Part shown: one piece after another, positions 1 to 64,000 of the stretch
Layout: each line of letters opens with the position of its first letter
Position numbering within the stretch: position 1 is the stretch's first letter
Source of the DNA: Actinomycetota bacterium
GTDB lineage: Bacteria > Actinomycetota > Actinomycetes > S36-B12
Assembly: GCA_017856385.1 (NCBI GenBank)
Contig: JAFMFD010000009.1
Span: forward strand, 10-64,009
DNA: 64,000 bases
Direction: 5' to 3'
Notes under the pieces: model-generated
The model's input: the letters and a program-made list of their open reading frames with translations, nothing else
Database searches by the model: none
Told to the model about the DNA's origin: nothing
Made by a program: the position numbers and the translations under genes

Positions 1-497
1 GAGGAGGTGAGCTGGACTCCCGCGGGGACGGTGATGGGGGTGATGGTCTTGGTGGCGAGGGTGGCGGCGTACCAGGTGCGCTGGCCGGTGGGGGCGATGA
101 CCTCGATGGCCGCGGTCGCGCCGTTCGCGCTGGTGAGCAGGGTGCAGACCAGCGTGGCGCTCGTGGCGAAGCCGGGAGCGGCAACCGTGCCCACCAAGGC
201 GGCCTTTCCGGTCTTCGCCGAGACGGTGAGGAGCGACGGGGGTGCGCTTGGCAGGCCCGCGCTCACCGTGACGACCACATCGCCGGTCGCGGGAACGCCC
301 AGGGCTGGTGCCAGGTACCGCGACGCGGCGCTCGGCGGGTCGGTGTAGGTGCAGTCCATGCCCTTCGCCCCGATCGAGGCCACGACGTTGCCCGCAGGCA
401 GGAAGACCTCGTCGGCCTCGCGCGGCTTGGCCGACGCGACGGGTGCCCCCGACACCAGGACCACGGAGGCGAGGGTGACGGCAGCCGATGTGCGCAT
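1..497 (-). CDS. hypothetical secreted protein (C-terminal part lies beyond the window edge)
   Basis: Minus-strand ATG (rc of 495-497) preceded by GGGAGGAG (rc of 509-516). Translation MRTSAAVTLASVVLVSGAPVASAKPREADEVFLPAGN... is a signal peptide with an AxA site. The frame stays open to nt 3. It is missing from the ORF track only because no stop lies inside the window. Confidence 0.55.
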   Translation of the reverse strand, partial: MRTSAAVTLASVVLVSGAPVASAKPREADEVFLPAGNVVASIGAKGMDCTYTDPPSAASRYLAPALGVPATGDVVVTVSAGLPSAPPSLLTVSAKTGKAALVGTVAAPGFATSATLVCTLLTSANGATAAIEVIAPTGQRTWYAATLATKTITPITVPAGVQLTS

Positions 498-579
498 CGC
501 TCGGCCGACTCCTCCCACCCCCGCAGGATAGGAGCAGCGAGTCCCCATCGGGCGGGATGACAGCGAATCGATCCCGTGC

Positions 580-1131
580 TCAGGGGTAGGGCACGCCCTG
601 GTCGTCAATGAGGATCTGCACGGGCACGTCGACCTCCTCGAGGCGGGCGCAGCCGCCAAGGAAGGGCAGGTCCATCACGACGGCGAGCCCGATCACGCGC
701 GCGCCGGTCGCCCGCACGAGCTCGATGCCGGCCACCGCGGTTCCGCCCGTCGCCAGGACGTCGTCGACGACCACGACGCTGTCCGCCACCGTGAGCGCGT
801 CCTGGTGCAGCTCGAGCGCGCTCATCCCGTACTCCAGCTCGTACTCCCGGCGATGCACGTCGCGGGGGAGCTTGCCGGGCTTGCGCAGGCTCACGAAGCC
901 GCAGCCGAGCTCATAGGCCAGGGCTGCCGCGAGGGGGAAGCCGCGGGCCTCGATGCCGACGATCATCGTCGGATGCTCCGCCCGGAAGCGGTCGGCCCAG
1001 GCCTGGACGGTCAGCCGCAGGGTGGTGTGGTTGGCGAGGATGCCCGAGAGGTCCTTGAACGAGATGCCGGGTGTCGGGAAGTCGGGCACGACGACGACCT
1101 CGTCCCACAGCGCGGTCAGGCTCGAGCTCAT
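580..1131 (-). CDS. apt: adenine phosphoribosyltransferase
   Basis: MSSSLTALWDEVVVVPDFPTPGISFKDLSGIL... with PRPP-binding loop VVVVDDVLATGGTAVAG (type I PRTase). Start moved to ATG 1131 with GGAAGGGA SD; the 17 upstream codons of the ORF are Arg/Pro junk. Confidence 0.9.
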   Translation of the reverse strand: MSSSLTALWDEVVVVPDFPTPGISFKDLSGILANHTTLRLTVQAWADRFRAEHPTMIVGIEARGFPLAAALAYELGCGFVSLRKPGKLPRDVHRREYELEYGMSALELHQDALTVADSVVVVDDVLATGGTAVAGIELVRATGARVIGLAVVMDLPFLGGCARLEEVDVPVQILIDDQGVPYP

Positions 1132-1231
1132 GGTGTCCCTTCCGGGTCGTGGTGACTGCGGACGGGATCGGCCGAGCCTCACGCATCGTAGGGGTGCGTC
1201 ACGGTGGTGCGGGGCGAGTCAGCCCTGTCAG

Positions 1232-1702
1232 TCAGACCTGCCGGGCCACGTAGCCCCAGGACAGGCTCGTCGCGAGGAAGAGCCAGATCTGGTACGGCAC
1301 GAGGACGGCGCCCATCCACACGGCCTGGCCGAACGCGATGCCGACGATGGGCACGGTGAGCACAGCGGCGGCGGTGAGGGCGAGCGCGGCCCACGCCAGC
1401 TCGTGCGGGACGTAGAACAGGTAGGCCCAGGCGATGGCGAGGGCCACGGTGGCGGCCAGCAGGACGAGGAGGGCCGTGACGCGGCCGGGCGGTGCCTTCA
1501 GGCTGAGCGCGATGCCGACCACGATGAGCATCAGGAAGTTGTAGGGCCAGATGAGCCCGAACACCCAGGGCGGGGGCTGCCACCACGGCTGCTCGAGGGA
1601 GAGGTACCAGGCGCTGCCCGTCGATACCCAGCGGCCGGAACCGATCGCATAGACGACGACGAGGATCACGGCCGCAGCCGCTGCCCCGATCCGCCAGCCC
1701 AC
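1232..1702 (-). CDS. TspO/MBR family tryptophan-rich membrane protein
   Basis: The last ~157 codons of ORF 1232..2344 form a multi-TM, Trp-rich protein (WYLSLEQPWWQPPPWVFGLIWPYNFLML...YQIWLFLATSLSWGY). The upstream 210 codons overlap the opposite-strand secreted protein and look like a GC artefact. Start provisionally GTG at 1702. Confidence 0.7.
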   Translation of the reverse strand: MGWRIGAAAAAVILVVVYAIGSGRWVSTGSAWYLSLEQPWWQPPPWVFGLIWPYNFLMLIVVGIALSLKAPPGRVTALLVLLAATVALAIAWAYLFYVPHELAWAALALTAAAVLTVPIVGIAFGQAVWMGAVLVPYQIWLFLATSLSWGYVARQV

Positions 1703-1792
1703 TATTGCAGTGTGGCACGCGAGGCGTCCCTTCCCCTCGTCGGGCAGACTGGGCCCGTAAGTCAGGCCGTACGTTCGCGCGAAGGGGAACCC

Positions 1793-3112
1793 ATGAGGAC
1801 ACGCTGGGGCAGGATGCTGGCCGCGCTGGGGGCGGCATCGTTGATGGCCACGCTGGGCGCGGGTGCGGCGTCGGCGGCGCAGGAGCGCGTGGCCGCACCG
1901 CCGAGCGCCGACGCGCTGGTGCTCGCAACCAACGCCATGGTGCGCCCCGCCGACTTCACCGACCCGGCCCTCAAGCGCCTCGCGGGCTCCGAGCGGACCT
2001 TCAGCACGGGCTACTTCAACCCCCCTGGCGGCCAGGATCCGCTGCCGGTCTGCGTGAGCGGCCCCAACTACACGACCGTCAACATCCCGCGCGGGGGAGC
2101 CATCGGCTTCATGGCGACCTATGGCGGCGTGACCCAGTACGAGTACAAGTACGCCAACGCCGGCAAGGCATCCAAGGTGTGGAAGTCGCTGAGCTCGCAG
2201 GTGTCGAGTCTGTGCAACGGCTCCTTCACGGCCAACGGGACGACGACCACCAACGCCGCCCGCCGGATCGCCGGGGTGCCCGGTGGTGAGCGCGGCTGGG
2301 AGGTCGTGACGACCGGCAGCCTGAAGGGCTACGTTGCGATTCACCTGATCGGCGACACCGTCCAGATGGTGGCCCGGCCGGGCGGTGAGCGCGCCATTCC
2401 TTCGGCGGCGACCAAGGCGATCGCGGCCCTCGCCGTCAAGCTCGCGGACCGGTGGGCGGGTCGGGCCGACCTGCCGATCACCCAGGAGGCCGTGCTGACC
2501 CAGGCCGAGCGGACCGCGGTGCAGCCGTCGGACATCCCGTCGTCACTGCCGATGGCGACCGCCGCCGACGGCGGATGGAGCAGCTTCCAGGCCGTCAGCC
2601 CGGGCTCCGGCCTGTTCAACTACTGCGCAGCCCAGTCCGACCTCCCGGAGGGCGTGCAGACCTTCGTGACCGCGCTGTTCAACACGGGAGGACCGCTCGA
2701 CATCACCGGCAAGGGCTCGGTCGCGCAGCAGGTCGAGCGGTACGCGTCGGCCGATGCTGCGCGCGCCGCGTGGGACAAGGTGACGGCCTCCATCGCCAAG
2801 TGCAGCAAGAACACCAGTGGACCGATCCCGACCACGAAGAAGGACTACGAGCGCTGGACCAACGGCACTGCATCCGTCAGCGTCGGTGACGTGCCCGGTG
2901 TGTGGTCGAACGTGCTGGTCACCTTCCCCAACCTGGGGAAGAAGGACTACACGCAGGCCAACTACAGCGTCTACCTGCTCGTCGGTGACACCGTCCAGCA
3001 GTTCATGTACTCGCTGGCCCGCACCGGGATCGGCGAGGTCGCGGTCGACACCGCCGCGGTGGAGTCGGTGGCGAAGACCCTCGCCGACAGGTGGGTCTCC
3101 TACGCCGGTTAG
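1793..3112 (+). CDS. secreted protein made of two tandem homologous domains (possibly PknH-like extracellular sensor-domain type)
   Basis: ATG 1793 gives MRTRWGRMLAALGAASLMATLGAGAASAAQ (signal peptide). Both halves end in ...GDTVQ(M/Q)...A(V/K)(K/T)LADRW and each has paired Cys. The 280 upstream codons of ORF 953..3112 are rejected. Confidence 0.75.
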   Translation: MRTRWGRMLAALGAASLMATLGAGAASAAQERVAAPPSADALVLATNAMVRPADFTDPALKRLAGSERTFSTGYFNPPGGQDPLPVCVSGPNYTTVNIPRGGAIGFMATYGGVTQYEYKYANAGKASKVWKSLSSQVSSLCNGSFTANGTTTTNAARRIAGVPGGERGWEVVTTGSLKGYVAIHLIGDTVQMVARPGGERAIPSAATKAIAALAVKLADRWAGRADLPITQEAVLTQAERTAVQPSDIPSSLPMATAADGGWSSFQAVSPGSGLFNYCAAQSDLPEGVQTFVTALFNTGGPLDITGKGSVAQQVERYASADAARAAWDKVTASIAKCSKNTSGPIPTTKKDYERWTNGTASVSVGDVPGVWSNVLVTFPNLGKKDYTQANYSVYLLVGDTVQQFMYSLARTGIGEVAVDTAAVESVAKTLADRWVSYAG

Positions 3113-3145
3113 GGCCTGCCTGCGCGCCATGGCAGGATCGCGCCC

Positions 3146-4780
3146 GTGCAGACGGACGCAGGGACGACGACCATCGCCGCGCACCTGGTGCGTCGGTTCC
3201 GCGAGCTCGGGGTCGACGAGGGGTTCGGCATCGTCGGTGACTTCGCCCTGCGCCTGTTCTCCGCACTGGACGAGGAGGGGTTCCCGCTGCTCGTCGCCAC
3301 CGACGAGCAGGGCGCGGCCTTCGCGGCCGATGCCTACGCCCGACTCCGCGGGTTCGGCGTGGTCGCGACCACCTACGGCGTGGGTGGCCTGAAGGTCGCG
3401 AATGCCGCCGCCAACGCGTGGGCGGAGCAGGTCCCGCTCCTCGTCGTCAGCGGCGCCGCGGGTGTGGCCGAGCGCGCTGGCGACCCGATGCTGCATCACC
3501 GGATCAAGGACTTCGACACCCAGGAGCGGGTGTTCGCCGACCTGACATGCGCGCAGGCCGTCCTGACCGGCCCGCACAATGCGGCCGACGAGATCGACCG
3601 CGTCATCCGGACAATGCTGCAGCAGCAGCGTCCCGGCTACATCGAGGTGCCGCGCGACATGGTGGGCGTCCCCATCGACGCGCCGGATGTCGATCACATC
3701 CATCCGGAGGTCGTCGTCGACGAGGGAGCGCTGCAGGACGCACTCGACGACGTCCTCGCGGAACTGCGCAAGGCGCGGACCGCTGCGATCCACGCCGGCC
3801 TGTTCACGTCACGCCGCGATGTCGAGGAGGCCCTCTTCGGCCTCGCGACGGCCACGGGCATCCCGGTCGCGACGAGCTCCCTGGGACGCGGCGTGTTCCC
3901 CGAGAGGCACCACCTCGGCCTGGGCATGTATCTCGGGGCCGTGAGCACCGAAGCGATCGTGCACCGCGTCGAGGACGTCGATGTCTTCCTCAGCATCGGC
4001 GTCCTCCAGACCGACCTGACCCTCGGCGCCTTCACCGCGCACATCGACCCGGGGCACCAGATCACCATCGCCGATGACGAGGTGACGGTGCACCGCCGGA
4101 CGTACCGTCGCGTGCCGCTGAGCGTGTTCCTGCCTCGCCTGGCCGAGGCCGTGCGGACTGCGGGCATCTCCTTCCCGCACGATCCGATCGCCCTCGACCC
4201 GCCGTTCCAGCCGAGCGACGGCCCCCTGACCGTCGAGCAGGCCATCGAGGCGATCGAGTGGCACATCGACGAGCGGCACGGGCTCCTGCTGGATCCCGGC
4301 GAGCCGCTGTTCGCGTCCGTTCAGCTGCGCATGCCCGCGTGGGCCCTCGGCAGCGCCTACTACGCGACCATGGGCTACGCGGTGCCCGCAGCACTCGGTG
4401 CGGGCAAGGCTGATCCGGAACATCGTCCGGTCGTCATCGTGGGCGACGGCTCGTTCGCGATGACGGGCATGGAGATCGCCGCGTGCGCCTTCCATGGCGT
4501 GCCCGTCATCCTCATCGTCCTCGACAACGAGGGCTACGGCACGCAGCGGCCGATGATCGACGGGCCCTTCAACGACATCCCCCGGCTGGCGGCGGAGGAG
4601 ATGGTCAGGGTGATCGGGCAGGGCCGCGGCTTCCTGGTGCGGACCGAGGTGGAGCTCGATGCCGCGCTCACCGAGGCGATGGCCTCGAACGAGGTCTGCA
4701 TCATCCGCGCGCTGCTGCCGAAGGAGAAGCACAGCGCGGGACTGTCGCGATTGAGCGAGGCGCTGAAGAAGCGCGTCTAG
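3146..4780 (+). CDS. ThDP-dependent 2-keto-acid decarboxylase (indolepyruvate/phenylpyruvate/pyruvate decarboxylase family)
   Basis: N-terminal pyrimidine-binding domain TYGVGGLKVANAAANAWAEQVPLLVVSG, MLHHRIKDF (HH pair), C-terminal GDGSFAMT...LDNEGYG ThDP/Mg motif. GTG start at 3146. Confidence 0.8.
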   Translation: MQTDAGTTTIAAHLVRRFRELGVDEGFGIVGDFALRLFSALDEEGFPLLVATDEQGAAFAADAYARLRGFGVVATTYGVGGLKVANAAANAWAEQVPLLVVSGAAGVAERAGDPMLHHRIKDFDTQERVFADLTCAQAVLTGPHNAADEIDRVIRTMLQQQRPGYIEVPRDMVGVPIDAPDVDHIHPEVVVDEGALQDALDDVLAELRKARTAAIHAGLFTSRRDVEEALFGLATATGIPVATSSLGRGVFPERHHLGLGMYLGAVSTEAIVHRVEDVDVFLSIGVLQTDLTLGAFTAHIDPGHQITIADDEVTVHRRTYRRVPLSVFLPRLAEAVRTAGISFPHDPIALDPPFQPSDGPLTVEQAIEAIEWHIDERHGLLLDPGEPLFASVQLRMPAWALGSAYYATMGYAVPAALGAGKADPEHRPVVIVGDGSFAMTGMEIAACAFHGVPVILIVLDNEGYGTQRPMIDGPFNDIPRLAAEEMVRVIGQGRGFLVRTEVELDAALTEAMASNEVCIIRALLPKEKHSAGLSRLSEALKKRV

Positions 4781-4784
4781 CGCG

Positions 4785-5162
4785 TCACTCCTCCCGCACC
4801 AGCGCAGCAGCGGTCAGAGCCTCGCTGATCGCGCCGGAGGCGGCGAAGGCGGCCATGCCCCAGCCACGTGCCGGCGTGACGCGCCCGGCGATCGCCGCAG
4901 CGGCGAAGGCGAAGGTGTCACTGGCATCACTGATTGCCTGGGCGGCGACCCAGCCTGCGGTCGAGTGGCCTCGCTTCCAGGCCGCAAGAGTGCCCAGGCC
5001 GATGGCGATCTCGCGCGCGCCGAGGAGCCGGCCGACGGAGGCGGTCTGCTGGGGATCAGCGGCCCCCAGCGCCTTGCCCAGGCCCGCGGGATTGATGAGC
5101 AGGCCGGCACCGATGACCACACGGGTCAGTCCGAGCGCCGGTACGACGAAGGCGGGGATCAC
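4785..5162 (-). CDS. small hydrophobic membrane protein (DUF-type, function unknown)
   Basis: 125 codons, Gly/Ala-rich with 3-4 predicted TM segments (VVPALGLTRVVIGAGLLI..., IAIGLGTLAAW..., GMAAFAASGAISEAL). GTG start. Codon bias is consistent with coding, but I see no diagnostic motif. Confidence 0.5.
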   Translation of the reverse strand: MIPAFVVPALGLTRVVIGAGLLINPAGLGKALGAADPQQTASVGRLLGAREIAIGLGTLAAWKRGHSTAGWVAAQAISDASDTFAFAAAAIAGRVTPARGWGMAAFAASGAISEALTAAALVREE

Positions 5163-5240
5163 CTCGTGATCCTGTCACGAGGCCGCGGGGGACGTCACTT
5201 CTGGGACTCGCGGCCCGCGATCGAAAGAGGACCGACGCGG

Positions 5241-6929
5241 CTATATCCCCAGGGTGCTGCGGGGGTAGGCGATCTCCGGGTCGGTGCGCACGTCGACGAC
5301 GTAGGGGAGGCCCGAGGCCAGGGCTCGATCGATGGCCGGGCCGATGTCCTGCGGTCGGAGCACGGTCTCGCCGCCCCCGCCGAGGTCGGTCATCAGCCGT
5401 GCGTAGTCGGTCGACGGCAGGTCGGTGATGACGTCGTACTCGTAGAGCATGCGCATGGGGTGGCGCTCGAGGGCCCAGCCGGAGTTGTTGCCGACGATGA
5501 TGACGACGGGCAGTCGGTGCGTGACGAGGGACTGCAGGTCCATCGCCGAGAAGCCGAGAGCTCCGTCGCCGGCGAGCAGGATCACGGGGGAGTTTGGGTG
5601 GGTGAGGGCTGCGGCCATCGCGTAGCCCGGGCCGGTGCCGAGGCAGCCGTACGGCCCGGGATCCAGCCATCGGCCTGGCTGGGCCGGCTCGATGAACTTG
5701 CCGGCGAAGGAGACGAAGTCACCGCCGTCGCCGATCACCACGGTGTCGCCGGTGAGGCGGGGGAGCAGTGCGCCGTAGACGGCTGCCGGGTGGATCGGCT
5801 CGACGGTGCTGGTGAACGCCTCGTGGTCCGCCTCGCGCGCGGCACTCGTCCTGCCGGCGAGGTCCTGTGCCCACTCCTGCCAGTCCGCACGCCGTGCTCC
5901 GGGGTGCTGGCCCACGGCGGTGGTGAGGGCATCGATGCACGTCGCGAGGTCGCCAGCGATGGTCGTGGCGTCGACATGGGCGGCCTTCTGCGACGGGTCG
6001 TCGACCACGTGCACGACGACGGCATCGCCGAAGTCGCCGTAGTTGAGCCGGAAGTCCAGGGGGGTGCCGACGACGATGACGGCATCGGCACCCTTGAACG
6101 CGGTCGATCGCGCGCGGGTCACGAGCAGCGGGTCACTCGGCGCCAGGACTCCCCGGCCCATGCCGTTGGCGATCGTGGGGATGCCGAGCTCGTGGACCAT
6201 CGCGCGTGCCTGCTCGACGGCGCCTGCCTGCCACGTGTCGCTGCCGAGCACGATGACCGGATGGTGCGCCTCGGCGATGAGGCCGGCTGCGGTGCGCACG
6301 GCGTCGTCGTCGGGAGCGCTGGGCGACGCGTCGGGTGGTGACCACGGTGCCGCCGCACTGGGGGCGAAGAGCGCCTCGAGCGGGATGTCGACGAACACCG
6401 GCCCGCGATGCGACGCATTCGCGAGGTCGAAGGCGCGGGTGACCTCCGCGCGGATGAGCGCCGCATCGTGCACCGTCCACGCACCCTTGGTGATCGACTC
6501 CACGAGGGGCGGCTGGTCGAGCTCCTGCAGAGAACCGGATCCCCAGCGGTAGTCCGGGGCGCGACCGCCGATCACGACGAGCGGCGACCCGTTGAACCAT
6601 GCTCCGGCGATCGCGCTGATGCCGTTCGTCACCCCGGGACCGGCCGTGAGTGCCGCAAGTCCGGACCTGCGCGTGAGCTTGCCGATCGCCTCGGCCGCGA
6701 AGACGGCCGTCTGCTCGTGGCGCACGTCGATCAGCCGCACCGGCCCCGCGTGCTGCGCCTCGCGCGGCGACGATGCCGCGTGGACGCCCTCCTTGCCGCC
6801 GACCGACGCGTCGTAGAGGGGGAAGATGTGGGCGCCGCTCAGGGTGAACAGGGTGGTGACGCCCGCCGCCCGGGCCGCGTCCATCGCGTGGAAGCCGCCG
6901 TGGATCTCGGACCCGACCTCGTCAGCCAT
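5241..6929 (-). CDS. ThDP-dependent enzyme, acetolactate synthase / oxalyl-CoA decarboxylase / 2-hydroxyacyl-CoA lyase family
   Basis: VRHEQTAVFAAEA, TAGPGVTNG, GSGSLQELDQ (OXC/HACL-like), C-terminal GDGALGFS...GNNSGWA ThDP motif. 562 aa. Confidence 0.8.
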   Translation of the reverse strand: MADEVGSEIHGGFHAMDAARAAGVTTLFTLSGAHIFPLYDASVGGKEGVHAASSPREAQHAGPVRLIDVRHEQTAVFAAEAIGKLTRRSGLAALTAGPGVTNGISAIAGAWFNGSPLVVIGGRAPDYRWGSGSLQELDQPPLVESITKGAWTVHDAALIRAEVTRAFDLANASHRGPVFVDIPLEALFAPSAAAPWSPPDASPSAPDDDAVRTAAGLIAEAHHPVIVLGSDTWQAGAVEQARAMVHELGIPTIANGMGRGVLAPSDPLLVTRARSTAFKGADAVIVVGTPLDFRLNYGDFGDAVVVHVVDDPSQKAAHVDATTIAGDLATCIDALTTAVGQHPGARRADWQEWAQDLAGRTSAAREADHEAFTSTVEPIHPAAVYGALLPRLTGDTVVIGDGGDFVSFAGKFIEPAQPGRWLDPGPYGCLGTGPGYAMAAALTHPNSPVILLAGDGALGFSAMDLQSLVTHRLPVVIIVGNNSGWALERHPMRMLYEYDVITDLPSTDYARLMTDLGGGGETVLRPQDIGPAIDRALASGLPYVVDVRTDPEIAYPRSTLGI

Positions 6930-6962
6930 GGGCCCGACCCCTCTCGGACGTGAGGCGCGGTG

Positions 6963-8300
6963 CTAGCGGATCGTGACCTTCCGCGTCGCCACAGCCTTCT
7001 GCTTGCTCGCACCATAGGTGAACGTCACGTACAGGTAGTAGGTGCCTCGTGACATGGTCCTGCGCAGCTTCGTCACCGACTGGCCTGTGCCGTTGACGAG
7101 CCTGACCTTCTTGAGGACCTGAACGTTGGGGGCCTGCACGCTGGGGCGCCTCTTGAGCTGCACCGTGGCCGTGCCTGCGGCCTGCGCGGTCGATGCGGAC
7201 ACCGTCACCTTCAGTCGAGCGCCGCGCACGACACTCGGCCGCGCGACGGCTGCAATGCGCACGGCTGTCGAGCTCGGGTCGCCGGAGGACGGGCTCGGCG
7301 CCGCGGTGGGCTGCGACGCGGATGGGGCCGAGGACGCGGACGGTGACGGGGACGGGGACGGGGACGGAGACGGCGATGCGGTCACCTGGACCGGGGCGGA
7401 CCGCACCACGGCGCCGGTCACGCCGCCAGTGCCGAAGGAGGCGAGCATGAGGTCCGAGGCAACGAGGTATCGACCCTCCTGCCCGGCGGGGACGGTGAAC
7501 GCCACGTTCGTGGCGGCAGCAGTGTTGAAGCCGGACGTGATGCCCTGGCTGACGTCGCTGCACCCGTCGGCCGTCGCATTCCACGAGTACGAGATCGACT
7601 GGCCGAGCGCGAAGGCGTTGGCGTTCGCTGGGCAGGAGTAGACGTTCAGGTACCTGGCCTGGAACGAGGTGCCGGCCGCGAGCGACCACGGCTGTAGGGC
7701 GATGGTGATCTGGCTGGACGAAACCGGGTTCGCAGGCAGCGTGGGACGTGCGCCCGTGGCCAGGGCAGGCCAGACCAGCAGCTGGCTTGGGCCGGTGCCG
7801 GCCTTGGTCGACGTCAGCCCGGTCGCGGTGGACGTCACGCGTGCGGTGACCCGCAGGTACTTGCCCACGTCACGAGCATCGATGGAGTAAGGCGAGTCGA
7901 CATCACTGGGCACCCGCGGACCGTTCTGCGATGTGAAGGGGCCTCTGGTGGAGCGGAGGGTGCACGCCTCGATCGGTGACTCGCGCGTCGGGCATGCGTA
8001 CCACGAGGTCTCTATCGACCCGTCTCGGACGATGCCGCCGCTAGGTTCGTTCGCCTGGATTCGGGCGATCGCGTCGGATCCCACTTGGTCTGCGTCGGGC
8101 ACGGGGCCGAAGGGCTCCCACTGGGCGCCGGTGGTGGTGGCGTTGCCCTGGGCAAGCCGTCCTTGGTAATACGTGATCGTCAAGTCAGGGGGCGCAGGTG
8201 CTGCGTGGGCGGCGGGTGCAGTGACATTCATCGCAAGACCCATGACCAGTGTCGCGCTGGCCAGGGACGTCCAACAGAGTCGTGCGGGAAGGACGGGCAT
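6963..8300 (-). CDS. secreted protein with (Ser-Pro)n linker and C-terminal Ig-like beta domain
   Basis: ATG 8300 with GGAGG SD gives MPVLPARLCWTSLASATLVMGLAMNVTAPAAHAAPAPP (signal peptide). Internal TASPSPSPSPSPSPSASSAPSASQPTAAPSPSS linker. The upstream 48 codons of the ORF are rejected. Confidence 0.75.
   Translation of the reverse strand: MPVLPARLCWTSLASATLVMGLAMNVTAPAAHAAPAPPDLTITYYQGRLAQGNATTTGAQWEPFGPVPDADQVGSDAIARIQANEPSGGIVRDGSIETSWYACPTRESPIEACTLRSTRGPFTSQNGPRVPSDVDSPYSIDARDVGKYLRVTARVTSTATGLTSTKAGTGPSQLLVWPALATGARPTLPANPVSSSQITIALQPWSLAAGTSFQARYLNVYSCPANANAFALGQSISYSWNATADGCSDVSQGITSGFNTAAATNVAFTVPAGQEGRYLVASDLMLASFGTGGVTGAVVRSAPVQVTASPSPSPSPSPSPSASSAPSASQPTAAPSPSSGDPSSTAVRIAAVARPSVVRGARLKVTVSASTAQAAGTATVQLKRRPSVQAPNVQVLKKVRLVNGTGQSVTKLRRTMSRGTYYLYVTFTYGASKQKAVATRKVTIR
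7333..7374. repeat. seven tandem GACGSN hexanucleotide units encoding the (Ser-Pro)n linker
   Basis: gacgcg gacggt gacggg gacggg gacggg gacgga gacggc read directly from the sequence; three central units are identical. Confidence 0.9.
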
Positions 8301-8635
8301 GAACGCCTCCTTGGGAGATCCACTGGTGCGCAGAACGCCACCGACGTGGTGGTGCTCGCGGGTCCTGCGTCGCCAGTTTCGCCGGTAACGGTAGCGCCTA
8401 TGGATGTCGGCGTCCCGGGTCGAGGCGACGTCGATCGGTGGCACATGGCGGAGACGGTCTACGAGGAGGGCTCACCGCATGGTGGCTCGTCTGCGGCCCC
8501 TTCAGTCTCGATCCGGCCCTGGGCCTGTAGCCGTGTGACACCCAGCACCTCCCGCTTCCGTGTCGCCAACGTCGACCGTGCAGTCCCGGCCTCCCGAACG
8601 CGACCCCTAGATTGACCCCCGGCGAAGGAGGAGCG

Positions 8636-9076
8636 ATGGGCGAGATCACCGGGGCGCGGATCCGGGTCACCCGCACGGTGGCCTGGGGTGAGACGGATGC
8701 CGCGGGCCACAACCACTTCGGGGCGGCCTTCCGCTGGCTGGAGGAGACCGAGCACGCCCTCTACCGCTGCCTGGGTTTCGGCAGCGAGATGATCGACCGG
8801 GTGCCCCGAGTCCATGTCGAGGCCGACTACCGCCTGCGCCTGTACTACGGCGACGTGATCGAGTGCCAGGTCGGCGTCGTGAAGGTCGGCTCGTCGTCCT
8901 GCACCTTTGCCCTGGAGGTGAGCAAGGGGGGCGAGGTCGCCATCACCGGGAACTACGTCGTCGTGCACGTGTCGGCCAACACCGAGGGCTCGACCCCCTG
9001 GCCGGAGGAGATGCGGGCCGCGCTGACCTCGTCGGCATCCTTCGCGGTCGCTCCGGTCGTCGAGCCCGGCCCCTGA
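8636..9076 (+). CDS. acyl-CoA thioesterase, 4HBT/hotdog fold
   Basis: ATG 8636 after GAAGGAGGAG. RVTRTVAWGETDAAGHNHFGAAFRWLEETEHALYRCLGF...VHVEADYRLRLYYGDVIE is typical of the YbgC/4HBT family. Confidence 0.75.
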   Translation: MGEITGARIRVTRTVAWGETDAAGHNHFGAAFRWLEETEHALYRCLGFGSEMIDRVPRVHVEADYRLRLYYGDVIECQVGVVKVGSSSCTFALEVSKGGEVAITGNYVVVHVSANTEGSTPWPEEMRAALTSSASFAVAPVVEPGP

Positions 9077-9229
9077 AGCGGGGGGAGCCCTGGCGGCGCC
9101 CCTAGGTCAACAACGGGTAACAAATCCCCAAGGTGATTGCCTATCGCCCTCTCAGGTGTGAAGATGCGTATGCCGTCCGTCTGGCGGTCGCAAATTCGGG
9201 GTGATGCCCCGATCGACTAGGGAGGTTGC

Positions 9230-10519
9230 ATGAGGCGCCGTCTCATGACACTCGCGGTTGCGGTGGGAGCCGCATCGCTCGTATTGACTGGCTGCGTGTC
9301 CTCGAGCGAGGACGCTGCAGAGGAGCCGGCCGCCGAGGCACCGGCGGAGAGCGCGGCCCCGGCCGAGGAGCCGGCTGCCGAGGCACCCGCAGAGGCGCCC
9401 GCCGAGGAGCCTGCGGAGGCGCCCGCGGGCGAGCCGCTGGTGCTCGGCATCGTCCAGGCCGGCAGCGGCTTCATGGGCCCGATCGACAGCCCGGCCCGCA
9501 ACGCCCTCCTGCTGGAGGTCGAGAAGGTCAACGCCGCGGGCGGCGTCAACGGCCAGCCCATCACGGTGGAGTTCGTCGACACCGAGACCAAGTTCGAGGC
9601 CTACGCCCCGGCAGCCGAGGAGGTCATCGGCAAGGGTGCCAACGTGCTCATCGTGACCTGCGACTACGACGTGTCGTCGCCCGCCTCGCTCGTCGCGGAG
9701 GGCAAGAACATCCTCAACGTCGCGCCCTGCATCGGCGATCCCATCTACGGACCCGCCGGCGGCCTGCCGAACGGATTCTCGATCGGCGCCGGCACCCCGG
9801 GTGAGACGACGGTCATGGCGGAGTTCGCGGCCGATCAGGGCTGGAAGACCGCGGTGCTCCTGCGTGACATGTCGATCAAGTACACGCAGAACCAGTGCAC
9901 GATCTTCGACAAGCGCTTCACCGAGCTGGGCGGCAAGGTCCTCGCGACCTACGACTACGTCCAGGGCGACTCGGTCAAGGAGACCGTGTCCAAGATCGCC
10001 GCGGGCGACAAGCCCGACGTCGTCGTCAACTGCGGGTACAACCCGGGTGGCGGCCTCGTGGCCAAGGAGATCCGTGACGGCGGTGTCGACGCGCCGATCA
10101 TCTCGGGCTTCGGCATGGACGGCGACTTCTGGGTGCCGGCCATCGAGGGGCTGAAGGACTACTACGTCGTGACCTACGCATCGAAGAACGGCGACGATCC
10201 CGATGCGGCCGTCAACGACTACGCGGCGGCCTACGAGGCGGCCTACGGCAACCCGCCGGACGTCGGCGGCTTCGTGACCGGCCCGGCCACGCTGCAGCTC
10301 ATCCTGGAGGCCTACAAGCAGGCCGGCAGCTGGGACGGCGACAAGATGACCGCCGCCTTCGAGGCCATGCAGGATGTGCCGACCCTCGCCGGCCCGTCGA
10401 GCTTCTCGCCGGATCTCCACATCAACGTCGAGCGGCCGATGGCTGTCCTCGTCGTGGAAGACGGCAAGCTCAAGTGGGTGGAGGATCGCACTCCGGAGAA
10501 GGTCACCTTCGCCGAATGA
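9230..10519 (+). CDS. ABC transporter substrate-binding lipoprotein, type-1 PBP (LivJ/branched-chain amino acid family)
   Basis: Lipobox LVLTGC, acidic A/E/P linker, then PLVLGIVQAGSGFMGPIDSPARNALLLEVEKVNAAGGVNGQPI typical of Peripla_BP_6. GGGAGG SD before ATG 9230. Confidence 0.85.
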   Translation: MRRRLMTLAVAVGAASLVLTGCVSSSEDAAEEPAAEAPAESAAPAEEPAAEAPAEAPAEEPAEAPAGEPLVLGIVQAGSGFMGPIDSPARNALLLEVEKVNAAGGVNGQPITVEFVDTETKFEAYAPAAEEVIGKGANVLIVTCDYDVSSPASLVAEGKNILNVAPCIGDPIYGPAGGLPNGFSIGAGTPGETTVMAEFAADQGWKTAVLLRDMSIKYTQNQCTIFDKRFTELGGKVLATYDYVQGDSVKETVSKIAAGDKPDVVVNCGYNPGGGLVAKEIRDGGVDAPIISGFGMDGDFWVPAIEGLKDYYVVTYASKNGDDPDAAVNDYAAAYEAAYGNPPDVGGFVTGPATLQLILEAYKQAGSWDGDKMTAAFEAMQDVPTLAGPSSFSPDLHINVERPMAVLVVEDGKLKWVEDRTPEKVTFAE

Positions 10520-11268
10520 TCGATTCGACGTCACCCCGGTCACGCGAGCTCCGCGTGACCGGGGTGACCCGTTCCTTCGCCGGGGTGCAGGCGCTCAGCG
10601 ATGTCTCGCTCAGCGTGCACCCCGGCGAGGTGTTCGGCCTGATCGGCCCCAACGGTGCCGGCAAGTCGACCCTCGTCAACATCATCAGCGGGTACGACCT
10701 GCCTGACTCCGGCTCGGTCACGGTCGACGGCGTGGACATCACTCGCGCCCGCCCGTACACCCGCGCGCGCAACGGCGTGGCCCGCACCTTCCAGCACGGG
10801 CACCTCTTCGGCGGCCTCACCGTCCGCGAGAACCTGCAGGTCACGGCGATGGGCACGGGCAAGTCGCGTCGCAAGGCTGCGACCGTCGCCGACGACCTGC
10901 TCTCCGAGTTCCATCTCCAGGATCGCGCGGATGCCCCTGCGGGCTCCCTGCCCCACGGCGTCGAGCGACGCGTCGGCGTGGCGCGCGCCCTGGCCACCGA
11001 TCCCCAGTACGTGCTCCTCGACGAGCCGGCCGCGGGCCTGAACGAGGGCGAGATCGGCGAGTTCAGCGACAACATCCGCCATCTGCGCGACCGTGGACTC
11101 GGCGTCCTGCTCATCGACCACAACGTCCGCCTGATCCTCAGCGTGTGCGAGCGGATCCACGTCCTCGTGGAGGGCCGCACGCTGCTCGAGGGGACCCCCG
11201 ACGAGGTGCGCAACAGTGAGGAGCTCGCCGTGGCCTACCTGGGACGGAGTGCCAGTGGCCACCGATGA
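10516..11268 (+). CDS. ABC transporter ATP-binding protein (LivG-like)
   Basis: Walker A GPNGAGKST, LSGGQ-type signature region, Walker B LLDEPAAGL. ATGA overlap with the SBP stop. Confidence 0.9.
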   Translation: MIDSTSPRSRELRVTGVTRSFAGVQALSDVSLSVHPGEVFGLIGPNGAGKSTLVNIISGYDLPDSGSVTVDGVDITRARPYTRARNGVARTFQHGHLFGGLTVRENLQVTAMGTGKSRRKAATVADDLLSEFHLQDRADAPAGSLPHGVERRVGVARALATDPQYVLLDEPAAGLNEGEIGEFSDNIRHLRDRGLGVLLIDHNVRLILSVCERIHVLVEGRTLLEGTPDEVRNSEELAVAYLGRSASGHR

Positions 11269-11971
11269 GATCGGCCTGGTCGTCCGCGACCTCACCGTCG
11301 CCTACTCCGGCGTGCCCGCGGTCCGCGGCATCGACCTCGACGTGCCTGCCGGTCACGCCATCGGCCTCATCGGCCCCAACGGCGCCGGCAAGTCCTCGGC
11401 GCTGCTCGCGATCATGGGCGCCGTCCCGCACGGTGGCTCGGTGCAGGTCAACGGCGAGGCCGTCGACGGCCTGGCGCCTGAGCGGGTGGTCCGTCGCGGT
11501 GTGAGCCTCGTGCCCGAGGGCCGCCACGTGTTCGCGGGCCTCAGCGTCAAGGACAACCTGCGCCTCGGCGCCGTCGGCCGCAGGTCCAGCGACGGCGTCG
11601 CCGAGACCCTCGACTACGTCGTGACGCTGTTCCCTATCCTCGCGGAGTTCCGTGACCGTCAGGCCGGGCTGCTGTCTGGCGGCCAGCAGCAGCAGCTGGC
11701 CATCGGTCGTGCCCTCATGGCCGATCCCGACATCCTCATGCTCGACGAGCCGAGCCTGGGCCTGTCGCCCACGGCGGTCGACTCCGTCTTCGATGCCCTC
11801 GCCACGATCCGCGAGGCGGGCAAGGCCGTGCTGGTCGTCGAGCAGCGCGCTGAATTCACCGTGGCCTTCTGCGAGCGCACCCACGTGCTGCACGACGGCG
11901 TGATCACGATGACCCTCAAGCCCGAGGACGCCACCAACGTGCAGGTCCTGACCGAGGCGTACTTCGGATGA
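11255..11971 (+). CDS. ABC transporter ATP-binding protein (LivF-like)
   Basis: GPNGAGKSS, LSGGQQQQLAIGRAL, MLDEPSLGL. Start uncertain (GTG 11255 or nearby), overlapping the end of the previous gene. Confidence 0.85.
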   Translation: MATDEIGLVVRDLTVAYSGVPAVRGIDLDVPAGHAIGLIGPNGAGKSSALLAIMGAVPHGGSVQVNGEAVDGLAPERVVRRGVSLVPEGRHVFAGLSVKDNLRLGAVGRRSSDGVAETLDYVVTLFPILAEFRDRQAGLLSGGQQQQLAIGRALMADPDILMLDEPSLGLSPTAVDSVFDALATIREAGKAVLVVEQRAEFTVAFCERTHVLHDGVITMTLKPEDATNVQVLTEAYFG

Positions 11972-12849
11972 ACCAGTTGATCCAGTCCCTGGTGGACGCC
12001 ATCTCCGCAGGTGCGACGCTCGGACTCGCCGCCCTGGCCATCGGCCTGGTGTTCGGCGTCATCCGGCTCGCGAACTTCGCCCAGGGCGAGATCATCACGG
12101 CCTCGGCCTACTCCATCATCTTCACCTGGCAGCTGGGCTGGTACGTCGCGATCCCCATCGCGATCCTGATCGGCGTCATCCTGTCGCTGCTCATGGAGGT
12201 CGGCGTCTTCTCGCGCATGCGCATGGCGACGCCCGCGACCCTGCTCGTCGCCAGCTTCGGCCTGAGCTTCCTGCTGCAGCGGGTCTACGAGCTGTTCTTC
12301 GGCAACAACGTGCGCACTGCGCCCGTGGCCCCGGAGCTCGCGCAGTCGCTGGAGATCGGCGGCATCCGTGTGCAGCTGCTCTCGGTGGCGACCATCATCA
12401 TCGCGGCTGTGATCCTCGTCGCCCTCGTGCAGTTCCTCAACAGGTCGATCTGGGGCCTGCAGCTCCAGGCCGCCGCGGCGGACTTCCGGATCGCGCGTCT
12501 GGTGGGCATCCCCGCCAGCCGGGTCATCGGGCTGAGCTTCGCGCTGAGCGGCATCCTCGCCGCCGCCGTCGCATTCGTGAGCACGGTCAAGACGGGAGCC
12601 GTCGGCCCGCCCTTCGGCGTCCCGATCGTGATCCTGGCGCTCATCGGCGCGGTGATCGGCGGCATCGACAAGATCTACGGCGCCCTCGCCGGCGGCTTCC
12701 TCGTCGGCTTCGCGACGTCGATGCTCGCGAGCTGGCTGCCGTCCGACATGAGCAACTTCCGCGACGCCTACGTGTTCCTGCTCGTCATCATCGTCCTGAT
12801 CTTCCGACCGTCTGGACTGCTCGTTCGCGGGGGGACGGTGCGCACATGA
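11968..12849 (+). CDS. branched-chain amino acid-type ABC permease (LivH-like)
   Basis: 293-aa polytopic protein. ATGA overlaps at both ends. NFAQGEIITASAY motif typical of LivH. Confidence 0.85.
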   Translation: MNQLIQSLVDAISAGATLGLAALAIGLVFGVIRLANFAQGEIITASAYSIIFTWQLGWYVAIPIAILIGVILSLLMEVGVFSRMRMATPATLLVASFGLSFLLQRVYELFFGNNVRTAPVAPELAQSLEIGGIRVQLLSVATIIIAAVILVALVQFLNRSIWGLQLQAAAADFRIARLVGIPASRVIGLSFALSGILAAAVAFVSTVKTGAVGPPFGVPIVILALIGAVIGGIDKIYGALAGGFLVGFATSMLASWLPSDMSNFRDAYVFLLVIIVLIFRPSGLLVRGGTVRT

Positions 12850-13907
12850 AGGAGCGCAGCCTGCTGTGGCGCCTGGGCCCGCTGTGGTCGCTGGTCGTCC
12901 TGCTCGTCATCGTCTACGCCGTCACCGTCGTCACGAGCTACCTCGGCGACAGCGTCCAGGTCCAGTTCCAGTACGCCCTTGTCAATCTCGTCATCGTGGT
13001 CGCCCTCTACATGTTCATCGGCACCTCCGGGGTGCTCAGCTTCGGCCATGTCGCCTTCGTGGCGCTGGGCGCCTGGACGGTCGGCCTGCTCACCATCGAG
13101 CCGGAGCTCAAGCGCAACCTCCTGTCGGACATGTTCCCCGTCCTGTTCGACATCCAGGCGCCGTGGTTCCTGGCGATCTTCATCGGCGGCCTCGTGGGCG
13201 GCCTGCTCGCCCTGATCGTCGCGCCGGTTCTCATGCGCCTGAACGGCCTCCAGGCCGGCATCGCGACGTTCGCGCTGCTCCTCGTCGTCGGGCAGGTGCT
13301 GACCTACTGGTCGAGTATCGGGCCGCGCAGCGGCCAGTCGATGGTCGGCATCCCGGACGTGCTGGACCTGCAGACCACCATGTTCTTCGCCCTCGGCGCG
13401 ATCGTCGTGGCCTGGCTGTTCCAGCGATCCCGCCCCGCACGCCTGCTGCGCGCGGCGCGCGAGGACGGCATCGCGGCGGCCGCCTCCGGCATCAACGTGG
13501 TGACCCAGCGCGTCATCGCCCTGGCCCTGTCCGGGCTCATCGCCGGGATCGCCGGAGGGCTCTTCGCCCTGACCAACCGGGTCGTGCAGGCGAGCCTGCT
13601 CGGCATCGAGCTGACCTTCATCACGCTGGCGATGCTCGTGCTGGGCGGCATGCTCTCGCTGAGCGGCGCCGTCATCGGTGCCCTGGTGTTCAGCCTGATC
13701 GACCTCGTCCTGGTGCGGCTGCAGAACGGCGTCGAGCTGGGCTCCTACGTGGTGTCGATCCCGCAGGGCACCCGGCCGATCATCCTCGGCGCGATCCTGG
13801 TCCTCATGCTGATCTTCAGACCGAGCGGCCTGACCGGCGGTCGGGAGATCGTGTGGCCGTTCCGCCGTACACCGCCGCTCCCCGGCGTGCCCCCGACGAA
13901 CGAGTAG
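12846..13907 (+). CDS. branched-chain amino acid-type ABC permease (LivM-like)
   Basis: 353-aa polytopic protein (GVLSFGHVAFVALGAWTVG...) coupled by ATGA to the LivH-like gene. Confidence 0.85.
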   Translation: MKERSLLWRLGPLWSLVVLLVIVYAVTVVTSYLGDSVQVQFQYALVNLVIVVALYMFIGTSGVLSFGHVAFVALGAWTVGLLTIEPELKRNLLSDMFPVLFDIQAPWFLAIFIGGLVGGLLALIVAPVLMRLNGLQAGIATFALLLVVGQVLTYWSSIGPRSGQSMVGIPDVLDLQTTMFFALGAIVVAWLFQRSRPARLLRAAREDGIAAAASGINVVTQRVIALALSGLIAGIAGGLFALTNRVVQASLLGIELTFITLAMLVLGGMLSLSGAVIGALVFSLIDLVLVRLQNGVELGSYVVSIPQGTRPIILGAILVLMLIFRPSGLTGGREIVWPFRRTPPLPGVPPTNE

Positions 13908-13963
13908 TCAGCCCGGCGAGGCGCTCGGCGCCCTGGCGCAGGCTTGAGCCTAGGCTGACGGCT

Positions 13964-14734
13964 ATGTGGTCCAAGCGCAGTGCAACCGTCGTGGTCACCG
14001 TCCTGTGCTCAGTGCTGTGGTGGGCGGGTGTGGCGCATGCTGCTGCGCAGGTCGACCAGCAGAACGACCTGACGTCCAATGTGACATCGTCATCGGCGGC
14101 CGGGAACTACGGCGGTCAGTCCTTCACCGCCGGGCTCACCGGCCGGCTCACGCAGATCGATGTGCAGGTGAGCCGAAGTGGCAGCTCCGGCCCGCTTACC
14201 GTAGGTGTCTACGCCACGTCGGGGGGCCTGCCCACGGGATCGGCACTCGCATCCCAGACCATTCCTGAGGCGGACCTGCCGACGTTGGCCGGGTGGTTGA
14301 GCGTGGTGTTCACATCGCCGGCGAGCGTCGTCTCCGGCACGCAGTACGCGTTCGCGCTGCAGGCACCGTCCACGAGCGGGAGTGGGTCCGTCCAGATCAG
14401 CGCCGTGACCCCGGAGACGTATGCGGGCGGCATCCTGCTGGACAACGGACCATCAGCCTGGCGTGCCAACAACGTTTCGGCTGACATGATCTTCCGCACG
14501 TACGTCGACGTTGCCTCCTCCGGTGATGTCCCACCGCCGGCGCTTCAGCAGTTCGGCCAACCGAGCAGCGGGACGTGCGACGCCGCGGCCTCACCCGAGC
14601 TGAACTGGGGGGGTGCGACGTCCGGGGGATGGGGTGTGTCGTGGGCGCAGTGGATGAACGGCGGGACTGGCGGACCCGTGTGCACGCGGATGCTGTCCTA
14701 CGCGCCATCGCTCGGCCGTTGGGCCGCCTCCTGA
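13964..14734 (+). CDS. hypothetical secreted protein
   Basis: ATG 13964 gives MWSKRSATVVVTVLCSVLWWAGVAHAAAQ (signal peptide). Gly/Ser/Thr-rich beta-type body and a Cys pair near the C-terminus. The upstream 366 codons of ORF 12866..14734 overlap the permease out of frame and are rejected. Confidence 0.65.
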   Translation: MWSKRSATVVVTVLCSVLWWAGVAHAAAQVDQQNDLTSNVTSSSAAGNYGGQSFTAGLTGRLTQIDVQVSRSGSSGPLTVGVYATSGGLPTGSALASQTIPEADLPTLAGWLSVVFTSPASVVSGTQYAFALQAPSTSGSGSVQISAVTPETYAGGILLDNGPSAWRANNVSADMIFRTYVDVASSGDVPPPALQQFGQPSSGTCDAAASPELNWGGATSGGWGVSWAQWMNGGTGGPVCTRMLSYAPSLGRWAAS

Positions 14735-14740
14735 GTCAGG

Positions 14741-16324
14741 TCAGGAGCTGCGCAGGGTGCCGCTGTCGAGAGCGTCACGCAGTGCCTTGCCCGTCTCGTC
14801 CGACAGGGCGAGGGTGCGCAGGTTCTTCAGGCGATGGGCGGCATGCGGGTCGTCGGCCAGCCGCGGCACCGCGTCCATAAGGGCCATGAAGTTCCGCATC
14901 CCGTTCGCGTGGGTCTCGCCGTACCCCTTGACCACCTGCTGGCACTCGACGATCTCGCAGGCGAGGTCGACGTTGCGCGGGGCGTACTCGCGCACCAGGC
15001 CGAGCCAGGCGTCGATCCGGGCCTGCTCCTGGCCGAAGCGCAGGGAGCGCCGACGGATCGGCTGCATCCGGGCGAGGAAGTACAGCACGGTGTAGCCCCA
15101 GAACGACGTCGTCTGGATCTTGATGCCCTTGTGCGTGACCCGGTGGATGAGGCGGTTCATCACCTTGGAGTTGAGCAGCCACCGGCCCAGGGCCGTCGGC
15201 ATGGTGTCGGAGATCTCCTCGACCTGCGGGTGGAGGTACTCGCGGATCTGCACCATCTGGGCGTCGTCGGCCCGCGCCTCCTCGGTGCGAATCCGGTCGA
15301 AGCGGCGGGCGCGGACCTTGTGGAAGGCGACCCGGATGGTGTCCTCGTACGTCATCCACAGTGCGGTGTAGCGGGCGGCCTCGGTGGTGAGCCGGTGGTC
15401 GGCCGAGGTGTCGAGGGACGCGACGGAGCCGACGCGATCGAGGTACTCGTCGGCGTACGCCACGTCCTGGTACTCGGCGGTGCGCTTGATGCCCTCGACG
15501 AGCACGAGCCGCGACTCGACCGTCATCTGGGCGATGCGCGCGGCCTGCGACTTCAGGCGGGAGCCGACGAGCGATGCCGGGTCCTGTTGCGCCTGGCGCA
15601 GCACCTGGGGATCGGGGGCATTCGGATCGGGTGGGCGCACCCCGATCTGAATGTCGACCGCGGGCGGGGCGGCGGCGACCCGGAAGCCCTCGCCGAAGGC
15701 CCGCAGGCTGGGCTCGACGCCCTTGCCGCCGGCCCGGATGGCGTCCTCGAACTGCTCGCGGGTGAAGGGCAGCACAGCGGCGCCGGCGATGGCGCCGAAG
15801 AGCACCGCGCTGATCACGCTGCCGGTCTGGTCGGCGATGCGGCCGAAGTCGCCGCGGATGAAGCGCCTGCTCGAGCCCTCGGCGGCGGCGATCAGCTCCG
15901 CGGAGTCGATGCGGCCCTCGCCCATCGCGGTGCGCTCGGGCATCGCATAGGTGCGGCTGGTCGAGCCGATGAGGGTGGTGCGGTCGGGGGTGGCGAAGCC
16001 GCGGAGCACCGAGCGGCCGGCCTCCATCAGCTCGGAGGCCACGACGATGTCGACCTCGCCGGGCGTCGGCATGGTGCCGAGGACGGGGTACCGGCCGTTA
16101 CTGCCGGCCCTGGGCAGCAGTTCGACGTAGTAGACCGTGGCGCCAGTGCGCTGGGCGACGCCGGGCACCGAAGTGCTCTGCGCGAACCAGTCGTTGTCCT
16201 CCGCGAGCGCGACGATCCAGTCGGCGAGCACGCCGCCGCCCTCACCGCCCATCGCGAGGATCGCCATCGTGATGGGCCGCGTCAGGGCAGGGGTGGCGGG
16301 CCGCTCCGGCGCCTCGGCGGTCAT
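14741..16324 (-). CDS. iorB: indolepyruvate ferredoxin oxidoreductase subunit beta family protein (long bacterial form)
   Basis: MTAEAPERP...ITMAILAMGGEGGGVLADWIVALAEDNDWFAQSTSVPGVAQRTGATVYYVELLP (pyruvate/ketoisovalerate oxidoreductase gamma-type domain). ATGA overlap with iorA. Confidence 0.8.
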   Translation of the reverse strand: MTAEAPERPATPALTRPITMAILAMGGEGGGVLADWIVALAEDNDWFAQSTSVPGVAQRTGATVYYVELLPRAGSNGRYPVLGTMPTPGEVDIVVASELMEAGRSVLRGFATPDRTTLIGSTSRTYAMPERTAMGEGRIDSAELIAAAEGSSRRFIRGDFGRIADQTGSVISAVLFGAIAGAAVLPFTREQFEDAIRAGGKGVEPSLRAFGEGFRVAAAPPAVDIQIGVRPPDPNAPDPQVLRQAQQDPASLVGSRLKSQAARIAQMTVESRLVLVEGIKRTAEYQDVAYADEYLDRVGSVASLDTSADHRLTTEAARYTALWMTYEDTIRVAFHKVRARRFDRIRTEEARADDAQMVQIREYLHPQVEEISDTMPTALGRWLLNSKVMNRLIHRVTHKGIKIQTTSFWGYTVLYFLARMQPIRRRSLRFGQEQARIDAWLGLVREYAPRNVDLACEIVECQQVVKGYGETHANGMRNFMALMDAVPRLADDPHAAHRLKNLRTLALSDETGKALRDALDSGTLRSS

Positions 16325-18486
16325 GCGGAGATCCCCTCGAGCCGACGCTCGATGCCGCGCTGGAGGAAGCCGATCCACCGGGTGCGGAACCACTGCTTGG
16401 TGCGGTCCCAGCGGGTGGGATTGCTGATGATCTCGGTTCGGTAGAAGGACGGGCACAGTGCAGCGGCGTGCGCGTTCTCACCGCAGAGGCCGCAGCCGAC
16501 GCAGCTGCTGGTGACGGTGGCGATCGGGTCCTTGCGCAGCGGATCGGGGTTGTCGGTGATCGTCAGCGACGGGCAGCCGGAGATGCGGATGCAGGAGTGA
16601 TCGCCGGTGCAGGTGTCGGGGTCGACGCCGAAACGCTCGCGCACGACGCGCTTGCCGTCCTTGATCGCCTTGGCCATCGCCGGCTTCTCGCGGCGCATCC
16701 GGTTGAGGGTGCACTCGCTCTGGGCGACGATGACCTTCGGGCCCTTCTCCGGGGTCGTGAGCGCCTCCTTGAACAGGTCGCGCATCTCGTCGACCTTGAA
16801 GGTGTTCGTCATCGTGCGGGCCCACTTGACGCCCACGCCGCGCACGGCCTTCTCGATCGGGTGCTTCAGGGAGCGGTTACGCGACTCGCCCTTGGAGGAG
16901 AGCACATCCTGGCCGCCGGTGGCCGCGCTGTAGTTGTTGTCGACGATCACGAGGAGCTGATCGTTCTCGTTGAACACGGCATTGCCGACGCCGCTGGTCA
17001 GGCCGTTGTGCCAGAAGCCGCCGTCGCCCATGACGGCGATCGGACGGCTCATCGCACCGCTGCCGTTGAGTGCCGAGGCGGCGGCCGAGCCCAGCCCGTA
17101 GCCCATCGTGGTGGCGCCGATGTTGAACGGCGGATTGATGGAGAACAGGTGGCAGCCGATGTCGGCGCTCACGTAGTGCTCCCCGACCTCGCGCTGGGCG
17201 AGCGTCAGCGCGGCGAAGATCGGCCGTTCGGGGCACCCGGTGCAGAAGCCCGGGGGGCGCCCCTGCACGAGCTCGGGCTTGATGCGGGGCGCGAAGGGGC
17301 TGCGCGGGTCGTCATGGGGGAGTGTCACGACCGGGGCCTGCCGATCCGCGATCAGGTGCGGGGCGTACTTCGCGATGAAGGCGTGCACGCCCTTCGTCAC
17401 GGCGGCCGGGGTGTACTCGCCGGCGACCGGGAGCAGGTCCTTGCCGTGCAGTTTCGCGGTCGCATCGTTGCGACGCAGGATCGCCTGGATGTTCTGCTCG
17501 ATGTAGTCGGGCTGCCCCTCCTCGACGAGCAGCACCGCACGCTTGCCCTCGCAGAAGCGGACGACCTCGTCGTCGACGACGGGATATGTGACGTTCATGA
17601 TGTAGAGCGGCACCTGGCTGTCGCCGAAGGCATCGGAAAGGCCGAGGAGCTCGAGGGCGCGATTGACGTTGTTGAACAGGCCGCCCTGAAGGATGATGCC
17701 GAAATCGGCGTCCTTCTCCTTGACGAACTCATTGAGCTGGTTGTCCTTGATGTACTTCACGGCAGCGGGCCAGCGCTTGTTCAGCTTCTCCTGCTCGTGG
17801 GCGAAGTTCATCGGCGGCAGCACGATGCGGCTGAGGTCGCGCTCGGGGTTCTCGACCGCCTCGCGCACCGTCATGGACGGGCGCCGGTTGTCCTTGGCGA
17901 TGAAGGATCCGTGCAGGTGGCAGGAGCGCAGGCGCAGCTCGAGGATCACCGGGGTGTTGCTCGCCTCGGAGAGCTCGAACCCCTTCTCGACCATGTCGAC
18001 GATCGCCGTCAGGTTGGGGCGCGGGTCGAGCAGCCACATCTGCGACTTCATCGCGAAGGCGTGCGTGCGCTCCTGCATGATGCTGGAGCCCTCGCCGTAG
18101 TCCTCACCGATGATGACGAGGGCGCCGCCCCGTACCCCGCCTGAGGCGAGGTTTGCGAGAGCATCAGACGCGACGTTGAACCCCACGGTGGACTTGAAGG
18201 TGACCGCGCCGCGCAGGGGGTAGTGGACGGAGGCGCCCAGCATGGCGCCGGCGGTGGCCTCGGACGCGCTGTTCTCGAAGTAGATGCCGAGCTCGGAGAG
18301 GATGTCCTGGGCATCGCCGAGGACATCCATCAGGTGGGAGATCGGAGCGCCCTGGTAGCCGCCCACGTACGCGACGCCGGACTGCAGGAGTGCCTTGGTG
18401 ACGGCGAGGATGCCCTCGCCCCGGAACTCCTCGCCCGCGCCCAGCCTGAGCTCCTGGACCTCGGCGGCGAATGAGCGCTCAGCCAT
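16321..18486 (-). CDS. iorA: indolepyruvate ferredoxin oxidoreductase subunit alpha (ThDP, 4Fe-4S)
   Basis: GILAVTKALLQSGVAYVGGYQGAPISHL..., ThDP motif GDGGFWHNG...VDNNYSAATGGQ, C-terminal ferredoxin-like Cys clusters CTGDHSCIRISGCP and CVGCGLCGE...LCP. Confidence 0.85.
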   Translation of the reverse strand: MAERSFAAEVQELRLGAGEEFRGEGILAVTKALLQSGVAYVGGYQGAPISHLMDVLGDAQDILSELGIYFENSASEATAGAMLGASVHYPLRGAVTFKSTVGFNVASDALANLASGGVRGGALVIIGEDYGEGSSIMQERTHAFAMKSQMWLLDPRPNLTAIVDMVEKGFELSEASNTPVILELRLRSCHLHGSFIAKDNRRPSMTVREAVENPERDLSRIVLPPMNFAHEQEKLNKRWPAAVKYIKDNQLNEFVKEKDADFGIILQGGLFNNVNRALELLGLSDAFGDSQVPLYIMNVTYPVVDDEVVRFCEGKRAVLLVEEGQPDYIEQNIQAILRRNDATAKLHGKDLLPVAGEYTPAAVTKGVHAFIAKYAPHLIADRQAPVVTLPHDDPRSPFAPRIKPELVQGRPPGFCTGCPERPIFAALTLAQREVGEHYVSADIGCHLFSINPPFNIGATTMGYGLGSAAASALNGSGAMSRPIAVMGDGGFWHNGLTSGVGNAVFNENDQLLVIVDNNYSAATGGQDVLSSKGESRNRSLKHPIEKAVRGVGVKWARTMTNTFKVDEMRDLFKEALTTPEKGPKVIVAQSECTLNRMRREKPAMAKAIKDGKRVVRERFGVDPDTCTGDHSCIRISGCPSLTITDNPDPLRKDPIATVTSSCVGCGLCGENAHAAALCPSFYRTEIISNPTRWDRTKQWFRTRWIGFLQRGIERRLEGISA

Positions 18487-18561
18487 GCCTGCCTCCCGTC
18501 ACCGACTCATGATGGAGGAGTGCCCGCCGCGGTGCAATGTGACCTGCGCTACCCCCGGGGG

Positions 18562-19674
18562 TCACCCGACGTCCTGGTGCCCGCCCGTGGCTCCGTACTC
18601 CTCCTCGGCGTGCAGGGCGAGCGAGGTGATCATCGGGAAGTCATTGAACGAGAACAGGAAGGCCGGGTTGTCGGGATCGTCGTTGGCGTGCTCGTGCCAG
18701 GCCCAGGACGGCACGCAGAAGATGTCGTGCTCCTGCCAGTCGAACCGCGTCCCGGCGATGATCGAGTGCCCGCGCCCCTCGGCCACGTGGTAGACGACCG
18801 AGCCGGTGTGCCGGTGGGCCTTGGTCGCCTGCCCGGGCTTGAGCATCTGCATGTGCGCGCCCATGGTGGGCATCACCGAGCCGCCGGTCACCGGGTTGAC
18901 GTACTCCATGATCACGCCGTCGTAGTCGGTGCCGTCGCTGACTCGGCCGAGGTTGACGAGCGCCTCGCGCGTCTGCGCCCATGGGTAGCCCAGGAGCGGG
19001 GAGTAGGCCTTGGTCCAGGTGCGCCGGTCCGGCTTCAGGATGCCGCTCCCGTGCGTGAGGATCGACGTGTTGGGCACTCGTCCGGGCACCTGGTAGAGGT
19101 CCGGATGGACCTCGTAGAAGTTCGCGTCGAGGGCGTTGACGAGCGGAATGTCGAGGCCGTCCTGCCAGATGACGAAGTTGTCGGAGGCCTCGTTGCCGTG
19201 CTCGTGCCAGGTGCCGTTCGGGGTAATGGCGAAGTCGTTCGGCCCGACCACGAGCCGGTCGCCATCGACGATGGTCCAGGCGCCCGTGCCCTCGATGACG
19301 AACCTCAGGGCGGAGGCGGCATGCCGGTGGGCGGTCATCGACTCGCCCGGGTTCATGATCTGGATGCCGCTGTAGAGCAGCCCCACCGCGGCCTTGACGT
19401 CCTTGCGCTCGTCGTTGACGAGGTAGACGACCCGGCGGCCGGCGTCATCGCCCTGGACCAGTGAGGCCGACTCCACGACGAGGGGCCGCATCTCCGAGTA
19501 GCGCCACAGCATGGGGATGGACCGGGGCTGGGGGTACCACGGCTCGATCTCGTTGGCGACGGTCCACAGCGCCCCGGTGCCCAGCTTCTCGAGCCGTGCG
19601 TAGTACTCCTCCAGCTCGGGGGTTTCGGCGACGCGCGCCCGCCCGATCGCCGAGTCGTCCATCTGTCGTGTCAT
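18562..19674 (-). CDS. gentisate 1,2-dioxygenase-family bicupin ring-cleavage dioxygenase
   Basis: N-terminal ELEEYYARLEKLGTGALWTV..., first cupin GESMTAHRHAASALRFVIEG (HRH metal site), second cupin GQATKAHRHTGSVVYHVAEG...WHEH. Confidence 0.8.
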   Translation of the reverse strand: MTRQMDDSAIGRARVAETPELEEYYARLEKLGTGALWTVANEIEPWYPQPRSIPMLWRYSEMRPLVVESASLVQGDDAGRRVVYLVNDERKDVKAAVGLLYSGIQIMNPGESMTAHRHAASALRFVIEGTGAWTIVDGDRLVVGPNDFAITPNGTWHEHGNEASDNFVIWQDGLDIPLVNALDANFYEVHPDLYQVPGRVPNTSILTHGSGILKPDRRTWTKAYSPLLGYPWAQTREALVNLGRVSDGTDYDGVIMEYVNPVTGGSVMPTMGAHMQMLKPGQATKAHRHTGSVVYHVAEGRGHSIIAGTRFDWQEHDIFCVPSWAWHEHANDDPDNPAFLFSFNDFPMITSLALHAEEEYGATGGHQDVG

Positions 19675-19764
19675 CGCAGCCTCGCCCGCTCACGTCCCGA
19701 TTACCCGGGTGAGCCTACTGCCCGGCCTGAGCGGGTGCTACGGTCCGACCGTCGAAAGCGAGCC

Positions 19765-20787
19765 ATGGACTATCCCCGATTCCGGGCCGCAGCCGTGCAG
19801 GCCGCGCCCGTCTTCCTCGACACCGATGCGACCGTCGACAAGGCGTGCTCCCTGATCGCCGAGGCGGCCACCGCCGGCGCGCAGCTGGTCGTCTTCCCCG
19901 AGGTGTTCGTGCCCGGGTACCCGTACTGGAACTGGACGATGACCCCCATCGCCGGCAGCCCGTGGTTCGAGCGGCTCTTCAAGGCCGCGGTCGACATCCC
20001 GGGCCCGCACATCGACCGCCTGTGCGCCGCCGCACGGGCCGCTGGTGCCTTCGTCGTCATGGGCGTCAATGAGCGCGACCCGTACTCGATGGGCACGCTC
20101 TACAACACGCTGGTCTTCATCTCCGACACGGGCGAGGTGCTGGGGACGCACCGCAAGCTGGTCCCCACCTGGGCCGAGAAGCTCACCTGGGCGGGAGGCG
20201 ACGGCAGCTCGCTGCGCGTGTACGACACGACGATTGGACGTCTGGGCGGCCTCGCCTGCGGTGAGAACACCAACACCCTCGCGCGCTTCGCCCTGCTGGC
20301 GCAGGGCGAGAACGTGCACACCGCCAACTACATCGCCCTCCCCACGGCTCCTGAGGACTACGACATGGTCGAGGCGATCAAGGTGCGCGCGATGGCCCAC
20401 TCGTTCGAGGGCAAGGTGTTCACGGTGGTGTCCTGCTCGGCCCTGACGCCGTCGGTCATCGACGTGGTCGCGCACGATGCTGAGTCCCGGCGGCTGCTCA
20501 GTCGCCGGCACTCTGCCGTGAGCTGCATCGTGGGCCCGGACGGCCGGCTCATCGGGGACGCCCTGATCGACGACGAGGGCATCGTCTATGCCGACATCGA
20601 CCTCAACCGCTGCATCCAGGCCAAGCAGATGCACGACATCATCGGCCATTACAACCGCTTCGACGTGTTCTCGTTGCGAGTCAATCGTCGCCCCGCCACT
20701 GCACTCGCGTTCGAGGACGCGGAGTTCGAGGCGATCACCCGTACGTCAACGCCCGAATCACCCGTGGAATCCCAGCAGGAGGACTAG
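19765..20787 (+). CDS. nitrilase / carbon-nitrogen hydrolase (nitrilase branch)
   Basis: Glu-Lys-Cys triad contexts VVFPEVFVPGYP, THRKLVPTWAEK, GGLACGENTN. About 340 aa with the C-terminal extension typical of true nitrilases. Start set at ATG 19765. Confidence 0.75.
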   Translation: MDYPRFRAAAVQAAPVFLDTDATVDKACSLIAEAATAGAQLVVFPEVFVPGYPYWNWTMTPIAGSPWFERLFKAAVDIPGPHIDRLCAAARAAGAFVVMGVNERDPYSMGTLYNTLVFISDTGEVLGTHRKLVPTWAEKLTWAGGDGSSLRVYDTTIGRLGGLACGENTNTLARFALLAQGENVHTANYIALPTAPEDYDMVEAIKVRAMAHSFEGKVFTVVSCSALTPSVIDVVAHDAESRRLLSRRHSAVSCIVGPDGRLIGDALIDDEGIVYADIDLNRCIQAKQMHDIIGHYNRFDVFSLRVNRRPATALAFEDAEFEAITRTSTPESPVESQQED

Positions 20788-20789
20788 CC

Positions 20790-21692
20790 ATGCGACTGTG
20801 CACTTTCTCGATCGACGCCGACCCCCGGCCGCGACTGGGGGCCTTCGTCGACGAGTCGACGGTCGTCGACCTCGTGACGGGACTGTCGGGTCTCGTCGAC
20901 GTCCCCCCAACCATGATCGACTTCATCAACGCGGGGTCGGTCCTGCACGACGCGGTCCGTGAGGCGCTGGCGTCCACGACCGCTTGGTCGGAGGGCGCGA
21001 CCTTCGACCCGGCAGCCATCCGCCTGCACGCGCCGCTGCGCCCGGGCAAGGTCGTGGGGGTCGGCCTGAACTACGTCGAGCACGTCGAGGAGTCCAGCCG
21101 GACGCTCGACACCGCCAAGGAACTGCCGGATCGGCCTGTGCTGTTCAGCAAGCCCGGCACCGCCATCGTGGGCCCCGACCAGCCGATCCGCCACAATGCG
21201 GCGCTCACGCAGCAGCTGGACTGGGAGTGCGAGCTGGCCGTGGTCATGGGTCGGACTGCGCTGGAGGTCTCCGCCGACGATGCCATGGACTACGTGTTCG
21301 GCTACAGCATCGTCAACGACATCAGCGCCCGCGATCAGCGCCGCTCCGGCCAGTGGTTCTACTCCAAGGGCCAGGACAGCTTCGCGCCCTTCGGGCCAGT
21401 GATCGTCACCGCCGACGAGATCGGCGATCCCCACACCCTGCAGCTCCGGCTGACCGTCAACGGGGACCAGCGGCAGAACGGCAACTCGCGGCACATGCTG
21501 TTCCGGATCCCGGTGCTCATCGCCGACATCACGGCGGGCATGACCCTCGAGCCCGGCGACGTCATCGCGACCGGATCCCCCCAGGGCGTGGGCGCGGCCA
21601 TGGACCCGCCCACCTTCCTGCAGCCCGGTGACGTCGTTGAGTGTTCGATCGAGCGCATCGGGACCCTCCGGAATCCCGTCGTCGCGGTCTGA
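20790..21692 (+). CDS. fumarylacetoacetate hydrolase (FAH) family protein
   Basis: GKVVGVGLNYVEH...VLFSKPGTAIVGP...DWECELAVVMG...GYSIVNDISARD...SKGQDSFAPFGP...GDVIATGSPQGVG. Starts 2 nt after the nitrilase stop. Confidence 0.85.
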   Translation: MRLCTFSIDADPRPRLGAFVDESTVVDLVTGLSGLVDVPPTMIDFINAGSVLHDAVREALASTTAWSEGATFDPAAIRLHAPLRPGKVVGVGLNYVEHVEESSRTLDTAKELPDRPVLFSKPGTAIVGPDQPIRHNAALTQQLDWECELAVVMGRTALEVSADDAMDYVFGYSIVNDISARDQRRSGQWFYSKGQDSFAPFGPVIVTADEIGDPHTLQLRLTVNGDQRQNGNSRHMLFRIPVLIADITAGMTLEPGDVIATGSPQGVGAAMDPPTFLQPGDVVECSIERIGTLRNPVVAV

Positions 21693-21775
21693 TCTGGATA
21701 ACTATCTGCGCAAAGTGGATAGATCCTCGGGCCCGGCTGCCCGATAGTGGCCCTCAGCACCCAGAAGGAGGAGAC

Positions 21776-22876
21776 ATGACCAAGGCCATCCTGGACGGCA
21801 GGGACTTCAAGCTCGGCCTGTTCTCGTCGAACTGCTCATCCGGCATGGCGGTCACCAAGGTGGCCGACCGCTGGACCGGCAGCTGGGACGACAACCTGCG
21901 ACTGGTCCGGATCGCCGACGAGGTGGGCATCGACTTCCTGCTCCCCATCGCGCGCTGGATCGGCTACGGGGGCGAGACCAACTTCCACGAGGGCGTACTC
22001 GACCCGATCACCTGGGCGGCGGGCCTGCTCGCGAACTCCAAGCGCATCTTCGTCTTCGCCACGGTCCACACGGCGTTCAACCATCCGATCGTGGTGGCCA
22101 AGCAGATGGCGACCGTCGACCAGATCTCGCACGGCCGCGCGGGCATCAACGTCGTGGCCGGCTGGAACCAGCCCGAGTACGAGACCTTCGGCATGGACCT
22201 CCCGCAGGACCACAACGACCGCTATGCGCTCGCGCAGGAGTGGCTCGACGTCATCCTGAAGATCTGGACCACGCCGGGCCAGTTCGACTGGGACGGGCAG
22301 TTCTTCCATCTCAAGCATGTCGAGAGCCTGCCCAAGCCCTACGACGGGCCGCTGCCGATCCTGAACGCAGGCTCATCCGTCCAGGGCCGGGCCTACGCGG
22401 CGCGAAACGCGAACTTCGGCTTCACCATCGTCGGTGGCCCCGAGGACGGCGCCGGGGTCGTCACCGAGTACACCAAGCTCGCGAAGGACCAGTTCCAGCG
22501 CACGATGGGCTACTTCACCCTCGGCCACTGCGTGGTGCGCCCCACCCGCAAGGAGGCTGAGGACTTCCTCAAGTGGTACGCCGACGACAACGCGGACTGG
22601 GATGCCGTCGACAACCTCATGCGGCTCCAGGGCATGCACGCGCAGTCCTTCACGCCGGAGATGCTGGAGATGTTCCGCGGTCGCTTCGCGGCCGGGCACG
22701 GCACCTGCCCCATCATCGGCACGCCGGACGACGTCGCGGACGAGATCGAGCGCTTCGCGAAGGCGGGCTTCTCGGGCATGACGCTGTCGTTCCTGGACTA
22801 CGCGGAGGAGCTGCCGTACTTCGCGCAGGAGGTCCTGCCGCGCCTCGAGGCCAAGGGTGTCCGCCTGCCACGGTAG
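21776..22876 (+). CDS. LLM-class flavin-dependent monooxygenase, RutA/SfnG-like subgroup
   Basis: ATG 21776 after GAAGGAGGAG. ARWIGYGGETNFHEGVLDPITWAAGLL...VAKQMATVDQISHGRAGINVVAGWNQPEYETFG aligns by eye with the RutA core (GFGGKTEFW...[26 protein letters not shown]). Confidence 0.8.
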   Translation: MTKAILDGRDFKLGLFSSNCSSGMAVTKVADRWTGSWDDNLRLVRIADEVGIDFLLPIARWIGYGGETNFHEGVLDPITWAAGLLANSKRIFVFATVHTAFNHPIVVAKQMATVDQISHGRAGINVVAGWNQPEYETFGMDLPQDHNDRYALAQEWLDVILKIWTTPGQFDWDGQFFHLKHVESLPKPYDGPLPILNAGSSVQGRAYAARNANFGFTIVGGPEDGAGVVTEYTKLAKDQFQRTMGYFTLGHCVVRPTRKEAEDFLKWYADDNADWDAVDNLMRLQGMHAQSFTPEMLEMFRGRFAAGHGTCPIIGTPDDVADEIERFAKAGFSGMTLSFLDYAEELPYFAQEVLPRLEAKGVRLPR

Positions 22877-22892
22877 GTGGTAGGCAGGTGAC

Positions 22893-23507
22893 GTGACTCA
22901 GCGCCGGGAGATCGACCCCGCCGGATCGTCGGCGGTCTACCCACTGCTCGGTGCGCTGGTGACTCCCCGGCCGATCGCCTGGGTGTCCACGGTGTCCGAT
23001 GAGGGAGTCGACAACCTCGCGCCCCACTCGTTCTACCAGGTGGTGAGCACCAGGCCGCCCGTTGTCATGATCGCCTCGATCGGCGAGAAGGACACCGTGC
23101 GCAACATCCGCGCGGTCGGGGAGTTCGTGGTGTGCGGGTCACCGGCGTCGATGATCGACGAGATCAACCTGACCAGCGTCGAGTTCCCGCACGGCGTCAG
23201 CGAGTTCGACGAGATCGGCCTGACGCGCGAGCCGAGTGCGCGGGTCCGGCCGCCGCGCGTGGCTGAGTCCCCGTATGCGCTGGAGTGCCGCTGCATCGAG
23301 CTGCGCGAGGTGGGCAACGCCATCCTCGTGCTCGGGGAGGTCGTCCACATTGCGATCACGGAGGACGCCTTCGAGGGCGATGTCCTCGAGGCGACGCGGC
23401 TGGACCCGGTCGCCCGCCTGGGCGGCAGCCAGTGGAGCAGTTTGGGGGAGATTCGCGACGTGCCTCGGCTGACGCTGGAGGAGTTCGGCTCGATCAGCCG
23501 GCCATGA
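22893..23507 (+). CDS. flavin reductase family protein (two-component monooxygenase partner)
   Basis: LGALVTPRPIAWVSTVSDEGVDNLAPHSFYQVVSTRPPVV is typical of the Flavin_Reduct family. GTG start 16 nt after the LLM stop. Confidence 0.8.
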   Translation: MTQRREIDPAGSSAVYPLLGALVTPRPIAWVSTVSDEGVDNLAPHSFYQVVSTRPPVVMIASIGEKDTVRNIRAVGEFVVCGSPASMIDEINLTSVEFPHGVSEFDEIGLTREPSARVRPPRVAESPYALECRCIELREVGNAILVLGEVVHIAITEDAFEGDVLEATRLDPVARLGGSQWSSLGEIRDVPRLTLEEFGSISRP

Positions 23508-24261
23508 AGCGGCCGCCGTTGACGTCGAGCACCGCACCGGTGATGTACGACGACTGATCACTGGCCAGGAACAGCACTGGATCGACGCACTCGCTGATCG
23601 CGGGCATCCGCCGCAGCGGGATGGAGTCGAGAACCTCGTCACGGTCATGCTCGCTCATGGCATCGAACATGCCCTGCAGCCGACCGGTGAGGAACAGCCC
23701 GGGGGCGATGGCGTTGACGCGGATGCCGTCGGGGCCCACCTCGCGGGCGAGGCGCCGGGTCAGGCCCAGGATGCCGGCCTTGGCCGCGGCGTAGGGGATG
23801 CCGGTGACCGGGCTCGTGCTGCGTCCACCGATGGAGGAGAAGGTGACGATCGAGCCGCCGCCCGCGGCGCGCATGTGGGGCACGCTGGCCACCGCACAGT
23901 GGTAGGTGCCCTTGATGTTCACGTCGATGACCAGGTCGAGGTCGGCGGGCGAGATGTCCTCGAGATCGCGGGGCGTTCCCAGTGATCCGCCGGCTGCGGC
24001 GACGAGGACGTTCAGGCCCCCCAGCTGCGCGGCTGCGGCGTCGACGGACTCGCGCACGGCGTCGGGGTCGCGGACGTCGACGACAGCGCCGCGGGCGGGG
24101 ATCCCCGCCGCCTGGAGGTGCTGCAGCCCTGACGTGAGGGCCTGCTCGCTGGCGTCGACAAGCCAGACGGAGGCCCCCTCGCGCCCCAGGGCTTCGGCGA
24201 TGGCCAGGCCGAGCCCGCCGCCACCCCCGGTGACGAGGGCGACCCTTCCGGTGAACCGCAT
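23494..24261 (-). CDS. SDR family oxidoreductase
   Basis: TGGGGGLG cofactor motif, NVLVAAAG, catalytic S...YAAAK. Its 3' end overlaps the convergent flavin reductase by 14 nt. Confidence 0.85.
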
Positions 24262-24384
24262 GGTTCATCCTCCCGCACGAGGTCGCGATGGGCTCCGGAT
24301 GCCTATCTGCCCGACCAGATATACCGTACTATTGTCGACAGTCACAAATACGCGAGATACTCTGAGGCCGTGAGGGGAGCGCCA

Positions 24385-26742
24385 ATGCGGATCGCGGTCA
24401 TCGGTGGTGGCCCCGGCGGCCTGTACTTCTCCAGCCTGATCAAGCAGCTCGACCCCTCGACCGACATCACCGTGTGGGAGCGCAACGCCCCCGACGACAC
24501 CTTCGGGTTCGGCGTGGTCTTCAGCGACCAGACCCTCAGCGGCATCCGGGCCTCCGACCCCTCCGTCTTCGCGGACATGGGCCGCTCCTTCGCCTACTGG
24601 GACGACGTCGACGTCGACATCGACGGGGTCCGCTTCACGGTCGCGGGCAACGGCTTCGCGGCGATGAGCCGCAAGGAGCTGCTGCATGTCCTGCAGGGCC
24701 GCGCGCATGACCACGGCGTCCCTATCCACTTCAGCACCGAGGCCCCGCCCGTCGAGCAGCTGATGGCCGAGTACGACCTCGTCATCGCGTGCGACGGCAT
24801 CAACAGCGCGGTGCGCGAGCAGTTCGCGCAGGAGTTCGGCACGACGGTGGATCCGCGGGTGTGCAAGTACATGTGGCTGGGCACCGACCTCGTCTTCGAA
24901 GCCTTCGAGTTCTTCATCCGCAACACCCCCTACGGCGTGATGCAGGTGCACGCGTACCCGATGGACGCACACATGAGCACCTTCATCGTCGAGATGCACG
25001 AGGACGTCTGGCGTGCTGCCGGGTTCGACGCCGTCGATCCGGCGTCGCTGCCGCCGGGTGTGAGCGATGAGGCCAGCATCGCGAAGATCAAGGAGGTCTT
25101 CGCCGACGTGCTCGAGGGTCACTCGCTCGTAGCCAACAACAGCAAGTGGGTCGCCTTCCGCACGATCCGCAACCAGACGCTCGTGCACGGCAACCTCGTC
25201 CTGATGGGCGACTCTGCGCACACGGCCCACTTCAGCATCGGCTCCGGTACCAAGCTCGCGATGGAGGACGCGCTCGCCCTGGCGGCCTGCGTGCGGGAGC
25301 AGCCCACGGTCGAGGCAGCCCTGAAGGCCTACGACCAGGAGCGCGGCCCCGTCATCAAGAGCACGCAGCGCTCAGCACAGGCCAGCCTGGAGTGGTTCGA
25401 GGAGTTGTCGCAGTACTCGGGGCAGGACCCGGTGCAGTTCGCGTTCAACCTGATGACCCGCAGCCGTCGCATCACGTACGGCAACCTGCAGGAGCGCGAC
25501 CCCTCCTTCGTCCGCCAGGTCGACGACTGGCTGCTCGAGCACGAGATCGCGCGCGGTCGTGTGCCTGCGGGCACGGCCAGCGTGCCGCCGATGTTCCTGC
25601 CGTACCAGGTGCGGGGCGTGCTCCTGCCGAACCGAGTCGCGGTGTCCGCCATGGACATGTACTCGTGCGTCGACGGCGTTCCCGGTGACTTCCATCTCGT
25701 CCACCTCGGCAGCAAGGCGCTCGGCGGCGCCGGCCTGGTCATGACCGAGATGGTCTGCGTGTCAGCCGAGGGTCGCATCACCCCCGGGTGCGGCGGACTG
25801 TGGAACGACGAGCAGGAGCGGGCCTGGAAACGCATCGTCGACTTCGGCCACACCACCTTCGCGAAGATGGGCATCCAGGTCGGCCACTCCGGTCGAAAGG
25901 GCTCGACGAAGCTCATGTGGGACGGCATCGACCAGCCGCTCGACGAGGGCAACTGGCCGATCCTGGGCCCGTCGCCCCTGCCCTACCTGCCACACAGTCA
26001 GGTACCGGCCGAGATGACCCGGGCCGACATGCAGGAGGTGCTCGACCAGTTCGTCGAGACGGCCCAGCGCGCGGCGCGAGCAGGTTTCGACGTCCTTGAG
26101 CTGCACTGCGCGCACGGCTACCTGCTGTCCAGCTTCCTGACCCCGGTGTCCAACCAGCGCACCGACGAGTACGGCGGCTCGCTGGAGAACCGGCTGCGGT
26201 ACCCGCTCGAGGTCTTCGATGCGGTGCGCGCCGCCTGGCCGGAAGACCGCCCGATGTTCGTGCGCATCTCGGCCACCGACTGGGTACCCGATGGCATCTC
26301 CTTCGACGACGTGCTCGCCATCGCCGGTGCCTTCAAGGATCACGGAACCGACGTCATTGACGTGTCCTCCGGGCAGACCACGCCCGATGCCAAGCCCCTG
26401 TACGGCCGCTCCTACCAGACGCCGTTCTCCGACCGGATCCGCAACATCGTCGGCATCGACACCATGGCCGTGGGTGCGATCAGCTCGTGGGACGACGTCA
26501 ACACGAACATCGCCGCAGGCCGATCCGACCTGTGCGCGATCGGGCGCCCCCACCTGTACGACCCGCAGTGGACCCTGCATGCCGCAGCCGACCAGGGCGT
26601 TCAGGTGCCGTGGCCGCTGCCGTACGTCGGCGGCAGCTGGAAGCCTCCTGCCGGTCGTGCGGAGGACCCCAAGCCGCGGCTCGAGCTCGTTCCGCAGAGC
26701 ACGTCAGTCAATCGACCGAAGCGCTGGCGGCCGCACTCCTAG
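24385..26742 (+). CDS. bifunctional FAD aromatic monooxygenase / Old-Yellow-Enzyme-type NAD(P)H:flavin oxidoreductase (salicylyl-CoA 5-hydroxylase / 2-aminobenzoyl-CoA monooxygenase-reductase family)
   Basis: N-terminal [14 protein letters not shown] (GxGxxG) ...[23 protein letters not shown]-terminal half [12 protein letters not shown]...[12 protein letters not shown]...[14 protein letters not shown] = OYE fold. About 785 aa single chain; SD GAGGGGAG before ATG 24385. Confidence 0.75.
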
Positions 26743-26748
26743 GCCACA

Positions 26749-26793
26749 ACAATGGGCGAACGCCCGAGGAGACAATGGGCGAACGCCCCAGGA
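26749..26793. repeat. tandem 23-bp direct repeat (2 copies) between the hydroxylase stop and the cyclase RBS
   Basis: ACAATGGGCGAACGCCCgAGGA(g) / ACAATGGGCGAACGCCCcAGGA(a). The 17-nt core is identical (26749-26765 and 26772-26788). Each copy contains the inverted half-sites GGGCG-AA-CGCCC. Confidence 0.9.
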
Positions 26794-26804
26794 AAGGAAG
26801 TCGC

Positions 26805-27578
26805 ATGTCCGACCTTGCGAAGCTCGCCGCAGGACTCGTCGACGGTTCGGTGCAGGTCATCGACCTCACCTCGCCGCTGCACTCGGGGACACCGATCCTC
26901 GCGCTGCCGCCGGAGATGGGCCAGACGGCCGTCTTCGAACTCGAGGAGATCAGCCGCTACGACGATCGCGGGCCTGCCTGGTACTGGAACAACTTCCGCA
27001 CCGGCGAGCACACGGGCACGCACTTCGATGCCCCGAACCACTGGGTGACGGGCAAGGATCTCGATGACGTCAGCCAGGTTCCTGCCCAGCGCCTCGTCGG
27101 GCCCGCCGTGGTGATCGACAAGACCGCTGAGGTGGCCGCGAACCCGGACTACTGCCTCTCGCTCGACGACGTCAAGGCGTGGGAGGCCGAGAACGGCCCG
27201 CTGCCTGAGCACGCCTGGGTTCTGTTCCGCACGGGCTGGTCGCAGTACGGCGACGATCCGGCGGCGTTCGCCAACGCCGACGAGAACGGTCCGCACACCC
27301 CCGGCGTGACGCCCGAGGCGGCGCGCTACCTGGCCGAGAGCACCGACATCCTCGGCTGGGGGGTCGAGACCGTCGGCACCGATGCCGGTGGCGCCTTCGC
27401 GTTCGACCCGCCGTTCCCGTGCCACGCGATGTTCATGGGCGCCAACAAGTACGGCCTGACGCAGCTGCGCAATCTCGACAAGCTGCCGGCGAGCGGCGCG
27501 GTCGTGATCGCGGCTCCGCTGCCGATCGTCAAGGGCTCGGGCAGTCCCTGCCGGGTCCTGGCGCTGGTCGCGCGCTAG
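26805..27578 (+). CDS. cyclase-family metal hydrolase (kynurenine formamidase / isatin hydrolase family)
   Basis: ATG 26805 after GGAAAGGAAG. Signature GEHTGTHFDAPNHW (HxGTHxDxPxH). Confidence 0.8.
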   Translation: MSDLAKLAAGLVDGSVQVIDLTSPLHSGTPILALPPEMGQTAVFELEEISRYDDRGPAWYWNNFRTGEHTGTHFDAPNHWVTGKDLDDVSQVPAQRLVGPAVVIDKTAEVAANPDYCLSLDDVKAWEAENGPLPEHAWVLFRTGWSQYGDDPAAFANADENGPHTPGVTPEAARYLAESTDILGWGVETVGTDAGGAFAFDPPFPCHAMFMGANKYGLTQLRNLDKLPASGAVVIAAPLPIVKGSGSPCRVLALVAR

Positions 27579-27591
27579 TCCCGCAGCGGCT

Positions 27592-27612
27592 GGACCTGCA
27601 GGGATCAGGTCC
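27592..27612. terminator. hairpin between convergent genes (possible bidirectional terminator)
   Basis: GGACCTG-cagggat-CAGGTCC, 7-bp stem, overlapping the stop of the minus-strand gene. No U-tract. Confidence 0.3.
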
Positions 27613-29173
27613 GCAGCAGGCGCGACGCCACCTGGAAGCCCGAGCCTCCACCGAGGCCCGGGCCCGGGTGCGTCGACGCGCCGATCTGCCAGAGCCCCTC
27701 GATGCCGGTGTCGTGACCGGTGGCCGTCGCGAGCGGCCGCCACAGGGCGTACTGGTCGACCCGGCAGTCGCCCGCGTAAGGATCTCCGCCGACGAGGTTG
27801 ACGTTCATCGCCTCGAGATCGGTGGGACCGAGCGCGAACTGCGCGATCGCGGCACTCCGGATGTTGGTGATGTGCCGTTCGAGGATTGTGATGACGCGGT
27901 CGGCGTAGGCATCGCGCAGCTGAGGCGTCCAGGTGCCGTCGCCGGGGTCGATCTCGCCCGCGAGGTCGCCGAGGACGTGCCGCGGATTCTCCTGGAGCTG
28001 GATCCACAGCAAGCCCTGGCCCTCCGGCACGCGCGAGGGATCCACCGTGGCGGGCTGGCCCACGACGATGGTCGGGCGCCGGGGGAGCAGGCCGCGGTTG
28101 GCCGCGTTGACCGACTCCGACAGCGAGTCCATGCTGTCGAGGATGTGCACGAGGGCGGTGCCTGCCATCCGCGGATCACCCGTCCAGCGCGGCGGCTCGC
28201 GCAGCGCGATGTGGATCTGGAAGCCCGCGCGACCGAAGCGGAAGCGTTCTGCTGCGGCCCGGCGCGCGGCGTCGGCCTCGGGGGCAAGGGTGCCGTAGAG
28301 CGCGGGCGGGGTGACCGAGGCGAGCACCGCACGCCTGGCGCCGATCGCGGTGCCGTCGGCGAGGACGACACCGGTGGCCCGGTTGCCCGTGACCGTCACC
28401 TTCGCTACGTCCGCGCCGCACAGCACTGTCCCGCCGTTGTCCTCGATGATCGACACGAGCGCGCTGACCAGGCTGCGACCACCGCCGACGGGCACGGGCA
28501 TCCCGCCCATCGCGATCGCGGCACCGATGACGGTGGTGATGAAGGCGCTGCCGGCGTCGTCAGGGCCGAGCCCGTTGTGCAGTGCCCACGGGGTGAGCAG
28601 CGCCCGGGTCACGGGTGAGCTGAACGTGCGCTCGGCCCAGGGTGCGGCGGGCTCGAGCAGGTCGGCGCCACTGGCGGCCAGGCCGTCGCGCCCGAGGCGG
28701 CGGTAGGCCTTCCAGCCGAACTTCCAGGCCGAGCGACGCCAGAAGTCGGTGCCGAGCAGGCCGAACGCGAGGTCGGCCTTGCTGCCGAAGTCGGTCATCA
28801 GTGCGGTCCAGGCCTCGAGGTCGCCGAGCTCGGCCATCTGGGCCGCCGTGATCTCGGGGTTGGACGACAGCACGGCACTGCCGTCGGCGCACACGACCCC
28901 GGTGGGCAGCTCGGTGTTGACGTACTCCAGGCCGCGCGCGGCAAGATCGTCGGCGAGTGCGCCGTAGGCGGGGCCACCGACGAAGAGAGGGTGCCAGCTG
29001 GAGAGCAGCTCGATGGTGAAGCCGGGCACGTGCTCGGTCGACGTCCAGATGGCGCCGCCGGGATGGGCGTTGCGCTCGCACAGCGTGACCGACCATCCCG
29101 CACGGGCCAGCAGGGCTCCGGCGACGAGGGCGTTGATCCCGCTGCCGATGATGACGACGTCGCGCTGCTCCAT
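27605..29173 (-). CDS. NAD(P)/FAD-dependent oxidoreductase, phytoene desaturase (CrtI)/amine-oxidase superfamily
   Basis: MEQRDVVIIGSGINALVAGALLARAGWSVTLCERNAHPGG (dinucleotide fold). C-terminal GASTHPGPGLGGGSG. ATG 29173 after GGAGGTG. Confidence 0.75.
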   Translation of the reverse strand: MEQRDVVIIGSGINALVAGALLARAGWSVTLCERNAHPGGAIWTSTEHVPGFTIELLSSWHPLFVGGPAYGALADDLAARGLEYVNTELPTGVVCADGSAVLSSNPEITAAQMAELGDLEAWTALMTDFGSKADLAFGLLGTDFWRRSAWKFGWKAYRRLGRDGLAASGADLLEPAAPWAERTFSSPVTRALLTPWALHNGLGPDDAGSAFITTVIGAAIAMGGMPVPVGGGRSLVSALVSIIEDNGGTVLCGADVAKVTVTGNRATGVVLADGTAIGARRAVLASVTPPALYGTLAPEADAARRAAAERFRFGRAGFQIHIALREPPRWTGDPRMAGTALVHILDSMDSLSESVNAANRGLLPRRPTIVVGQPATVDPSRVPEGQGLLWIQLQENPRHVLGDLAGEIDPGDGTWTPQLRDAYADRVITILERHITNIRSAAIAQFALGPTDLEAMNVNLVGGDPYAGDCRVDQYALWRPLATATGHDTGIEGLWQIGASTHPGPGLGGGSGFQVASRLLRT

Positions 29174-29238
29174 GAGCACCTCCAGTCTCACCGTATATCG
29201 CCGGTGTGTCGGTCGTCAGTTCTCCATATGATCCGGCC

Positions 29239-30774
29239 ATGGAACTCGATGCCATCGTCATCGGCGCCGGAGTCAACGGGCTGTCCGCTGCGGCGCTGCT
29301 GGGAGCCAAGGGCCGACGCGTGCTGGTGCTCGAGGCCAATCCCGTCCCGGGCGGTGCGGTCCAGACCGCCGAGGTCACGCTGCCGGGATTCCGCCACGAC
29401 CTCTTCGCCATGAACCTCGGCCTGTTCGCCGGTGGACCGGTCGTGGCCGCTCTCGGTGAGCGACTGGCCGCGCACGGGTTCGCGCTGGTGCCCTCGGCCA
29501 AGCCGTTCTGCTCAGTCTTCCCCGACGGCTCGATGCTCGGTGTGGAGGCCGATGTCGAACGCACGGTCGCCAACGTCGCTGCGGTCGCCCCCGAGGACGT
29601 CCGCGCGTGGCAGGAGCTGACGGAGTATCTGGGCCAGGTGGCCCCCACCCTGATCGGTGTCCTCGGCGCTGAGATGCCGTCGCGCTCGCTCATGACGACG
29701 ATGTGGAAGGCGCGTCGGCAGTTCGGCACCACCGGGGTGCTCGAGATCGCCAAGCTTGCGCTGTCGTCGACGCGCGCCTTCACCGAGGAGCACTTCGAGT
29801 CGCCGCGGACGCGCGCCCTCATGGCGTCCTGGGGCATGCACCTGGACTTCGCGCCGGACCTCGCTGGCGGTGCCCTCTTCTCCTTCCTCGAGACGATCGG
29901 CGGGCAGCTGTTCGGCATGGTGATCGGCCAGGGGGGCGCGAGCACCATGATCAACGCGCTCGTCGGCGTGATCGAGGAGTCCGGCGGTCGCGTCGCCTGC
30001 AATGAGCGCGTCACCGAGATCATCGTCGAGAGCGGACGTGCCGTGGGCGTGCGCACCGCCCAGGGGGCGGAGTACCGGGCCTCGCGCGGCGTCATCGCCA
30101 ACGTCAATCCGCGGCTGGTCCCGGCGCTGCTGCCCGAGGACCAGCGGTCCCGGCCCGATGTGGCGCGGGCCGAGACGTTCCGCCCGGGCCTGGCGACGAT
30201 GATGATCCACCTTGCGCTGGACGACTTGCCGGCCTGGACCGCCGAGGGCGCCCGCGACTTCAACTACGTGCACATCGGGCCCTACCTCGACGACATGGCG
30301 ATGACCTATACGCAGGCGGCCGCCGGGCTCCTGCCCGACTCGCCGACCCTCGTCGTCGGCCAGCCGACGGTCAGCGATCCGAGCCGGGCGCCGGAGGGCA
30401 AGCACGTGCTGTGGGTGCAGGTCCGGGTGCTGCCGCTGCACCCGCGCGAGGGCTCGTGGGACGAGATCGGTGAGGCATACGCCGACGGGGTGATCGACAA
30501 GATCGAGCAGTACGCGCCGGGGCTGCGCTCCCGGATCCTCGGGCGCAAGGTCCTCACGCCCGCCGATCTCCAGCGCGCCAATGCCAACCTCGTGCTCGGG
30601 GACTCGCTCGGCGGCAGCCATCATCCGGCGCAGTTCTTCTTCCTGCGGCCGGTGCCGGGCTGGTGGCGGCATCGGACGCCGGTCGACCGGCTGTTCGTCT
30701 GCGGTGCCGGGACGTGGCCGGGCGGCGGCGTGGGCGGCGGCTCGGGGGCGCTGGTGGCTGCAGCTGTCGGCTAG
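29239..30774 (+). CDS. NAD(P)/FAD-dependent oxidoreductase, CrtI/amine-oxidase superfamily (paralogue of 27605-29173)
   Basis: MELDAIVIGAGVNGLSAAALLGAKGRRVLVLEANPVPGG. Collinear with the divergent neighbour through ...TLVVGQPTVSDPSRAPEGKHVLWVQ... and C-terminal GAGTWPGGGVGGGSG. Confidence 0.75.
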   Translation: MELDAIVIGAGVNGLSAAALLGAKGRRVLVLEANPVPGGAVQTAEVTLPGFRHDLFAMNLGLFAGGPVVAALGERLAAHGFALVPSAKPFCSVFPDGSMLGVEADVERTVANVAAVAPEDVRAWQELTEYLGQVAPTLIGVLGAEMPSRSLMTTMWKARRQFGTTGVLEIAKLALSSTRAFTEEHFESPRTRALMASWGMHLDFAPDLAGGALFSFLETIGGQLFGMVIGQGGASTMINALVGVIEESGGRVACNERVTEIIVESGRAVGVRTAQGAEYRASRGVIANVNPRLVPALLPEDQRSRPDVARAETFRPGLATMMIHLALDDLPAWTAEGARDFNYVHIGPYLDDMAMTYTQAAAGLLPDSPTLVVGQPTVSDPSRAPEGKHVLWVQVRVLPLHPREGSWDEIGEAYADGVIDKIEQYAPGLRSRILGRKVLTPADLQRANANLVLGDSLGGSHHPAQFFFLRPVPGWWRHRTPVDRLFVCGAGTWPGGGVGGGSGALVAAAVG

Positions 30775-31568
30775 CGGAACGGCCCGAAGTCCGGCGGGCG
30801 CTTCTCGATGAAGGCCGCGCCGCCCTCCTTGGCCTCGGGGGTGTCGACGTAGAGGTCCAGCACGTCGAACGCGAGCGCCTGGATGCCGACGATGTGGTCG
30901 GTATCGGCGTTGAACGAGTGCTTGAGCGTCTTCAGCGCCGTGGGAGACAGGGCGCAGGCCTTGCGTGCCCACTCCATTGCCAGAGGCATGAGCTCGTCGG
31001 GCTCGACGACGCGATTGACCAGGCCCCAGCGCTCGGCGGTCGCGGCGTCGTACTGATCGCAGAAGAACCAGATCTCGCGTGCGCGCTTCTCGCCGACGAC
31101 GCGGGCGAGGTAGGCGGTGCCGAAGCCCGCATCGAAGCTCCCGACCCGAGGCCCGACCTGACCGAACCGGGCGGTGGAGGACGCCAGCGACACGTCGCAC
31201 AGCACGTGGAGGACATGGCCGCCGCCGATCGCGAAGCCGTTCACCGCGGCGATGACCGGCTTGGGCACCTCGCGCACGAGGCGGTGCAGGCGCTCGACCT
31301 CGAACATGCCGATCTCGGTCTCGCCGTACCCGCCGGTGGCGGCGCGCTCCTTCTGATCGCCTCCGCTGCAGAAGGCCTTGTCGCCGGCGCCCGTCAGGAT
31401 GATGGCGCCGACCTCGGAGTCGACCCAGGCGTAGCGGAACGCATAGATGAGCTCATCGACCGTCCGGCCGCGCAGGGCGTTGTAGCGGTCCGGGCGGTTG
31501 ATCGTGACGACGGCGACGTGGTCGTCAACCGTGTAGGTGATGTCGGTGAACTCTTCGACCCGGATCAT
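30771..31568 (-). CDS. crotonase-superfamily enzyme of the MenB / BadI clade (naphthoate-synthase-like; candidate 2-ketocyclohexanecarboxyl-CoA-type hydrolase)
   Basis: GDKAFCSGGDQKERAATGGYG...VPKPVIAAVNGFAIGGGHVLHVLCDVSLAS...FGQVGPRVGSFDAGFGTAYLARVVGEKRAREIWFFCDQYDA...RPPDF aligns nearly residue-for-residue with MenB. 265 aa, the short BadI-like length. Confidence 0.8.
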   Translation of the reverse strand: MIRVEEFTDITYTVDDHVAVVTINRPDRYNALRGRTVDELIYAFRYAWVDSEVGAIILTGAGDKAFCSGGDQKERAATGGYGETEIGMFEVERLHRLVREVPKPVIAAVNGFAIGGGHVLHVLCDVSLASSTARFGQVGPRVGSFDAGFGTAYLARVVGEKRAREIWFFCDQYDAATAERWGLVNRVVEPDELMPLAMEWARKACALSPTALKTLKHSFNADTDHIVGIQALAFDVLDLYVDTPEAKEGGAAFIEKRPPDFGPFR

Positions 31569-32737
31569 GTCGCCTCCACGAGAACTGCGATTCCCAAACC
31601 CACGCCGATGCAGGCCGTGGCGATCCCGAGACCGCCGCCTCGGCTGCGCAGGTCTCGTGCCGTGTCGACGATGACGCGGGCCGCTGAGGCGCCCACGGGG
31701 TGGCCGATGGCAATCGCGCCGCCGTGCGGGTTGACCTTCGCGACGTCGATCTCGTCGGCCTCGCGCAGCACGGTGAGCACCATCGCAGCGAAGGCCTCAT
31801 TGATCTCGAACACATCGATGTCGGAGTAGCTGAGCCCGGTGCGGGCGAGCAGCTTGCGCATCGCCGGGACGGGTGCGTTCGCGAACCTGTCGGGCTCGAC
31901 GGCGACGACGGCGGACGCGCGGATGTGGGCGATCGGCTCGGCGCCGAGCTCCGCGGCCACGTCCTCGGAGGTCAGCAGTGCGGCGACGGCTCCATCGGTG
32001 ATGGGCGAGGAGTTGCCCGCGGTGACCGTGCCGTCGGGGGTGAACGCCGGCTTCAGCTCCGCGAGCTTCTCCAGCGTCGTGTCGGCGCGGATGGGCTCGT
32101 CCTGGGTGAGGTCCGCCACGGGGATCGCGAAGCCGTCGAAAACTCCATCGTGCCAAGCCGATGCGGCGAGCTCGTGCGAGCGCAGGGCCCACTCGTCCTG
32201 CTCCTCCCGCGTGATGCCGAGTTCGTGGGCGCTTCGCTCGGCGCAGGCGCCAAGGCTGTCGGTCCAGTGGCTCGGAAAGCGCGGATTGACCAGCCGCCAT
32301 CCGACGGTCGTCTGCGCGGCGGGGGTGTCGGGCCCGAGGGGCAGGTCCTCGCGGCGCACGACGAGCGGCGCCCGGCTCATGCTCTCCACGCCGCCGGCGA
32401 CGATGATCTCGGCGTCCTGGGCCCGGATGGCGCGCGCCGCCTGCACGATGGCCTCCGCGCCGGAGCCGCACAGCCGGTTCAGCGTCACGCCGGGGACCGA
32501 GACGGGCAGGCCGGCAAGAAGGGCGGACATGCGCGCGACGTTGCGGTTGTCCTCGCCCGCGCCGTTGGCGTCGCCCATGACGATGTCGTCGATGCGGGCC
32601 GGGTCGAGGCCCGGGTGGGCGGCGACGAGGTCGGTGAGGACGGTGGCGAGCAGGTCGTCGGGGCGCAGGTGGCTCAGGCCACCCCGGTTCCGTCCGAAGA
32701 CGCTCCGCCGGGCATCGACGAGGACGGCTCCAGTCAT
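31565..32737 (-). CDS. acetyl-CoA C-acyltransferase (thiolase)
   Basis: MTGAVLVDARRSVFGRNRGGL...VTLNRLCGSGAEAIVQAA (active-site Cys)...NEAFAAMVL...NPHGGAIAIGHPVGASA...ATACIGVGLG. ATGA overlap with the crotonase gene. Start taken from ORF-track arithmetic (+/-1 nt against my reading). Confidence 0.85.
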   Translation of the reverse strand: MTGAVLVDARRSVFGRNRGGLSHLRPDDLLATVLTDLVAAHPGLDPARIDDIVMGDANGAGEDNRNVARMSALLAGLPVSVPGVTLNRLCGSGAEAIVQAARAIRAQDAEIIVAGGVESMSRAPLVVRREDLPLGPDTPAAQTTVGWRLVNPRFPSHWTDSLGACAERSAHELGITREEQDEWALRSHELAASAWHDGVFDGFAIPVADLTQDEPIRADTTLEKLAELKPAFTPDGTVTAGNSSPITDGAVAALLTSEDVAAELGAEPIAHIRASAVVAVEPDRFANAPVPAMRKLLARTGLSYSDIDVFEINEAFAAMVLTVLREADEIDVAKVNPHGGAIAIGHPVGASAARVIVDTARDLRSRGGGLGIATACIGVGLGIAVLVEAT

Positions 32738-32748
32738 GTAGCGTATTA

Positions 32749-32762
32749 TTGTCGATCGACAA
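32749..32762. promoter_or_regulatory. perfect 14-bp palindrome TTGTCGATCGACAA in a divergent promoter region (candidate operator)
   Basis: Read directly. It lies ~11 nt from the thiolase ATG and ~64 nt upstream of the SDR ATG, in a locally AT-rich stretch (cgTATTATtgtcg). A related 14-mer is at 24325-24338. Confidence 0.5.
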
Positions 32763-32825
32763 GTTAGCGCAATCGCCAGGGGGCTGCGGCCTTCCTCGTG
32801 ATGGCCGCGTGAGGAGGGGTGGGCC

Positions 32826-33593
32826 ATGGCCGGGCGCCCTGCTCTCCGCTGCCTGGTGACGGGGGCCAGTCGCGGCATCGGGCGGACCATCGCTGAGCAC
32901 CTGGCGGCCGACGGGCACCGCGTGGCGCTGACCGCGCGCACCGTCGGCGACCTCGAGGCCCTCGCTGCCGAGCTCCCCGTCCCGACCCTGGTGCTCCCCG
33001 CGGACGTCACTGACCCGGCGGCCCCGGAGCAGCTGGTCGCTCAGGTCGAGTCCGCCTGGGGCGGCCTCGACGTCCTGGTGCTCAACGCGGGCGAGGCGAT
33101 CTCGGCCCCCGTCCACCGCACGGACGACGAGCTGTGGCAGCAGATGATGGACGTGAACCTCACCGCGCCGTTCCGGTTCATCCGTGCCGCTGTGCCATCG
33201 ATGAAGCAGGCCGGGTTCGGGCGCATCGTCGTCGTCGCGAGCATCGCCTCCAAGGTCGGTGCGCCCTACATCACCGCATACGCCGCTGCGAAGCACGGCA
33301 TCCTCGGCGTCGTGCGGTCGGTCGCGATGGAGGTGGCCACCACGGGGGTCACGGTCAACGCAGTGTGCCCCGGATACGTCGACACCCCGCTCACCGCGCG
33401 GTCGCTGGAGACCATCGTCGCGAAGACCGGCGTCGATCTGGCCACCGCGCGCGCGACCCTCGAGGACGCGCACCCCATCAAGCGACTGATCACCACCGAT
33501 GAGGTGGCCTCGGTGGTCGACCTGCTGGTGGCCGACACAGGGGGCATCAACGGGCAGGGCATCGTCATCGACGGCGGGAGCGTGCAATCGTGA
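32826..33593 (+). CDS. SDR family oxidoreductase (3-hydroxyacyl-CoA dehydrogenase-like)
   Basis: VTGASRGIG, LNAGEA, S...YAAAKHG catalytic motif. Confidence 0.85.
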   Translation: MAGRPALRCLVTGASRGIGRTIAEHLAADGHRVALTARTVGDLEALAAELPVPTLVLPADVTDPAAPEQLVAQVESAWGGLDVLVLNAGEAISAPVHRTDDELWQQMMDVNLTAPFRFIRAAVPSMKQAGFGRIVVVASIASKVGAPYITAYAAAKHGILGVVRSVAMEVATTGVTVNAVCPGYVDTPLTARSLETIVAKTGVDLATARATLEDAHPIKRLITTDEVASVVDLLVADTGGINGQGIVIDGGSVQS

Positions 33594-33988
33594 GCATCGA
33601 GCGGATCAACCCGGGCGACCTCGCCCCGCCCATCGGCTTCTCGCACGCCGTCCTCGCCACCGGCGGCACGCCCGTGCTGCTGGCGGGCCAGACCGCACTC
33701 AACGTCGACGGCGTGATCGTGGGCGAGGGCATCGTCGAGCAGTTCGAGGTCGCCCTCGGCAACCTCATGACGGCTCTGCGTGCGGCGGGGGGCAGCGGCG
33801 AGCACCTGGCCAAGGTCACGATCTTCAGCGTCGACCCGGTCGACTACCGCGCAAACGCCCGGGAGCTCGGCGGCGTCTGGCGACGGCTCGTGGGGCGTGA
33901 GTATCCGGCCATGACGCTCGTCGGCGTGACCCGGCTGTGGGACGACGCCGCCCTCGTCGAGATCGAGGGGATCGCGTTCCTGCCGTGA
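33590..33988 (+). CDS. RidA/YjgF/L-PSP family enamine/imine deaminase
   Basis: 132 aa. INPGDLAPPIGFSHAVLATGGTPVLLAGQTAL...GEHLAKVTIF...PAMTLVGVTRL...VEIEGIA. GTGA overlaps at both ends. Confidence 0.8.
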   Translation: MSIERINPGDLAPPIGFSHAVLATGGTPVLLAGQTALNVDGVIVGEGIVEQFEVALGNLMTALRAAGGSGEHLAKVTIFSVDPVDYRANARELGGVWRRLVGREYPAMTLVGVTRLWDDAALVEIEGIAFLP

Positions 33989-36027
33989 GCGACCTGCAGG
34001 CACTCTGGGCCGCGTCGTCGATCGCCGTGATCGGTGCGACGGAGCGCCCCGGAGCACTGGGACGGCTGCCGATCGAGTACCTGCAGCGCTACGGCTATGA
34101 CGGTGCGATCCACCCGGTGAACCCCCGCAGTGCGAGCATCCTCGGGCTGCCCGCGTACCCGTCGATGCGCGATGTCCCGAGTCCCGTCGACCTCGCCCTC
34201 GTCATGGTCCCGGCCGGGTCCGTGCGCGAGGCCGTGCAGGACTGCGCCGATGCCGGCGTGGGCGTGTGCATCGTGATGAGCTCGGGCTTCGCTGAGGCGG
34301 GCGAGGAGGGAGCCGTCGCGCAGCGCGAGCTCGTCGAGATCGCGCGCGGCGCAGGCATGCGCCTGGTCGGCCCGAACTGCATCGGCTCCGTCGGAGGCCC
34401 GCAGCACGTGGTCGCGTCGTTCTCCCCCGTGTTCTCCTCGCCGTCGACGCCCCTGCCGAGCGGTCGCGTCGGCCTGGTCAGCCAGTCGGGCGCCCTGGGC
34501 TTCGGCACGCTCTCGCTCGGGCTCGAGCGGGGTGTCCCGATCGGCGTCGCGGTGACCACGGGCAACGAGGCCGACGTGACGGCGGCCGAGGTGGCGGTCG
34601 CGCTCGCCGCCGATCCGTCGATCGACGCCCTGCTGATGTACGTGGAGTCGCTCGCCGACCTGCCGCGACTGCGCGCTGCTGCAGGGCAGGTGCCCGTCGC
34701 CATCGTCAAGGCCGGGCGCTCCGCGGCGGGTGCCACGGCGGCGGCGTCGCACACTGGCGCTCTTGCGGCACCGGATGCGATCGTCGACGCGGCGCTGGCG
34801 TCGGCGGGCATCGCCCGCGTGCGCGACATCGATGCGCTGCTCGACGTGGGTGCGCTCCTCGCCACCGGTGCGCGGATGCGCGGCACGCGGATCGGCGTGA
34901 TCACGACCTCGGGAGGAAGCGGCATCCTCGCAGCGGACGCCCTGGAGGCCGAGGGCATGTCCCTGGCCCGCCTGGCGGACGCCACCGTCGCCGACCTCGA
35001 GCGAATCGTTCCGTCGTACGGCAACGCGACGAACCCGGTTGATGTCACCGCTGCCGTGATGGCAGAGCCCGGGCTGTTCGAGGAGTGCCTCGAGCGGCTT
35101 GCGCGGGATCCGCAGGTCGACGCCATCGTGGCCTGCTTCGCAGTGCTGGTGGGCGAGGACGTCGCCCGCATCGCGCGGGCGCTGGGCGCGGTGCGCGCTG
35201 CGACGCAGCTGCCTGTCGTGGCCGTGCGAACCGGGTCGGCCTCGCTCGCACCGCAGGGGGCACAGCTGCTCGCAGAAGCGGGTGTGCCCGTCTATCCCAC
35301 ACCGGAGCGGGCGGTCGCCGCGCTGGCGGCCCTGCATCGTGCCTGCGGCCCGCAGGCGCCGCGACCTGCCGCCTTCCCGTCGCTGGCGGTACCACCGGCG
35401 GATGCCTCCGAGAAGGAGGTCAAGGCCCTCCTCGCGGCCGGGGGCCTGAGCGTGCCGGAGTCGGTCGTGGTGACCTCACCGGCCGAGGCCGCCGGGGCGG
35501 TGAGGGGGGTCGGCGGCCGTGCCGTGCTCAAGGCACAGGTGCCGGGACTTCGGCACAAGAGCGATGTGGGCGGGGTGGCGCTCGATGTCACCGAGGCGGA
35601 CGCCGAGGCGGTCTGCGCCCGACTCCTGCAGCTCGGCGGTGATGTCCTCGTGGAGCGCTTCGTCCCGCAGGGCACCGAGGTCATCGTCGGAGTAACCGGA
35701 AGTCCCCTCGGTGCTGTGCTGTCGGTGGGCGTCGGCGGAGTGTTGACGGAGGTCGTCTCAGACGTCGCGCTGCGCCTGCTGCCCGTGACCGAGGGCGATG
35801 TGGAGCAGATGCTGGATGCCACCATGGTGGGGCGCCTGCTCGCCGGCGTGCGCGGCCAGCCGGCTGGCGACCGTCGGGCGCTCGTCGATCTCATCCTGCG
35901 CGTCGCCGATGGCGTGGCATCGTGGCCCGCGGGCTTCGAGCTCGAGCTCAATCCTGTGACTGTGCTGCCCGACGGCTGCTGGATCCTGGACGCGCTGTTC
36001 GTGACCCCCGCTGCAGAGGAGAACTGA
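33985..36027 (+). CDS. ADP-forming acyl-CoA synthetase (acetate--CoA ligase family: CoA-binding + ligase + ATP-grasp domains)
   Basis: SIAVIGATERPGALG (CoA-binding Rossmann), NCIGS, phospho-His loop AASHTGALA, C-terminal ATP-grasp VLKAQVPGLRHKSDVGGVAL. Confidence 0.8.
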   Translation: MSDLQALWAASSIAVIGATERPGALGRLPIEYLQRYGYDGAIHPVNPRSASILGLPAYPSMRDVPSPVDLALVMVPAGSVREAVQDCADAGVGVCIVMSSGFAEAGEEGAVAQRELVEIARGAGMRLVGPNCIGSVGGPQHVVASFSPVFSSPSTPLPSGRVGLVSQSGALGFGTLSLGLERGVPIGVAVTTGNEADVTAAEVAVALAADPSIDALLMYVESLADLPRLRAAAGQVPVAIVKAGRSAAGATAAASHTGALAAPDAIVDAALASAGIARVRDIDALLDVGALLATGARMRGTRIGVITTSGGSGILAADALEAEGMSLARLADATVADLERIVPSYGNATNPVDVTAAVMAEPGLFEECLERLARDPQVDAIVACFAVLVGEDVARIARALGAVRAATQLPVVAVRTGSASLAPQGAQLLAEAGVPVYPTPERAVAALAALHRACGPQAPRPAAFPSLAVPPADASEKEVKALLAAGGLSVPESVVVTSPAEAAGAVRGVGGRAVLKAQVPGLRHKSDVGGVALDVTEADAEAVCARLLQLGGDVLVERFVPQGTEVIVGVTGSPLGAVLSVGVGGVLTEVVSDVALRLLPVTEGDVEQMLDATMVGRLLAGVRGQPAGDRRALVDLILRVADGVASWPAGFELELNPVTVLPDGCWILDALFVTPAAEEN

Positions 36028-36028
36028 G

Positions 36029-37579
36029 ATGGATGTCGGTCGCCTGGTCGCTCGCTCGATGTCCCGCTACCGGGACCGCATCGCGCTCATCGGGCCGGAG
36101 GGCGAGAGCACCTTTGGGCGCACGGGCGGGCGCGCCATGCAGCTCGCGCGCGCGCTGCGCAGTCTGGGCCTGGAGACGGGCGACCGCGTACTCGACCTTC
36201 AGTCGAACCAGAACACCTACATCGAGACCGACCTCGGCATCAGCACTGCAGGGCTGTGCCGCGTCGCACTCAACTACCGGCTCCATCCGAGCGACTGGGT
36301 GCGCATCGCCACCGACTGCTCGCCTCGCGCAATGATCCTCGACGCGAAGTTCTGGGATGACACCGCCGACGTGCGCGCGCTCGTCGACCACGTCATCGTC
36401 ATCAATGGCGAAGCGGACGCCATCCCGTACGAGCGTTTCCTCGGAGAGCAGAGCGCGGAGCCGCTGCTGCTGTCGGTGGATCCGGATGCCCTCGTCTCGC
36501 TCAACTACTCCAGTGGGACGACGGGCCGCCCGAAGGGTGCGATCCGCACCCACCGAAACCGCATGGCGAGCCTGCACAACATGATCACCGACTTCTTCGG
36601 CACGGTCCCCGACGATCGCACGACGTGGCTGCACGCCGGCCCGGTCACGCACACCAGCGGACTCTTCGTGCTCCCGTGCTTCACGTTCGGGGCGACCCAG
36701 ATCGTGCATCCATCCTTCGATGCCGAGGCCGTCGTCGATGCGTTCGAGAACCGCGGGGCCACCGGCACCGCGATGGTGCCGACCATGGTGGCGCGACTGC
36801 TCGCCCTGCCCGACATCTCCCGGGAGCGCATGGCGGGCCTGCAGATGCTGGGCTACGCCGGGGCGCCGATGCCGCCCGAGCAGATCCGCCAGTGCTTCGA
36901 CCGCATCACCCCCCACATGGCGCAGTACTACGGGCTGGTCGAGGCGATTCCTCCCGTCACCGTCCTCGGCCCGGACGACCACGCCCGGGGGATCGCTGGC
37001 GATGTCGAGGTCCTCACCAGCGCGGGCATCCCCTGCAACGGGGTCGAGGTCCGCATCGTGGACGAGGCAGGCGTGGATGTGCCGGTCGGCGAGATCGGCG
37101 AGGTCATCACACGCGGCGACCACGTCATGCGCGGCTACTACGGGCAGGCGGCGGAGGAGGCGACCGTGACCAAGACGGTGCGCGACGGCTGGCTCTACAC
37201 CGGAGATCTCGGGCGCGTAGATGCAGACGAGCGGCTGTACCTCGTCGACCGCAAGGGCGACATGATCATCTCCGGCGGCTACAACATCTATCCGCGCGAG
37301 ATCGAGGACGTCATCGCCTCCGTGCCGGGCGTGCATGAGGTTGCCGTCGTGGGCGTGGAGGACGTGGAGTGGGGCCAGCACGTGACCGCGCTGTTCACCG
37401 TCTTGCCCGGCGCCACGGTCACCACGGAGCAGGTGCTCGACCACTGCCGCACGACCATGGCGTCGTACAAGAAGCCCAAGGACATCCGCATCGTGGACGA
37501 GTTCCCGCTGAACTCCACGGGCAAAATCGCCAAGAAGGTGCTGCGCGAGCAACTCAACAAGGAGGCGCGTGGTGAGTGA
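36029..37579 (+). CDS. AMP-forming acyl-CoA ligase (class I adenylate-forming enzyme)
   Basis: A3 motif YSSGTTGRPKG, YGLVE, A8-like GWLYTGDLGRVD...LYLVDRKGDMIISGGYNIYPREIE, C-terminal GKIAKK. Confidence 0.85.
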   Translation: MDVGRLVARSMSRYRDRIALIGPEGESTFGRTGGRAMQLARALRSLGLETGDRVLDLQSNQNTYIETDLGISTAGLCRVALNYRLHPSDWVRIATDCSPRAMILDAKFWDDTADVRALVDHVIVINGEADAIPYERFLGEQSAEPLLLSVDPDALVSLNYSSGTTGRPKGAIRTHRNRMASLHNMITDFFGTVPDDRTTWLHAGPVTHTSGLFVLPCFTFGATQIVHPSFDAEAVVDAFENRGATGTAMVPTMVARLLALPDISRERMAGLQMLGYAGAPMPPEQIRQCFDRITPHMAQYYGLVEAIPPVTVLGPDDHARGIAGDVEVLTSAGIPCNGVEVRIVDEAGVDVPVGEIGEVITRGDHVMRGYYGQAAEEATVTKTVRDGWLYTGDLGRVDADERLYLVDRKGDMIISGGYNIYPREIEDVIASVPGVHEVAVVGVEDVEWGQHVTALFTVLPGATVTTEQVLDHCRTTMASYKKPKDIRIVDEFPLNSTGKIAKKVLREQLNKEARGE

Positions 37580-39062
37580 GGAGCCGGGCCGGTACCCGTA
37601 CACGCGCGGAATCTCCGCCGATCCCGGGGTGTGGACGATGGGCCAGTACGCCGGCTTCGGCACGGCGGCTGAGACCAACGAGCGGTTCAAGTCCCTCCTG
37701 GCGCAGGGCCTCACCGGCTTCAGCGTGGCCCTCGACCTGCCGACACAGATCGGGCTGGACTCCGACAACGCGCTCTCCCGCGGGGAGGTCGGCAAGGTCG
37801 GCGTGGCCATCGACAGCCTCGCCGACATCGAGGTGCTCATGGATGGCATTGAGTTGGAGCGCATCAGCCAGGTGCGCACGACCGCCAACTCCATCGGCTA
37901 CGTGTGGGCCGCCATGTTCGAGGCGCTCGCGGAGAAGCGCGACGTCGATCCCAACGCGTTCGGCATGTTCATCCAGAACGACGTCCTCAAGGAGTACTTC
38001 GCCCGGGGGACGCAGATCTTCCCGGCGGCCGCCGGCCTGAAGCTCTCGGTGGACGTGATCGAGCACGTCGCGCGCCGGATCCCGCGTTGGGTCCCCCTCG
38101 CGATGAGCGGGTACCACATCCGCGAGGCGGGTTCGAGTGCTGTTCAGGAGATCGCGTTCACCTTCGCCAATGCCCGCGCCTACCTCGATGCGGCCACGGC
38201 TCGGGGGCTGTCGGTCGACGACGTCGCGCCGACCCTGTTCACCTTCCTGTCGAGCAACATGGACTTCATGCCGGAGATCGCCAAGTTCCGAGCGGCGCGC
38301 CGGGTGTGGGCCCGCCTGATGCGGGAGACCTACTCGGCTGCGGACCCGCGGTCGGAGCAGTTGCGCATCTTCGTCTTCACCGCCGGCTCGTCGCTGACGG
38401 CCCAGCAGCCGCTCAACAACGTGGTCCGCACGTCCATCGAGGCCCTGGCGGCCGCGCTCGGAGGAGTGCAGACGATGCACGTGTGCGCCTTCGACGAGGC
38501 GCTCGGCGTGCCTACGGAGGCGGCGGCGACCCTGGCCCTTCGCACCCAGCAGATCGTGGCCTTCGAGACCGGCGTCACCGGCCTGGTGGATCCTCTCGGC
38601 GGCAGCTACCTGCTCGAGGCGCTGACCGATCAGCTTGAGCGCGACATCATGGACGAGATGCACCGGATCGAGCAGCGGGGCGGAGCCCTGAACTGCATCG
38701 AGTCGGGCTACTTCGCCAACGCCCTCTCCGACAGCGCATACGAGCAGGCTCTGGCCGTCGACTCCGGCGAGAAGCCGTTGATCGGCGTCAACCGCTTCGT
38801 GTCCGACCCGGTCTCGTTCGAGGTCTTCGGCATCGATCCGGCGAGCGAGCTCGCCCAGGTGGAGTCACTGGCGCGGATCCGAGCCCAGCGCGACGCCGCG
38901 GCGGTCACAGCAGCCCTCGAGGCCCTGCGTGAGGCAGCGGCGGGCGGCGACAACGTGGTGCCCGCGTGCGTGACGGCGGTGCGCAGCTACGCGACGGTGG
39001 AGGAGATCGCTGACGTGCTGCGTTCGGTGTACGGCACGTGGCAGCCGACCAGCGTGTTCTGA
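37569..39062 (+). CDS. coenzyme-B12-dependent acyl-CoA mutase, large (substrate-binding TIM-barrel) subunit, no B12 domain
   Basis: YPYTRGI...WTMGQYAGFGTAAETNERFK...GFSVALDLPTQIGLDSD...GVAIDSLADIE...IQNDVLKEYFARGTQIFP...MSGYHIREAG...SSLTAQQPLNNVVRT is collinear with methylmalonyl/isobutyryl-CoA mutase catalytic domains. GTG start overlaps the ligase stop. Confidence 0.85.
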   Translation: MVSEEPGRYPYTRGISADPGVWTMGQYAGFGTAAETNERFKSLLAQGLTGFSVALDLPTQIGLDSDNALSRGEVGKVGVAIDSLADIEVLMDGIELERISQVRTTANSIGYVWAAMFEALAEKRDVDPNAFGMFIQNDVLKEYFARGTQIFPAAAGLKLSVDVIEHVARRIPRWVPLAMSGYHIREAGSSAVQEIAFTFANARAYLDAATARGLSVDDVAPTLFTFLSSNMDFMPEIAKFRAARRVWARLMRETYSAADPRSEQLRIFVFTAGSSLTAQQPLNNVVRTSIEALAAALGGVQTMHVCAFDEALGVPTEAAATLALRTQQIVAFETGVTGLVDPLGGSYLLEALTDQLERDIMDEMHRIEQRGGALNCIESGYFANALSDSAYEQALAVDSGEKPLIGVNRFVSDPVSFEVFGIDPASELAQVESLARIRAQRDAAAVTAALEALREAAAGGDNVVPACVTAVRSYATVEEIADVLRSVYGTWQPTSVF

Positions 39063-39063
39063 G

Positions 39064-39945
39064 CTAGTCGCGCCGTGCCTCGCACAGCTCGACCACATGC
39101 TTCTGCGCTGCCTGCGCGAGGTGGTCGTGGAACCAGAAGAACAGCTCGGTCGCCGGTCGGCCGGCCCAGTCGCGAGGCAGGTAGGACATCGGCAGCCCGG
39201 GGTCGATGTAGGGCAGCATCCGCCACGACGTGAGCACGCGGGTGTAGTCGACGAAGGCCCGGGTGCCGTCGACCGTGCCCTGGACGCCGGAGTAGGCGGA
39301 GCGCAGCGGCGAGTACGCCCGCACGAAGTCGGTGTAGTGCGCGGAGATCGCATCGAGGTCCCACCAGGCCCGGATCGCCTCCGGTGTCGGACGGAAGGCG
39401 ATGTGCTCGGCTCGGAAGACGTCGACGTAGTCGGTCACGTTGAGGGCCTCGGCCACGTTGCGTACGTCAGCCTCGAGGGCGCGGGGCGCGATCCACAGGC
39501 CGCCGGTGACCTGGGCGAAGCCCACCTTGGCCAGACGTGAGCGGAGCCGATACCGCACGTCGCGGGCGCTTTCGGGGATCGAGAAGGCCGCGAGGACCCA
39601 CCCCTCTTCGCGGGGCAGCTCGCGACGCTCGAGGACGCGGGCGTCGCCGACGTCGAAGGTGCGTCGCGACGCGCTGCTCAGCGCGTAGCCGGCGGTCCGA
39701 TCGCGCTTGTCGGCCACGAGGATCCCGCGCCTCTTGAACCGCGAGAGCGCGCTGCGGACGGCAGGGTCCTCGATGCCCATCTCGCCGAGCAGGCGCAGGA
39801 TCGTGCTGACCGCCAGCCAGCCGCCGAGGGATCGGCTGTAGGCGCCGTAGACGGTGATGAGGAGGGACTGCGGCCTGCTGGCCCGCACGCTGATGTCGCT
39901 GGGCTCGCCGTCGAAGGCGCTGATCTCGAGATCGTCCACGGCCAT
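39064..39945 (-). CDS. paaX: PaaX family transcriptional regulator
   Basis: LLITVYGAYSRSLGGWLAVSTILRLLGEMGIEDPAVRSALSRFKRRGIL (wHTH) ...GGLWIAPR... C-terminal PaaX_C-like WRMLPYIDPGLP. ATG 39945 after GGGGAGA. Confidence 0.75.
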   Translation of the reverse strand: MAVDDLEISAFDGEPSDISVRASRPQSLLITVYGAYSRSLGGWLAVSTILRLLGEMGIEDPAVRSALSRFKRRGILVADKRDRTAGYALSSASRRTFDVGDARVLERRELPREEGWVLAAFSIPESARDVRYRLRSRLAKVGFAQVTGGLWIAPRALEADVRNVAEALNVTDYVDVFRAEHIAFRPTPEAIRAWWDLDAISAHYTDFVRAYSPLRSAYSGVQGTVDGTRAFVDYTRVLTSWRMLPYIDPGLPMSYLPRDWAGRPATELFFWFHDHLAQAAQKHVVELCEARRD

Positions 39946-39958
39946 GCCGATCTCCCCG

Positions 39959-40537
39959 TCAGGCCGGGTCCACGTGGGCGGCACGCATGCGCGCGAACTC
40001 CACGACCTGCTGGCCGACGGTCCGCAACTGCTCGTGCACGGAGGCGTCGGAGACCGCGCCGTCGGCGTCGAAGGACGTGACGGAGGTGTTCACCGCCCCA
40101 CCGAGGGGCGTGGGCCACCCGCGCAGGGCGTGCACGACCTGCCGCAGTTGGTGCAGCGTGGTGACGCATGCCTGCCAGCCGTAGGCGACCGAGATGCACC
40201 CCACCGCCCGGCCGTGCAGGTAGGGCGCCTCGTCCGCGCGGAGGTCCTCGAGGTAGTCGAGCGCGTTCTTCATCATGCCGCTGATGCCGCCGTGGTAGCC
40301 GGGACTGGCGATGAGGAGTCCGTGCGCGGATCGCACCGCCTCGACGAGCTCTGCGGCCTTGGGTGACCGCTCGTCCGTCTCTGTGTCGTAGATCGGCAGG
40401 ATCAGGTCGGTGCTCGTGAACCACGTGATCTCGGCGCCGGCCTCCTCTGCCGCAGCGGCAGCCAGGCGCAGGGCCTTCTCGCTCGATGAGTTCGGCCGGG
40501 TGCTGCCGCCCATGGCGACGATGCGGATCGGGGCCAT
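39959..40537 (-). CDS. NAD(P)H-dependent FMN reductase family protein
   Basis: IRIVAMGGSTRPNSSSEKAL...LLIASPGYHGGISGMMKNALDYL is typical of FMN_red. Confidence 0.8.
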   Translation of the reverse strand: MAPIRIVAMGGSTRPNSSSEKALRLAAAAAEEAGAEITWFTSTDLILPIYDTETDERSPKAAELVEAVRSAHGLLIASPGYHGGISGMMKNALDYLEDLRADEAPYLHGRAVGCISVAYGWQACVTTLHQLRQVVHALRGWPTPLGGAVNTSVTSFDADGAVSDASVHEQLRTVGQQVVEFARMRAAHVDPA

Positions 40538-41151
40538 CAGGTCTGCCCTTCCTGTCGTCCGCGGCGGAGGTCGGAGGTGACCGCGGCAAGCTGGCGGCCC
40601 TGTGCTCGCGCGGCGAGCAGGGCGTCGTCATCGGGAGCCGCACCCTGGCGCGAGACGAAGGACGCTCCGTAGGGATTGCCGGTGACCTTGCGCACGTGGG
40701 TGTCGCGGTATCCGAGCGGCATGATGAGCGAGCCCCAGTGGTAGCAGTGGTTGTTGATGGCCAGAATGGTGGACTCCAGGCCGCCGTGACCGGTCGATGC
40801 GCTCGTGAATGCGGTGCACACCTTGTCGGCGAGAAGACCCTGCGCCCAGAGCCCGCCCGTCGTGTCAAGGAAGGACTTCAGCTGCGCGGCCGGTCCCCCG
40901 AAGCGAGTCGGCGATCCGAGGGCGATGGCGTCGGCCCACGTGAGGTCCTCGAGCGTCGCAGGGTCGTCGGTGTTCGTGTCGACGAACCCACGCCATCGGG
41001 GATTGGCGTCGATGGCAGCCGCCGGCGCGGTCTCGGCAACTGAGTGGACACGGGTCGTCGCTCCTGCCTCGTGTGCACCCTCCGCGATCGCATGAGCGAG
41101 CTTCGCGATGTTGCCCGTCGACGAGTAGTAGATCACGGCGATGTTCGTCAC
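40537..41151 (-). CDS. wrbA: NAD(P)H:quinone oxidoreductase, WrbA-type flavodoxin-like protein
   Basis: IAVIYYSSTGNIAKLAHAIAEGA...DAIALGSPTRFGGPAAQLKSFLD...STGHGGLESTIL. GTGA overlap with the AraC-family gene and a 1-nt TGATG junction with the FMN reductase gene. Confidence 0.8.
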   Translation of the reverse strand: MTNIAVIYYSSTGNIAKLAHAIAEGAHEAGATTRVHSVAETAPAAAIDANPRWRGFVDTNTDDPATLEDLTWADAIALGSPTRFGGPAAQLKSFLDTTGGLWAQGLLADKVCTAFTSASTGHGGLESTILAINNHCYHWGSLIMPLGYRDTHVRKVTGNPYGASFVSRQGAAPDDDALLAARAQGRQLAAVTSDLRRGRQEGQT

Positions 41152-42101
41152 CGGAACCGCTCTCGCAGCAGGGTGGTCGACGGCTTCTCGCCGAAGCGGG
41201 CGCGGTACTGCACGGAGAAGCGGCCAAGGTGCGTGAAGCCGCAGTCGTAGGCGACCGCTGCCACGGTGGTCGTGCGGGATTCGGCGGCGCGCAGGCGATG
41301 GTGGGCATCCATGAGCCGAACGTCGCGCAGCAGTTGCGAGGGGGTCATGCCGAGCTCGTCATGGACGATCTGCTGGAGCTGCCTCAGGCTCAGGCCGACA
41401 CCACGGGCGATGTCGGTGGTCGTCACGTCGAGACCGTGGTTGCAGCGCACCCAGTCGAGGATGTGCGCTGCCCGTCCGCGTGCGGTGGGCACGTTCCGCG
41501 TGGGCGACCAGGCCAGCACGAGCGCGCTCATGAGCATGTCGTCGAGGGCGTGCGCGAGCGAGGCGACGACGGCAGCGGGCGTCTCGGCTGGCAGCGTGGT
41601 GGTCACGGTCCAGATCTGCCGGCACGCGCGTTCGATCGCGCGGGGTGCGGCGAGTGCCTGTGGATCCGGGTCGATGACGTGCTCGGGACCGAGCACGTCA
41701 GTGGCATGCGCGGCGATGCGGATCGGGTCGCTCGAGACGACGAGCGCTCCTGCGAGCGGATCGGGGTCCATCAGCGTGCTGCACTCCTGGCCCAGGACGA
41801 CCGTCGCGGTGTCGCGCGAGCCGGGCCTGCGGTCGCCGTAGCGCACACCCATGGGGCCGAGCGGCACCGTCGCCACGATCCGGTCGCCGGTGGGCGGCGC
41901 CTCGACCTCCACCTGCCCGCCGTACTTCACGAACACCATGCGCGACTCGGGCAGGGCCAGCACCCCGACCGTCCCGTCGAGTCCGTCGGTGCGGGGTGTC
42001 ACCTCATGGGGTGTGGTGTAGGCAGCGACCTCGTCGCGCAGGGTGCCTCGCTGCCGGGTGTGCACCCAGGACCAGACGGGTGAGTCCACGCTGCCGCGCA
42101 T
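41148..42101 (-). CDS. AraC family transcriptional regulator
   Basis: C-terminal double HTH: [41 protein letters not shown]...[29 protein letters not shown]. Confidence 0.85.
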
Positions 42102-42191
42102 GCCCTCACTCTAGTGCAGTTTCGACGATCGCCACCAAGGTGTCAGACGTCGGTGGGTACGATCGAACAGTCCGATGTGAAGGGAGTCCTC

Positions 42192-42605
42192 GTGGAGTCA
42201 CGGGTCAGGATTGTGGTCGCCAAGCCGGGGCTCGACGGCCACGACCGGGGTGCCAAGGTCATCGCCCGGACGCTGCGTGACGCGGGCTTCGAGGTCGTCT
42301 ACACCGGCCTGCGGCAGACACCGGCCCAGATCGTCGAGGCAGCACTCCAGGAGGACGCCGACCTCATCGGACTGTCGATCCTCTCCGGCGCCCACATGAC
42401 CCTCTTCGCGGAGGTGCTCGACCTCCTGCGGGAGCGCGATGCGAGCGACATTGTGGTCTTCGGGGGAGGCATCATCCCCGACGACGACATCCCGCGGCTG
42501 CTCGACATGGGGGTCGCCGCGATCTTCACCCCCGGCACGCCCACGCAGGACGTGGTGGCGTGGGTGCAGGAGCAGGCCGCGGTGTCAGCCGCCCGGCGCA
42601 CGTAG
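42192..42605 (+). CDS. cobalamin-binding small subunit of acyl-CoA mutase (B12-binding domain protein)
   Basis: GTG 42192 after [37 protein letters not shown] (DxHxxG), GLSILSG (SxL), VVFGGGIIP (GG). Confidence 0.85.
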
Positions 42606-42624
42606 GTCCTGCCCGACGCCGGGA

Positions 42625-42660
42625 GCGGGAAGGCGGGGTGCTGGAACCCCACTTTCCCGC
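42625..42660 (+). terminator. GC-rich stem-loop 20 nt after the B12-subunit stop
   Basis: GCGGGAA-ggc-GGGGT-gctgga-ACCCC-act-TTCCCGC: outer 7-bp and inner 5-bp stems. No clear U-tract, which is common in actinobacteria. Confidence 0.45.
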
Positions 42661-42731
42661 CGTTCAGGGCACGGTGGCCCGAGCGCGCCTAGCGTCCGAA
42701 CTGCCCGTCCAGTCCGTCCAAGGAGCAGATC

Positions 42732-43652
42732 ATGCGCACAATCCCCAGCGTCCGCCAAGCCGCAGCTGTCGGCGCCGCCCTCGCCCTCGTCTCCGGGGTG
42801 AGTGCCACCGGCGCCCAGGCTGCCGAGCTCGTCAACATCCCGGCCATCTCCACGGCGTCCTGGCAGCAGACGGACAAGACGGGAGTTGCCGTCTACGAGT
42901 CGACCAGGCGCGACGTGTACGCACGGGGCTTCTCCACGTCCACCCCACCGACCTCGGTCGAGACCACGACGACGCGCCTGGTCTCGAGAGCCGGAGCCAC
43001 CTCGTTCAGCCGTGAGGTGCGTGACGGATCCTCCCTCGGGACCGGTCGTGACTTCGCATCGCTGCGCCTTGTCGAGGCGCAGGGCGTCAAGGCCGGCGCG
43101 GTCTCCCTCCGCAACCCGACACCGGGGCCATGGCTCACCGCCAACCTCGCCCGCGCTGCCGTGCGCGGCACGCTCCAGGCGTCCTCGATCCCCGCCAGCA
43201 TCCCGGCGACGACAGCCATCACCGGGGTCACCGCGGGCGCGCTGGTCTCGGCGGCCCGCACGTGGCGGGGAGTCCCCATGGTCGAGTTGGTGCGCAACAG
43301 CGTCAAGGTGCTGCCGGAACTCGAGCCGTCCGATGGCATGGTCACGGTGGGACCTGCCGGCTCCCCCTCGCCCGGTTACCTCGCCGGCACGACCCAGTAC
43401 TCATGGACCAAGGCGGCCATCACGCGGCTCAACGGTGACCAGTGCCGCAGCGGTGAGTTCTATCTGCAGGTGAACGACCAGGGCTTGGTGACGGCGTTCC
43501 TCGGCAAGATGACCTGCAAGGACAAGTCGAGCAAGTCCGGTGCCGAGTACCGATGGACGTACGAGCAGCGGGTCTCGTCCTACAACGTCAAGGATGCCGA
43601 CGTGCCCGGGCCCACGACTCCGTCGGTCGCTGCGTCGAGCCTGCGCAGGTAG
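42732..43652 (+). CDS. hypothetical secreted protein
   Basis: MRTIPSVRQAAAVGAALALVSGVSATGAQA signal peptide. AAGGAG SD. No recognisable catalytic motif. Confidence 0.65.
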   Translation: MRTIPSVRQAAAVGAALALVSGVSATGAQAAELVNIPAISTASWQQTDKTGVAVYESTRRDVYARGFSTSTPPTSVETTTTRLVSRAGATSFSREVRDGSSLGTGRDFASLRLVEAQGVKAGAVSLRNPTPGPWLTANLARAAVRGTLQASSIPASIPATTAITGVTAGALVSAARTWRGVPMVELVRNSVKVLPELEPSDGMVTVGPAGSPSPGYLAGTTQYSWTKAAITRLNGDQCRSGEFYLQVNDQGLVTAFLGKMTCKDKSSKSGAEYRWTYEQRVSSYNVKDADVPGPTTPSVAASSLRR

Positions 43653-43667
43653 TTCGGATCGGTCGCC

Positions 43668-44675
43668 TCAGTGCGACAGATCGTGCCGCTGCACCTTGCC
43701 GAGGATGAGCCCCTCGCGGAGCGCGTATGCCGCGGCAGCGGCTCGGTTGGGGGCTTGGATCTTGTCGAGGATGTGTTCGACATGGGTCGCCACGGTGCGA
43801 TGCGAGACCACGAGGGCCTCGCTGATCTCGTTGTTCGAAAGGCCCTCTGCGGCCAGCGTGAGCACCTCCAGCTCGCGGTGGGTCAGGGGGCCGAGGTCGA
43901 TCGAGTCCAGGCTCACCAGGGTGGTGACCGAGGCCTCGGCCGTGCACGGCAGCACCCGGACCCGGAAGAACTCGGTGTCGCCCGGCCACACGAAGGACGA
44001 CCAGGACTTCATCCGCGCGGACTTCCGGGCCACGTTCATCAGTTCTGCGTCCTCGTGGAGCAGGTCGTGCTTGGGCACCCCCGGCAGCGCGATGGCGCGG
44101 CCATGGGCGTCCAGGCCCACGGCCATCGCCGTGGACCCCAGGAGTGAGGTGACCCAGCCCCGTGAGCGCAGGGGGTCGGCCATATTGCCGAGCGCGGTGC
44201 AGAGCTGGGTCAGAACGTCCTTGGCAAGGTCGCTGGGGTGCTGCGGATCGGTCGTCGACAGGTTGATGACACCGACGAACCTGCCGTCGGACGTCCGAAG
44301 GCTCATGGTCAGGCCCTCGCGGTACCCGGCGGGCAGCAGCACGTCCGAGACGGCCCAGTTGTCGAGGGGGTCCCCAGGCAGGTCCTTCATCCGGGTGGCT
44401 CGCCCCGTCTCCGGCAGGTCGAGGAACTCCATGAGCTGGAAGAACTCCGCGCTGTGCAGGTCGTCCAGCACCTGGGGGGAATAGCCGTGCGTGGCCAGCA
44501 TCATGGGATCCCCGGTGAAGGGGTCCAGGGCGATGATCTCGGCCGCCTCGAGGGGGATGAGGGACTTGAGCTCCGCGAGGACGGCCGCGGCCCGGTCCTG
44601 GGGGGAGGCGTGGTCGGAGGCGATGGCCGCAAGTGAACCGGCTGCGCGCATGCCAACAGAGAGGTCGGTCGCCAC
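43668..44675 (-). CDS. LuxR-family transcriptional regulator with N-terminal GAF-like sensor domain
   Basis: C-terminal LTHRELEVLTLAAEGLSNNEISEALVVSHRTVATHVEHILDKIQAPNRAAAAAYA (GerE/LuxR HTH). The N-terminal ~250 aa have a GAF-like pattern. Start uncertain (GTG 44675 or ATG 44651); no obvious SD. Confidence 0.8.
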   Translation of the reverse strand: MATDLSVGMRAAGSLAAIASDHASPQDRAAAVLAELKSLIPLEAAEIIALDPFTGDPMMLATHGYSPQVLDDLHSAEFFQLMEFLDLPETGRATRMKDLPGDPLDNWAVSDVLLPAGYREGLTMSLRTSDGRFVGVINLSTTDPQHPSDLAKDVLTQLCTALGNMADPLRSRGWVTSLLGSTAMAVGLDAHGRAIALPGVPKHDLLHEDAELMNVARKSARMKSWSSFVWPGDTEFFRVRVLPCTAEASVTTLVSLDSIDLGPLTHRELEVLTLAAEGLSNNEISEALVVSHRTVATHVEHILDKIQAPNRAAAAAYALREGLILGKVQRHDLSH

Positions 44676-44735
44676 GGGGGAAGACTGTCAGCCGGGGCAG
44701 CCCTTCGGGCACGAATGACCCGTTCTTTATCAATC

Positions 44736-44766
44736 AGAGATCAAAGATCGGCAGATCGACCGATAG
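44736..44766. promoter_or_regulatory. three direct AGATC(R) repeats at 7-8 bp spacing in the AT-rich core of the LuxR/ABC divergent region
   Basis: agAGATCAaAGATCGgcAGATCGaccGATAgg read directly. GATC at 44739, 44746 and 44754. Locally the most AT-rich part of the 161-bp intergenic region. Confidence 0.4.
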
Positions 44767-44836
44767 GCCCTCTGCCGGGGAACTGGTGGGGTGAGCCCAC
44801 CGGGCGGACTGCGCCCTGATCTGTCATGGAGGCCAC

Positions 44837-46216
44837 ATGAAGCGAACTCGACTCATGGCTGCCGCCGCTTCCGTAGCGGTGCTGTCCGTGGTCCTGAGTG
44901 CCTGCAGCTCCTCTGATTCCGGGGACGCCGCAAGCCCGGCAGCGGAGGAACCCGCCGCCGCCGAGGAACCCGCCGCGGAGGAGCCCGCCGCGGCGGAGCC
45001 TGCTGCCGAGGAGGCCGCCCCGGCCGAGGCCAGCGGCGAGCCCATCACGATCGGCCTGCCGATCGCCCAGTCCGGTCCGGCCGGCATCGCCGATCATGCC
45101 GACTGCCTGAACGGCGCGACCCTCGCGAAGGACCAGATCAATGGTGCGGGCGGTGTCAACGGGCGCCCGATCGAGTTCAGCGTCACCGACCTGGACATCC
45201 TCACGCCCGAGGGCATCACGGCCGGCTTCCAGAAGCTGACCGGCGAGGGTGTTGCTGCCCTCGTCAGCCCCTTCGTGATCATCCCTCCGGCCGCCCTTGA
45301 GGTGGCTGCCACGTACGGCGCGCCGTACATGAGCGGTGACACCAACGTGGACGTGCAGGTCATGCGCGCCTCGGATCCTGCCAAGTACGGCAACTACTTC
45401 GTCGATCCGCCGGAGACGTACTACGGCTCCGGATTCGTCACCTTCCTCACCAACCTTGCTGACTCGGGCTCGTGGACGCCGAAGAACAACAAGGTCGACA
45501 TCATCCGCGGCGACACGGCCTACAACCAGAACATCGCCGCTGCCACCGTCGAGGCCATCGAGGCATCGGGCGGCAAGTGGGAGCTCGGTGAGATCATCGA
45601 CATCACGGCCGGTACGAAGGACTGGTCGCCCGTGCTGCAGAAGCTGGCCGCCAACGATCCCGGTGTGATCATGGTCGATCACTGGATCGGCGCCGAGCTC
45701 GCGTCGTTCTCGCAGCAGTTCGCTGCGGATCCGGTCCCCGGCTCGCTGGTCTACCTCCAGTACGGCCCGTCCCAGCCGGAGTACCTCGACATCGCGGGTG
45801 ACTCCGCGGAGGGCTTCGTGTGGGGCACCGTGATCGGCACCGGCAACACCAGCGCCGAGGACAAGGCCTTCCGCGAGGCCTACCACGCAGCAACGGGCAC
45901 GGACGATGTCACGATGGGCATGGTCTACCCCGCCTGGTGCTACGACATGGTCAACGTGCTTGCTCAGGCGTGGGCCAACACCGATCCTGCGGATTTCGCG
46001 GCGGTCAACCAGTACATCGCATCCACCCCGTACCAGGGCGTGACGGGCTACATCGACTTCGCGAATGGGGTCACCCCCAGCTACCCGAACGATGTCGCCA
46101 GCGCGGCCGAGGGTGTGACGCACTACTTCTACCAGGTTCAGGATGGTCGCCACACGGTCATTGAGCCTGCGGATGATGCCGAGGCACCATTCACCCCGGC
46201 ACCGTGGATGCAGTAG
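44837..46216 (+). CDS. ABC transporter substrate-binding lipoprotein, type-1 PBP (Liv/amide-urea binding family)
   Basis: Lipobox VLSAC, A/E/P acidic linker, ITIGLPIAQSGPAGIADHADCLNGATLAKDQINGAGGVNGRPIEF. GGAGG SD. Confidence 0.85.
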   Translation: MKRTRLMAAAASVAVLSVVLSACSSSDSGDAASPAAEEPAAAEEPAAEEPAAAEPAAEEAAPAEASGEPITIGLPIAQSGPAGIADHADCLNGATLAKDQINGAGGVNGRPIEFSVTDLDILTPEGITAGFQKLTGEGVAALVSPFVIIPPAALEVAATYGAPYMSGDTNVDVQVMRASDPAKYGNYFVDPPETYYGSGFVTFLTNLADSGSWTPKNNKVDIIRGDTAYNQNIAAATVEAIEASGGKWELGEIIDITAGTKDWSPVLQKLAANDPGVIMVDHWIGAELASFSQQFAADPVPGSLVYLQYGPSQPEYLDIAGDSAEGFVWGTVIGTGNTSAEDKAFREAYHAATGTDDVTMGMVYPAWCYDMVNVLAQAWANTDPADFAAVNQYIASTPYQGVTGYIDFANGVTPSYPNDVASAAEGVTHYFYQVQDGRHTVIEPADDAEAPFTPAPWMQ

Positions 46217-46236
46217 GCATCCGGTAGGAGCACTGA

Positions 46237-46968
46237 ATGGCACTGCTGTCCTGCTCGGAGATCACCCTTGATCTCGGCGGTCGCCGCATCCTCGAGGGTG
46301 TGTCTCTCGAGGTGGAGCAGGCGGAGGTTGTAGGTCTTGCCGGCCCCAATGGGGCCGGCAAGACCAGCCTCTTCGAGGTCCTCTCCGGGCGCCAGCTGCG
46401 ACACGGTGGGGACGTCGTCTTCGACGGCGAGTCCGTCGCGAAGCTGCCGATGCGCGAGCGGGTCCAGCGGGGGCTGGTCCGCAGCTACCAGCGCCCGATC
46501 GTCCCCGCAGGCCTGACGGTCGGTGAGACGCTCAATGCGGCGCGCAAGGCCTACAGGGCCTATCCGTCCCGGCTCAAGGTGGAGTGGGCGACGGAGTTCG
46601 TCCACATGCGCGTGCCGCTCGACCAGCCCACCGGCTCACTGGAGACCCTCGAGCGGCGCAAGCTGATGCTGGCCTGCCTGCTACTTCGCTCGCCGCGGAT
46701 CGTCCTGCTCGACGAGCCCGCCTCGGGGCTGACCGGGTCGGAGATCGACGAGATCGACCTGATCGTTCGCCGACTGTCCCAGGAGTACGGCATGGCGGTG
46801 CTGCTCATCGAGCACCGGCTCGAGCTGCTTGCGATGGTCGCCTCACGCGTTCTCGTCCTCGATGTGGGCCGGGTCATCGCGGAGGGGCATCCCGAGCGCG
46901 TCTTCCGCGAGCCCGACGTCCGGGCTGCCTACTTCGACGTGCCCATCACCGGGGACGTGGTGGCCTGA
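46237..46968 (+). CDS. ABC transporter ATP-binding protein (LivG-like)
   Basis: GPNGAGKTS Walker A, LLDEPASGL Walker B. Confidence 0.85.
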   Translation: MALLSCSEITLDLGGRRILEGVSLEVEQAEVVGLAGPNGAGKTSLFEVLSGRQLRHGGDVVFDGESVAKLPMRERVQRGLVRSYQRPIVPAGLTVGETLNAARKAYRAYPSRLKVEWATEFVHMRVPLDQPTGSLETLERRKLMLACLLLRSPRIVLLDEPASGLTGSEIDEIDLIVRRLSQEYGMAVLLIEHRLELLAMVASRVLVLDVGRVIAEGHPERVFREPDVRAAYFDVPITGDVVA

Positions 46969-47690
46969 TGGCGATCCTCCAGATCGAGGGACTGTCGGCC
47001 GGTTACGGCCCGGTGCGCGTCCTGCACGACCTCAACCTCACCGTCAACCCGGGCGAGCGACTCGGCCTCGTCGGGCTCAACGGGCACGGCAAGACCACGT
47101 TCCTCAGCGCCATCGTCGGCCTGACCGGCTGGCAGGACGGGTCGATCCTGTTCCGTGGTGAGCAGATCGGCGGTCGGCGCACGCACGGTATGGGACGCAA
47201 GACCCCGCACATCGTGCGGCAGGGGATCGCCCTCGCCCCGCAGGGCGATGCGATCTTCCCCGGACTGTCGGTCAAGGACAACATCGACGCGGGGGCCTAC
47301 TCCGGAGCCACGTGGCGGTCACGCCGCAAGCGTCGGGAGCGGATCCTCGAGGTGTTCCCCCCGCTGGCGCCCCTGCTGCGGCAGACCGCGGGCACGCTCT
47401 CCGGAGGCGAGCGGCGGATGGTCAGCGTGGGCCGGGCGCTGATGTCCGACGCCTCGCTGTACCTGGTCGATGAGCCGTCGCTGGGCCTGGCCCCGAAGAT
47501 CTCTCTCGGCCTCGTGGCCGCCCTGTGCGAGATCGACCTCGGTGATGGAGCCATGATCATCGCGGAGCAGAACCTGCCGTTGATCGAGGGCCGAGTCGAC
47601 CGCGTTCTCGGCATGCATGCGGGGGAACTCAAGCTCGATGTCGGTGAGGCTCTGGGCGACGTCCCTCCCGCAGCGGAGGTGCATCTGTGA
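46968..47690 (+). CDS. ABC transporter ATP-binding protein (LivF-like)
   Basis: ATG 46968 shares one nt with the preceding TGA. GLNGHGKTT, LSGGERRMVSVGRAL, LVDEPSLGL. Confidence 0.85.
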   Translation: MAILQIEGLSAGYGPVRVLHDLNLTVNPGERLGLVGLNGHGKTTFLSAIVGLTGWQDGSILFRGEQIGGRRTHGMGRKTPHIVRQGIALAPQGDAIFPGLSVKDNIDAGAYSGATWRSRRKRRERILEVFPPLAPLLRQTAGTLSGGERRMVSVGRALMSDASLYLVDEPSLGLAPKISLGLVAALCEIDLGDGAMIIAEQNLPLIEGRVDRVLGMHAGELKLDVGEALGDVPPAAEVHL

Positions 47691-48580
47691 TCGAGGTCCT
47701 GATCAGTGCTCTGGTGCTCGCGTCCATATACGGCCTCGTGGCCATCGGCATCTCCTTCACATGGGCAAGCATCGGCATGCTCAACCTCGCGCAGGGCTTC
47801 ATCTTCACCGCGGGCGGCTACACCGCCTGGCTCTACGCGCAGTACGCCGAGGGCTGGGGCCTGGAAGGTGCGGTCCTTTCGGTCGGGGTCCTCGTGTTCG
47901 GGATGCTCGGCTCGGCGCTGGCAGGGCTCTTCGTCGGGGCCATTGCCTTCCTGCCCCTGCAGGACCGCGACAACTTCCGCACGCGCAGCCTGATCGCGAC
48001 GCTGGCGATCTCGCTCGTCGGCACCCAGGTGTGGCTGATCCTCTTCGGCCCGCAGAACAAGCCCCTGCCACCCGTCTTCGGCGAGGGGCGACTCGAGATC
48101 GGCTCGGCCGGGATCTCCTACCAGCAGGTCGGCACGATCATCGTGGCCTCGCTGATGCTCGCCCTCGTCATCCTGTGGATGCGCAGCAGCCGGCGTGGGC
48201 TCCAGATGCGCGCGATGATGATGAACCCGCTGGGCGCTGCGGTCGTCGGCGTGTCCGTGCGGAGTACGGGCATGCGGGTGCTCGCCATCAGCGGTGCGCT
48301 CACCGGACTGTCGTCGGTTCTGCTCGCCCAGGTCTTCTTCGTCAGCCCCACCTCCGGCGTCCAGCCCTTGACCACCGGCCTGATCATCTCGCTCGCGGGT
48401 GGCCTTGGCTCGATCCCGGGAACGGTCATCGCGGCAGGCGTGATCGGCCTGGCTGAGGCGCTCACGGCCCGGTACCTCCAGCAGTCGCTGGTGCCCTTCG
48501 TGCTCTTCGCGATCGTCGTCGTGATCCTCATCTTCCGGCCACGCGGCCTCGGTGGCCTGCTGGAGGACGTCCGTGAGTAA
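47687..48580 (+). CDS. ABC permease (LivH-like)
   Basis: 297-aa polytopic protein. NLAQGFIFTAGGY motif. GTGA overlap with the ATPase gene. Confidence 0.85.
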   Translation: MIEVLISALVLASIYGLVAIGISFTWASIGMLNLAQGFIFTAGGYTAWLYAQYAEGWGLEGAVLSVGVLVFGMLGSALAGLFVGAIAFLPLQDRDNFRTRSLIATLAISLVGTQVWLILFGPQNKPLPPVFGEGRLEIGSAGISYQQVGTIIVASLMLALVILWMRSSRRGLQMRAMMMNPLGAAVVGVSVRSTGMRVLAISGALTGLSSVLLAQVFFVSPTSGVQPLTTGLIISLAGGLGSIPGTVIAAGVIGLAEALTARYLQQSLVPFVLFAIVVVILIFRPRGLGGLLEDVRE

Positions 48581-50099
48581 CAGTCCACGCCTTGTCGGGC
48601 GCCGCGCCTACCGACCGCACTGGCCGGTCAACTCCGCACGGGTGTTCAAGCGCCGCAGGTGGCCCGGCACGAAGCGATCTGTCCTCAAGCTCTCCGGCCG
48701 GTACAACCCCAAGACCCTGCGCCGCGAGATGGTGCTCACCGACAAGAAGCCGATGTTCTGGTCGGTCGGCCTCGCGGCCCTCCTGCTGCTGCCGATGGGA
48801 GTGGCGTCGGAGCGCTTCTTCACGATGTTCGGGATCATCTGCATCTACGCGGCCATCAACGTGATGTGGACCCTGATCATCGGCACGGCGGGCCTGCAGT
48901 CCTTCGCCACGCTGGCCACCGTCGGCGTGGGTGCCTACGGCGCCGGCTACCTGAGCGTGACGTATGGCCTGCCCTGGCCCTTCATGCTCCTCGTCGGAGC
49001 GGTGCTCGGCGGACTCCTCGGCTGGATCATCTCGCTGCCTGCGCGACGCCTTGATGGCCTCTACTACGCACTCCTCACGCTCGGACTGTCCGAGTTCATG
49101 CGCAACTTCGTCACACAGTCCGACGAGCTCGGTGGAAAGTTCAATGGAGCGCTGTTCGGCGTGGGAAGGATCATCCCTGCGGACCTGCTGACGTCTCGCC
49201 TGGGGCAGTCACTGCTCTACCTCACCGCCTTCATTGCGCTGCTGATCGCGCTTGTCGTGTACCGCTGGGTCAATGGGGGACGCACCGGGCTCCTCCTCCG
49301 GGCTGCAGCGACCTCCAAGGAGGACGAGGCGTTCTCGTCGGCCCTGGGCATCGACTTCAACAAGGAGCGGACGCGCGTCTTCATCATCGCCTCGGCCGTC
49401 CTGGGATTCCTGGGGGCGTTCTACGCCACGTACATCGGCGGCACGTCGCTGCAGATCTTCAGTCTCGAGCTGCTGCTCCTCCTGCTCGCGATGATCGTGA
49501 TCGGCGGGCTCGGGCGGGCTGAGGGGGCCGTCGTCGGCACGGTCATCGTGGTCGGGATCACCCAGTGGTTCACCGACTGGGGACCTTGGCGCATCGTGCT
49601 GGTGGGCGTCCTGGCCCTGGCCTCCGTGCTCTTCACCCGCAACGGCCTGTTCGGGCTCAAGGCCCAGATTGAGGAGATCCGGGACAGGCGCAAGGCGCTC
49701 CACCGGGCGGGCATCACGAGCAGATTTGCGGAGTACCTTCCTCAGCAGGCGCCCGAGGTGCACGACAAATCCGAGATCGTCGGTCGGGTGTTCGAGCGGT
49801 CCCTGCGCGAGCGGCTGCGCTCGTGGATCAGTCCTGAACTGCTGGCGGAGCACGAGGCCAAGCCGCTCGGCCAGCACTCCGACCGGCTCGAGCGGATGCT
49901 CAACTACTTCCGCAAGGCACCTATCCCCGACAAGTACGTGGTGTACTGCGAGGTCCCGTTCGAGTCGTACCGCGTGGTGGCGCTCAGCGGCCTTCCTGGT
50001 GTGCCGCCGCGCATCGTCGACGACAAGAAGTACGCGACCCTGGACGAGGCCTACCACGCCGTCTTCCTGCGCCGCGTCAACGATCTCAGAGCAAACTGA
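48573..50099 (+). CDS. ABC permease (LivM-like) with ~145-aa hydrophilic C-terminal extension
   Basis: TM core from ...MFWSVGLAALLLLPMGV to ...LASVLFTRNGLFGLK. A charged soluble tail follows (IEEIRDRRKALHRAG...YVVYCEVPFESYRVVALSGLPGVPPRIVDDKKYATLDEAYHAVFLRRVNDLRAN) in the same frame with no intervening stop. Start GTG 48573 is provisional. Confidence 0.75.
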   Translation: MSNSPRLVGRRAYRPHWPVNSARVFKRRRWPGTKRSVLKLSGRYNPKTLRREMVLTDKKPMFWSVGLAALLLLPMGVASERFFTMFGIICIYAAINVMWTLIIGTAGLQSFATLATVGVGAYGAGYLSVTYGLPWPFMLLVGAVLGGLLGWIISLPARRLDGLYYALLTLGLSEFMRNFVTQSDELGGKFNGALFGVGRIIPADLLTSRLGQSLLYLTAFIALLIALVVYRWVNGGRTGLLLRAAATSKEDEAFSSALGIDFNKERTRVFIIASAVLGFLGAFYATYIGGTSLQIFSLELLLLLLAMIVIGGLGRAEGAVVGTVIVVGITQWFTDWGPWRIVLVGVLALASVLFTRNGLFGLKAQIEEIRDRRKALHRAGITSRFAEYLPQQAPEVHDKSEIVGRVFERSLRERLRSWISPELLAEHEAKPLGQHSDRLERMLNYFRKAPIPDKYVVYCEVPFESYRVVALSGLPGVPPRIVDDKKYATLDEAYHAVFLRRVNDLRAN

Positions 50100-50114
50100 G
50101 CGATCGGAGAGACA

Positions 50115-52412
50115 ATGGCCAAGATCGCCCTCACCGGGTACACCGACAAGATCAGTGTGGCTCCTGGTGAATCCATCGACGTCAAGGTGAGCGCCGACAA
50201 TGCCACGACGGCGCACGTCGAGATCGTGCGCCTGATCCACGGTGACGAGCACCCGGACGGCCCCGGATTCCTCGAGGAGCTCGTCGTCGCTGACTGCGCT
50301 GGCGACCACGCCGTACGCAAGCAGTTCGTGGACGTGGGCAACGCGGTCGTCGTGGCGGATCCGTCGAACCGGCTCGTCGGCGACGGCCCCATGACCCTGT
50401 GGGCCTATGTCTTCCCCACGACTCCGGCCAAGGGCAGGCAGGTGATCCTCGGGCGCTTCGCGCTCCAGGAGAACGCCGGGTACGCCCTGGGCATCGACGG
50501 CCAGGGCCGGCTGGCCTTCTGGGCCGGGGACGGCTCGGACACCGACGAGGTCGTCTCGCCGGTCCCGCTGATCCACCACACGTGGTACCTCGTCGCGGCC
50601 TCCTTCGACCCTCGGTCGGGTCAGGCGGCGCTGCTCCAGCAGGCGGTGGTGAACCCGTACAACGGGCGCCTGGGCAAGGTTGCGCCGTTCGACCACTACT
50701 CGCTCGTTGAGCAGAAGCTGCGGATCAGGCCCGCGGCACCCTCGTCACCGTTCATGTGGGGTGCAGCACAGAACTCCGCGCCTGTGCGCGGGGTGTTCAA
50801 GGAGTTCCTCTACAACGGCAAGATCGATCGGGCCGGCGTGATCGGTGCAGCCCTGACGGTGGACGACCTGCGACGACTCGCGGACGGTGCCGTCACTGCC
50901 CCGGAGATCGCCCGATGGGACACGACGGCGGGGTACGGCGAGTCCGGAATCGACGACGTCGTGCGTGATATCTCGGGCAATGGCCTGGACGGTGTCGGCA
51001 TCCAGCGGCCGGTCCGCGCGATGACGGGCTACAACTGGAGCGGCAGGCATGACGACTGGCGGGTGGCGCCCGAGGAGTACGGAGGCATCGCCTTCCACGA
51101 CGACGCGGTCATCGACTGTGAGTGGGATACGACGTTCACGTGGCAGGTACCGGTGGGCACGCGCAGCGGTGCCTATGCGGCTCGGGTGACTGCGGGGGAT
51201 GCCGAGGACCACATCCCCTTCTTCGTCCGCCCCGCCGCGCCGACGGCTCCGATCCTGTACCTGATGCCCACGAACTCCTATCTCGCCTACGCGAACGAGA
51301 TGATCGTCCACCACGTGCCGGTGGGGCAGGCGATCCTGTCGCACCCGGCGGTGCTCACCGAGGCCGAGGCGGACTACTACCAGGATCCGCGCTTCGGGCG
51401 GTCCACGTACGACCACCACTCCGACGGCGCGGGCGTGTGCTTCACGTCATGGAATCGGCCGATCCTGAACATGCGGCCCAAATGGCGCTCCTCAGCCATC
51501 GGCACCGTGTGGCAGTTCCCGCGGGACCTCTCGCTCATCGCCTGGCTGGAGAAGAAGGGCTACGCCTACGACGTGGCCACCGACCACGACCTCTCGCGCG
51601 ACGGGATCGACCTGCTGAAGTCCTACTCAGTGGTGCTCACCGGCTCGCACCCGGAGTACTGGAGCGAGGGAAGCCTGAACGCCCTGGAGGACTACGTCGC
51701 CGACGGAGGCCGGCTGATGTACCTCGGCGGCAACGGCTTCTACTGGGTCATCTCCTACCGCGACGGGGAGCCGCAGGTCATGGAGGTGCGCAAGGGCGAG
51801 GCCGGCATGCGTGCATGGCAGGCCGAGCCGGGGGAGTACTACCACCAGACCTCGGCCGAGCGCGGTGGCATCTGGCGCAACCGCGCGCGTCCGCCCCAGA
51901 AGCTGACGGGGGTGGGCTTCACCACGCAGGGGTTCGACGAGTGCCATCCGTACCGGCGGATGCCCGACAGCTACCACAAGTCGGTGGCCTGGATCTTCGA
52001 CGGTGTTGAAGGAGAGGTCTTCGGTGACTTCGGCCTGGCCCTCGGGGGAGCGGCCGGACTGGAGACCGAGCGCTACGACCTCGAGCTGGGGACGCCTCCG
52101 CACACCAAACTGCTGGCGTCGTCGACGTCGTGGTCAGACAACTACGCCAGCGTCCACGAGGACATCCTCTTCAACCACCCGGGCACCCTGGGGACGCAGA
52201 GTCCCTCGGTGCGCGCCGACATGACCTACTTCACGACCGCGAATGATGGTGCGGCGTTCTCCACCGGATCGATCGCCTGGATCAGTGCACTGCCGTGCTT
52301 CGACTTCGAGAACAACTGCTCACGCATCATGTCCAACGTGCTCGACGCATTCATCAAGCCGGGCGCCCTGCCGGGTGGTGCGTGGGATCAGGACGAGAAG
52401 TCCTGGACATAG
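50115..52412 (+). CDS. N,N-dimethylformamidase beta (large) subunit family protein with N-terminal LamG/concanavalin-like domain
   Basis: GGAGAG SD. N-terminal LWAYVFPTTPAKGRQVILGRF...GYALGIDGQGRLAFW...HTWYLVAASFDP (LamG-like). C-terminal VVLTGSHPEYWSEGSLNALEDYVADGGRLMYLGGNGFYWVISY, which I recognise as the DMFase-large-subunit C-terminal domain signature. The call is from memory of the family, not a search. Confidence 0.65.
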   Translation: MAKIALTGYTDKISVAPGESIDVKVSADNATTAHVEIVRLIHGDEHPDGPGFLEELVVADCAGDHAVRKQFVDVGNAVVVADPSNRLVGDGPMTLWAYVFPTTPAKGRQVILGRFALQENAGYALGIDGQGRLAFWAGDGSDTDEVVSPVPLIHHTWYLVAASFDPRSGQAALLQQAVVNPYNGRLGKVAPFDHYSLVEQKLRIRPAAPSSPFMWGAAQNSAPVRGVFKEFLYNGKIDRAGVIGAALTVDDLRRLADGAVTAPEIARWDTTAGYGESGIDDVVRDISGNGLDGVGIQRPVRAMTGYNWSGRHDDWRVAPEEYGGIAFHDDAVIDCEWDTTFTWQVPVGTRSGAYAARVTAGDAEDHIPFFVRPAAPTAPILYLMPTNSYLAYANEMIVHHVPVGQAILSHPAVLTEAEADYYQDPRFGRSTYDHHSDGAGVCFTSWNRPILNMRPKWRSSAIGTVWQFPRDLSLIAWLEKKGYAYDVATDHDLSRDGIDLLKSYSVVLTGSHPEYWSEGSLNALEDYVADGGRLMYLGGNGFYWVISYRDGEPQVMEVRKGEAGMRAWQAEPGEYYHQTSAERGGIWRNRARPPQKLTGVGFTTQGFDECHPYRRMPDSYHKSVAWIFDGVEGEVFGDFGLALGGAAGLETERYDLELGTPPHTKLLASSTSWSDNYASVHEDILFNHPGTLGTQSPSVRADMTYFTTANDGAAFSTGSIAWISALPCFDFENNCSRIMSNVLDAFIKPGALPGGAWDQDEKSWT

Positions 52413-52421
52413 GGGGTGCAC

Positions 52422-53525
52422 ATGGCAACCGGATACGTCTGGCATGAGCTGTACGGCTGGCACGACACCAGTTCGCATGCTGGCCTGCTGCCCCCCAGTC
52501 TCGTCCTGCAGCCCTATCACCACTTCGAGTCGCCGGAGTCGAAGCAGCGCTTCCACTCCCTGCTCGAGGTCTGCGGACTGATCGACCATCTGACGCGCAT
52601 CCAGCCCAAGCAGGCCAGTGACGAGGACATCCTGCGGATCCACACCCCGGAGCACCTCGCGAGGATCAAGGCCGAGAGCGCGACCCTGAAGGGAGGCGAC
52701 GCCGGCGATGGCACCTCCCCCTTCGGACCCCAGGGCTTCGAGATCGCGGCGCTGGCCGCGGGGGGCGCGATCGCGGGACTGAACGCGGTGCTAGCGGGCG
52801 ACGTGACCAACGCCTACGCGCTCGTGCGCCCGCCGGGGCACCACGCCCGACCGGAGACGGGGATGGGCTTCTGCATCTTCGCCAATGCCGCGATTGCCAT
52901 CGCCCAGGCCAAGGCCGCGAACCCCGACCTGCGGGTAGCGACGGTCGACTGGGACGTCCACCACGGCAATGGCACGCAGGCCGCCTTCTACGACGACCCC
53001 ACCGTCCTGACGATCTCGCTGCACCAGGACGACCTGTTCCCGCGGAACAGCGGTGCCATCGAGGAGCGGGGGGAGGGTGAGGGACTCGGCTACGCCATCA
53101 ACATTCCCCTGCCCGCCGGCACCGGCAACGAGGGCTACGCCTACGCGATGCAGACCGTCGTGGTCCCGGCTCTTCGCAGGTTCTCCCCGGACGTCATCGT
53201 GGTTCCGTCGGGGTTTGATGCCAGCTGCTTCGATCCCCTCGGCCGGATGTCGGTCACCGCATCGGGCTACCGGGTCATGACGCGCCAGCTCATGGACGTG
53301 GCCGAGGAGGTGTGCTCTGGACGGATCATGATGACCCACGAGGGCGGCTACTCTCCGACCTACGTCCCGCTCTGCGGGGTCACCGTCCTCAGTGAGATGT
53401 CCGGAGTGCCCGTCGACGTGATCCACGAACTGTATGCGTCCTTCGACACCATGCCGGAGCAGACGCTCAACGACTACCAGCGGTCCGCGGTGGACCGCGC
53501 TGCGGCGGCTGTGTCCTTCGCATGA
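52422..53525 (+). CDS. class II histone-deacetylase-like Zn amidohydrolase (acetylpolyamine/acetoin-utilisation AcuC family)
   Basis: RPPGHHA (His-His dyad), DWDVHHGNGTQ (Asp/His Zn ligands), PSGFDAS (Asp ligand), HEGGYS (catalytic Tyr). All are intact. Confidence 0.85.
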   Translation: MATGYVWHELYGWHDTSSHAGLLPPSLVLQPYHHFESPESKQRFHSLLEVCGLIDHLTRIQPKQASDEDILRIHTPEHLARIKAESATLKGGDAGDGTSPFGPQGFEIAALAAGGAIAGLNAVLAGDVTNAYALVRPPGHHARPETGMGFCIFANAAIAIAQAKAANPDLRVATVDWDVHHGNGTQAAFYDDPTVLTISLHQDDLFPRNSGAIEERGEGEGLGYAINIPLPAGTGNEGYAYAMQTVVVPALRRFSPDVIVVPSGFDASCFDPLGRMSVTASGYRVMTRQLMDVAEEVCSGRIMMTHEGGYSPTYVPLCGVTVLSEMSGVPVDVIHELYASFDTMPEQTLNDYQRSAVDRAAAAVSFA

Positions 53526-55141
53526 CCACTTCACCGTCGACGCGGATCGAGAACGCGACCGTCTGGACGGGCCATCGCCTGCCCGACGGTCGTGTGGAGA
53601 CCACGGACGCCCTGCTCATGCGAGACGGCCGGGTGGTCGCGCTGGGCGCAGCCGCGCGGGCCATGGATGCCGACGAGGTCGTCGACGCGCACGGTGGCTT
53701 CGTCGCCCCGGCCTTCGGCGACGGCCATGTCCACCCGATCTTCGGCGGCCTCGAGCAGCAGTTCGCAGCGGTCCGAGAGGGCACGTCGGTGGAGGAGATC
53801 GCGGCTGCCGTCGGCCGGTGGGCCCACGAGCACCCGGATGCGGAGTGGATCCGCGGCGAGGGGTTCGACCCCACGCTGGCCCCGGGTGGGGTCTTCCGCG
53901 CCGAGTGGCTCGATGCTCAGGTGCCGGACCGGCCGGTGGTCCTGCGTGCCACCGACTACCACACCGTGTGGGTGAACTCCGAGGCTCTGCGCCGTTCGGG
54001 CTACGGCAGGGGAGTCGTCCAGCCGCATGACGGTGAGATCGTGCTCGACGACGACGGTGCGCCCAACGGCACGCTGCGGGAGTGGGGTGCGTGGCGGCCC
54101 GTGTACGCACTTCTTCCCGCCGTCCCGACGGAGCAGGTCGCGGCTGCGATCGACTTCGCGACGTCGTCCTTCGCCCAGGCAGGCCTGACGTGGATCCAGG
54201 ATGCGTGGGTGGAGTCAGCGGACGTCACCGCGTGGCTCGACGCTCTCGACGCCGGAGCGGTGCACGTCGATGTGGACCTCGCGCAGTGGGCGGACCCGAA
54301 CACCTGGCGTGACCAGCTGGCCGGCTTCGTGGATGCCCGCCGGCTCGTCGACGCGCGCGGAGGAGGCCGCATCACGGCGCACACCGTGAAGTTCTTCGCC
54401 GACGGCGTCATCGAGTCGGCGACGGGAGCGCTCATCGAGCCGTACTGCGACTGCCCCCACTCGCGCGGGATCCCCAACTGGGATCCGGAGGAGTTGAAGC
54501 TCGCCGTCGCCGCGGTCGACGCCCACGGCTTCACGCCCCACCTCCATGCCATCGGTGACCAGGCGATCCGCAATGCGCTCGACGCCATGGAGCATGCTGC
54601 CCGCGTCAATGGGCCCCGTGATCGCCGCTGGACCATCTGCCACGTGCAGCTCGTCGATCCCGCCGACATCCCACGCTTCGCCGAACTGGGTGTCATCGCC
54701 AACTTCGAGCCCTACTGGTCGAAGTTCGACTCCTGGCAGAGCGAGCTCAACACCGCTCGACTGGGCGAGGAGCGCCTCAACCGGCAGTTCCAGACCGCGA
54801 CACTCGCGCGGTCCGGAGCACGGATCTCCTTCGGCAGCGACTGGCCCGTGACGACCTACGCCCCGCTCGAGGGCATCCAGGTGGCCGTGACGCGCAAGGT
54901 GAGTCCGGACGAGCCGGCGTGGATGCCGGATGAGCGCATCAGCGTGGACGACGCCCTCGCCGCATACACGTCGGGCGTGGCCTTCCAGGCGGGTCGGGAT
55001 GACGCGGGTGTGCTGAGGCCGGGTGCGGTCGCTGACGTGGTCTGGCTGGGCGCGGACCCGCACACGGTGGATCCGATGCGGATCGGCGGAATCCAGGTAC
55101 TCGGCACCTGGCGCGCCGGCGAGCCGGTCTACCGGCGCTAG
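53522..55141 (+). CDS. amidohydrolase family protein (Amidohydro_3 / YtcJ-like metal-dependent hydrolase)
   Basis: GGFVAPAFGDGHVHPIFGG (HxH), ...HLHAIGDQA..., ...ICHVQL..., ...SFGSDWPV (Asp). ATGA overlap with the HDAC-like gene. Confidence 0.8.
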   Translation: MTTSPSTRIENATVWTGHRLPDGRVETTDALLMRDGRVVALGAAARAMDADEVVDAHGGFVAPAFGDGHVHPIFGGLEQQFAAVREGTSVEEIAAAVGRWAHEHPDAEWIRGEGFDPTLAPGGVFRAEWLDAQVPDRPVVLRATDYHTVWVNSEALRRSGYGRGVVQPHDGEIVLDDDGAPNGTLREWGAWRPVYALLPAVPTEQVAAAIDFATSSFAQAGLTWIQDAWVESADVTAWLDALDAGAVHVDVDLAQWADPNTWRDQLAGFVDARRLVDARGGGRITAHTVKFFADGVIESATGALIEPYCDCPHSRGIPNWDPEELKLAVAAVDAHGFTPHLHAIGDQAIRNALDAMEHAARVNGPRDRRWTICHVQLVDPADIPRFAELGVIANFEPYWSKFDSWQSELNTARLGEERLNRQFQTATLARSGARISFGSDWPVTTYAPLEGIQVAVTRKVSPDEPAWMPDERISVDDALAAYTSGVAFQAGRDDAGVLRPGAVADVVWLGADPHTVDPMRIGGIQVLGTWRAGEPVYRR

Positions 55142-56019
55142 GCCATGACCGCGGAGACCGCGCGCACGTGATCTGCGGTCGACCCGCAGCAGGCACCGAT
55201 CATGTCAATGCCGGCGTCGCGCATATCGGAAGCGAACTCCGCCATCTCCTCGGGGGTTCCGGTGTACACGAACTCGCCGCCCACCAACTGAGGCAGTCCG
55301 GCGTTGGACTGCACGAGGATGCGGATCCCGGTGGGTCGGGTCTCCAGCAGGCCGGCGGCGATGATGCGCATCTCGTCGACGCCGCGGCCGCAGTTGGCAC
55401 CCACGACGTCGGCACCCATGGCGGAGATCTGCTGGGCGGCGGACTGCGGGGTGACCCCCATCATCGTGCGCAGGTTGGTGTCGAAGGACATCGTCGCGAA
55501 GATCGGCAGGCCCGGCGCCGTCCGCTGCGCTGCGGTGATGGCGGCCTGCACCTCGGCAAGGTCGCTCATGGTCTCGATGAGGATTCCGTCGACCCCACCG
55601 TCGACGAGCCCGGCGATCTGCTCGCTGAACAGCGCGATGGCGTCATCCTCGGTCAGGGTCCCGAGCGGCGCCATGAGGTCACCGGACGGCCCGATGTCGC
55701 CGAGGACGAAGCATCCCTCGTAGCGGTCGGCGACCGCGCGTGCCACCCGCGCGCCGGCGGCATTGAGCTCGTGCACGCGGTCCTCGAGGCCATGCATGGC
55801 CAGGCGCGGGCGGGAACCGCCGAACGTGTTCGTGGTCAGCAAGTGTGCGCCGGCCGCCGCGTACTCCTCGAGCACCTGCGACACGACGTCAGGGCGGTCG
55901 ACATTCCACAGCTCGGGTGCACCACCGTCGTCCAGGCCCACCAGCTGGAGCCGCGTCCCCATGGATCCGTCGCCGACCCGGATGCGCCCCTCGTCCAGCG
56001 CCGCTCGCAGCGTGCTCAC
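55138..56019 (-). CDS. homocysteine S-methyltransferase-domain protein (stand-alone Zn thiol methyltransferase, MetH N-terminal module-like)
   Basis: GTG 56019 after GGAGGTG. DGSMGTRL...LLTTNTFG...ILIETMSDL...VGANCGRG (Cys) ...IGACCGST (Cys-Cys) gives a complete Zn site. 293 aa with no pterin or B12 modules. Confidence 0.8.
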   Translation of the reverse strand: MSTLRAALDEGRIRVGDGSMGTRLQLVGLDDGGAPELWNVDRPDVVSQVLEEYAAAGAHLLTTNTFGGSRPRLAMHGLEDRVHELNAAGARVARAVADRYEGCFVLGDIGPSGDLMAPLGTLTEDDAIALFSEQIAGLVDGGVDGILIETMSDLAEVQAAITAAQRTAPGLPIFATMSFDTNLRTMMGVTPQSAAQQISAMGADVVGANCGRGVDEMRIIAAGLLETRPTGIRILVQSNAGLPQLVGGEFVYTGTPEEMAEFASDMRDAGIDMIGACCGSTADHVRAVSAVMA

Positions 56020-56315
56020 CTGCCACCTCCGTAGTCGCTGACGTGCTCGTCGAGGCGCTCTTGGTCCCACTCGTCCTCCAGCGCCTGCGCCAGAGTAGCC
56101 GCGGCCTCGGCCGGGGTGCCCTCGGCGGCGACCCAGGGATCGCGGGCCCACCCGGCGAGGTAGGCATCGGCGTCGGTCTCGCCGGCACGCATCGCGGCCT
56201 CGTCGATGGCCTCCTGAAAGCGCGCGGGCAGGGGGATCTTGACCACCTCGTCACCGTCCCTGGCGGTGACCATCGAAGGGATGCCCTGCCATCGGGTCAG
56301 CTGGACCTCGGTCAT
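56016..56315 (-). CDS. small 'virulence factor'-family protein (conserved WQGIPS motif), function unknown
   Basis: MTEVQLTRWQGIPSMVTARDGDEVVKIPLPARFQEAIDEAA... 4-nt overlaps with both neighbours. Confidence 0.6.
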   Translation of the reverse strand: MTEVQLTRWQGIPSMVTARDGDEVVKIPLPARFQEAIDEAAMRAGETDADAYLAGWARDPWVAAEGTPAEAAATLAQALEDEWDQERLDEHVSDYGGGR

Positions 56316-56521
56316 GCTCGTCCCTCCATGATCGCGAGGGCCTCATGCACCTCGGCGGACAGTTCATCCTGGTGCTCATACGCGTACGCACGCAGGGCGG
56401 CGATCATCGACGGCGCCCAGAAGCTCGTCAGGTGGGCAGCGGTCTGCTGTGATGCATGCGCCCGATCGGGGACGTTGGCCGCGATCTGATTCGCCATGAC
56501 GACCATGCGCTCGGTCATCAT
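56312..56521 (-). CDS. fdsD: formate dehydrogenase subunit delta
   Basis: 69 aa. MVVMANQIAANVP...AAHLTSFWAPSMIAAL matches the FdsD pattern (VxMANQI...HLxxFWxPxM). ATGA coupled. Confidence 0.7.
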   Translation of the reverse strand: MMTERMVVMANQIAANVPDRAHASQQTAAHLTSFWAPSMIAALRAYAYEHQDELSAEVHEALAIMEGRA

Positions 56522-59331
56522 GACAGGGCATCCACCCCAGCATGCTCACGTGCGGCCATCGCAGGTCGCGAGTCTGGGCGGACCTCCACCGCCGTCACCT
56601 TGTACTCCGGGCAGTTGGTGGCCCAGTCGGAGTTCTCGGTGGTCACGATGTTCGCACCGCTCACCGGGTAGTGGAAGGTCGTGTAGACCACGCCGGCCGG
56701 GATGTCCTCGGTCAGGCGGACTCGCAGGGTCGTGCGTCCGGCGCGGCTGGTGACCTCGGCCCAGGTGCCGTCGGCGATGCCCCGCGGCTCAGCATCCGCC
56801 GGATGCATGTCGAGGACGTCCTCCTGGTGCCAGGTCCTGTTGGCTGTGCGCCGCGTCTGCGCGCCGACGTTGTACTGGCTGAGGATCCGGCCCGTTGTCA
56901 GCAGCAGCGGGAATCGCCGGTTGCTGCGCTCGCTCGTCGGCACGTAGGGGGTAGTCACGAACGTCCCGAGGCCCTTGACGAAGTGGTCGACATGCATGAT
57001 CGGGGTGCCGAGGGGTGCGGCCTCGTTGCACGGCCACTGAACGCTGCCGACCCGGTCGAGGAGGTCGAAGCTGACGCCCGCGAAGGTGGGCGTGATCGCG
57101 GCGATTTCATCCATGATCTGCGACGCGTCGTCGTAGCCCATCGGGTAGCCGAGGGCGGTGGCCAGCTCGCATGCGACCTCCCACTCGGCCCGGCCGGTCT
57201 GGGAGGGCATCACCGGCCGGACGCGGTTGATCCGCCGCTCGGCATTGGTGAAGGTGCCGTCCTTCTCCAGGAAGCTCGTGCCCGGGAGGAAGACGTGCGC
57301 GAACGCCGCCGTCTCGTTCAGGAAGAGGTCCTGCACGATGACGCACTCCATCGACCGCAGCGCGTCCTTGACGTGCTCGGTGTTGGGATCGGACTGCGCG
57401 ATGTCCTCGCCCTGGATGAAGATCCCTTTGAACTCCCCGACGGTCGCCGCGTCGAGCATGTTCGGGATGCGCAGGCCCGGGTCGGGCCGCAGTGCCGTTC
57501 CCCACAGGGTCTCGAACTGCTCCCGGACGGTCGTGTCGGAGACGTGCCGGTAGCCGGAGAACTCGTGCGGGAAGGAGCCCATGTCGCACGAGCCCTGCAC
57601 GTTGTTCTGCCCGCGGAGCGGATTGACTCCCACGCCGCGGCGGCCGATGTTCCCGGTGGCCATGGCGAGGTTCGCCATGGCCATCACCATCGTGGAGCCC
57701 TGGCTGTGCTCGGTGACGCCGAGGCCGTAGTAGATCGCGGCATTGCCCGCGGTCGCATAGCGACGGGCTGCGCGGCGGACGGCCTCGGCCGGGACGCCCG
57801 TCTCGGGCTCGAGGGCCTCCGGGCTGTTCTCCGGCAGGCGGATGAAGGACTCCCACGCGGCGAACGACACCGGGTCGCAGCGCTCAGCGACGAAGTCGCG
57901 GTCGATGAGCCCCTCGTCGGCGATGACGTGGGCCATGGCGTTGACGACGGCGACGTTCGTTCCGGGGCGCAGCTGCAGGTGCTCCTCGGCGTGGATGTGG
58001 GGGCTCTCGACGAGGGCGATCCTGCGTGGGTCGATGACGATGAGCCCGGCGCCCTCGCGGATACGGCGCTTCATCCGGGAGGCGAACACCGGGTGGGCGT
58101 CGGTGGGGTTGGCGCCGATGACGACGATGACGTCGGCCTCGGCTACAGACGCGAAGTCCTGGGTGCCAGCGGAGGTGCCGAACGTCTGCTTGAGCCCGTA
58201 GCCGGTGGGGGAGTGGCACACCCGGGCGCAGGTGTCGACATTGTTGTTGCCGAAGGCCGCCCGGATCATCTTCTGGACGACGAACACCTCCTCGTTGGTG
58301 CACCGGGAGGAGGTGATGCCGCCGACGGAGTCCGTGCCGTGGCGCGCCTGGAGGTCCCGGATGCGCGTCGCGGCGAACGCGATGGCCTCCTCCCAGGACA
58401 CCTCGCGCCAGTCGTGGCTGATGTCCTCGCGGATCATCGGCGCCGTGATGCGGTCGGCGTGCGTCGCGTAGCCCCAGGCGAAGCGTCCCTTGACGCACGA
58501 GTGGCCCGCGTTGGCGCCACCCTCCTTGGCAGGCACCATGCGCACGAGTTCGTTGCCGCGCATCTCGGCGTTGAACGAGCAGCCCACGCCGCAGTACGCG
58601 CAGGTGGTCTTGACCACGCGGGTCGGGATCCCGATGTCGATGACGGACTTCTCCTGCAGGGTCGCCGTGGGGCAGGCCTGGACGCAGGCACCACAGGAGA
58701 CGCACTCGCTGCTCATGAAGGGCTCGTCGGCCGACGCGCTGACCTTCGAGCCGAAGCCACGTCCGCTGATGGTCAGGGCGAAGGTGCCCTGGATCTCGTC
58801 GCAGGCCCGCACGCAGCGGCTGCAGGCGATGCACTTGCTGGCGTCGAAGGTGAAGTAGGGGTTGCTCTCGTCCTTGGGTGCTGCGAGGTGGTTCTCGCCG
58901 TCGTAGCCGTACCGGACGTCGCGCAGGCCGACCACCCCGGCCATGTCCTGCAGCTCGCAGTCGCCGTTGGCCGGGCAGGTGAGGCAGTCGAGCGGGTGGT
59001 CGGAGATGTAGAGCTCCATGACGCCCCGGCGGATCCGCGCGACGTGCGCAGTCTGCGTATGGACGACCATGCCCTCGGCGCAGGGAGTGGTGCACGAGGC
59101 GGGCGTCCCGGGGCGTCCGTCGATCTGGACGACGCACAGCCGGCAGGATCCGAACGCCTCCAGGGAGTCGGTGGCGCACAGCTTCGGGACCGATGTTCCG
59201 GCGAGTGCTGCGGCACGCATGACAGACGTGCCCGCAGGCACCTCCACTGCGATGCCGTCGATGGTGACGGTCACGCACTGGTCGGACTCGACGGCAGGCG
59301 TCCCGAGATCGGGTTCATGCAGTGCGGTCAT
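56518..59331 (-). CDS. fdsA: NAD-dependent formate dehydrogenase alpha subunit (Mo/W-bisPGD, 2Fe-2S + 4Fe-4S N-terminal domains)
   Basis: ATG 59331 gives MTALHEPDL...VTIDGIAVEVPAGTSVMRAA...FGSCRLCVV (2Fe-2S), CIACSRCVRAC / CVSCGACVQACP (4Fe-4S), CAYCGVGC, GHSCVKGRF, SSRCTNEE, active-site CARVCHSPT (Cys, no in-frame TGA). The upstream 113 codons of the ORF are rejected. Confidence 0.9.
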   Translation of the reverse strand: MTALHEPDLGTPAVESDQCVTVTIDGIAVEVPAGTSVMRAAALAGTSVPKLCATDSLEAFGSCRLCVVQIDGRPGTPASCTTPCAEGMVVHTQTAHVARIRRGVMELYISDHPLDCLTCPANGDCELQDMAGVVGLRDVRYGYDGENHLAAPKDESNPYFTFDASKCIACSRCVRACDEIQGTFALTISGRGFGSKVSASADEPFMSSECVSCGACVQACPTATLQEKSVIDIGIPTRVVKTTCAYCGVGCSFNAEMRGNELVRMVPAKEGGANAGHSCVKGRFAWGYATHADRITAPMIREDISHDWREVSWEEAIAFAATRIRDLQARHGTDSVGGITSSRCTNEEVFVVQKMIRAAFGNNNVDTCARVCHSPTGYGLKQTFGTSAGTQDFASVAEADVIVVIGANPTDAHPVFASRMKRRIREGAGLIVIDPRRIALVESPHIHAEEHLQLRPGTNVAVVNAMAHVIADEGLIDRDFVAERCDPVSFAAWESFIRLPENSPEALEPETGVPAEAVRRAARRYATAGNAAIYYGLGVTEHSQGSTMVMAMANLAMATGNIGRRGVGVNPLRGQNNVQGSCDMGSFPHEFSGYRHVSDTTVREQFETLWGTALRPDPGLRIPNMLDAATVGEFKGIFIQGEDIAQSDPNTEHVKDALRSMECVIVQDLFLNETAAFAHVFLPGTSFLEKDGTFTNAERRINRVRPVMPSQTGRAEWEVACELATALGYPMGYDDASQIMDEIAAITPTFAGVSFDLLDRVGSVQWPCNEAAPLGTPIMHVDHFVKGLGTFVTTPYVPTSERSNRRFPLLLTTGRILSQYNVGAQTRRTANRTWHQEDVLDMHPADAEPRGIADGTWAEVTSRAGRTTLRVRLTEDIPAGVVYTTFHYPVSGANIVTTENSDWATNCPEYKVTAVEVRPDSRPAMAAREHAGVDALS

Positions 59332-60868
59332 CGTGGCCCTCCGGTGATCGTGACCCTCCGGTGGTCGGGAAGTCCTCGGGAAAGGAGCGGAGCGCACTGA
59401 GGACGGGCATGGGGGTGAGTCCTCCCATCGCGCAGAGCGAGCCGTCGCGCATGACCTCGCAGAGATCCTCGAGCAGTTCGAGGTTACCCCCTGGATCCTC
59501 GCCGCGGCGGATCCGGTCGATGACCTCCACGCCCCGGGTGGAGCCGATCCGACATGGGGTGCACTTGCCGCAGGACTCCTCGGCGCAGAACTCCATCGCG
59601 AACCGCGCCTGTTCGGCCATGTCGACAGTGTCGTCGAAGACGACGACGCCTCCGTGGCCGAGCATCGCACCGTTCGCGGCGAGTGCCTCGTAGGTCATCG
59701 GGACGTCGAGCTGGTCGGCGCGCAGGTAGGAGCCCAGCGGACCCCCGACCTGCACCGCCCGTACGGGGCGGCCTGAAAGCGTCCCTCCGCCCCAGTCCTC
59801 GACCAGCTCGCGCAGCGATACGCCGAAGCCCAGCTCGACGATCCCGCCCCGGGCGATGTTGCCGGAGAGCTGGAAGACGCTTGTGCCGCGGGACGTGTCG
59901 GCGCCATGGCCGGCGTAGGCCTCAGGACCGTGGGCGAGGATCGTCGGGACCGCGGCCATCGTCATGACGTTGTTGATCACGGTGGGCCGGCCGAACAGCC
60001 CGGCGAGCGCCGGGAGCGGAGGCTTGGGCCGCACCATGCCGCGGCGGCCCTCGATGCTCTCGAGCATCGCCGTCTCCTCGCCGCAGACGTACGAGCCGGC
60101 TCCCACGCAGACCTCGATGTCGAAGGAGTGGTCCGAGTCGAGGACTGACGACCCGAGCCAGCCCCGGATGCGGGCGACGTCGATCGCCGTGCGCAGCGTC
60201 GCGATCGCGTCGGGGTACTCGGACCGGACGTACACGATGCCGTGCTCGGCGCCGGTGGCGACGCCAGCGATGACCATGCCCTCGATGAGGGTGAAGGGGT
60301 CGCCCTCCATCAGCACGCGATCTGCGTAGGTGCCGCTGTCGCCCTCGTCGGCGTTGACGACCACGTACTTGCGGTCTGCAGTGGCCTGGGCCACTGTGCG
60401 CCACTTGATGCCTGCGGGAAAGCCGGCACCTCCTCGGCCGCGCAGTCCTGACGCGATGACCGCCTCGACGATGTCGGCCGGTGTGCTCGCCAGAGCGGCA
60501 TGCAGCCCGTCGAGGCCGCCGTCGGCCTCGTACGCCTCCGCATCGACGGGGTCATGCCGGCCGACCCGGGCGAAGGTCAGCCGCTCCTGGCGGGCCAGCC
60601 ACGAGATGTCGTCGACCGGCCCGAGGTGCCGTGGGTGGCTCGCGAGACGTCCGTCGGCGAGTGCGGCGAGGAGCGTCGGCACATCGGCCGGCGTGATCGG
60701 CCCTAGGCCGATGCGCACGTCGGCATCGACCTCGACCAGCGGCTCCAGCCACATCGCGCCACGCGAGCCAGTGCGGATCACCGTGTGGCCCGCTGCAGCG
60801 CAGGCCTCGGCCACGGCATCGGCGCCCACGCTGCGTGCGGAGGAGTCCCGCGGGATGTGCACGATCAT
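59315..60868 (-). CDS. fdsB: formate dehydrogenase beta subunit (NuoF-like, FMN/NAD-binding, 4Fe-4S)
   Basis: GLRGRGGAGFPAGIKW, NADEGDSGTYADR, ESCGKCTPCRIGS...SLCAMG. Overlaps the fdsA start by 17 nt. Confidence 0.9.
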   Translation of the reverse strand: MIVHIPRDSSARSVGADAVAEACAAAGHTVIRTGSRGAMWLEPLVEVDADVRIGLGPITPADVPTLLAALADGRLASHPRHLGPVDDISWLARQERLTFARVGRHDPVDAEAYEADGGLDGLHAALASTPADIVEAVIASGLRGRGGAGFPAGIKWRTVAQATADRKYVVVNADEGDSGTYADRVLMEGDPFTLIEGMVIAGVATGAEHGIVYVRSEYPDAIATLRTAIDVARIRGWLGSSVLDSDHSFDIEVCVGAGSYVCGEETAMLESIEGRRGMVRPKPPLPALAGLFGRPTVINNVMTMAAVPTILAHGPEAYAGHGADTSRGTSVFQLSGNIARGGIVELGFGVSLRELVEDWGGGTLSGRPVRAVQVGGPLGSYLRADQLDVPMTYEALAANGAMLGHGGVVVFDDTVDMAEQARFAMEFCAEESCGKCTPCRIGSTRGVEVIDRIRRGEDPGGNLELLEDLCEVMRDGSLCAMGGLTPMPVLSALRSFPEDFPTTGGSRSPEGHDDRTA

Positions 60869-61284
60869 CGCCGGATCCTGTCCACGAGTGCCTGATTCGT
60901 CGCGCGGCCGACGAGCTCGCCGTTGATGACTGCGGCGGGGCCGAGCGCGCAGTTGCCCATGCAGTACACGTGCGTGACGTCGACCTCGGGACCCACCAGG
61001 GCCTCTGCCTCGTGCCGTAGCTCGCGGGCCCCCACGGCCTGGCAGGCCTCTCCCATGCAGATGCGCACCTCGACGGGGCTCGGCGGAGTCCGGCGCAGGT
61101 CGGAGTAGTAGGTCAGCACCCCGTACACATCGGCGCGGGACACTCCGCAGGCCTGGGCCACGGCAGTGAGCGAGGAGTCCGGCACGTACCCGAAGTGCTC
61201 CTGCAGCGCCTGCAGGGTCGGCAGGATCAGCAGGGGCGGGGTCAGCCCGGACAGGAGCGCCTCCACCGACGCGTCCGTGCTCAT
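60865..61284 (-). CDS. fdsG: formate dehydrogenase gamma subunit (NuoE-like 2Fe-2S)
   Basis: LQALQEHFGYVP...VYGVLTYYSDL...VRICMGEACQ...VYCMGNCALGPA. Confidence 0.85.
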   Translation of the reverse strand: MSTDASVEALLSGLTPPLLILPTLQALQEHFGYVPDSSLTAVAQACGVSRADVYGVLTYYSDLRRTPPSPVEVRICMGEACQAVGARELRHEAEALVGPEVDVTHVYCMGNCALGPAAVINGELVGRATNQALVDRIRR

Positions 61285-62084
61285 GGGCGCACCCGCTCGA
61301 CTCCGCTGTAGGCGTTGCAGCGTCCGTCGCGGGCGAACCCGAGGAGCACGAGTCCGTGCTCGCGGGCCACGTCGACGGCGAGGCTGGTCGGTGCCGAGAC
61401 GGCCGCGATCCCGGCGATCCCGGCCGCCAGGCCCTTCTGGACGATCTCGAACGAGACCCGGCCGCTGACCAGCAGCAGGTGGTCCGTGAGCGGCATGCGC
61501 TCGTTCAGCAGGGCCCAGCCGATCGCCTTGTCGACGGCGTTGTGGCGGCCTACATCCTCGCGGGTGACGACGAGCTCGCCGTCGGGGTCGACCAGTCCGG
61601 CGGCGTGGAGCCCCCCGGTGCGGTCGAATACGCGCTGGGCCCTGCGCAGGTCGGTCATGAGCCGGTCGACGTGCGCGACGCTGATGCCCCAGCCGTCGGT
61701 CTGCAGGGGCGCGGGCGAGAGCCGGACCCCGGCGATCACGTCGGCACTGCAGATGCCGCAGGCGCTCGATGTCACGAAGGCCCGCGGGCGCGGCCCCTCG
61801 ACTCCCGGGGCCAGCGAGATCCGCACGGTGTCGGTGGTGTCGTCCGCTGAAGCGGACAGTGCGGCCAGCGTCGTGATGTCGCTGTGCTCCTGGACGTCCG
61901 ACTCGGCCACGAGCCAGCCGGCGGCGAGCTCGAGATCGTGTCCGGGCGTGCGCATGGTGGTCACCAGCACCTCACCGTCGTTGACGAGCGTGAGCGGTGC
62001 CTCGACAGCGATGGCATCGCCTTGCTCGTGCGCCCCATCGGCGCCGAACCTGACGGTGCTGCGTCGTGCTGTCGTCGCGCTCAT
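61281..62084 (-). CDS. fdhD: formate dehydrogenase accessory sulfurtransferase FdhD
   Basis: MRTPGHDLELAAGWL, SSACGICS, FDRTGGLHAAGL, EDVGRHNAVDKAIG, VSGRVSFEIVQK. ATG 62084 shares one nt with the fhs stop. The upstream 242 codons of ORF 61281..62810 overlap fhs and are rejected. Confidence 0.85.
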   Translation of the reverse strand: MSATTARRSTVRFGADGAHEQGDAIAVEAPLTLVNDGEVLVTTMRTPGHDLELAAGWLVAESDVQEHSDITTLAALSASADDTTDTVRISLAPGVEGPRPRAFVTSSACGICSADVIAGVRLSPAPLQTDGWGISVAHVDRLMTDLRRAQRVFDRTGGLHAAGLVDPDGELVVTREDVGRHNAVDKAIGWALLNERMPLTDHLLLVSGRVSFEIVQKGLAAGIAGIAAVSAPTSLAVDVAREHGLVLLGFARDGRCNAYSGVERVRP

Positions 62085-63748
62085 CAGAACAGCCCGACCA
62101 CCCGGCCATCGACTAGGTCGATGCGCTCGCTCGAGGGGACACGAGGCAGGCCCGGCATCGTCATGATGTCGCCGCAGACCATGACGATGAACTCCGCCCC
62201 GGCGCAGAGGCGGACCTCGCGGATGGTTACGACGTGTCCGGAGGGGGCGCCGCGCAGCTGGGGATCGGTGGAGAACGAGTACTGGGTCTTCGCCACGCAG
62301 ATGGGCAGCGATCCGTAGCCCTCCTCCTGGAGCTCGGCGATCCGCGCGCGCACCTTGCTGTCGGCGGCGACCTCCGAGGCCCCGTACACGCGCGTGGCAA
62401 GGGTCGAGACCTTCTGCCACAGCGTCGCGTCGTCGGAGTACACGAACTCCGGAGCGCTGGGCTCCTCGCACAGGTCGACCACTGCGCGGGCGAGGTCCTC
62501 GGCGCCTGCTCCGCCGTCGGACCAGTGGGTCGCCAGGACCACGCGCGCCCCGAGGGCCGACACCCTGTCCTCGATGAGCGCCAGCTCTGCGGCCGTGTCG
62601 GAGTCGAAGCGGTTGATCGACACGATGCACGGAATCCGGTACGTCTCGCTGACCGTGCGCACGTGGCGCTCGAGGTTCGCCATGCCGCGCTCGAGCGCGC
62701 CGAGGTCCTCCGTGCCGATGGTCGCGAGGTCGGCGCCACCGTGGTACTTCAGGGCCCGGACGGTGGCGACGACCACCGCGGCGTTCGGCCGCAGTCCCGA
62801 CTTGCGGCACTTGATGTCGAGGAACTTCTCCGCGCCGAGGTCGGCGCCGAACCCGGCCTCGGTCACGACGTAGTCGGCGAGCTTCAGGGCCGCCGTGGTG
62901 GCGACTACGGAGTTGCAGCCGTGGGCGATGTTCGCGAACGGACCCCCGTGGACGAAGGCGGGCGTGTTCTCCAGGGTCTGAACGAGGTTCGGGGCGAAGG
63001 CGTCCTTCAGCAGGACGGTCATCGCGCCGTCGGCGTTGAGGTCACGCGCATGGACGGGCCGGCGATCGTGGGTGTAGCCGATCACGATGCTGCCGAGGCG
63101 GCGCTTGAGGTCGTCAAGGCTGGTCGCGAGGCAGAAGATCGCCATGACCTCCGAGGCCACGACGATGTCGAAGCCGTCCTCACGCGGGTAGCCGTTGCCG
63201 GGACCGCCGAGGCCGACGACGATGTCGCGCAGCGCTCGGTCGTTCATATCCAGCACGCGCTTCCAGGTGATCCTGCGCACGTCGATGCCCAGTGTGTTGC
63301 CGTGGTGGATGTGGTTGTCGATCAGCGCGGCGAGCAGGTTGGTGCACAGGCCTATCGCATTGAAGTCCCCGGTGAAGTGCAGATTTATGTCCTCCATCGG
63401 GACGATCTGCGCGTGGCCCCCTCCTGCCGCTCCGCCCTTCATGCCGAATACCGGGCCGAGCGACGGCTCGCGCAGGCAGATCATGGTGCGCTTGCCGATC
63501 CGCGCGAGGCCGTCGCCGAGGCCGACGCTCGTCGTGGTCTTGCCCTCGCCAGCAGGGGTGGGGCTGATGGCGGTGACGAGGATCAGGCGCGCCTCGGGGT
63601 TCTCCGGGAGGTCGGCGAGGTAGTCGAGCGCGATCTTCGCCTTGTAGCGGCCGTAGGGAGACACGGCGTCGTCGGGGATGCCGAGGCGATCCGCGACCTC
63701 GGCGATGGGCAGCATGTTCGCCGCCTGCGCGATCTCGATATCGGACAT
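62084..63748 (-). CDS. fhs: formate--tetrahydrofolate ligase
   Basis: [15 protein letters not shown]...[20 protein letters not shown]...[19 protein letters not shown]...[11 protein letters not shown]. 554 aa. Confidence 0.92.
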
Positions 63749-63757
63749 CGGTGCGGA

Positions 63758-64000
63758 CTACCTCGCTGCCTTGACGGCAGCCAGCAGCTCGGGAAGAAAC
63801 GTGTGCATGTCGTCGACCACGATGTAGTCGGCGTGCGTCATGATCGGCGCCTCCCGATCGGTGTTGATGGCGACGAGAACCTTGGCGTTCTTGCACCCGG
63901 CAAGGTGCTGGGTCGCCCCGCTGATCCCGCAGGCGAGGTACAGGTCCGGTGCGACCTTGGTGCCGGTCTGGCCGACCTGCTCGCTGTGGGGGCGCCAGCC
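63758..64000 (-). CDS. etfA: electron transfer flavoprotein alpha subunit, C-terminal 80 codons (5' part beyond the window)
   Basis: The minus-strand frame reads ...GQTGTKVAPDLYLACGISGATQHLAGCKNAKVLVAINTDREAPIMTHADYIVVDDMHTFLPELLAAVKAAR*. This is the conserved ETF-alpha FAD-binding C-terminus. Stop is the rc of cta at 63758-63760. Confidence 0.75.
   Translation of the reverse strand, partial: GWRPHSEQVGQTGTKVAPDLYLACGISGATQHLAGCKNAKVLVAINTDREAPIMTHADYIVVDDMHTFLPELLAAVKAAR

Follow-up and report, generated by a model that had tools for sequence, protein, structure and literature searches.

We analysed a 64-kb stretch of DNA (hereafter the window) from an uncultured freshwater actinobacterium; the window sequence was found only in aquatic and freshwater metagenome runs. 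The region of interest holds an ABC importer operon that includes a homologue of the large (beta) subunit of dimethylformamidase (DMFase), and it contains the following features:

43668..44675, minus strand: LuxR-family regulator, divergent, with a GAF-like N-terminal domain (Pfam GerE, weak GAF matches)
44837..46216, plus strand: substrate-binding lipoprotein of the ABC importer (Pfam Peripla_BP_6)
46237..46968, plus strand: ABC ATPase 1 (open reading frame; family from position and from syntenic homologues, PF00005 in loci L001 and L002)
46965..47690, plus strand: ABC ATPase 2 (Pfam ABC_tran; syntenic in relatives)
47687..48580, plus strand: LivH-type permease, 297 aa, no extension (PF02653 on the L001 homologue; syntenic in relatives)
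48552..49634, plus strand: LivM-type permease part of the fusion (Pfam BPD_transp_2 at residues 96–356; AlphaFold helices 66–361)
49635..49766, plus strand: connector between permease and alpha (AlphaFold; alignment of fused proteins)
49767..50099, plus strand: DMFase small-subunit domain by homology (alpha, PF26354 DMF_alpha), permease residues 406–515 plus TGA (6lvb_B match, AlphaFold/Foldseek)
50106..50111, plus strand: GGAGAG, the Shine-Dalgarno sequence for the large-subunit gene, immediately behind the permease stop codon (sequence read)
50115..52412, plus strand: DMFase large-subunit (beta) homologue, 765 aa (6lvb_A match; Pfam DMFA2_C, Laminin_G_3)
52416..53525, plus strand: HDAH-type (histone-deacetylase-like) amidohydrolase, co-operonic (Pfam Hist_deacetyl)
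53522..55141, plus strand: Amidohydro_3 metal-dependent hydrolase, co-operonic (Pfam Amidohydro_3)
56312..61284, minus strand: NAD-linked formate dehydrogenase fdsGBAD (Pfam FdsD, Molybdopterin, Complex1_51K, 2Fe-2S_thioredx)
62084–63748, minus strand: formate-THF ligase (Pfam FTHFS)

The operon encodes a complete HAAT-type (Liv/Urt-like) importer set, comprising the Peripla_BP_6 protein, two BPD_transp_2 permeases and two ABC ATPases. This assignment combines Pfam matches, gene-family marks on the syntenic L001 and L002 genes, and synteny across loci; the transporter also gives weak NCBIfam matches to UrtC/LivM. The gene for ATPase 1, which ATPase 2 overlaps at ATGA, is syntenic in relatives, as is the whole module from the binding-protein gene to the beta gene. 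Upstream of this module, the divergent LuxR-family gene is also syntenic in actinobacterial relatives, and it is likely the regulator of the operon.

The binding protein carries a signal peptide with the lipobox LSAC, followed by a Pro/Ala/Glu-rich tether. Its gene is syntenic in all loci in which the permease and alpha are fused, with 45–52% identity in Proteobacteria. The best solved relative is 3h5l_A (E = 2e-50). No other close relative has been solved, and this one comes from structural genomics and contains no ligand; inference of the substrate from the binding protein was therefore set aside.

The HDAH-type protein matches the HDAH structure 1zz0_A (E = 1e-108), with propanil and dimethoate hydrolases also close, and its gene follows that of the large subunit in most actinobacterial relatives. 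The Amidohydro_3 gene is confined to the nearest relatives (L005, L006, L021 and L023). Neither the large subunit nor the HDAH-like protein has a model in NCBIfam. The formate dehydrogenase genes adjoin the operon in the window only, being absent from the 6-kb flanks of relatives; together with the formate-THF ligase gene, their adjacency is an indirect hint at formate-releasing hydrolysis.

Large and small subunits of the hydrolase

The large-subunit reading frame begins with ATG and has a GC3 of 0.89. The core GGAG of its Shine-Dalgarno sequence lies 5 nt upstream of this ATG, which itself follows 15 nt after the TGA stop of the permease (50097–50099). An earlier note on this DNA had described a DMFase-large-subunit-like protein of 765 aa, directly preceded by a permease gene across a 15-nt gap, and both descriptions are borne out. 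The protein aligns end to end with the large subunit of the DMFase of Paracoccus sp. strain DMF (6lvb_A; E = 6e-203, ~45% identity, residues 2–752 against 2–759). It shares the same three domains, namely an Ig-like domain, a pentraxin domain and the catalytic DMFA2_C domain (Pfam, 3e-99). The LamG-like N-terminal module that had been taken as a possible binding or scaffolding domain is real (Laminin_G_3 at residues 84–171; score 30.3 bits, cut-off 27.6). Its counterpart in the Paracoccus enzyme is the published pentraxin-fold domain II, which every DMFase has; the module is nothing special to the window protein.

The roles of the DMFase iron ligands (two Tyr and one Glu) and of the catalytic and pocket residues have been reported for the Paracoccus enzyme (PMC7686228), and all seven published active-site residues are kept in the window protein. 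Y392, Y432 and E514 are the putative iron ligands (Paracoccus Y399, Y440 and E521), H512, N540 and E650 the putative catalytic residues (H519, N547 and E657), and F686 the pocket residue (F693). Six of the seven positions (Y399, Y440, H519, E521, N547 and E657) are invariant in 68 homologues. The earlier note had named the ligand set correctly, and the protein groups with DMFase relatives that depend on a small subunit. A tblastn search found no second large-subunit copy in the 64-kb window.

N-acetyl-(R)-beta-phenylalanine acylase (8HUY, 8I59 and 8I5A) and the large subunit are members of one superfamily (E = 9e-115 over the full length), and the acylase shows that amides other than DMF are hydrolysed within the family. 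It is far more distant than DMFase and was deposited as a single protein species, with no small subunit and no transporter link.

The Paracoccus DMFase has two components, and its small subunit is encoded immediately upstream of the large subunit (6LVB, 6LVC and 6LVV; PMC7686228). The window shows the same order. However, whereas the Paracoccus small subunit is a free 15-kDa protein, its counterpart here forms the C-terminal domain of the LivM-type permease, so that the upstream gene (48552/48573–50099) encodes a BPD_transp_2 permease fused to an alpha domain. The last ~110 residues of the permease match the DMFase small subunit in sequence (PDB 6lvb_B; phmmer, E = 3.9e-14), and their AlphaFold model (pLDDT 86) superposes on 6lvv_B/6lvb_B with a TM score of 0.80 and an rmsd of 1.8 Å (Foldseek, E = 1e-8). 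As in the Paracoccus protein, the predicted fold runs from a long N-terminal helix through short helices and a small sheet to a long C-terminal helix. Foldseek of the tail model against the PDB gave no match beyond DMFase small-subunit chains, and the full-length permease model gives the same small-subunit match. A Pfam scan of the fusion protein itself returns BPD_transp_2 only; the PF26354 (DMF_alpha) assignment comes from precomputed annotations, in which all homologues of the tail carry it.

Screening the 64 kb by tblastn with 23 small-subunit sequences gave a match solely at 49659–50096, inside the permease reading frame. There is no free small-subunit gene in the window, and no open reading frame lies between the permease and large-subunit genes, where the earlier note had seen no small free-standing frame with coding character. 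Homology in sequence and in predicted structure, the PF26354 annotations and the occurrence of the fusion across phyla strongly support, as far as homology goes, the proposal that the permease tail is the "missing" DMFase small subunit. The other option raised at the time, an enzyme working without a small subunit, is unlikely, since no part of the fusion protein is better conserved than the alpha domain (65% mean identity, many invariant residues) and Paracoccus beta without its partner shows no activity (PMC7686228). A metagenomic single-chain protein of 891 aa, P0351, carries the same alpha domain on the N-terminus of a beta homologue with the same catalytic motifs, and not on a permease. 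It is represented by one cluster only. This independent fusion of alpha to beta argues that the two act together.

The permease part starts at a GTG, either at 48552 or at 48573, the latter being called for the 99%-identical P0121. A basic N-terminal extension of ~65 aa precedes ~10 transmembrane helices in the AlphaFold model. The first 67 residues contain 19 K/R, and the helix that follows the membrane domain is also K/R-rich; the tail-less paralogue stops right after its last helix. The predicted fold resembles the membrane domains of type II ABC importers (BtuC, HI1471, PsaC and HmuU), and a PDB sequence search with the permease part returned no match. On the basis of the positive-inside rule, the ~10 predicted helices and the type II-like fold, we infer that the permease termini are cytoplasmic and that the tail faces the enzyme.

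Distribution and origin of the fusion

An in-frame fusion followed by the large-subunit gene is present in 48 of 80 genome loci, without a frameshift or stop in any of the 48 tails. Its carriers are Actinomycetota, Alpha- and Betaproteobacteria and Gemmatimonadales, and PF26354 occurs together with PF02653 in at least 120 protein clusters of 505–520 aa. Cultured carriers include Rhodopseudomonas telluris KCTC 23279 and Bradyrhizobium aeschynomenes 83002 (L043 and L047). Free-standing and split alpha forms occur in related clades, so that the enzyme family as such can do without tethering. A neighbour-joining tree, too rough for counting fusions or fissions, places the Paracoccus enzyme among relatives that have a free small subunit and not among the fused clades.

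Further gene arrangements were considered and rejected. The tail and beta frames of the window are in the same frame, separated by the TGA and 15 nt, but stop-codon read-through between them was ruled out because the length of the spacer in relatives (gaps of 3–18) varies modulo 3. In L059, L062, L068, L071 and L082, the long open frames that lie upstream of "free" alpha genes are wrong-frame translations of high-GC DNA. In L078, the reading frame upstream of alpha is a separate amidase-signature gene that ends before alpha.

The connector between the permease and alpha comprises 44 residues, a basic post-membrane helix (residues 362–388, 27 aa) and an acidic, low-confidence linker (residues 389–405, 17 aa). 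Its length is constant in 55 fused proteins, down to 48% identity. In Proteobacteria the connector contains an in-frame AAAGG(G/A)GG motif and, 6–7 nt further on, ATG, GTG or TTG, the codons reading K-G-G-E-V-M. This pair of Shine-Dalgarno sequence and start codon is found in 24/24 fused proteobacterial and Gemmatimonadales loci as well as in the split locus L049, and its position equals the start of the free alpha genes in L051 and L053. The homologous codon is leucine in all 33 actinobacterial loci (24 CTN, 9 TTG/TTA). In the actinobacterial clade of the window the old start region has decayed to A-E-Y/F-L, and the window itself keeps a degenerate remnant of the former ribosome-binding site and start codon (GCGGAGTAC CTT). 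Comparison of the connectors shows, at the level of sequence, that the fusion arose by livM read-through into a once-separate alpha gene.

These features bear on the strongest alternative to a functional fusion, namely that the fusion is merely genetic and that free alpha, released by internal initiation or by proteolysis of the connector, forms a soluble alpha2beta2 enzyme as in Paracoccus. The start signals retained in Proteobacteria and Gemmatimonadales are compatible with such release, as are the predicted disorder of the linker, the overlapping but separate permease and alpha genes of Bradyrhizobium betae P42, and the nesting of free alpha genes within a fused clade of the rough tree. However, no AAAGG(G/A)GG-type Shine-Dalgarno sequence precedes the leucine codon in the window or in the 33 actinobacterial loci. 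The connector also offers no other conserved in-frame start, the GTG at 49758 being ATC or ATT in relatives, and an internal start for free alpha in the window was rejected on these grounds. Furthermore, a connector that served only as a spacer or cleavage loop would not be expected to keep one length, and even lineages as far apart as Actinomycetota and Proteobacteria have remained without the stop codon. We therefore regard this alternative as unlikely. With the start lost in the actinobacterial clade of the window, alpha can be made there only as part of the permease, and the fusion is obligate.

A hydrolase probably docked on its importer

We consider it quite probable that the operon encodes an importer whose LivM subunit bears alpha, with beta made from its own ribosome-binding site and the hydrolase docked on the importer. 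The enzyme is thus probably assembled directly on the transporter that imports its substrate. According to this model, a five-component ABC importer (lipoprotein binding protein, two ATPases, and LivH and LivM permeases) would present, on the cytoplasmic C-terminus of LivM, the alpha subunit of a dimethylformamidase-type iron amidohydrolase. Beta would be translated from its ribosome-binding site 15 nt downstream of the permease, and the hydrolase would dock on the cytoplasmic face of its own importer, possibly being active only in this docked state. As each LivH/LivM transporter has one alpha and the enzyme is alpha2beta2, two transporters would be required per enzyme dimer, and the two transporter complexes would be joined through the beta2 dimer. 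The imported amide, probably a small N-substituted formamide or a similar amide, would be split into an amine and formate where it leaves the transporter, and the formate may be passed on to the neighbouring formate dehydrogenase or formate-THF ligase.

A more specific version of this model is possible, and we advance it tentatively, as we doubt it more than we believe it. Here, the permease-borne alpha would complete the substrate entry tunnel of beta, such that the amide passes straight from the translocation pathway to the active site. The hydrolase would then be competent only on the importer, and beta2 would cross-link two transporters into a fixed supercomplex. If true, the importer-completed tunnel would constitute a hard-wired importer–enzyme metabolon with a wide distribution in freshwater plankton, and would give a clue to what the DMFase family, otherwise "xenobiotic", acts on in nature.

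The tethered alpha–beta unit could instead mainly regulate the transporter, with uptake gated by enzyme occupancy or product level, and not mainly serve substrate hand-over. C-terminal regulatory domains are indeed known in the ABC importers MetNI (C2), ModBC and MalK; these bind effectors and are not enzyme subunits, and to our knowledge such domains reside on the ATPase, not on the permease. A fixed connector geometry would suit regulation, as would the cooperativity between subunits of the Paracoccus enzyme (PMC7686228). Nevertheless, the large subunit retains a complete catalytic site, and regulation would be compatible with catalysis on the transporter, as an addition to it. As the main function, we judge it improbable, more so than release of free alpha.

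It is very improbable that the large subunit works alone and that the tail is a vestige of a decayed small-subunit gene. In favour of this reading, the acylase described above was deposited without a small subunit, and among 952 genomes with large-subunit homologues a genomic survey counted just 41 with small-subunit genes (bioRxiv 10.1101/2021.03.18.435917). Against a vestige stand the conservation of alpha and its intact frame in the 48 loci, its confident AlphaFold model, and the inactivity of Paracoccus beta alone. Lastly, an artefact of assembly or sequencing, such as loss of a stop codon or a shifted frame, conceivable for an uncultured organism seen only in metagenome runs, is ruled out by contigs of four independent runs, which show the same junction without indel or stop and with sense substitutions throughout, and by conservation of the fusion in dozens of independent genomes and the protein clusters.

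Relation to known systems

Compared with the Paracoccus DMFase, which comes from a solvent-degrading isolate, the window unit sits inside an importer operon, and its host is an uncultured freshwater actinobacterium. The window shares its transporter family with the HAAT-family (Liv/Urt/Fmd-type) importers that are paired with amide or urea hydrolases, and follows the same operon logic of an importer plus a cytoplasmic hydrolase. In those operons, as far as we know, the transporter and the enzyme are separate proteins, whereas in the window an enzyme subunit is covalently part of the permease. An extra cytoplasmic domain on a transporter polypeptide is also found in MetNI, ModBC and MalK, and in SulP–carbonic anhydrase proteins, in which a secondary carrier is joined to a complete enzyme; all of these share the idea of a transport metabolon. 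An enzyme subunit built covalently into an ABC-importer permease, with an invariant connector across phyla, represents an unusual and testable case of a transporter–enzyme supercomplex. Literature searches on fusions of dimethylformamidase to a permease or ABC transporter found no paper describing one.

DMFase is familiar as an enzyme of two subunits that acts on a man-made solvent, and its natural role and origin have been posed as open questions (PMC7686228). Every fused system brings its own substrate-binding protein, whose ligands would lead directly to the family's natural substrate. Part of the "missing" small subunits are hidden in genes annotated only as branched-chain amino-acid permeases; therefore, surveys restricted to free genes may undercount complete enzymes. 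Two freshwater (lake) metatranscriptomes contain pieces of the operon, the tail and beta among them. As the fused systems occur in abundant freshwater Actinomycetota and in these lake transcripts, they may matter for the turnover of small amides in lakes.

Identity of the large subunit and of the permease tail

The homologue of the large subunit (beta) of N,N-dimethylformamidase (DMFase) lies immediately behind a permease gene:

50115-52412, forward strand: beta homologue, ATG start, 765 aa, GC3 0.89
48552 or 48573 to 50099, forward strand: BPD_transp_2/LivM-type ABC permease gene (Pfam), directly upstream of beta

Between the TGA stop of the permease gene and the beta ATG lie 15 nt, which carry a GGAG Shine-Dalgarno sequence; nothing is encoded between the two genes. 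The window has a GC content of ~69%. Start codon, GC3 and Shine-Dalgarno sequence confirm as real the beta-like ORF that the earlier note had placed 15 nt behind a permease. Its claim that no free-standing small ORF separates the two agrees with a tblastn search of the whole window using 23 small-subunit (alpha) sequences as queries, where the sole match in 64 kb, at 49659-50096, falls within the permease ORF. No second copy of beta was found in the 64-kb window by tblastn.

Using phmmer against the PDB, we found that the top match of beta is the large subunit of Paracoccus DMFase (6lvb_A), aligned end to end (residues 2-752 against 2-759, E 6e-203) at ~45% identity, followed by N-acetyl-(R)-beta-phenylalanine acylase (9e-115). 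Pfam assigns DMFA2_C and, at residues 84-171, Laminin_G_3. The N-terminal LamG-like module pointed out in the earlier note is therefore present, but it is no special feature of this protein, because it equals the pentraxin-fold domain II of the published DMFase structure (PMC7686228). In the Paracoccus enzyme, iron is bound by Y399, Y440 and E521, whereas H519, N547 and E657 are catalytic and F693 lines the pocket (PMC7686228); the equivalents in the window are Y392, Y432 and E514, then H512, N540 and E650, and F686. The two tyrosines and one glutamate proposed as metal ligands are thus in place, and all three ligands and all three catalytic residues are invariant in 68 of 68 aligned large subunits. 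At the sequence level, every feature of DMFase membership that was checked was found, except a free small-subunit protein.

Within the last 199 residues of the permease lies a match (E 3.9e-14) to residues 41-129 of the 132-residue DMFase small subunit, 6lvb_B. In an AlphaFold model (pLDDT 86, 22-sequence alignment), the final 146 residues form a long helix, two short ones, a small sheet and, at the C-terminus, another long helix. A Foldseek search of the PDB with this model gave no match at E ≤ 0.001 other than the small-subunit chains of DMFase (E 1e-8, TM 0.80, rmsd 1.8 Å over 116 columns), the next match having E 0.4. A model of the full-length fusion permease (pLDDT 82, 55-sequence alignment) gave the same small-subunit match over 125 of 125 columns, and precomputed Pfam annotation places PF26354 (DMF_alpha) on all database homologues of the tail. 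A LivM paralogue in the window (12846-13907) ends about a dozen residues past its last membrane helix, so the ~150-residue tail is an add-on. This paralogue belongs to a second complete Liv-type importer operon (9230-13907, forward strand; binding protein, two ATPases, LivH and tail-less LivM). Of the two alternatives in the earlier note, that beta works alone or that its small subunit is supplied by the permease tail, the second is supported by sequence, predicted fold and PF26354. We hold the homology of the tail to the DMFase small subunit, and the reality of the fusion, with very high confidence.

Architecture and topology of the fusion protein

The fusion protein is organized as follows:

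Residues 1-65 (48552-48746): N-terminal extension, strongly basic, 27% K+R across the family
Residues 66-361: membrane part, about ten helices
Residues 362-388: basic helix, 31% K+R
Residues 389-405: acidic, low-confidence linker
Residues 406-515: alpha domain

In a set of 55 fused proteins with identities as low as 48%, the basic helix always has 27 residues and the linker always 17. The alpha domain is the best-conserved region, with a mean identity of 65% to the window protein. All fused permeases keep the N-terminal extension (19 K/R among the first 67 aa), with G16, R34, R36, L56, E59 and K65 invariant and beta strands weakly predicted, and it is absent from the tail-less paralogue; it may offer the enzyme or the ATPases a second point of contact in the cytoplasm.

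The membrane part of the full-length model resembles the membrane domains of type II ABC importers (BtuC, HI1471, PsaC and HmuU), in which both termini are cytoplasmic. A PDB sequence search found no solved homologue of the permease part. Based on this predicted fold and the positive-inside pattern, we infer that the tail lies in the cytoplasm, on the same side as the signal-less beta.

Distribution and origin of the fusion

Four independent public metagenome runs, aquatic and freshwater, yield contigs that span 49300-50700 without any indel; their substitutions are sense changes. Scanning one genome per species yielded 80 loci, classed by tblastn and ORF analysis:

48 loci: permease and alpha in the same frame without a stop, beta a few nucleotides downstream
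2 loci: cut by a contig end
1 locus: split into two overlapping genes (Bradyrhizobium betae P42)
29 loci: free small-subunit gene without such a permease upstream

Taxonomically, the fused loci are distributed as follows:

Actinomycetota MAGs, most with the label Nanopelagicales, the closest showing 95% identity over the tail
Rhodopseudomonas, Bradyrhizobium, Hoeflea and other Hyphomicrobiales, plus a Parasphingorhabdus
Burkholderiales
A Gemmatimonadales MAG

The module of binding protein, two ATPases, LivH, LivM::alpha (the fusion permease) and beta is syntenic in all fused loci, and in Actinobacteria an HDAH-like amidohydrolase follows it. In the split locus (L049, 5990-6020 of the B. betae chromosome), the permease ORF ends ...EKGVR* and the alpha ORF, overlapping it by 4 nt, begins at GTGATG; compared with fused relatives, a single-base difference leaves two coupled genes, which reflects either a sequencing error or a natural fission.

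With the complete fusion protein as query, at least 120 clusters (505-520 aa) were found to combine PF26354 with PF02653; their only names are 'branched-chain amino acid transport system permease' or 'ABC transporter permease subunit'. The alpha family is small, with 583 clusters (50% identity) among 1.84 billion representatives, and consists mostly of free proteins of 110-135 aa. Many free small subunits of ~120 aa carry the JGI name 'branched-chain amino acid transport system permease protein', probably a systematic mis-annotation transferred from fused permeases. One metagenomic cluster (P0351, 891 aa) has alpha (residues 6-123) fused to the N-terminus of beta, a third architecture beside the free and permease-fused forms, again tying alpha to beta. 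In a Sphingomonadales genome (UBA6157, L078), an amidase-signature gene with a GGSSGGS motif (4537-6054) ends just before a free alpha-beta pair, again coupling a DMFase-like enzyme with a second amidase.

The fused architecture is already recorded in databases, as domain co-occurrence in precomputed Pfam annotations. A survey of genomes for DMFase genes reported small-subunit genes in only 41 of 952 genomes (bioRxiv 10.1101/2021.03.18.435917). Neither this survey, the DMFase structure paper (PMC7686228) nor our full-text literature searches mention the permease fusion, and nowhere in the literature searched did we find it described as a biological feature.

At the position where free alpha starts, K-G-G-E-(V/P)-(M/V/L) is encoded in 24 of 24 fused proteobacterial and Gemmatimonadales genes and in the split locus. 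The nucleotides read AAAGG(G/A)GG, followed 6-7 nt on by ATG, GTG or TTG, an in-frame Shine-Dalgarno sequence and start codon matching the true ribosome-binding site of free alpha genes in two loci (L051 and L053). We therefore conclude that the fusion arose when livM lost its stop codon in front of an alpha gene that had once been separate; Proteobacteria might still make free alpha in addition to the fusion. The corresponding codons specify A-E-(F/Y)-L in the window and in every actinobacterial relative (GCGGAGTWC then CTN; TTG or TTA in lower-GC members), with neither an AAAGG(G/A)GG-type Shine-Dalgarno sequence before that leucine codon nor a conserved alternative start near it. In this clade, alpha can be produced only within the permease.

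Proposed docking, substrate and neighbouring genes

The large subunit of Paracoccus DMFase is inactive alone (PMC7686228). We consider it likely that beta, translated directly after the permease, binds the tethered alpha domain, which would place an active iron hydrolase on the cytoplasmic face of its own importer. Because the tail is on LivM only, a beta2 dimer would bridge two transporters. A small N-substituted formamide or related amide is the probable substrate, since DMFase has the same catalytic and pocket residues, formamides are preferred by the Paracoccus enzyme (PMC7686228), the operon adds two further amidohydrolases (HDAH-type and Amidohydro_3), and fdsGBAD and a formate-THF ligase lie next door. 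The HDAH-type enzyme is close to propanil and dimethoate hydrolases. Operon fragments including the tail and beta are present in two freshwater metatranscriptomes, a weak indication of expression.

In the binding lipoprotein, at 44900-45030, the lipobox (LSAC) is followed by a low-complexity tether rich in Pro, Ala and Glu (AAEEPAAAEEPAAEEP...). A stretch of 63 nt there (44957-45021) is skipped in one metatranscriptome contig, which suggests that tether length is polymorphic between strains. The reverse strand at 55138-56521, directly downstream of the formate dehydrogenase genes, carries a betaine-homocysteine-S-methyltransferase-like gene below the NCBIfam cut-off (281 vs 338 bits), after which come a small PF13769 'Virulence_fact' gene and fdsD. 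A methylmalonyl-CoA-mutase-family large subunit (37569-39062) and a separate B12-binding small subunit (42114-42605), both on the forward strand, lie 3 kb apart; the interval carries two FMN reductase genes together with a PaaX-like and an AraC regulator, and an AMP-binding ligase (36029-37579) lies just upstream. Two long candidate ORFs (953-3112 and 42732-43652, forward strand) have coding-like GC3 (0.85 and 0.88) and no Pfam match. A catabolic cluster (18562-23507) encodes a bicupin dioxygenase, a CN_hydrolase, an FAA-hydrolase-family enzyme, a luciferase-like monooxygenase and a flavin reductase; the CN_hydrolase (19735-20787) is aliphatic amidase/formamidase-like and is possibly another amide-handling enzyme in the same region.
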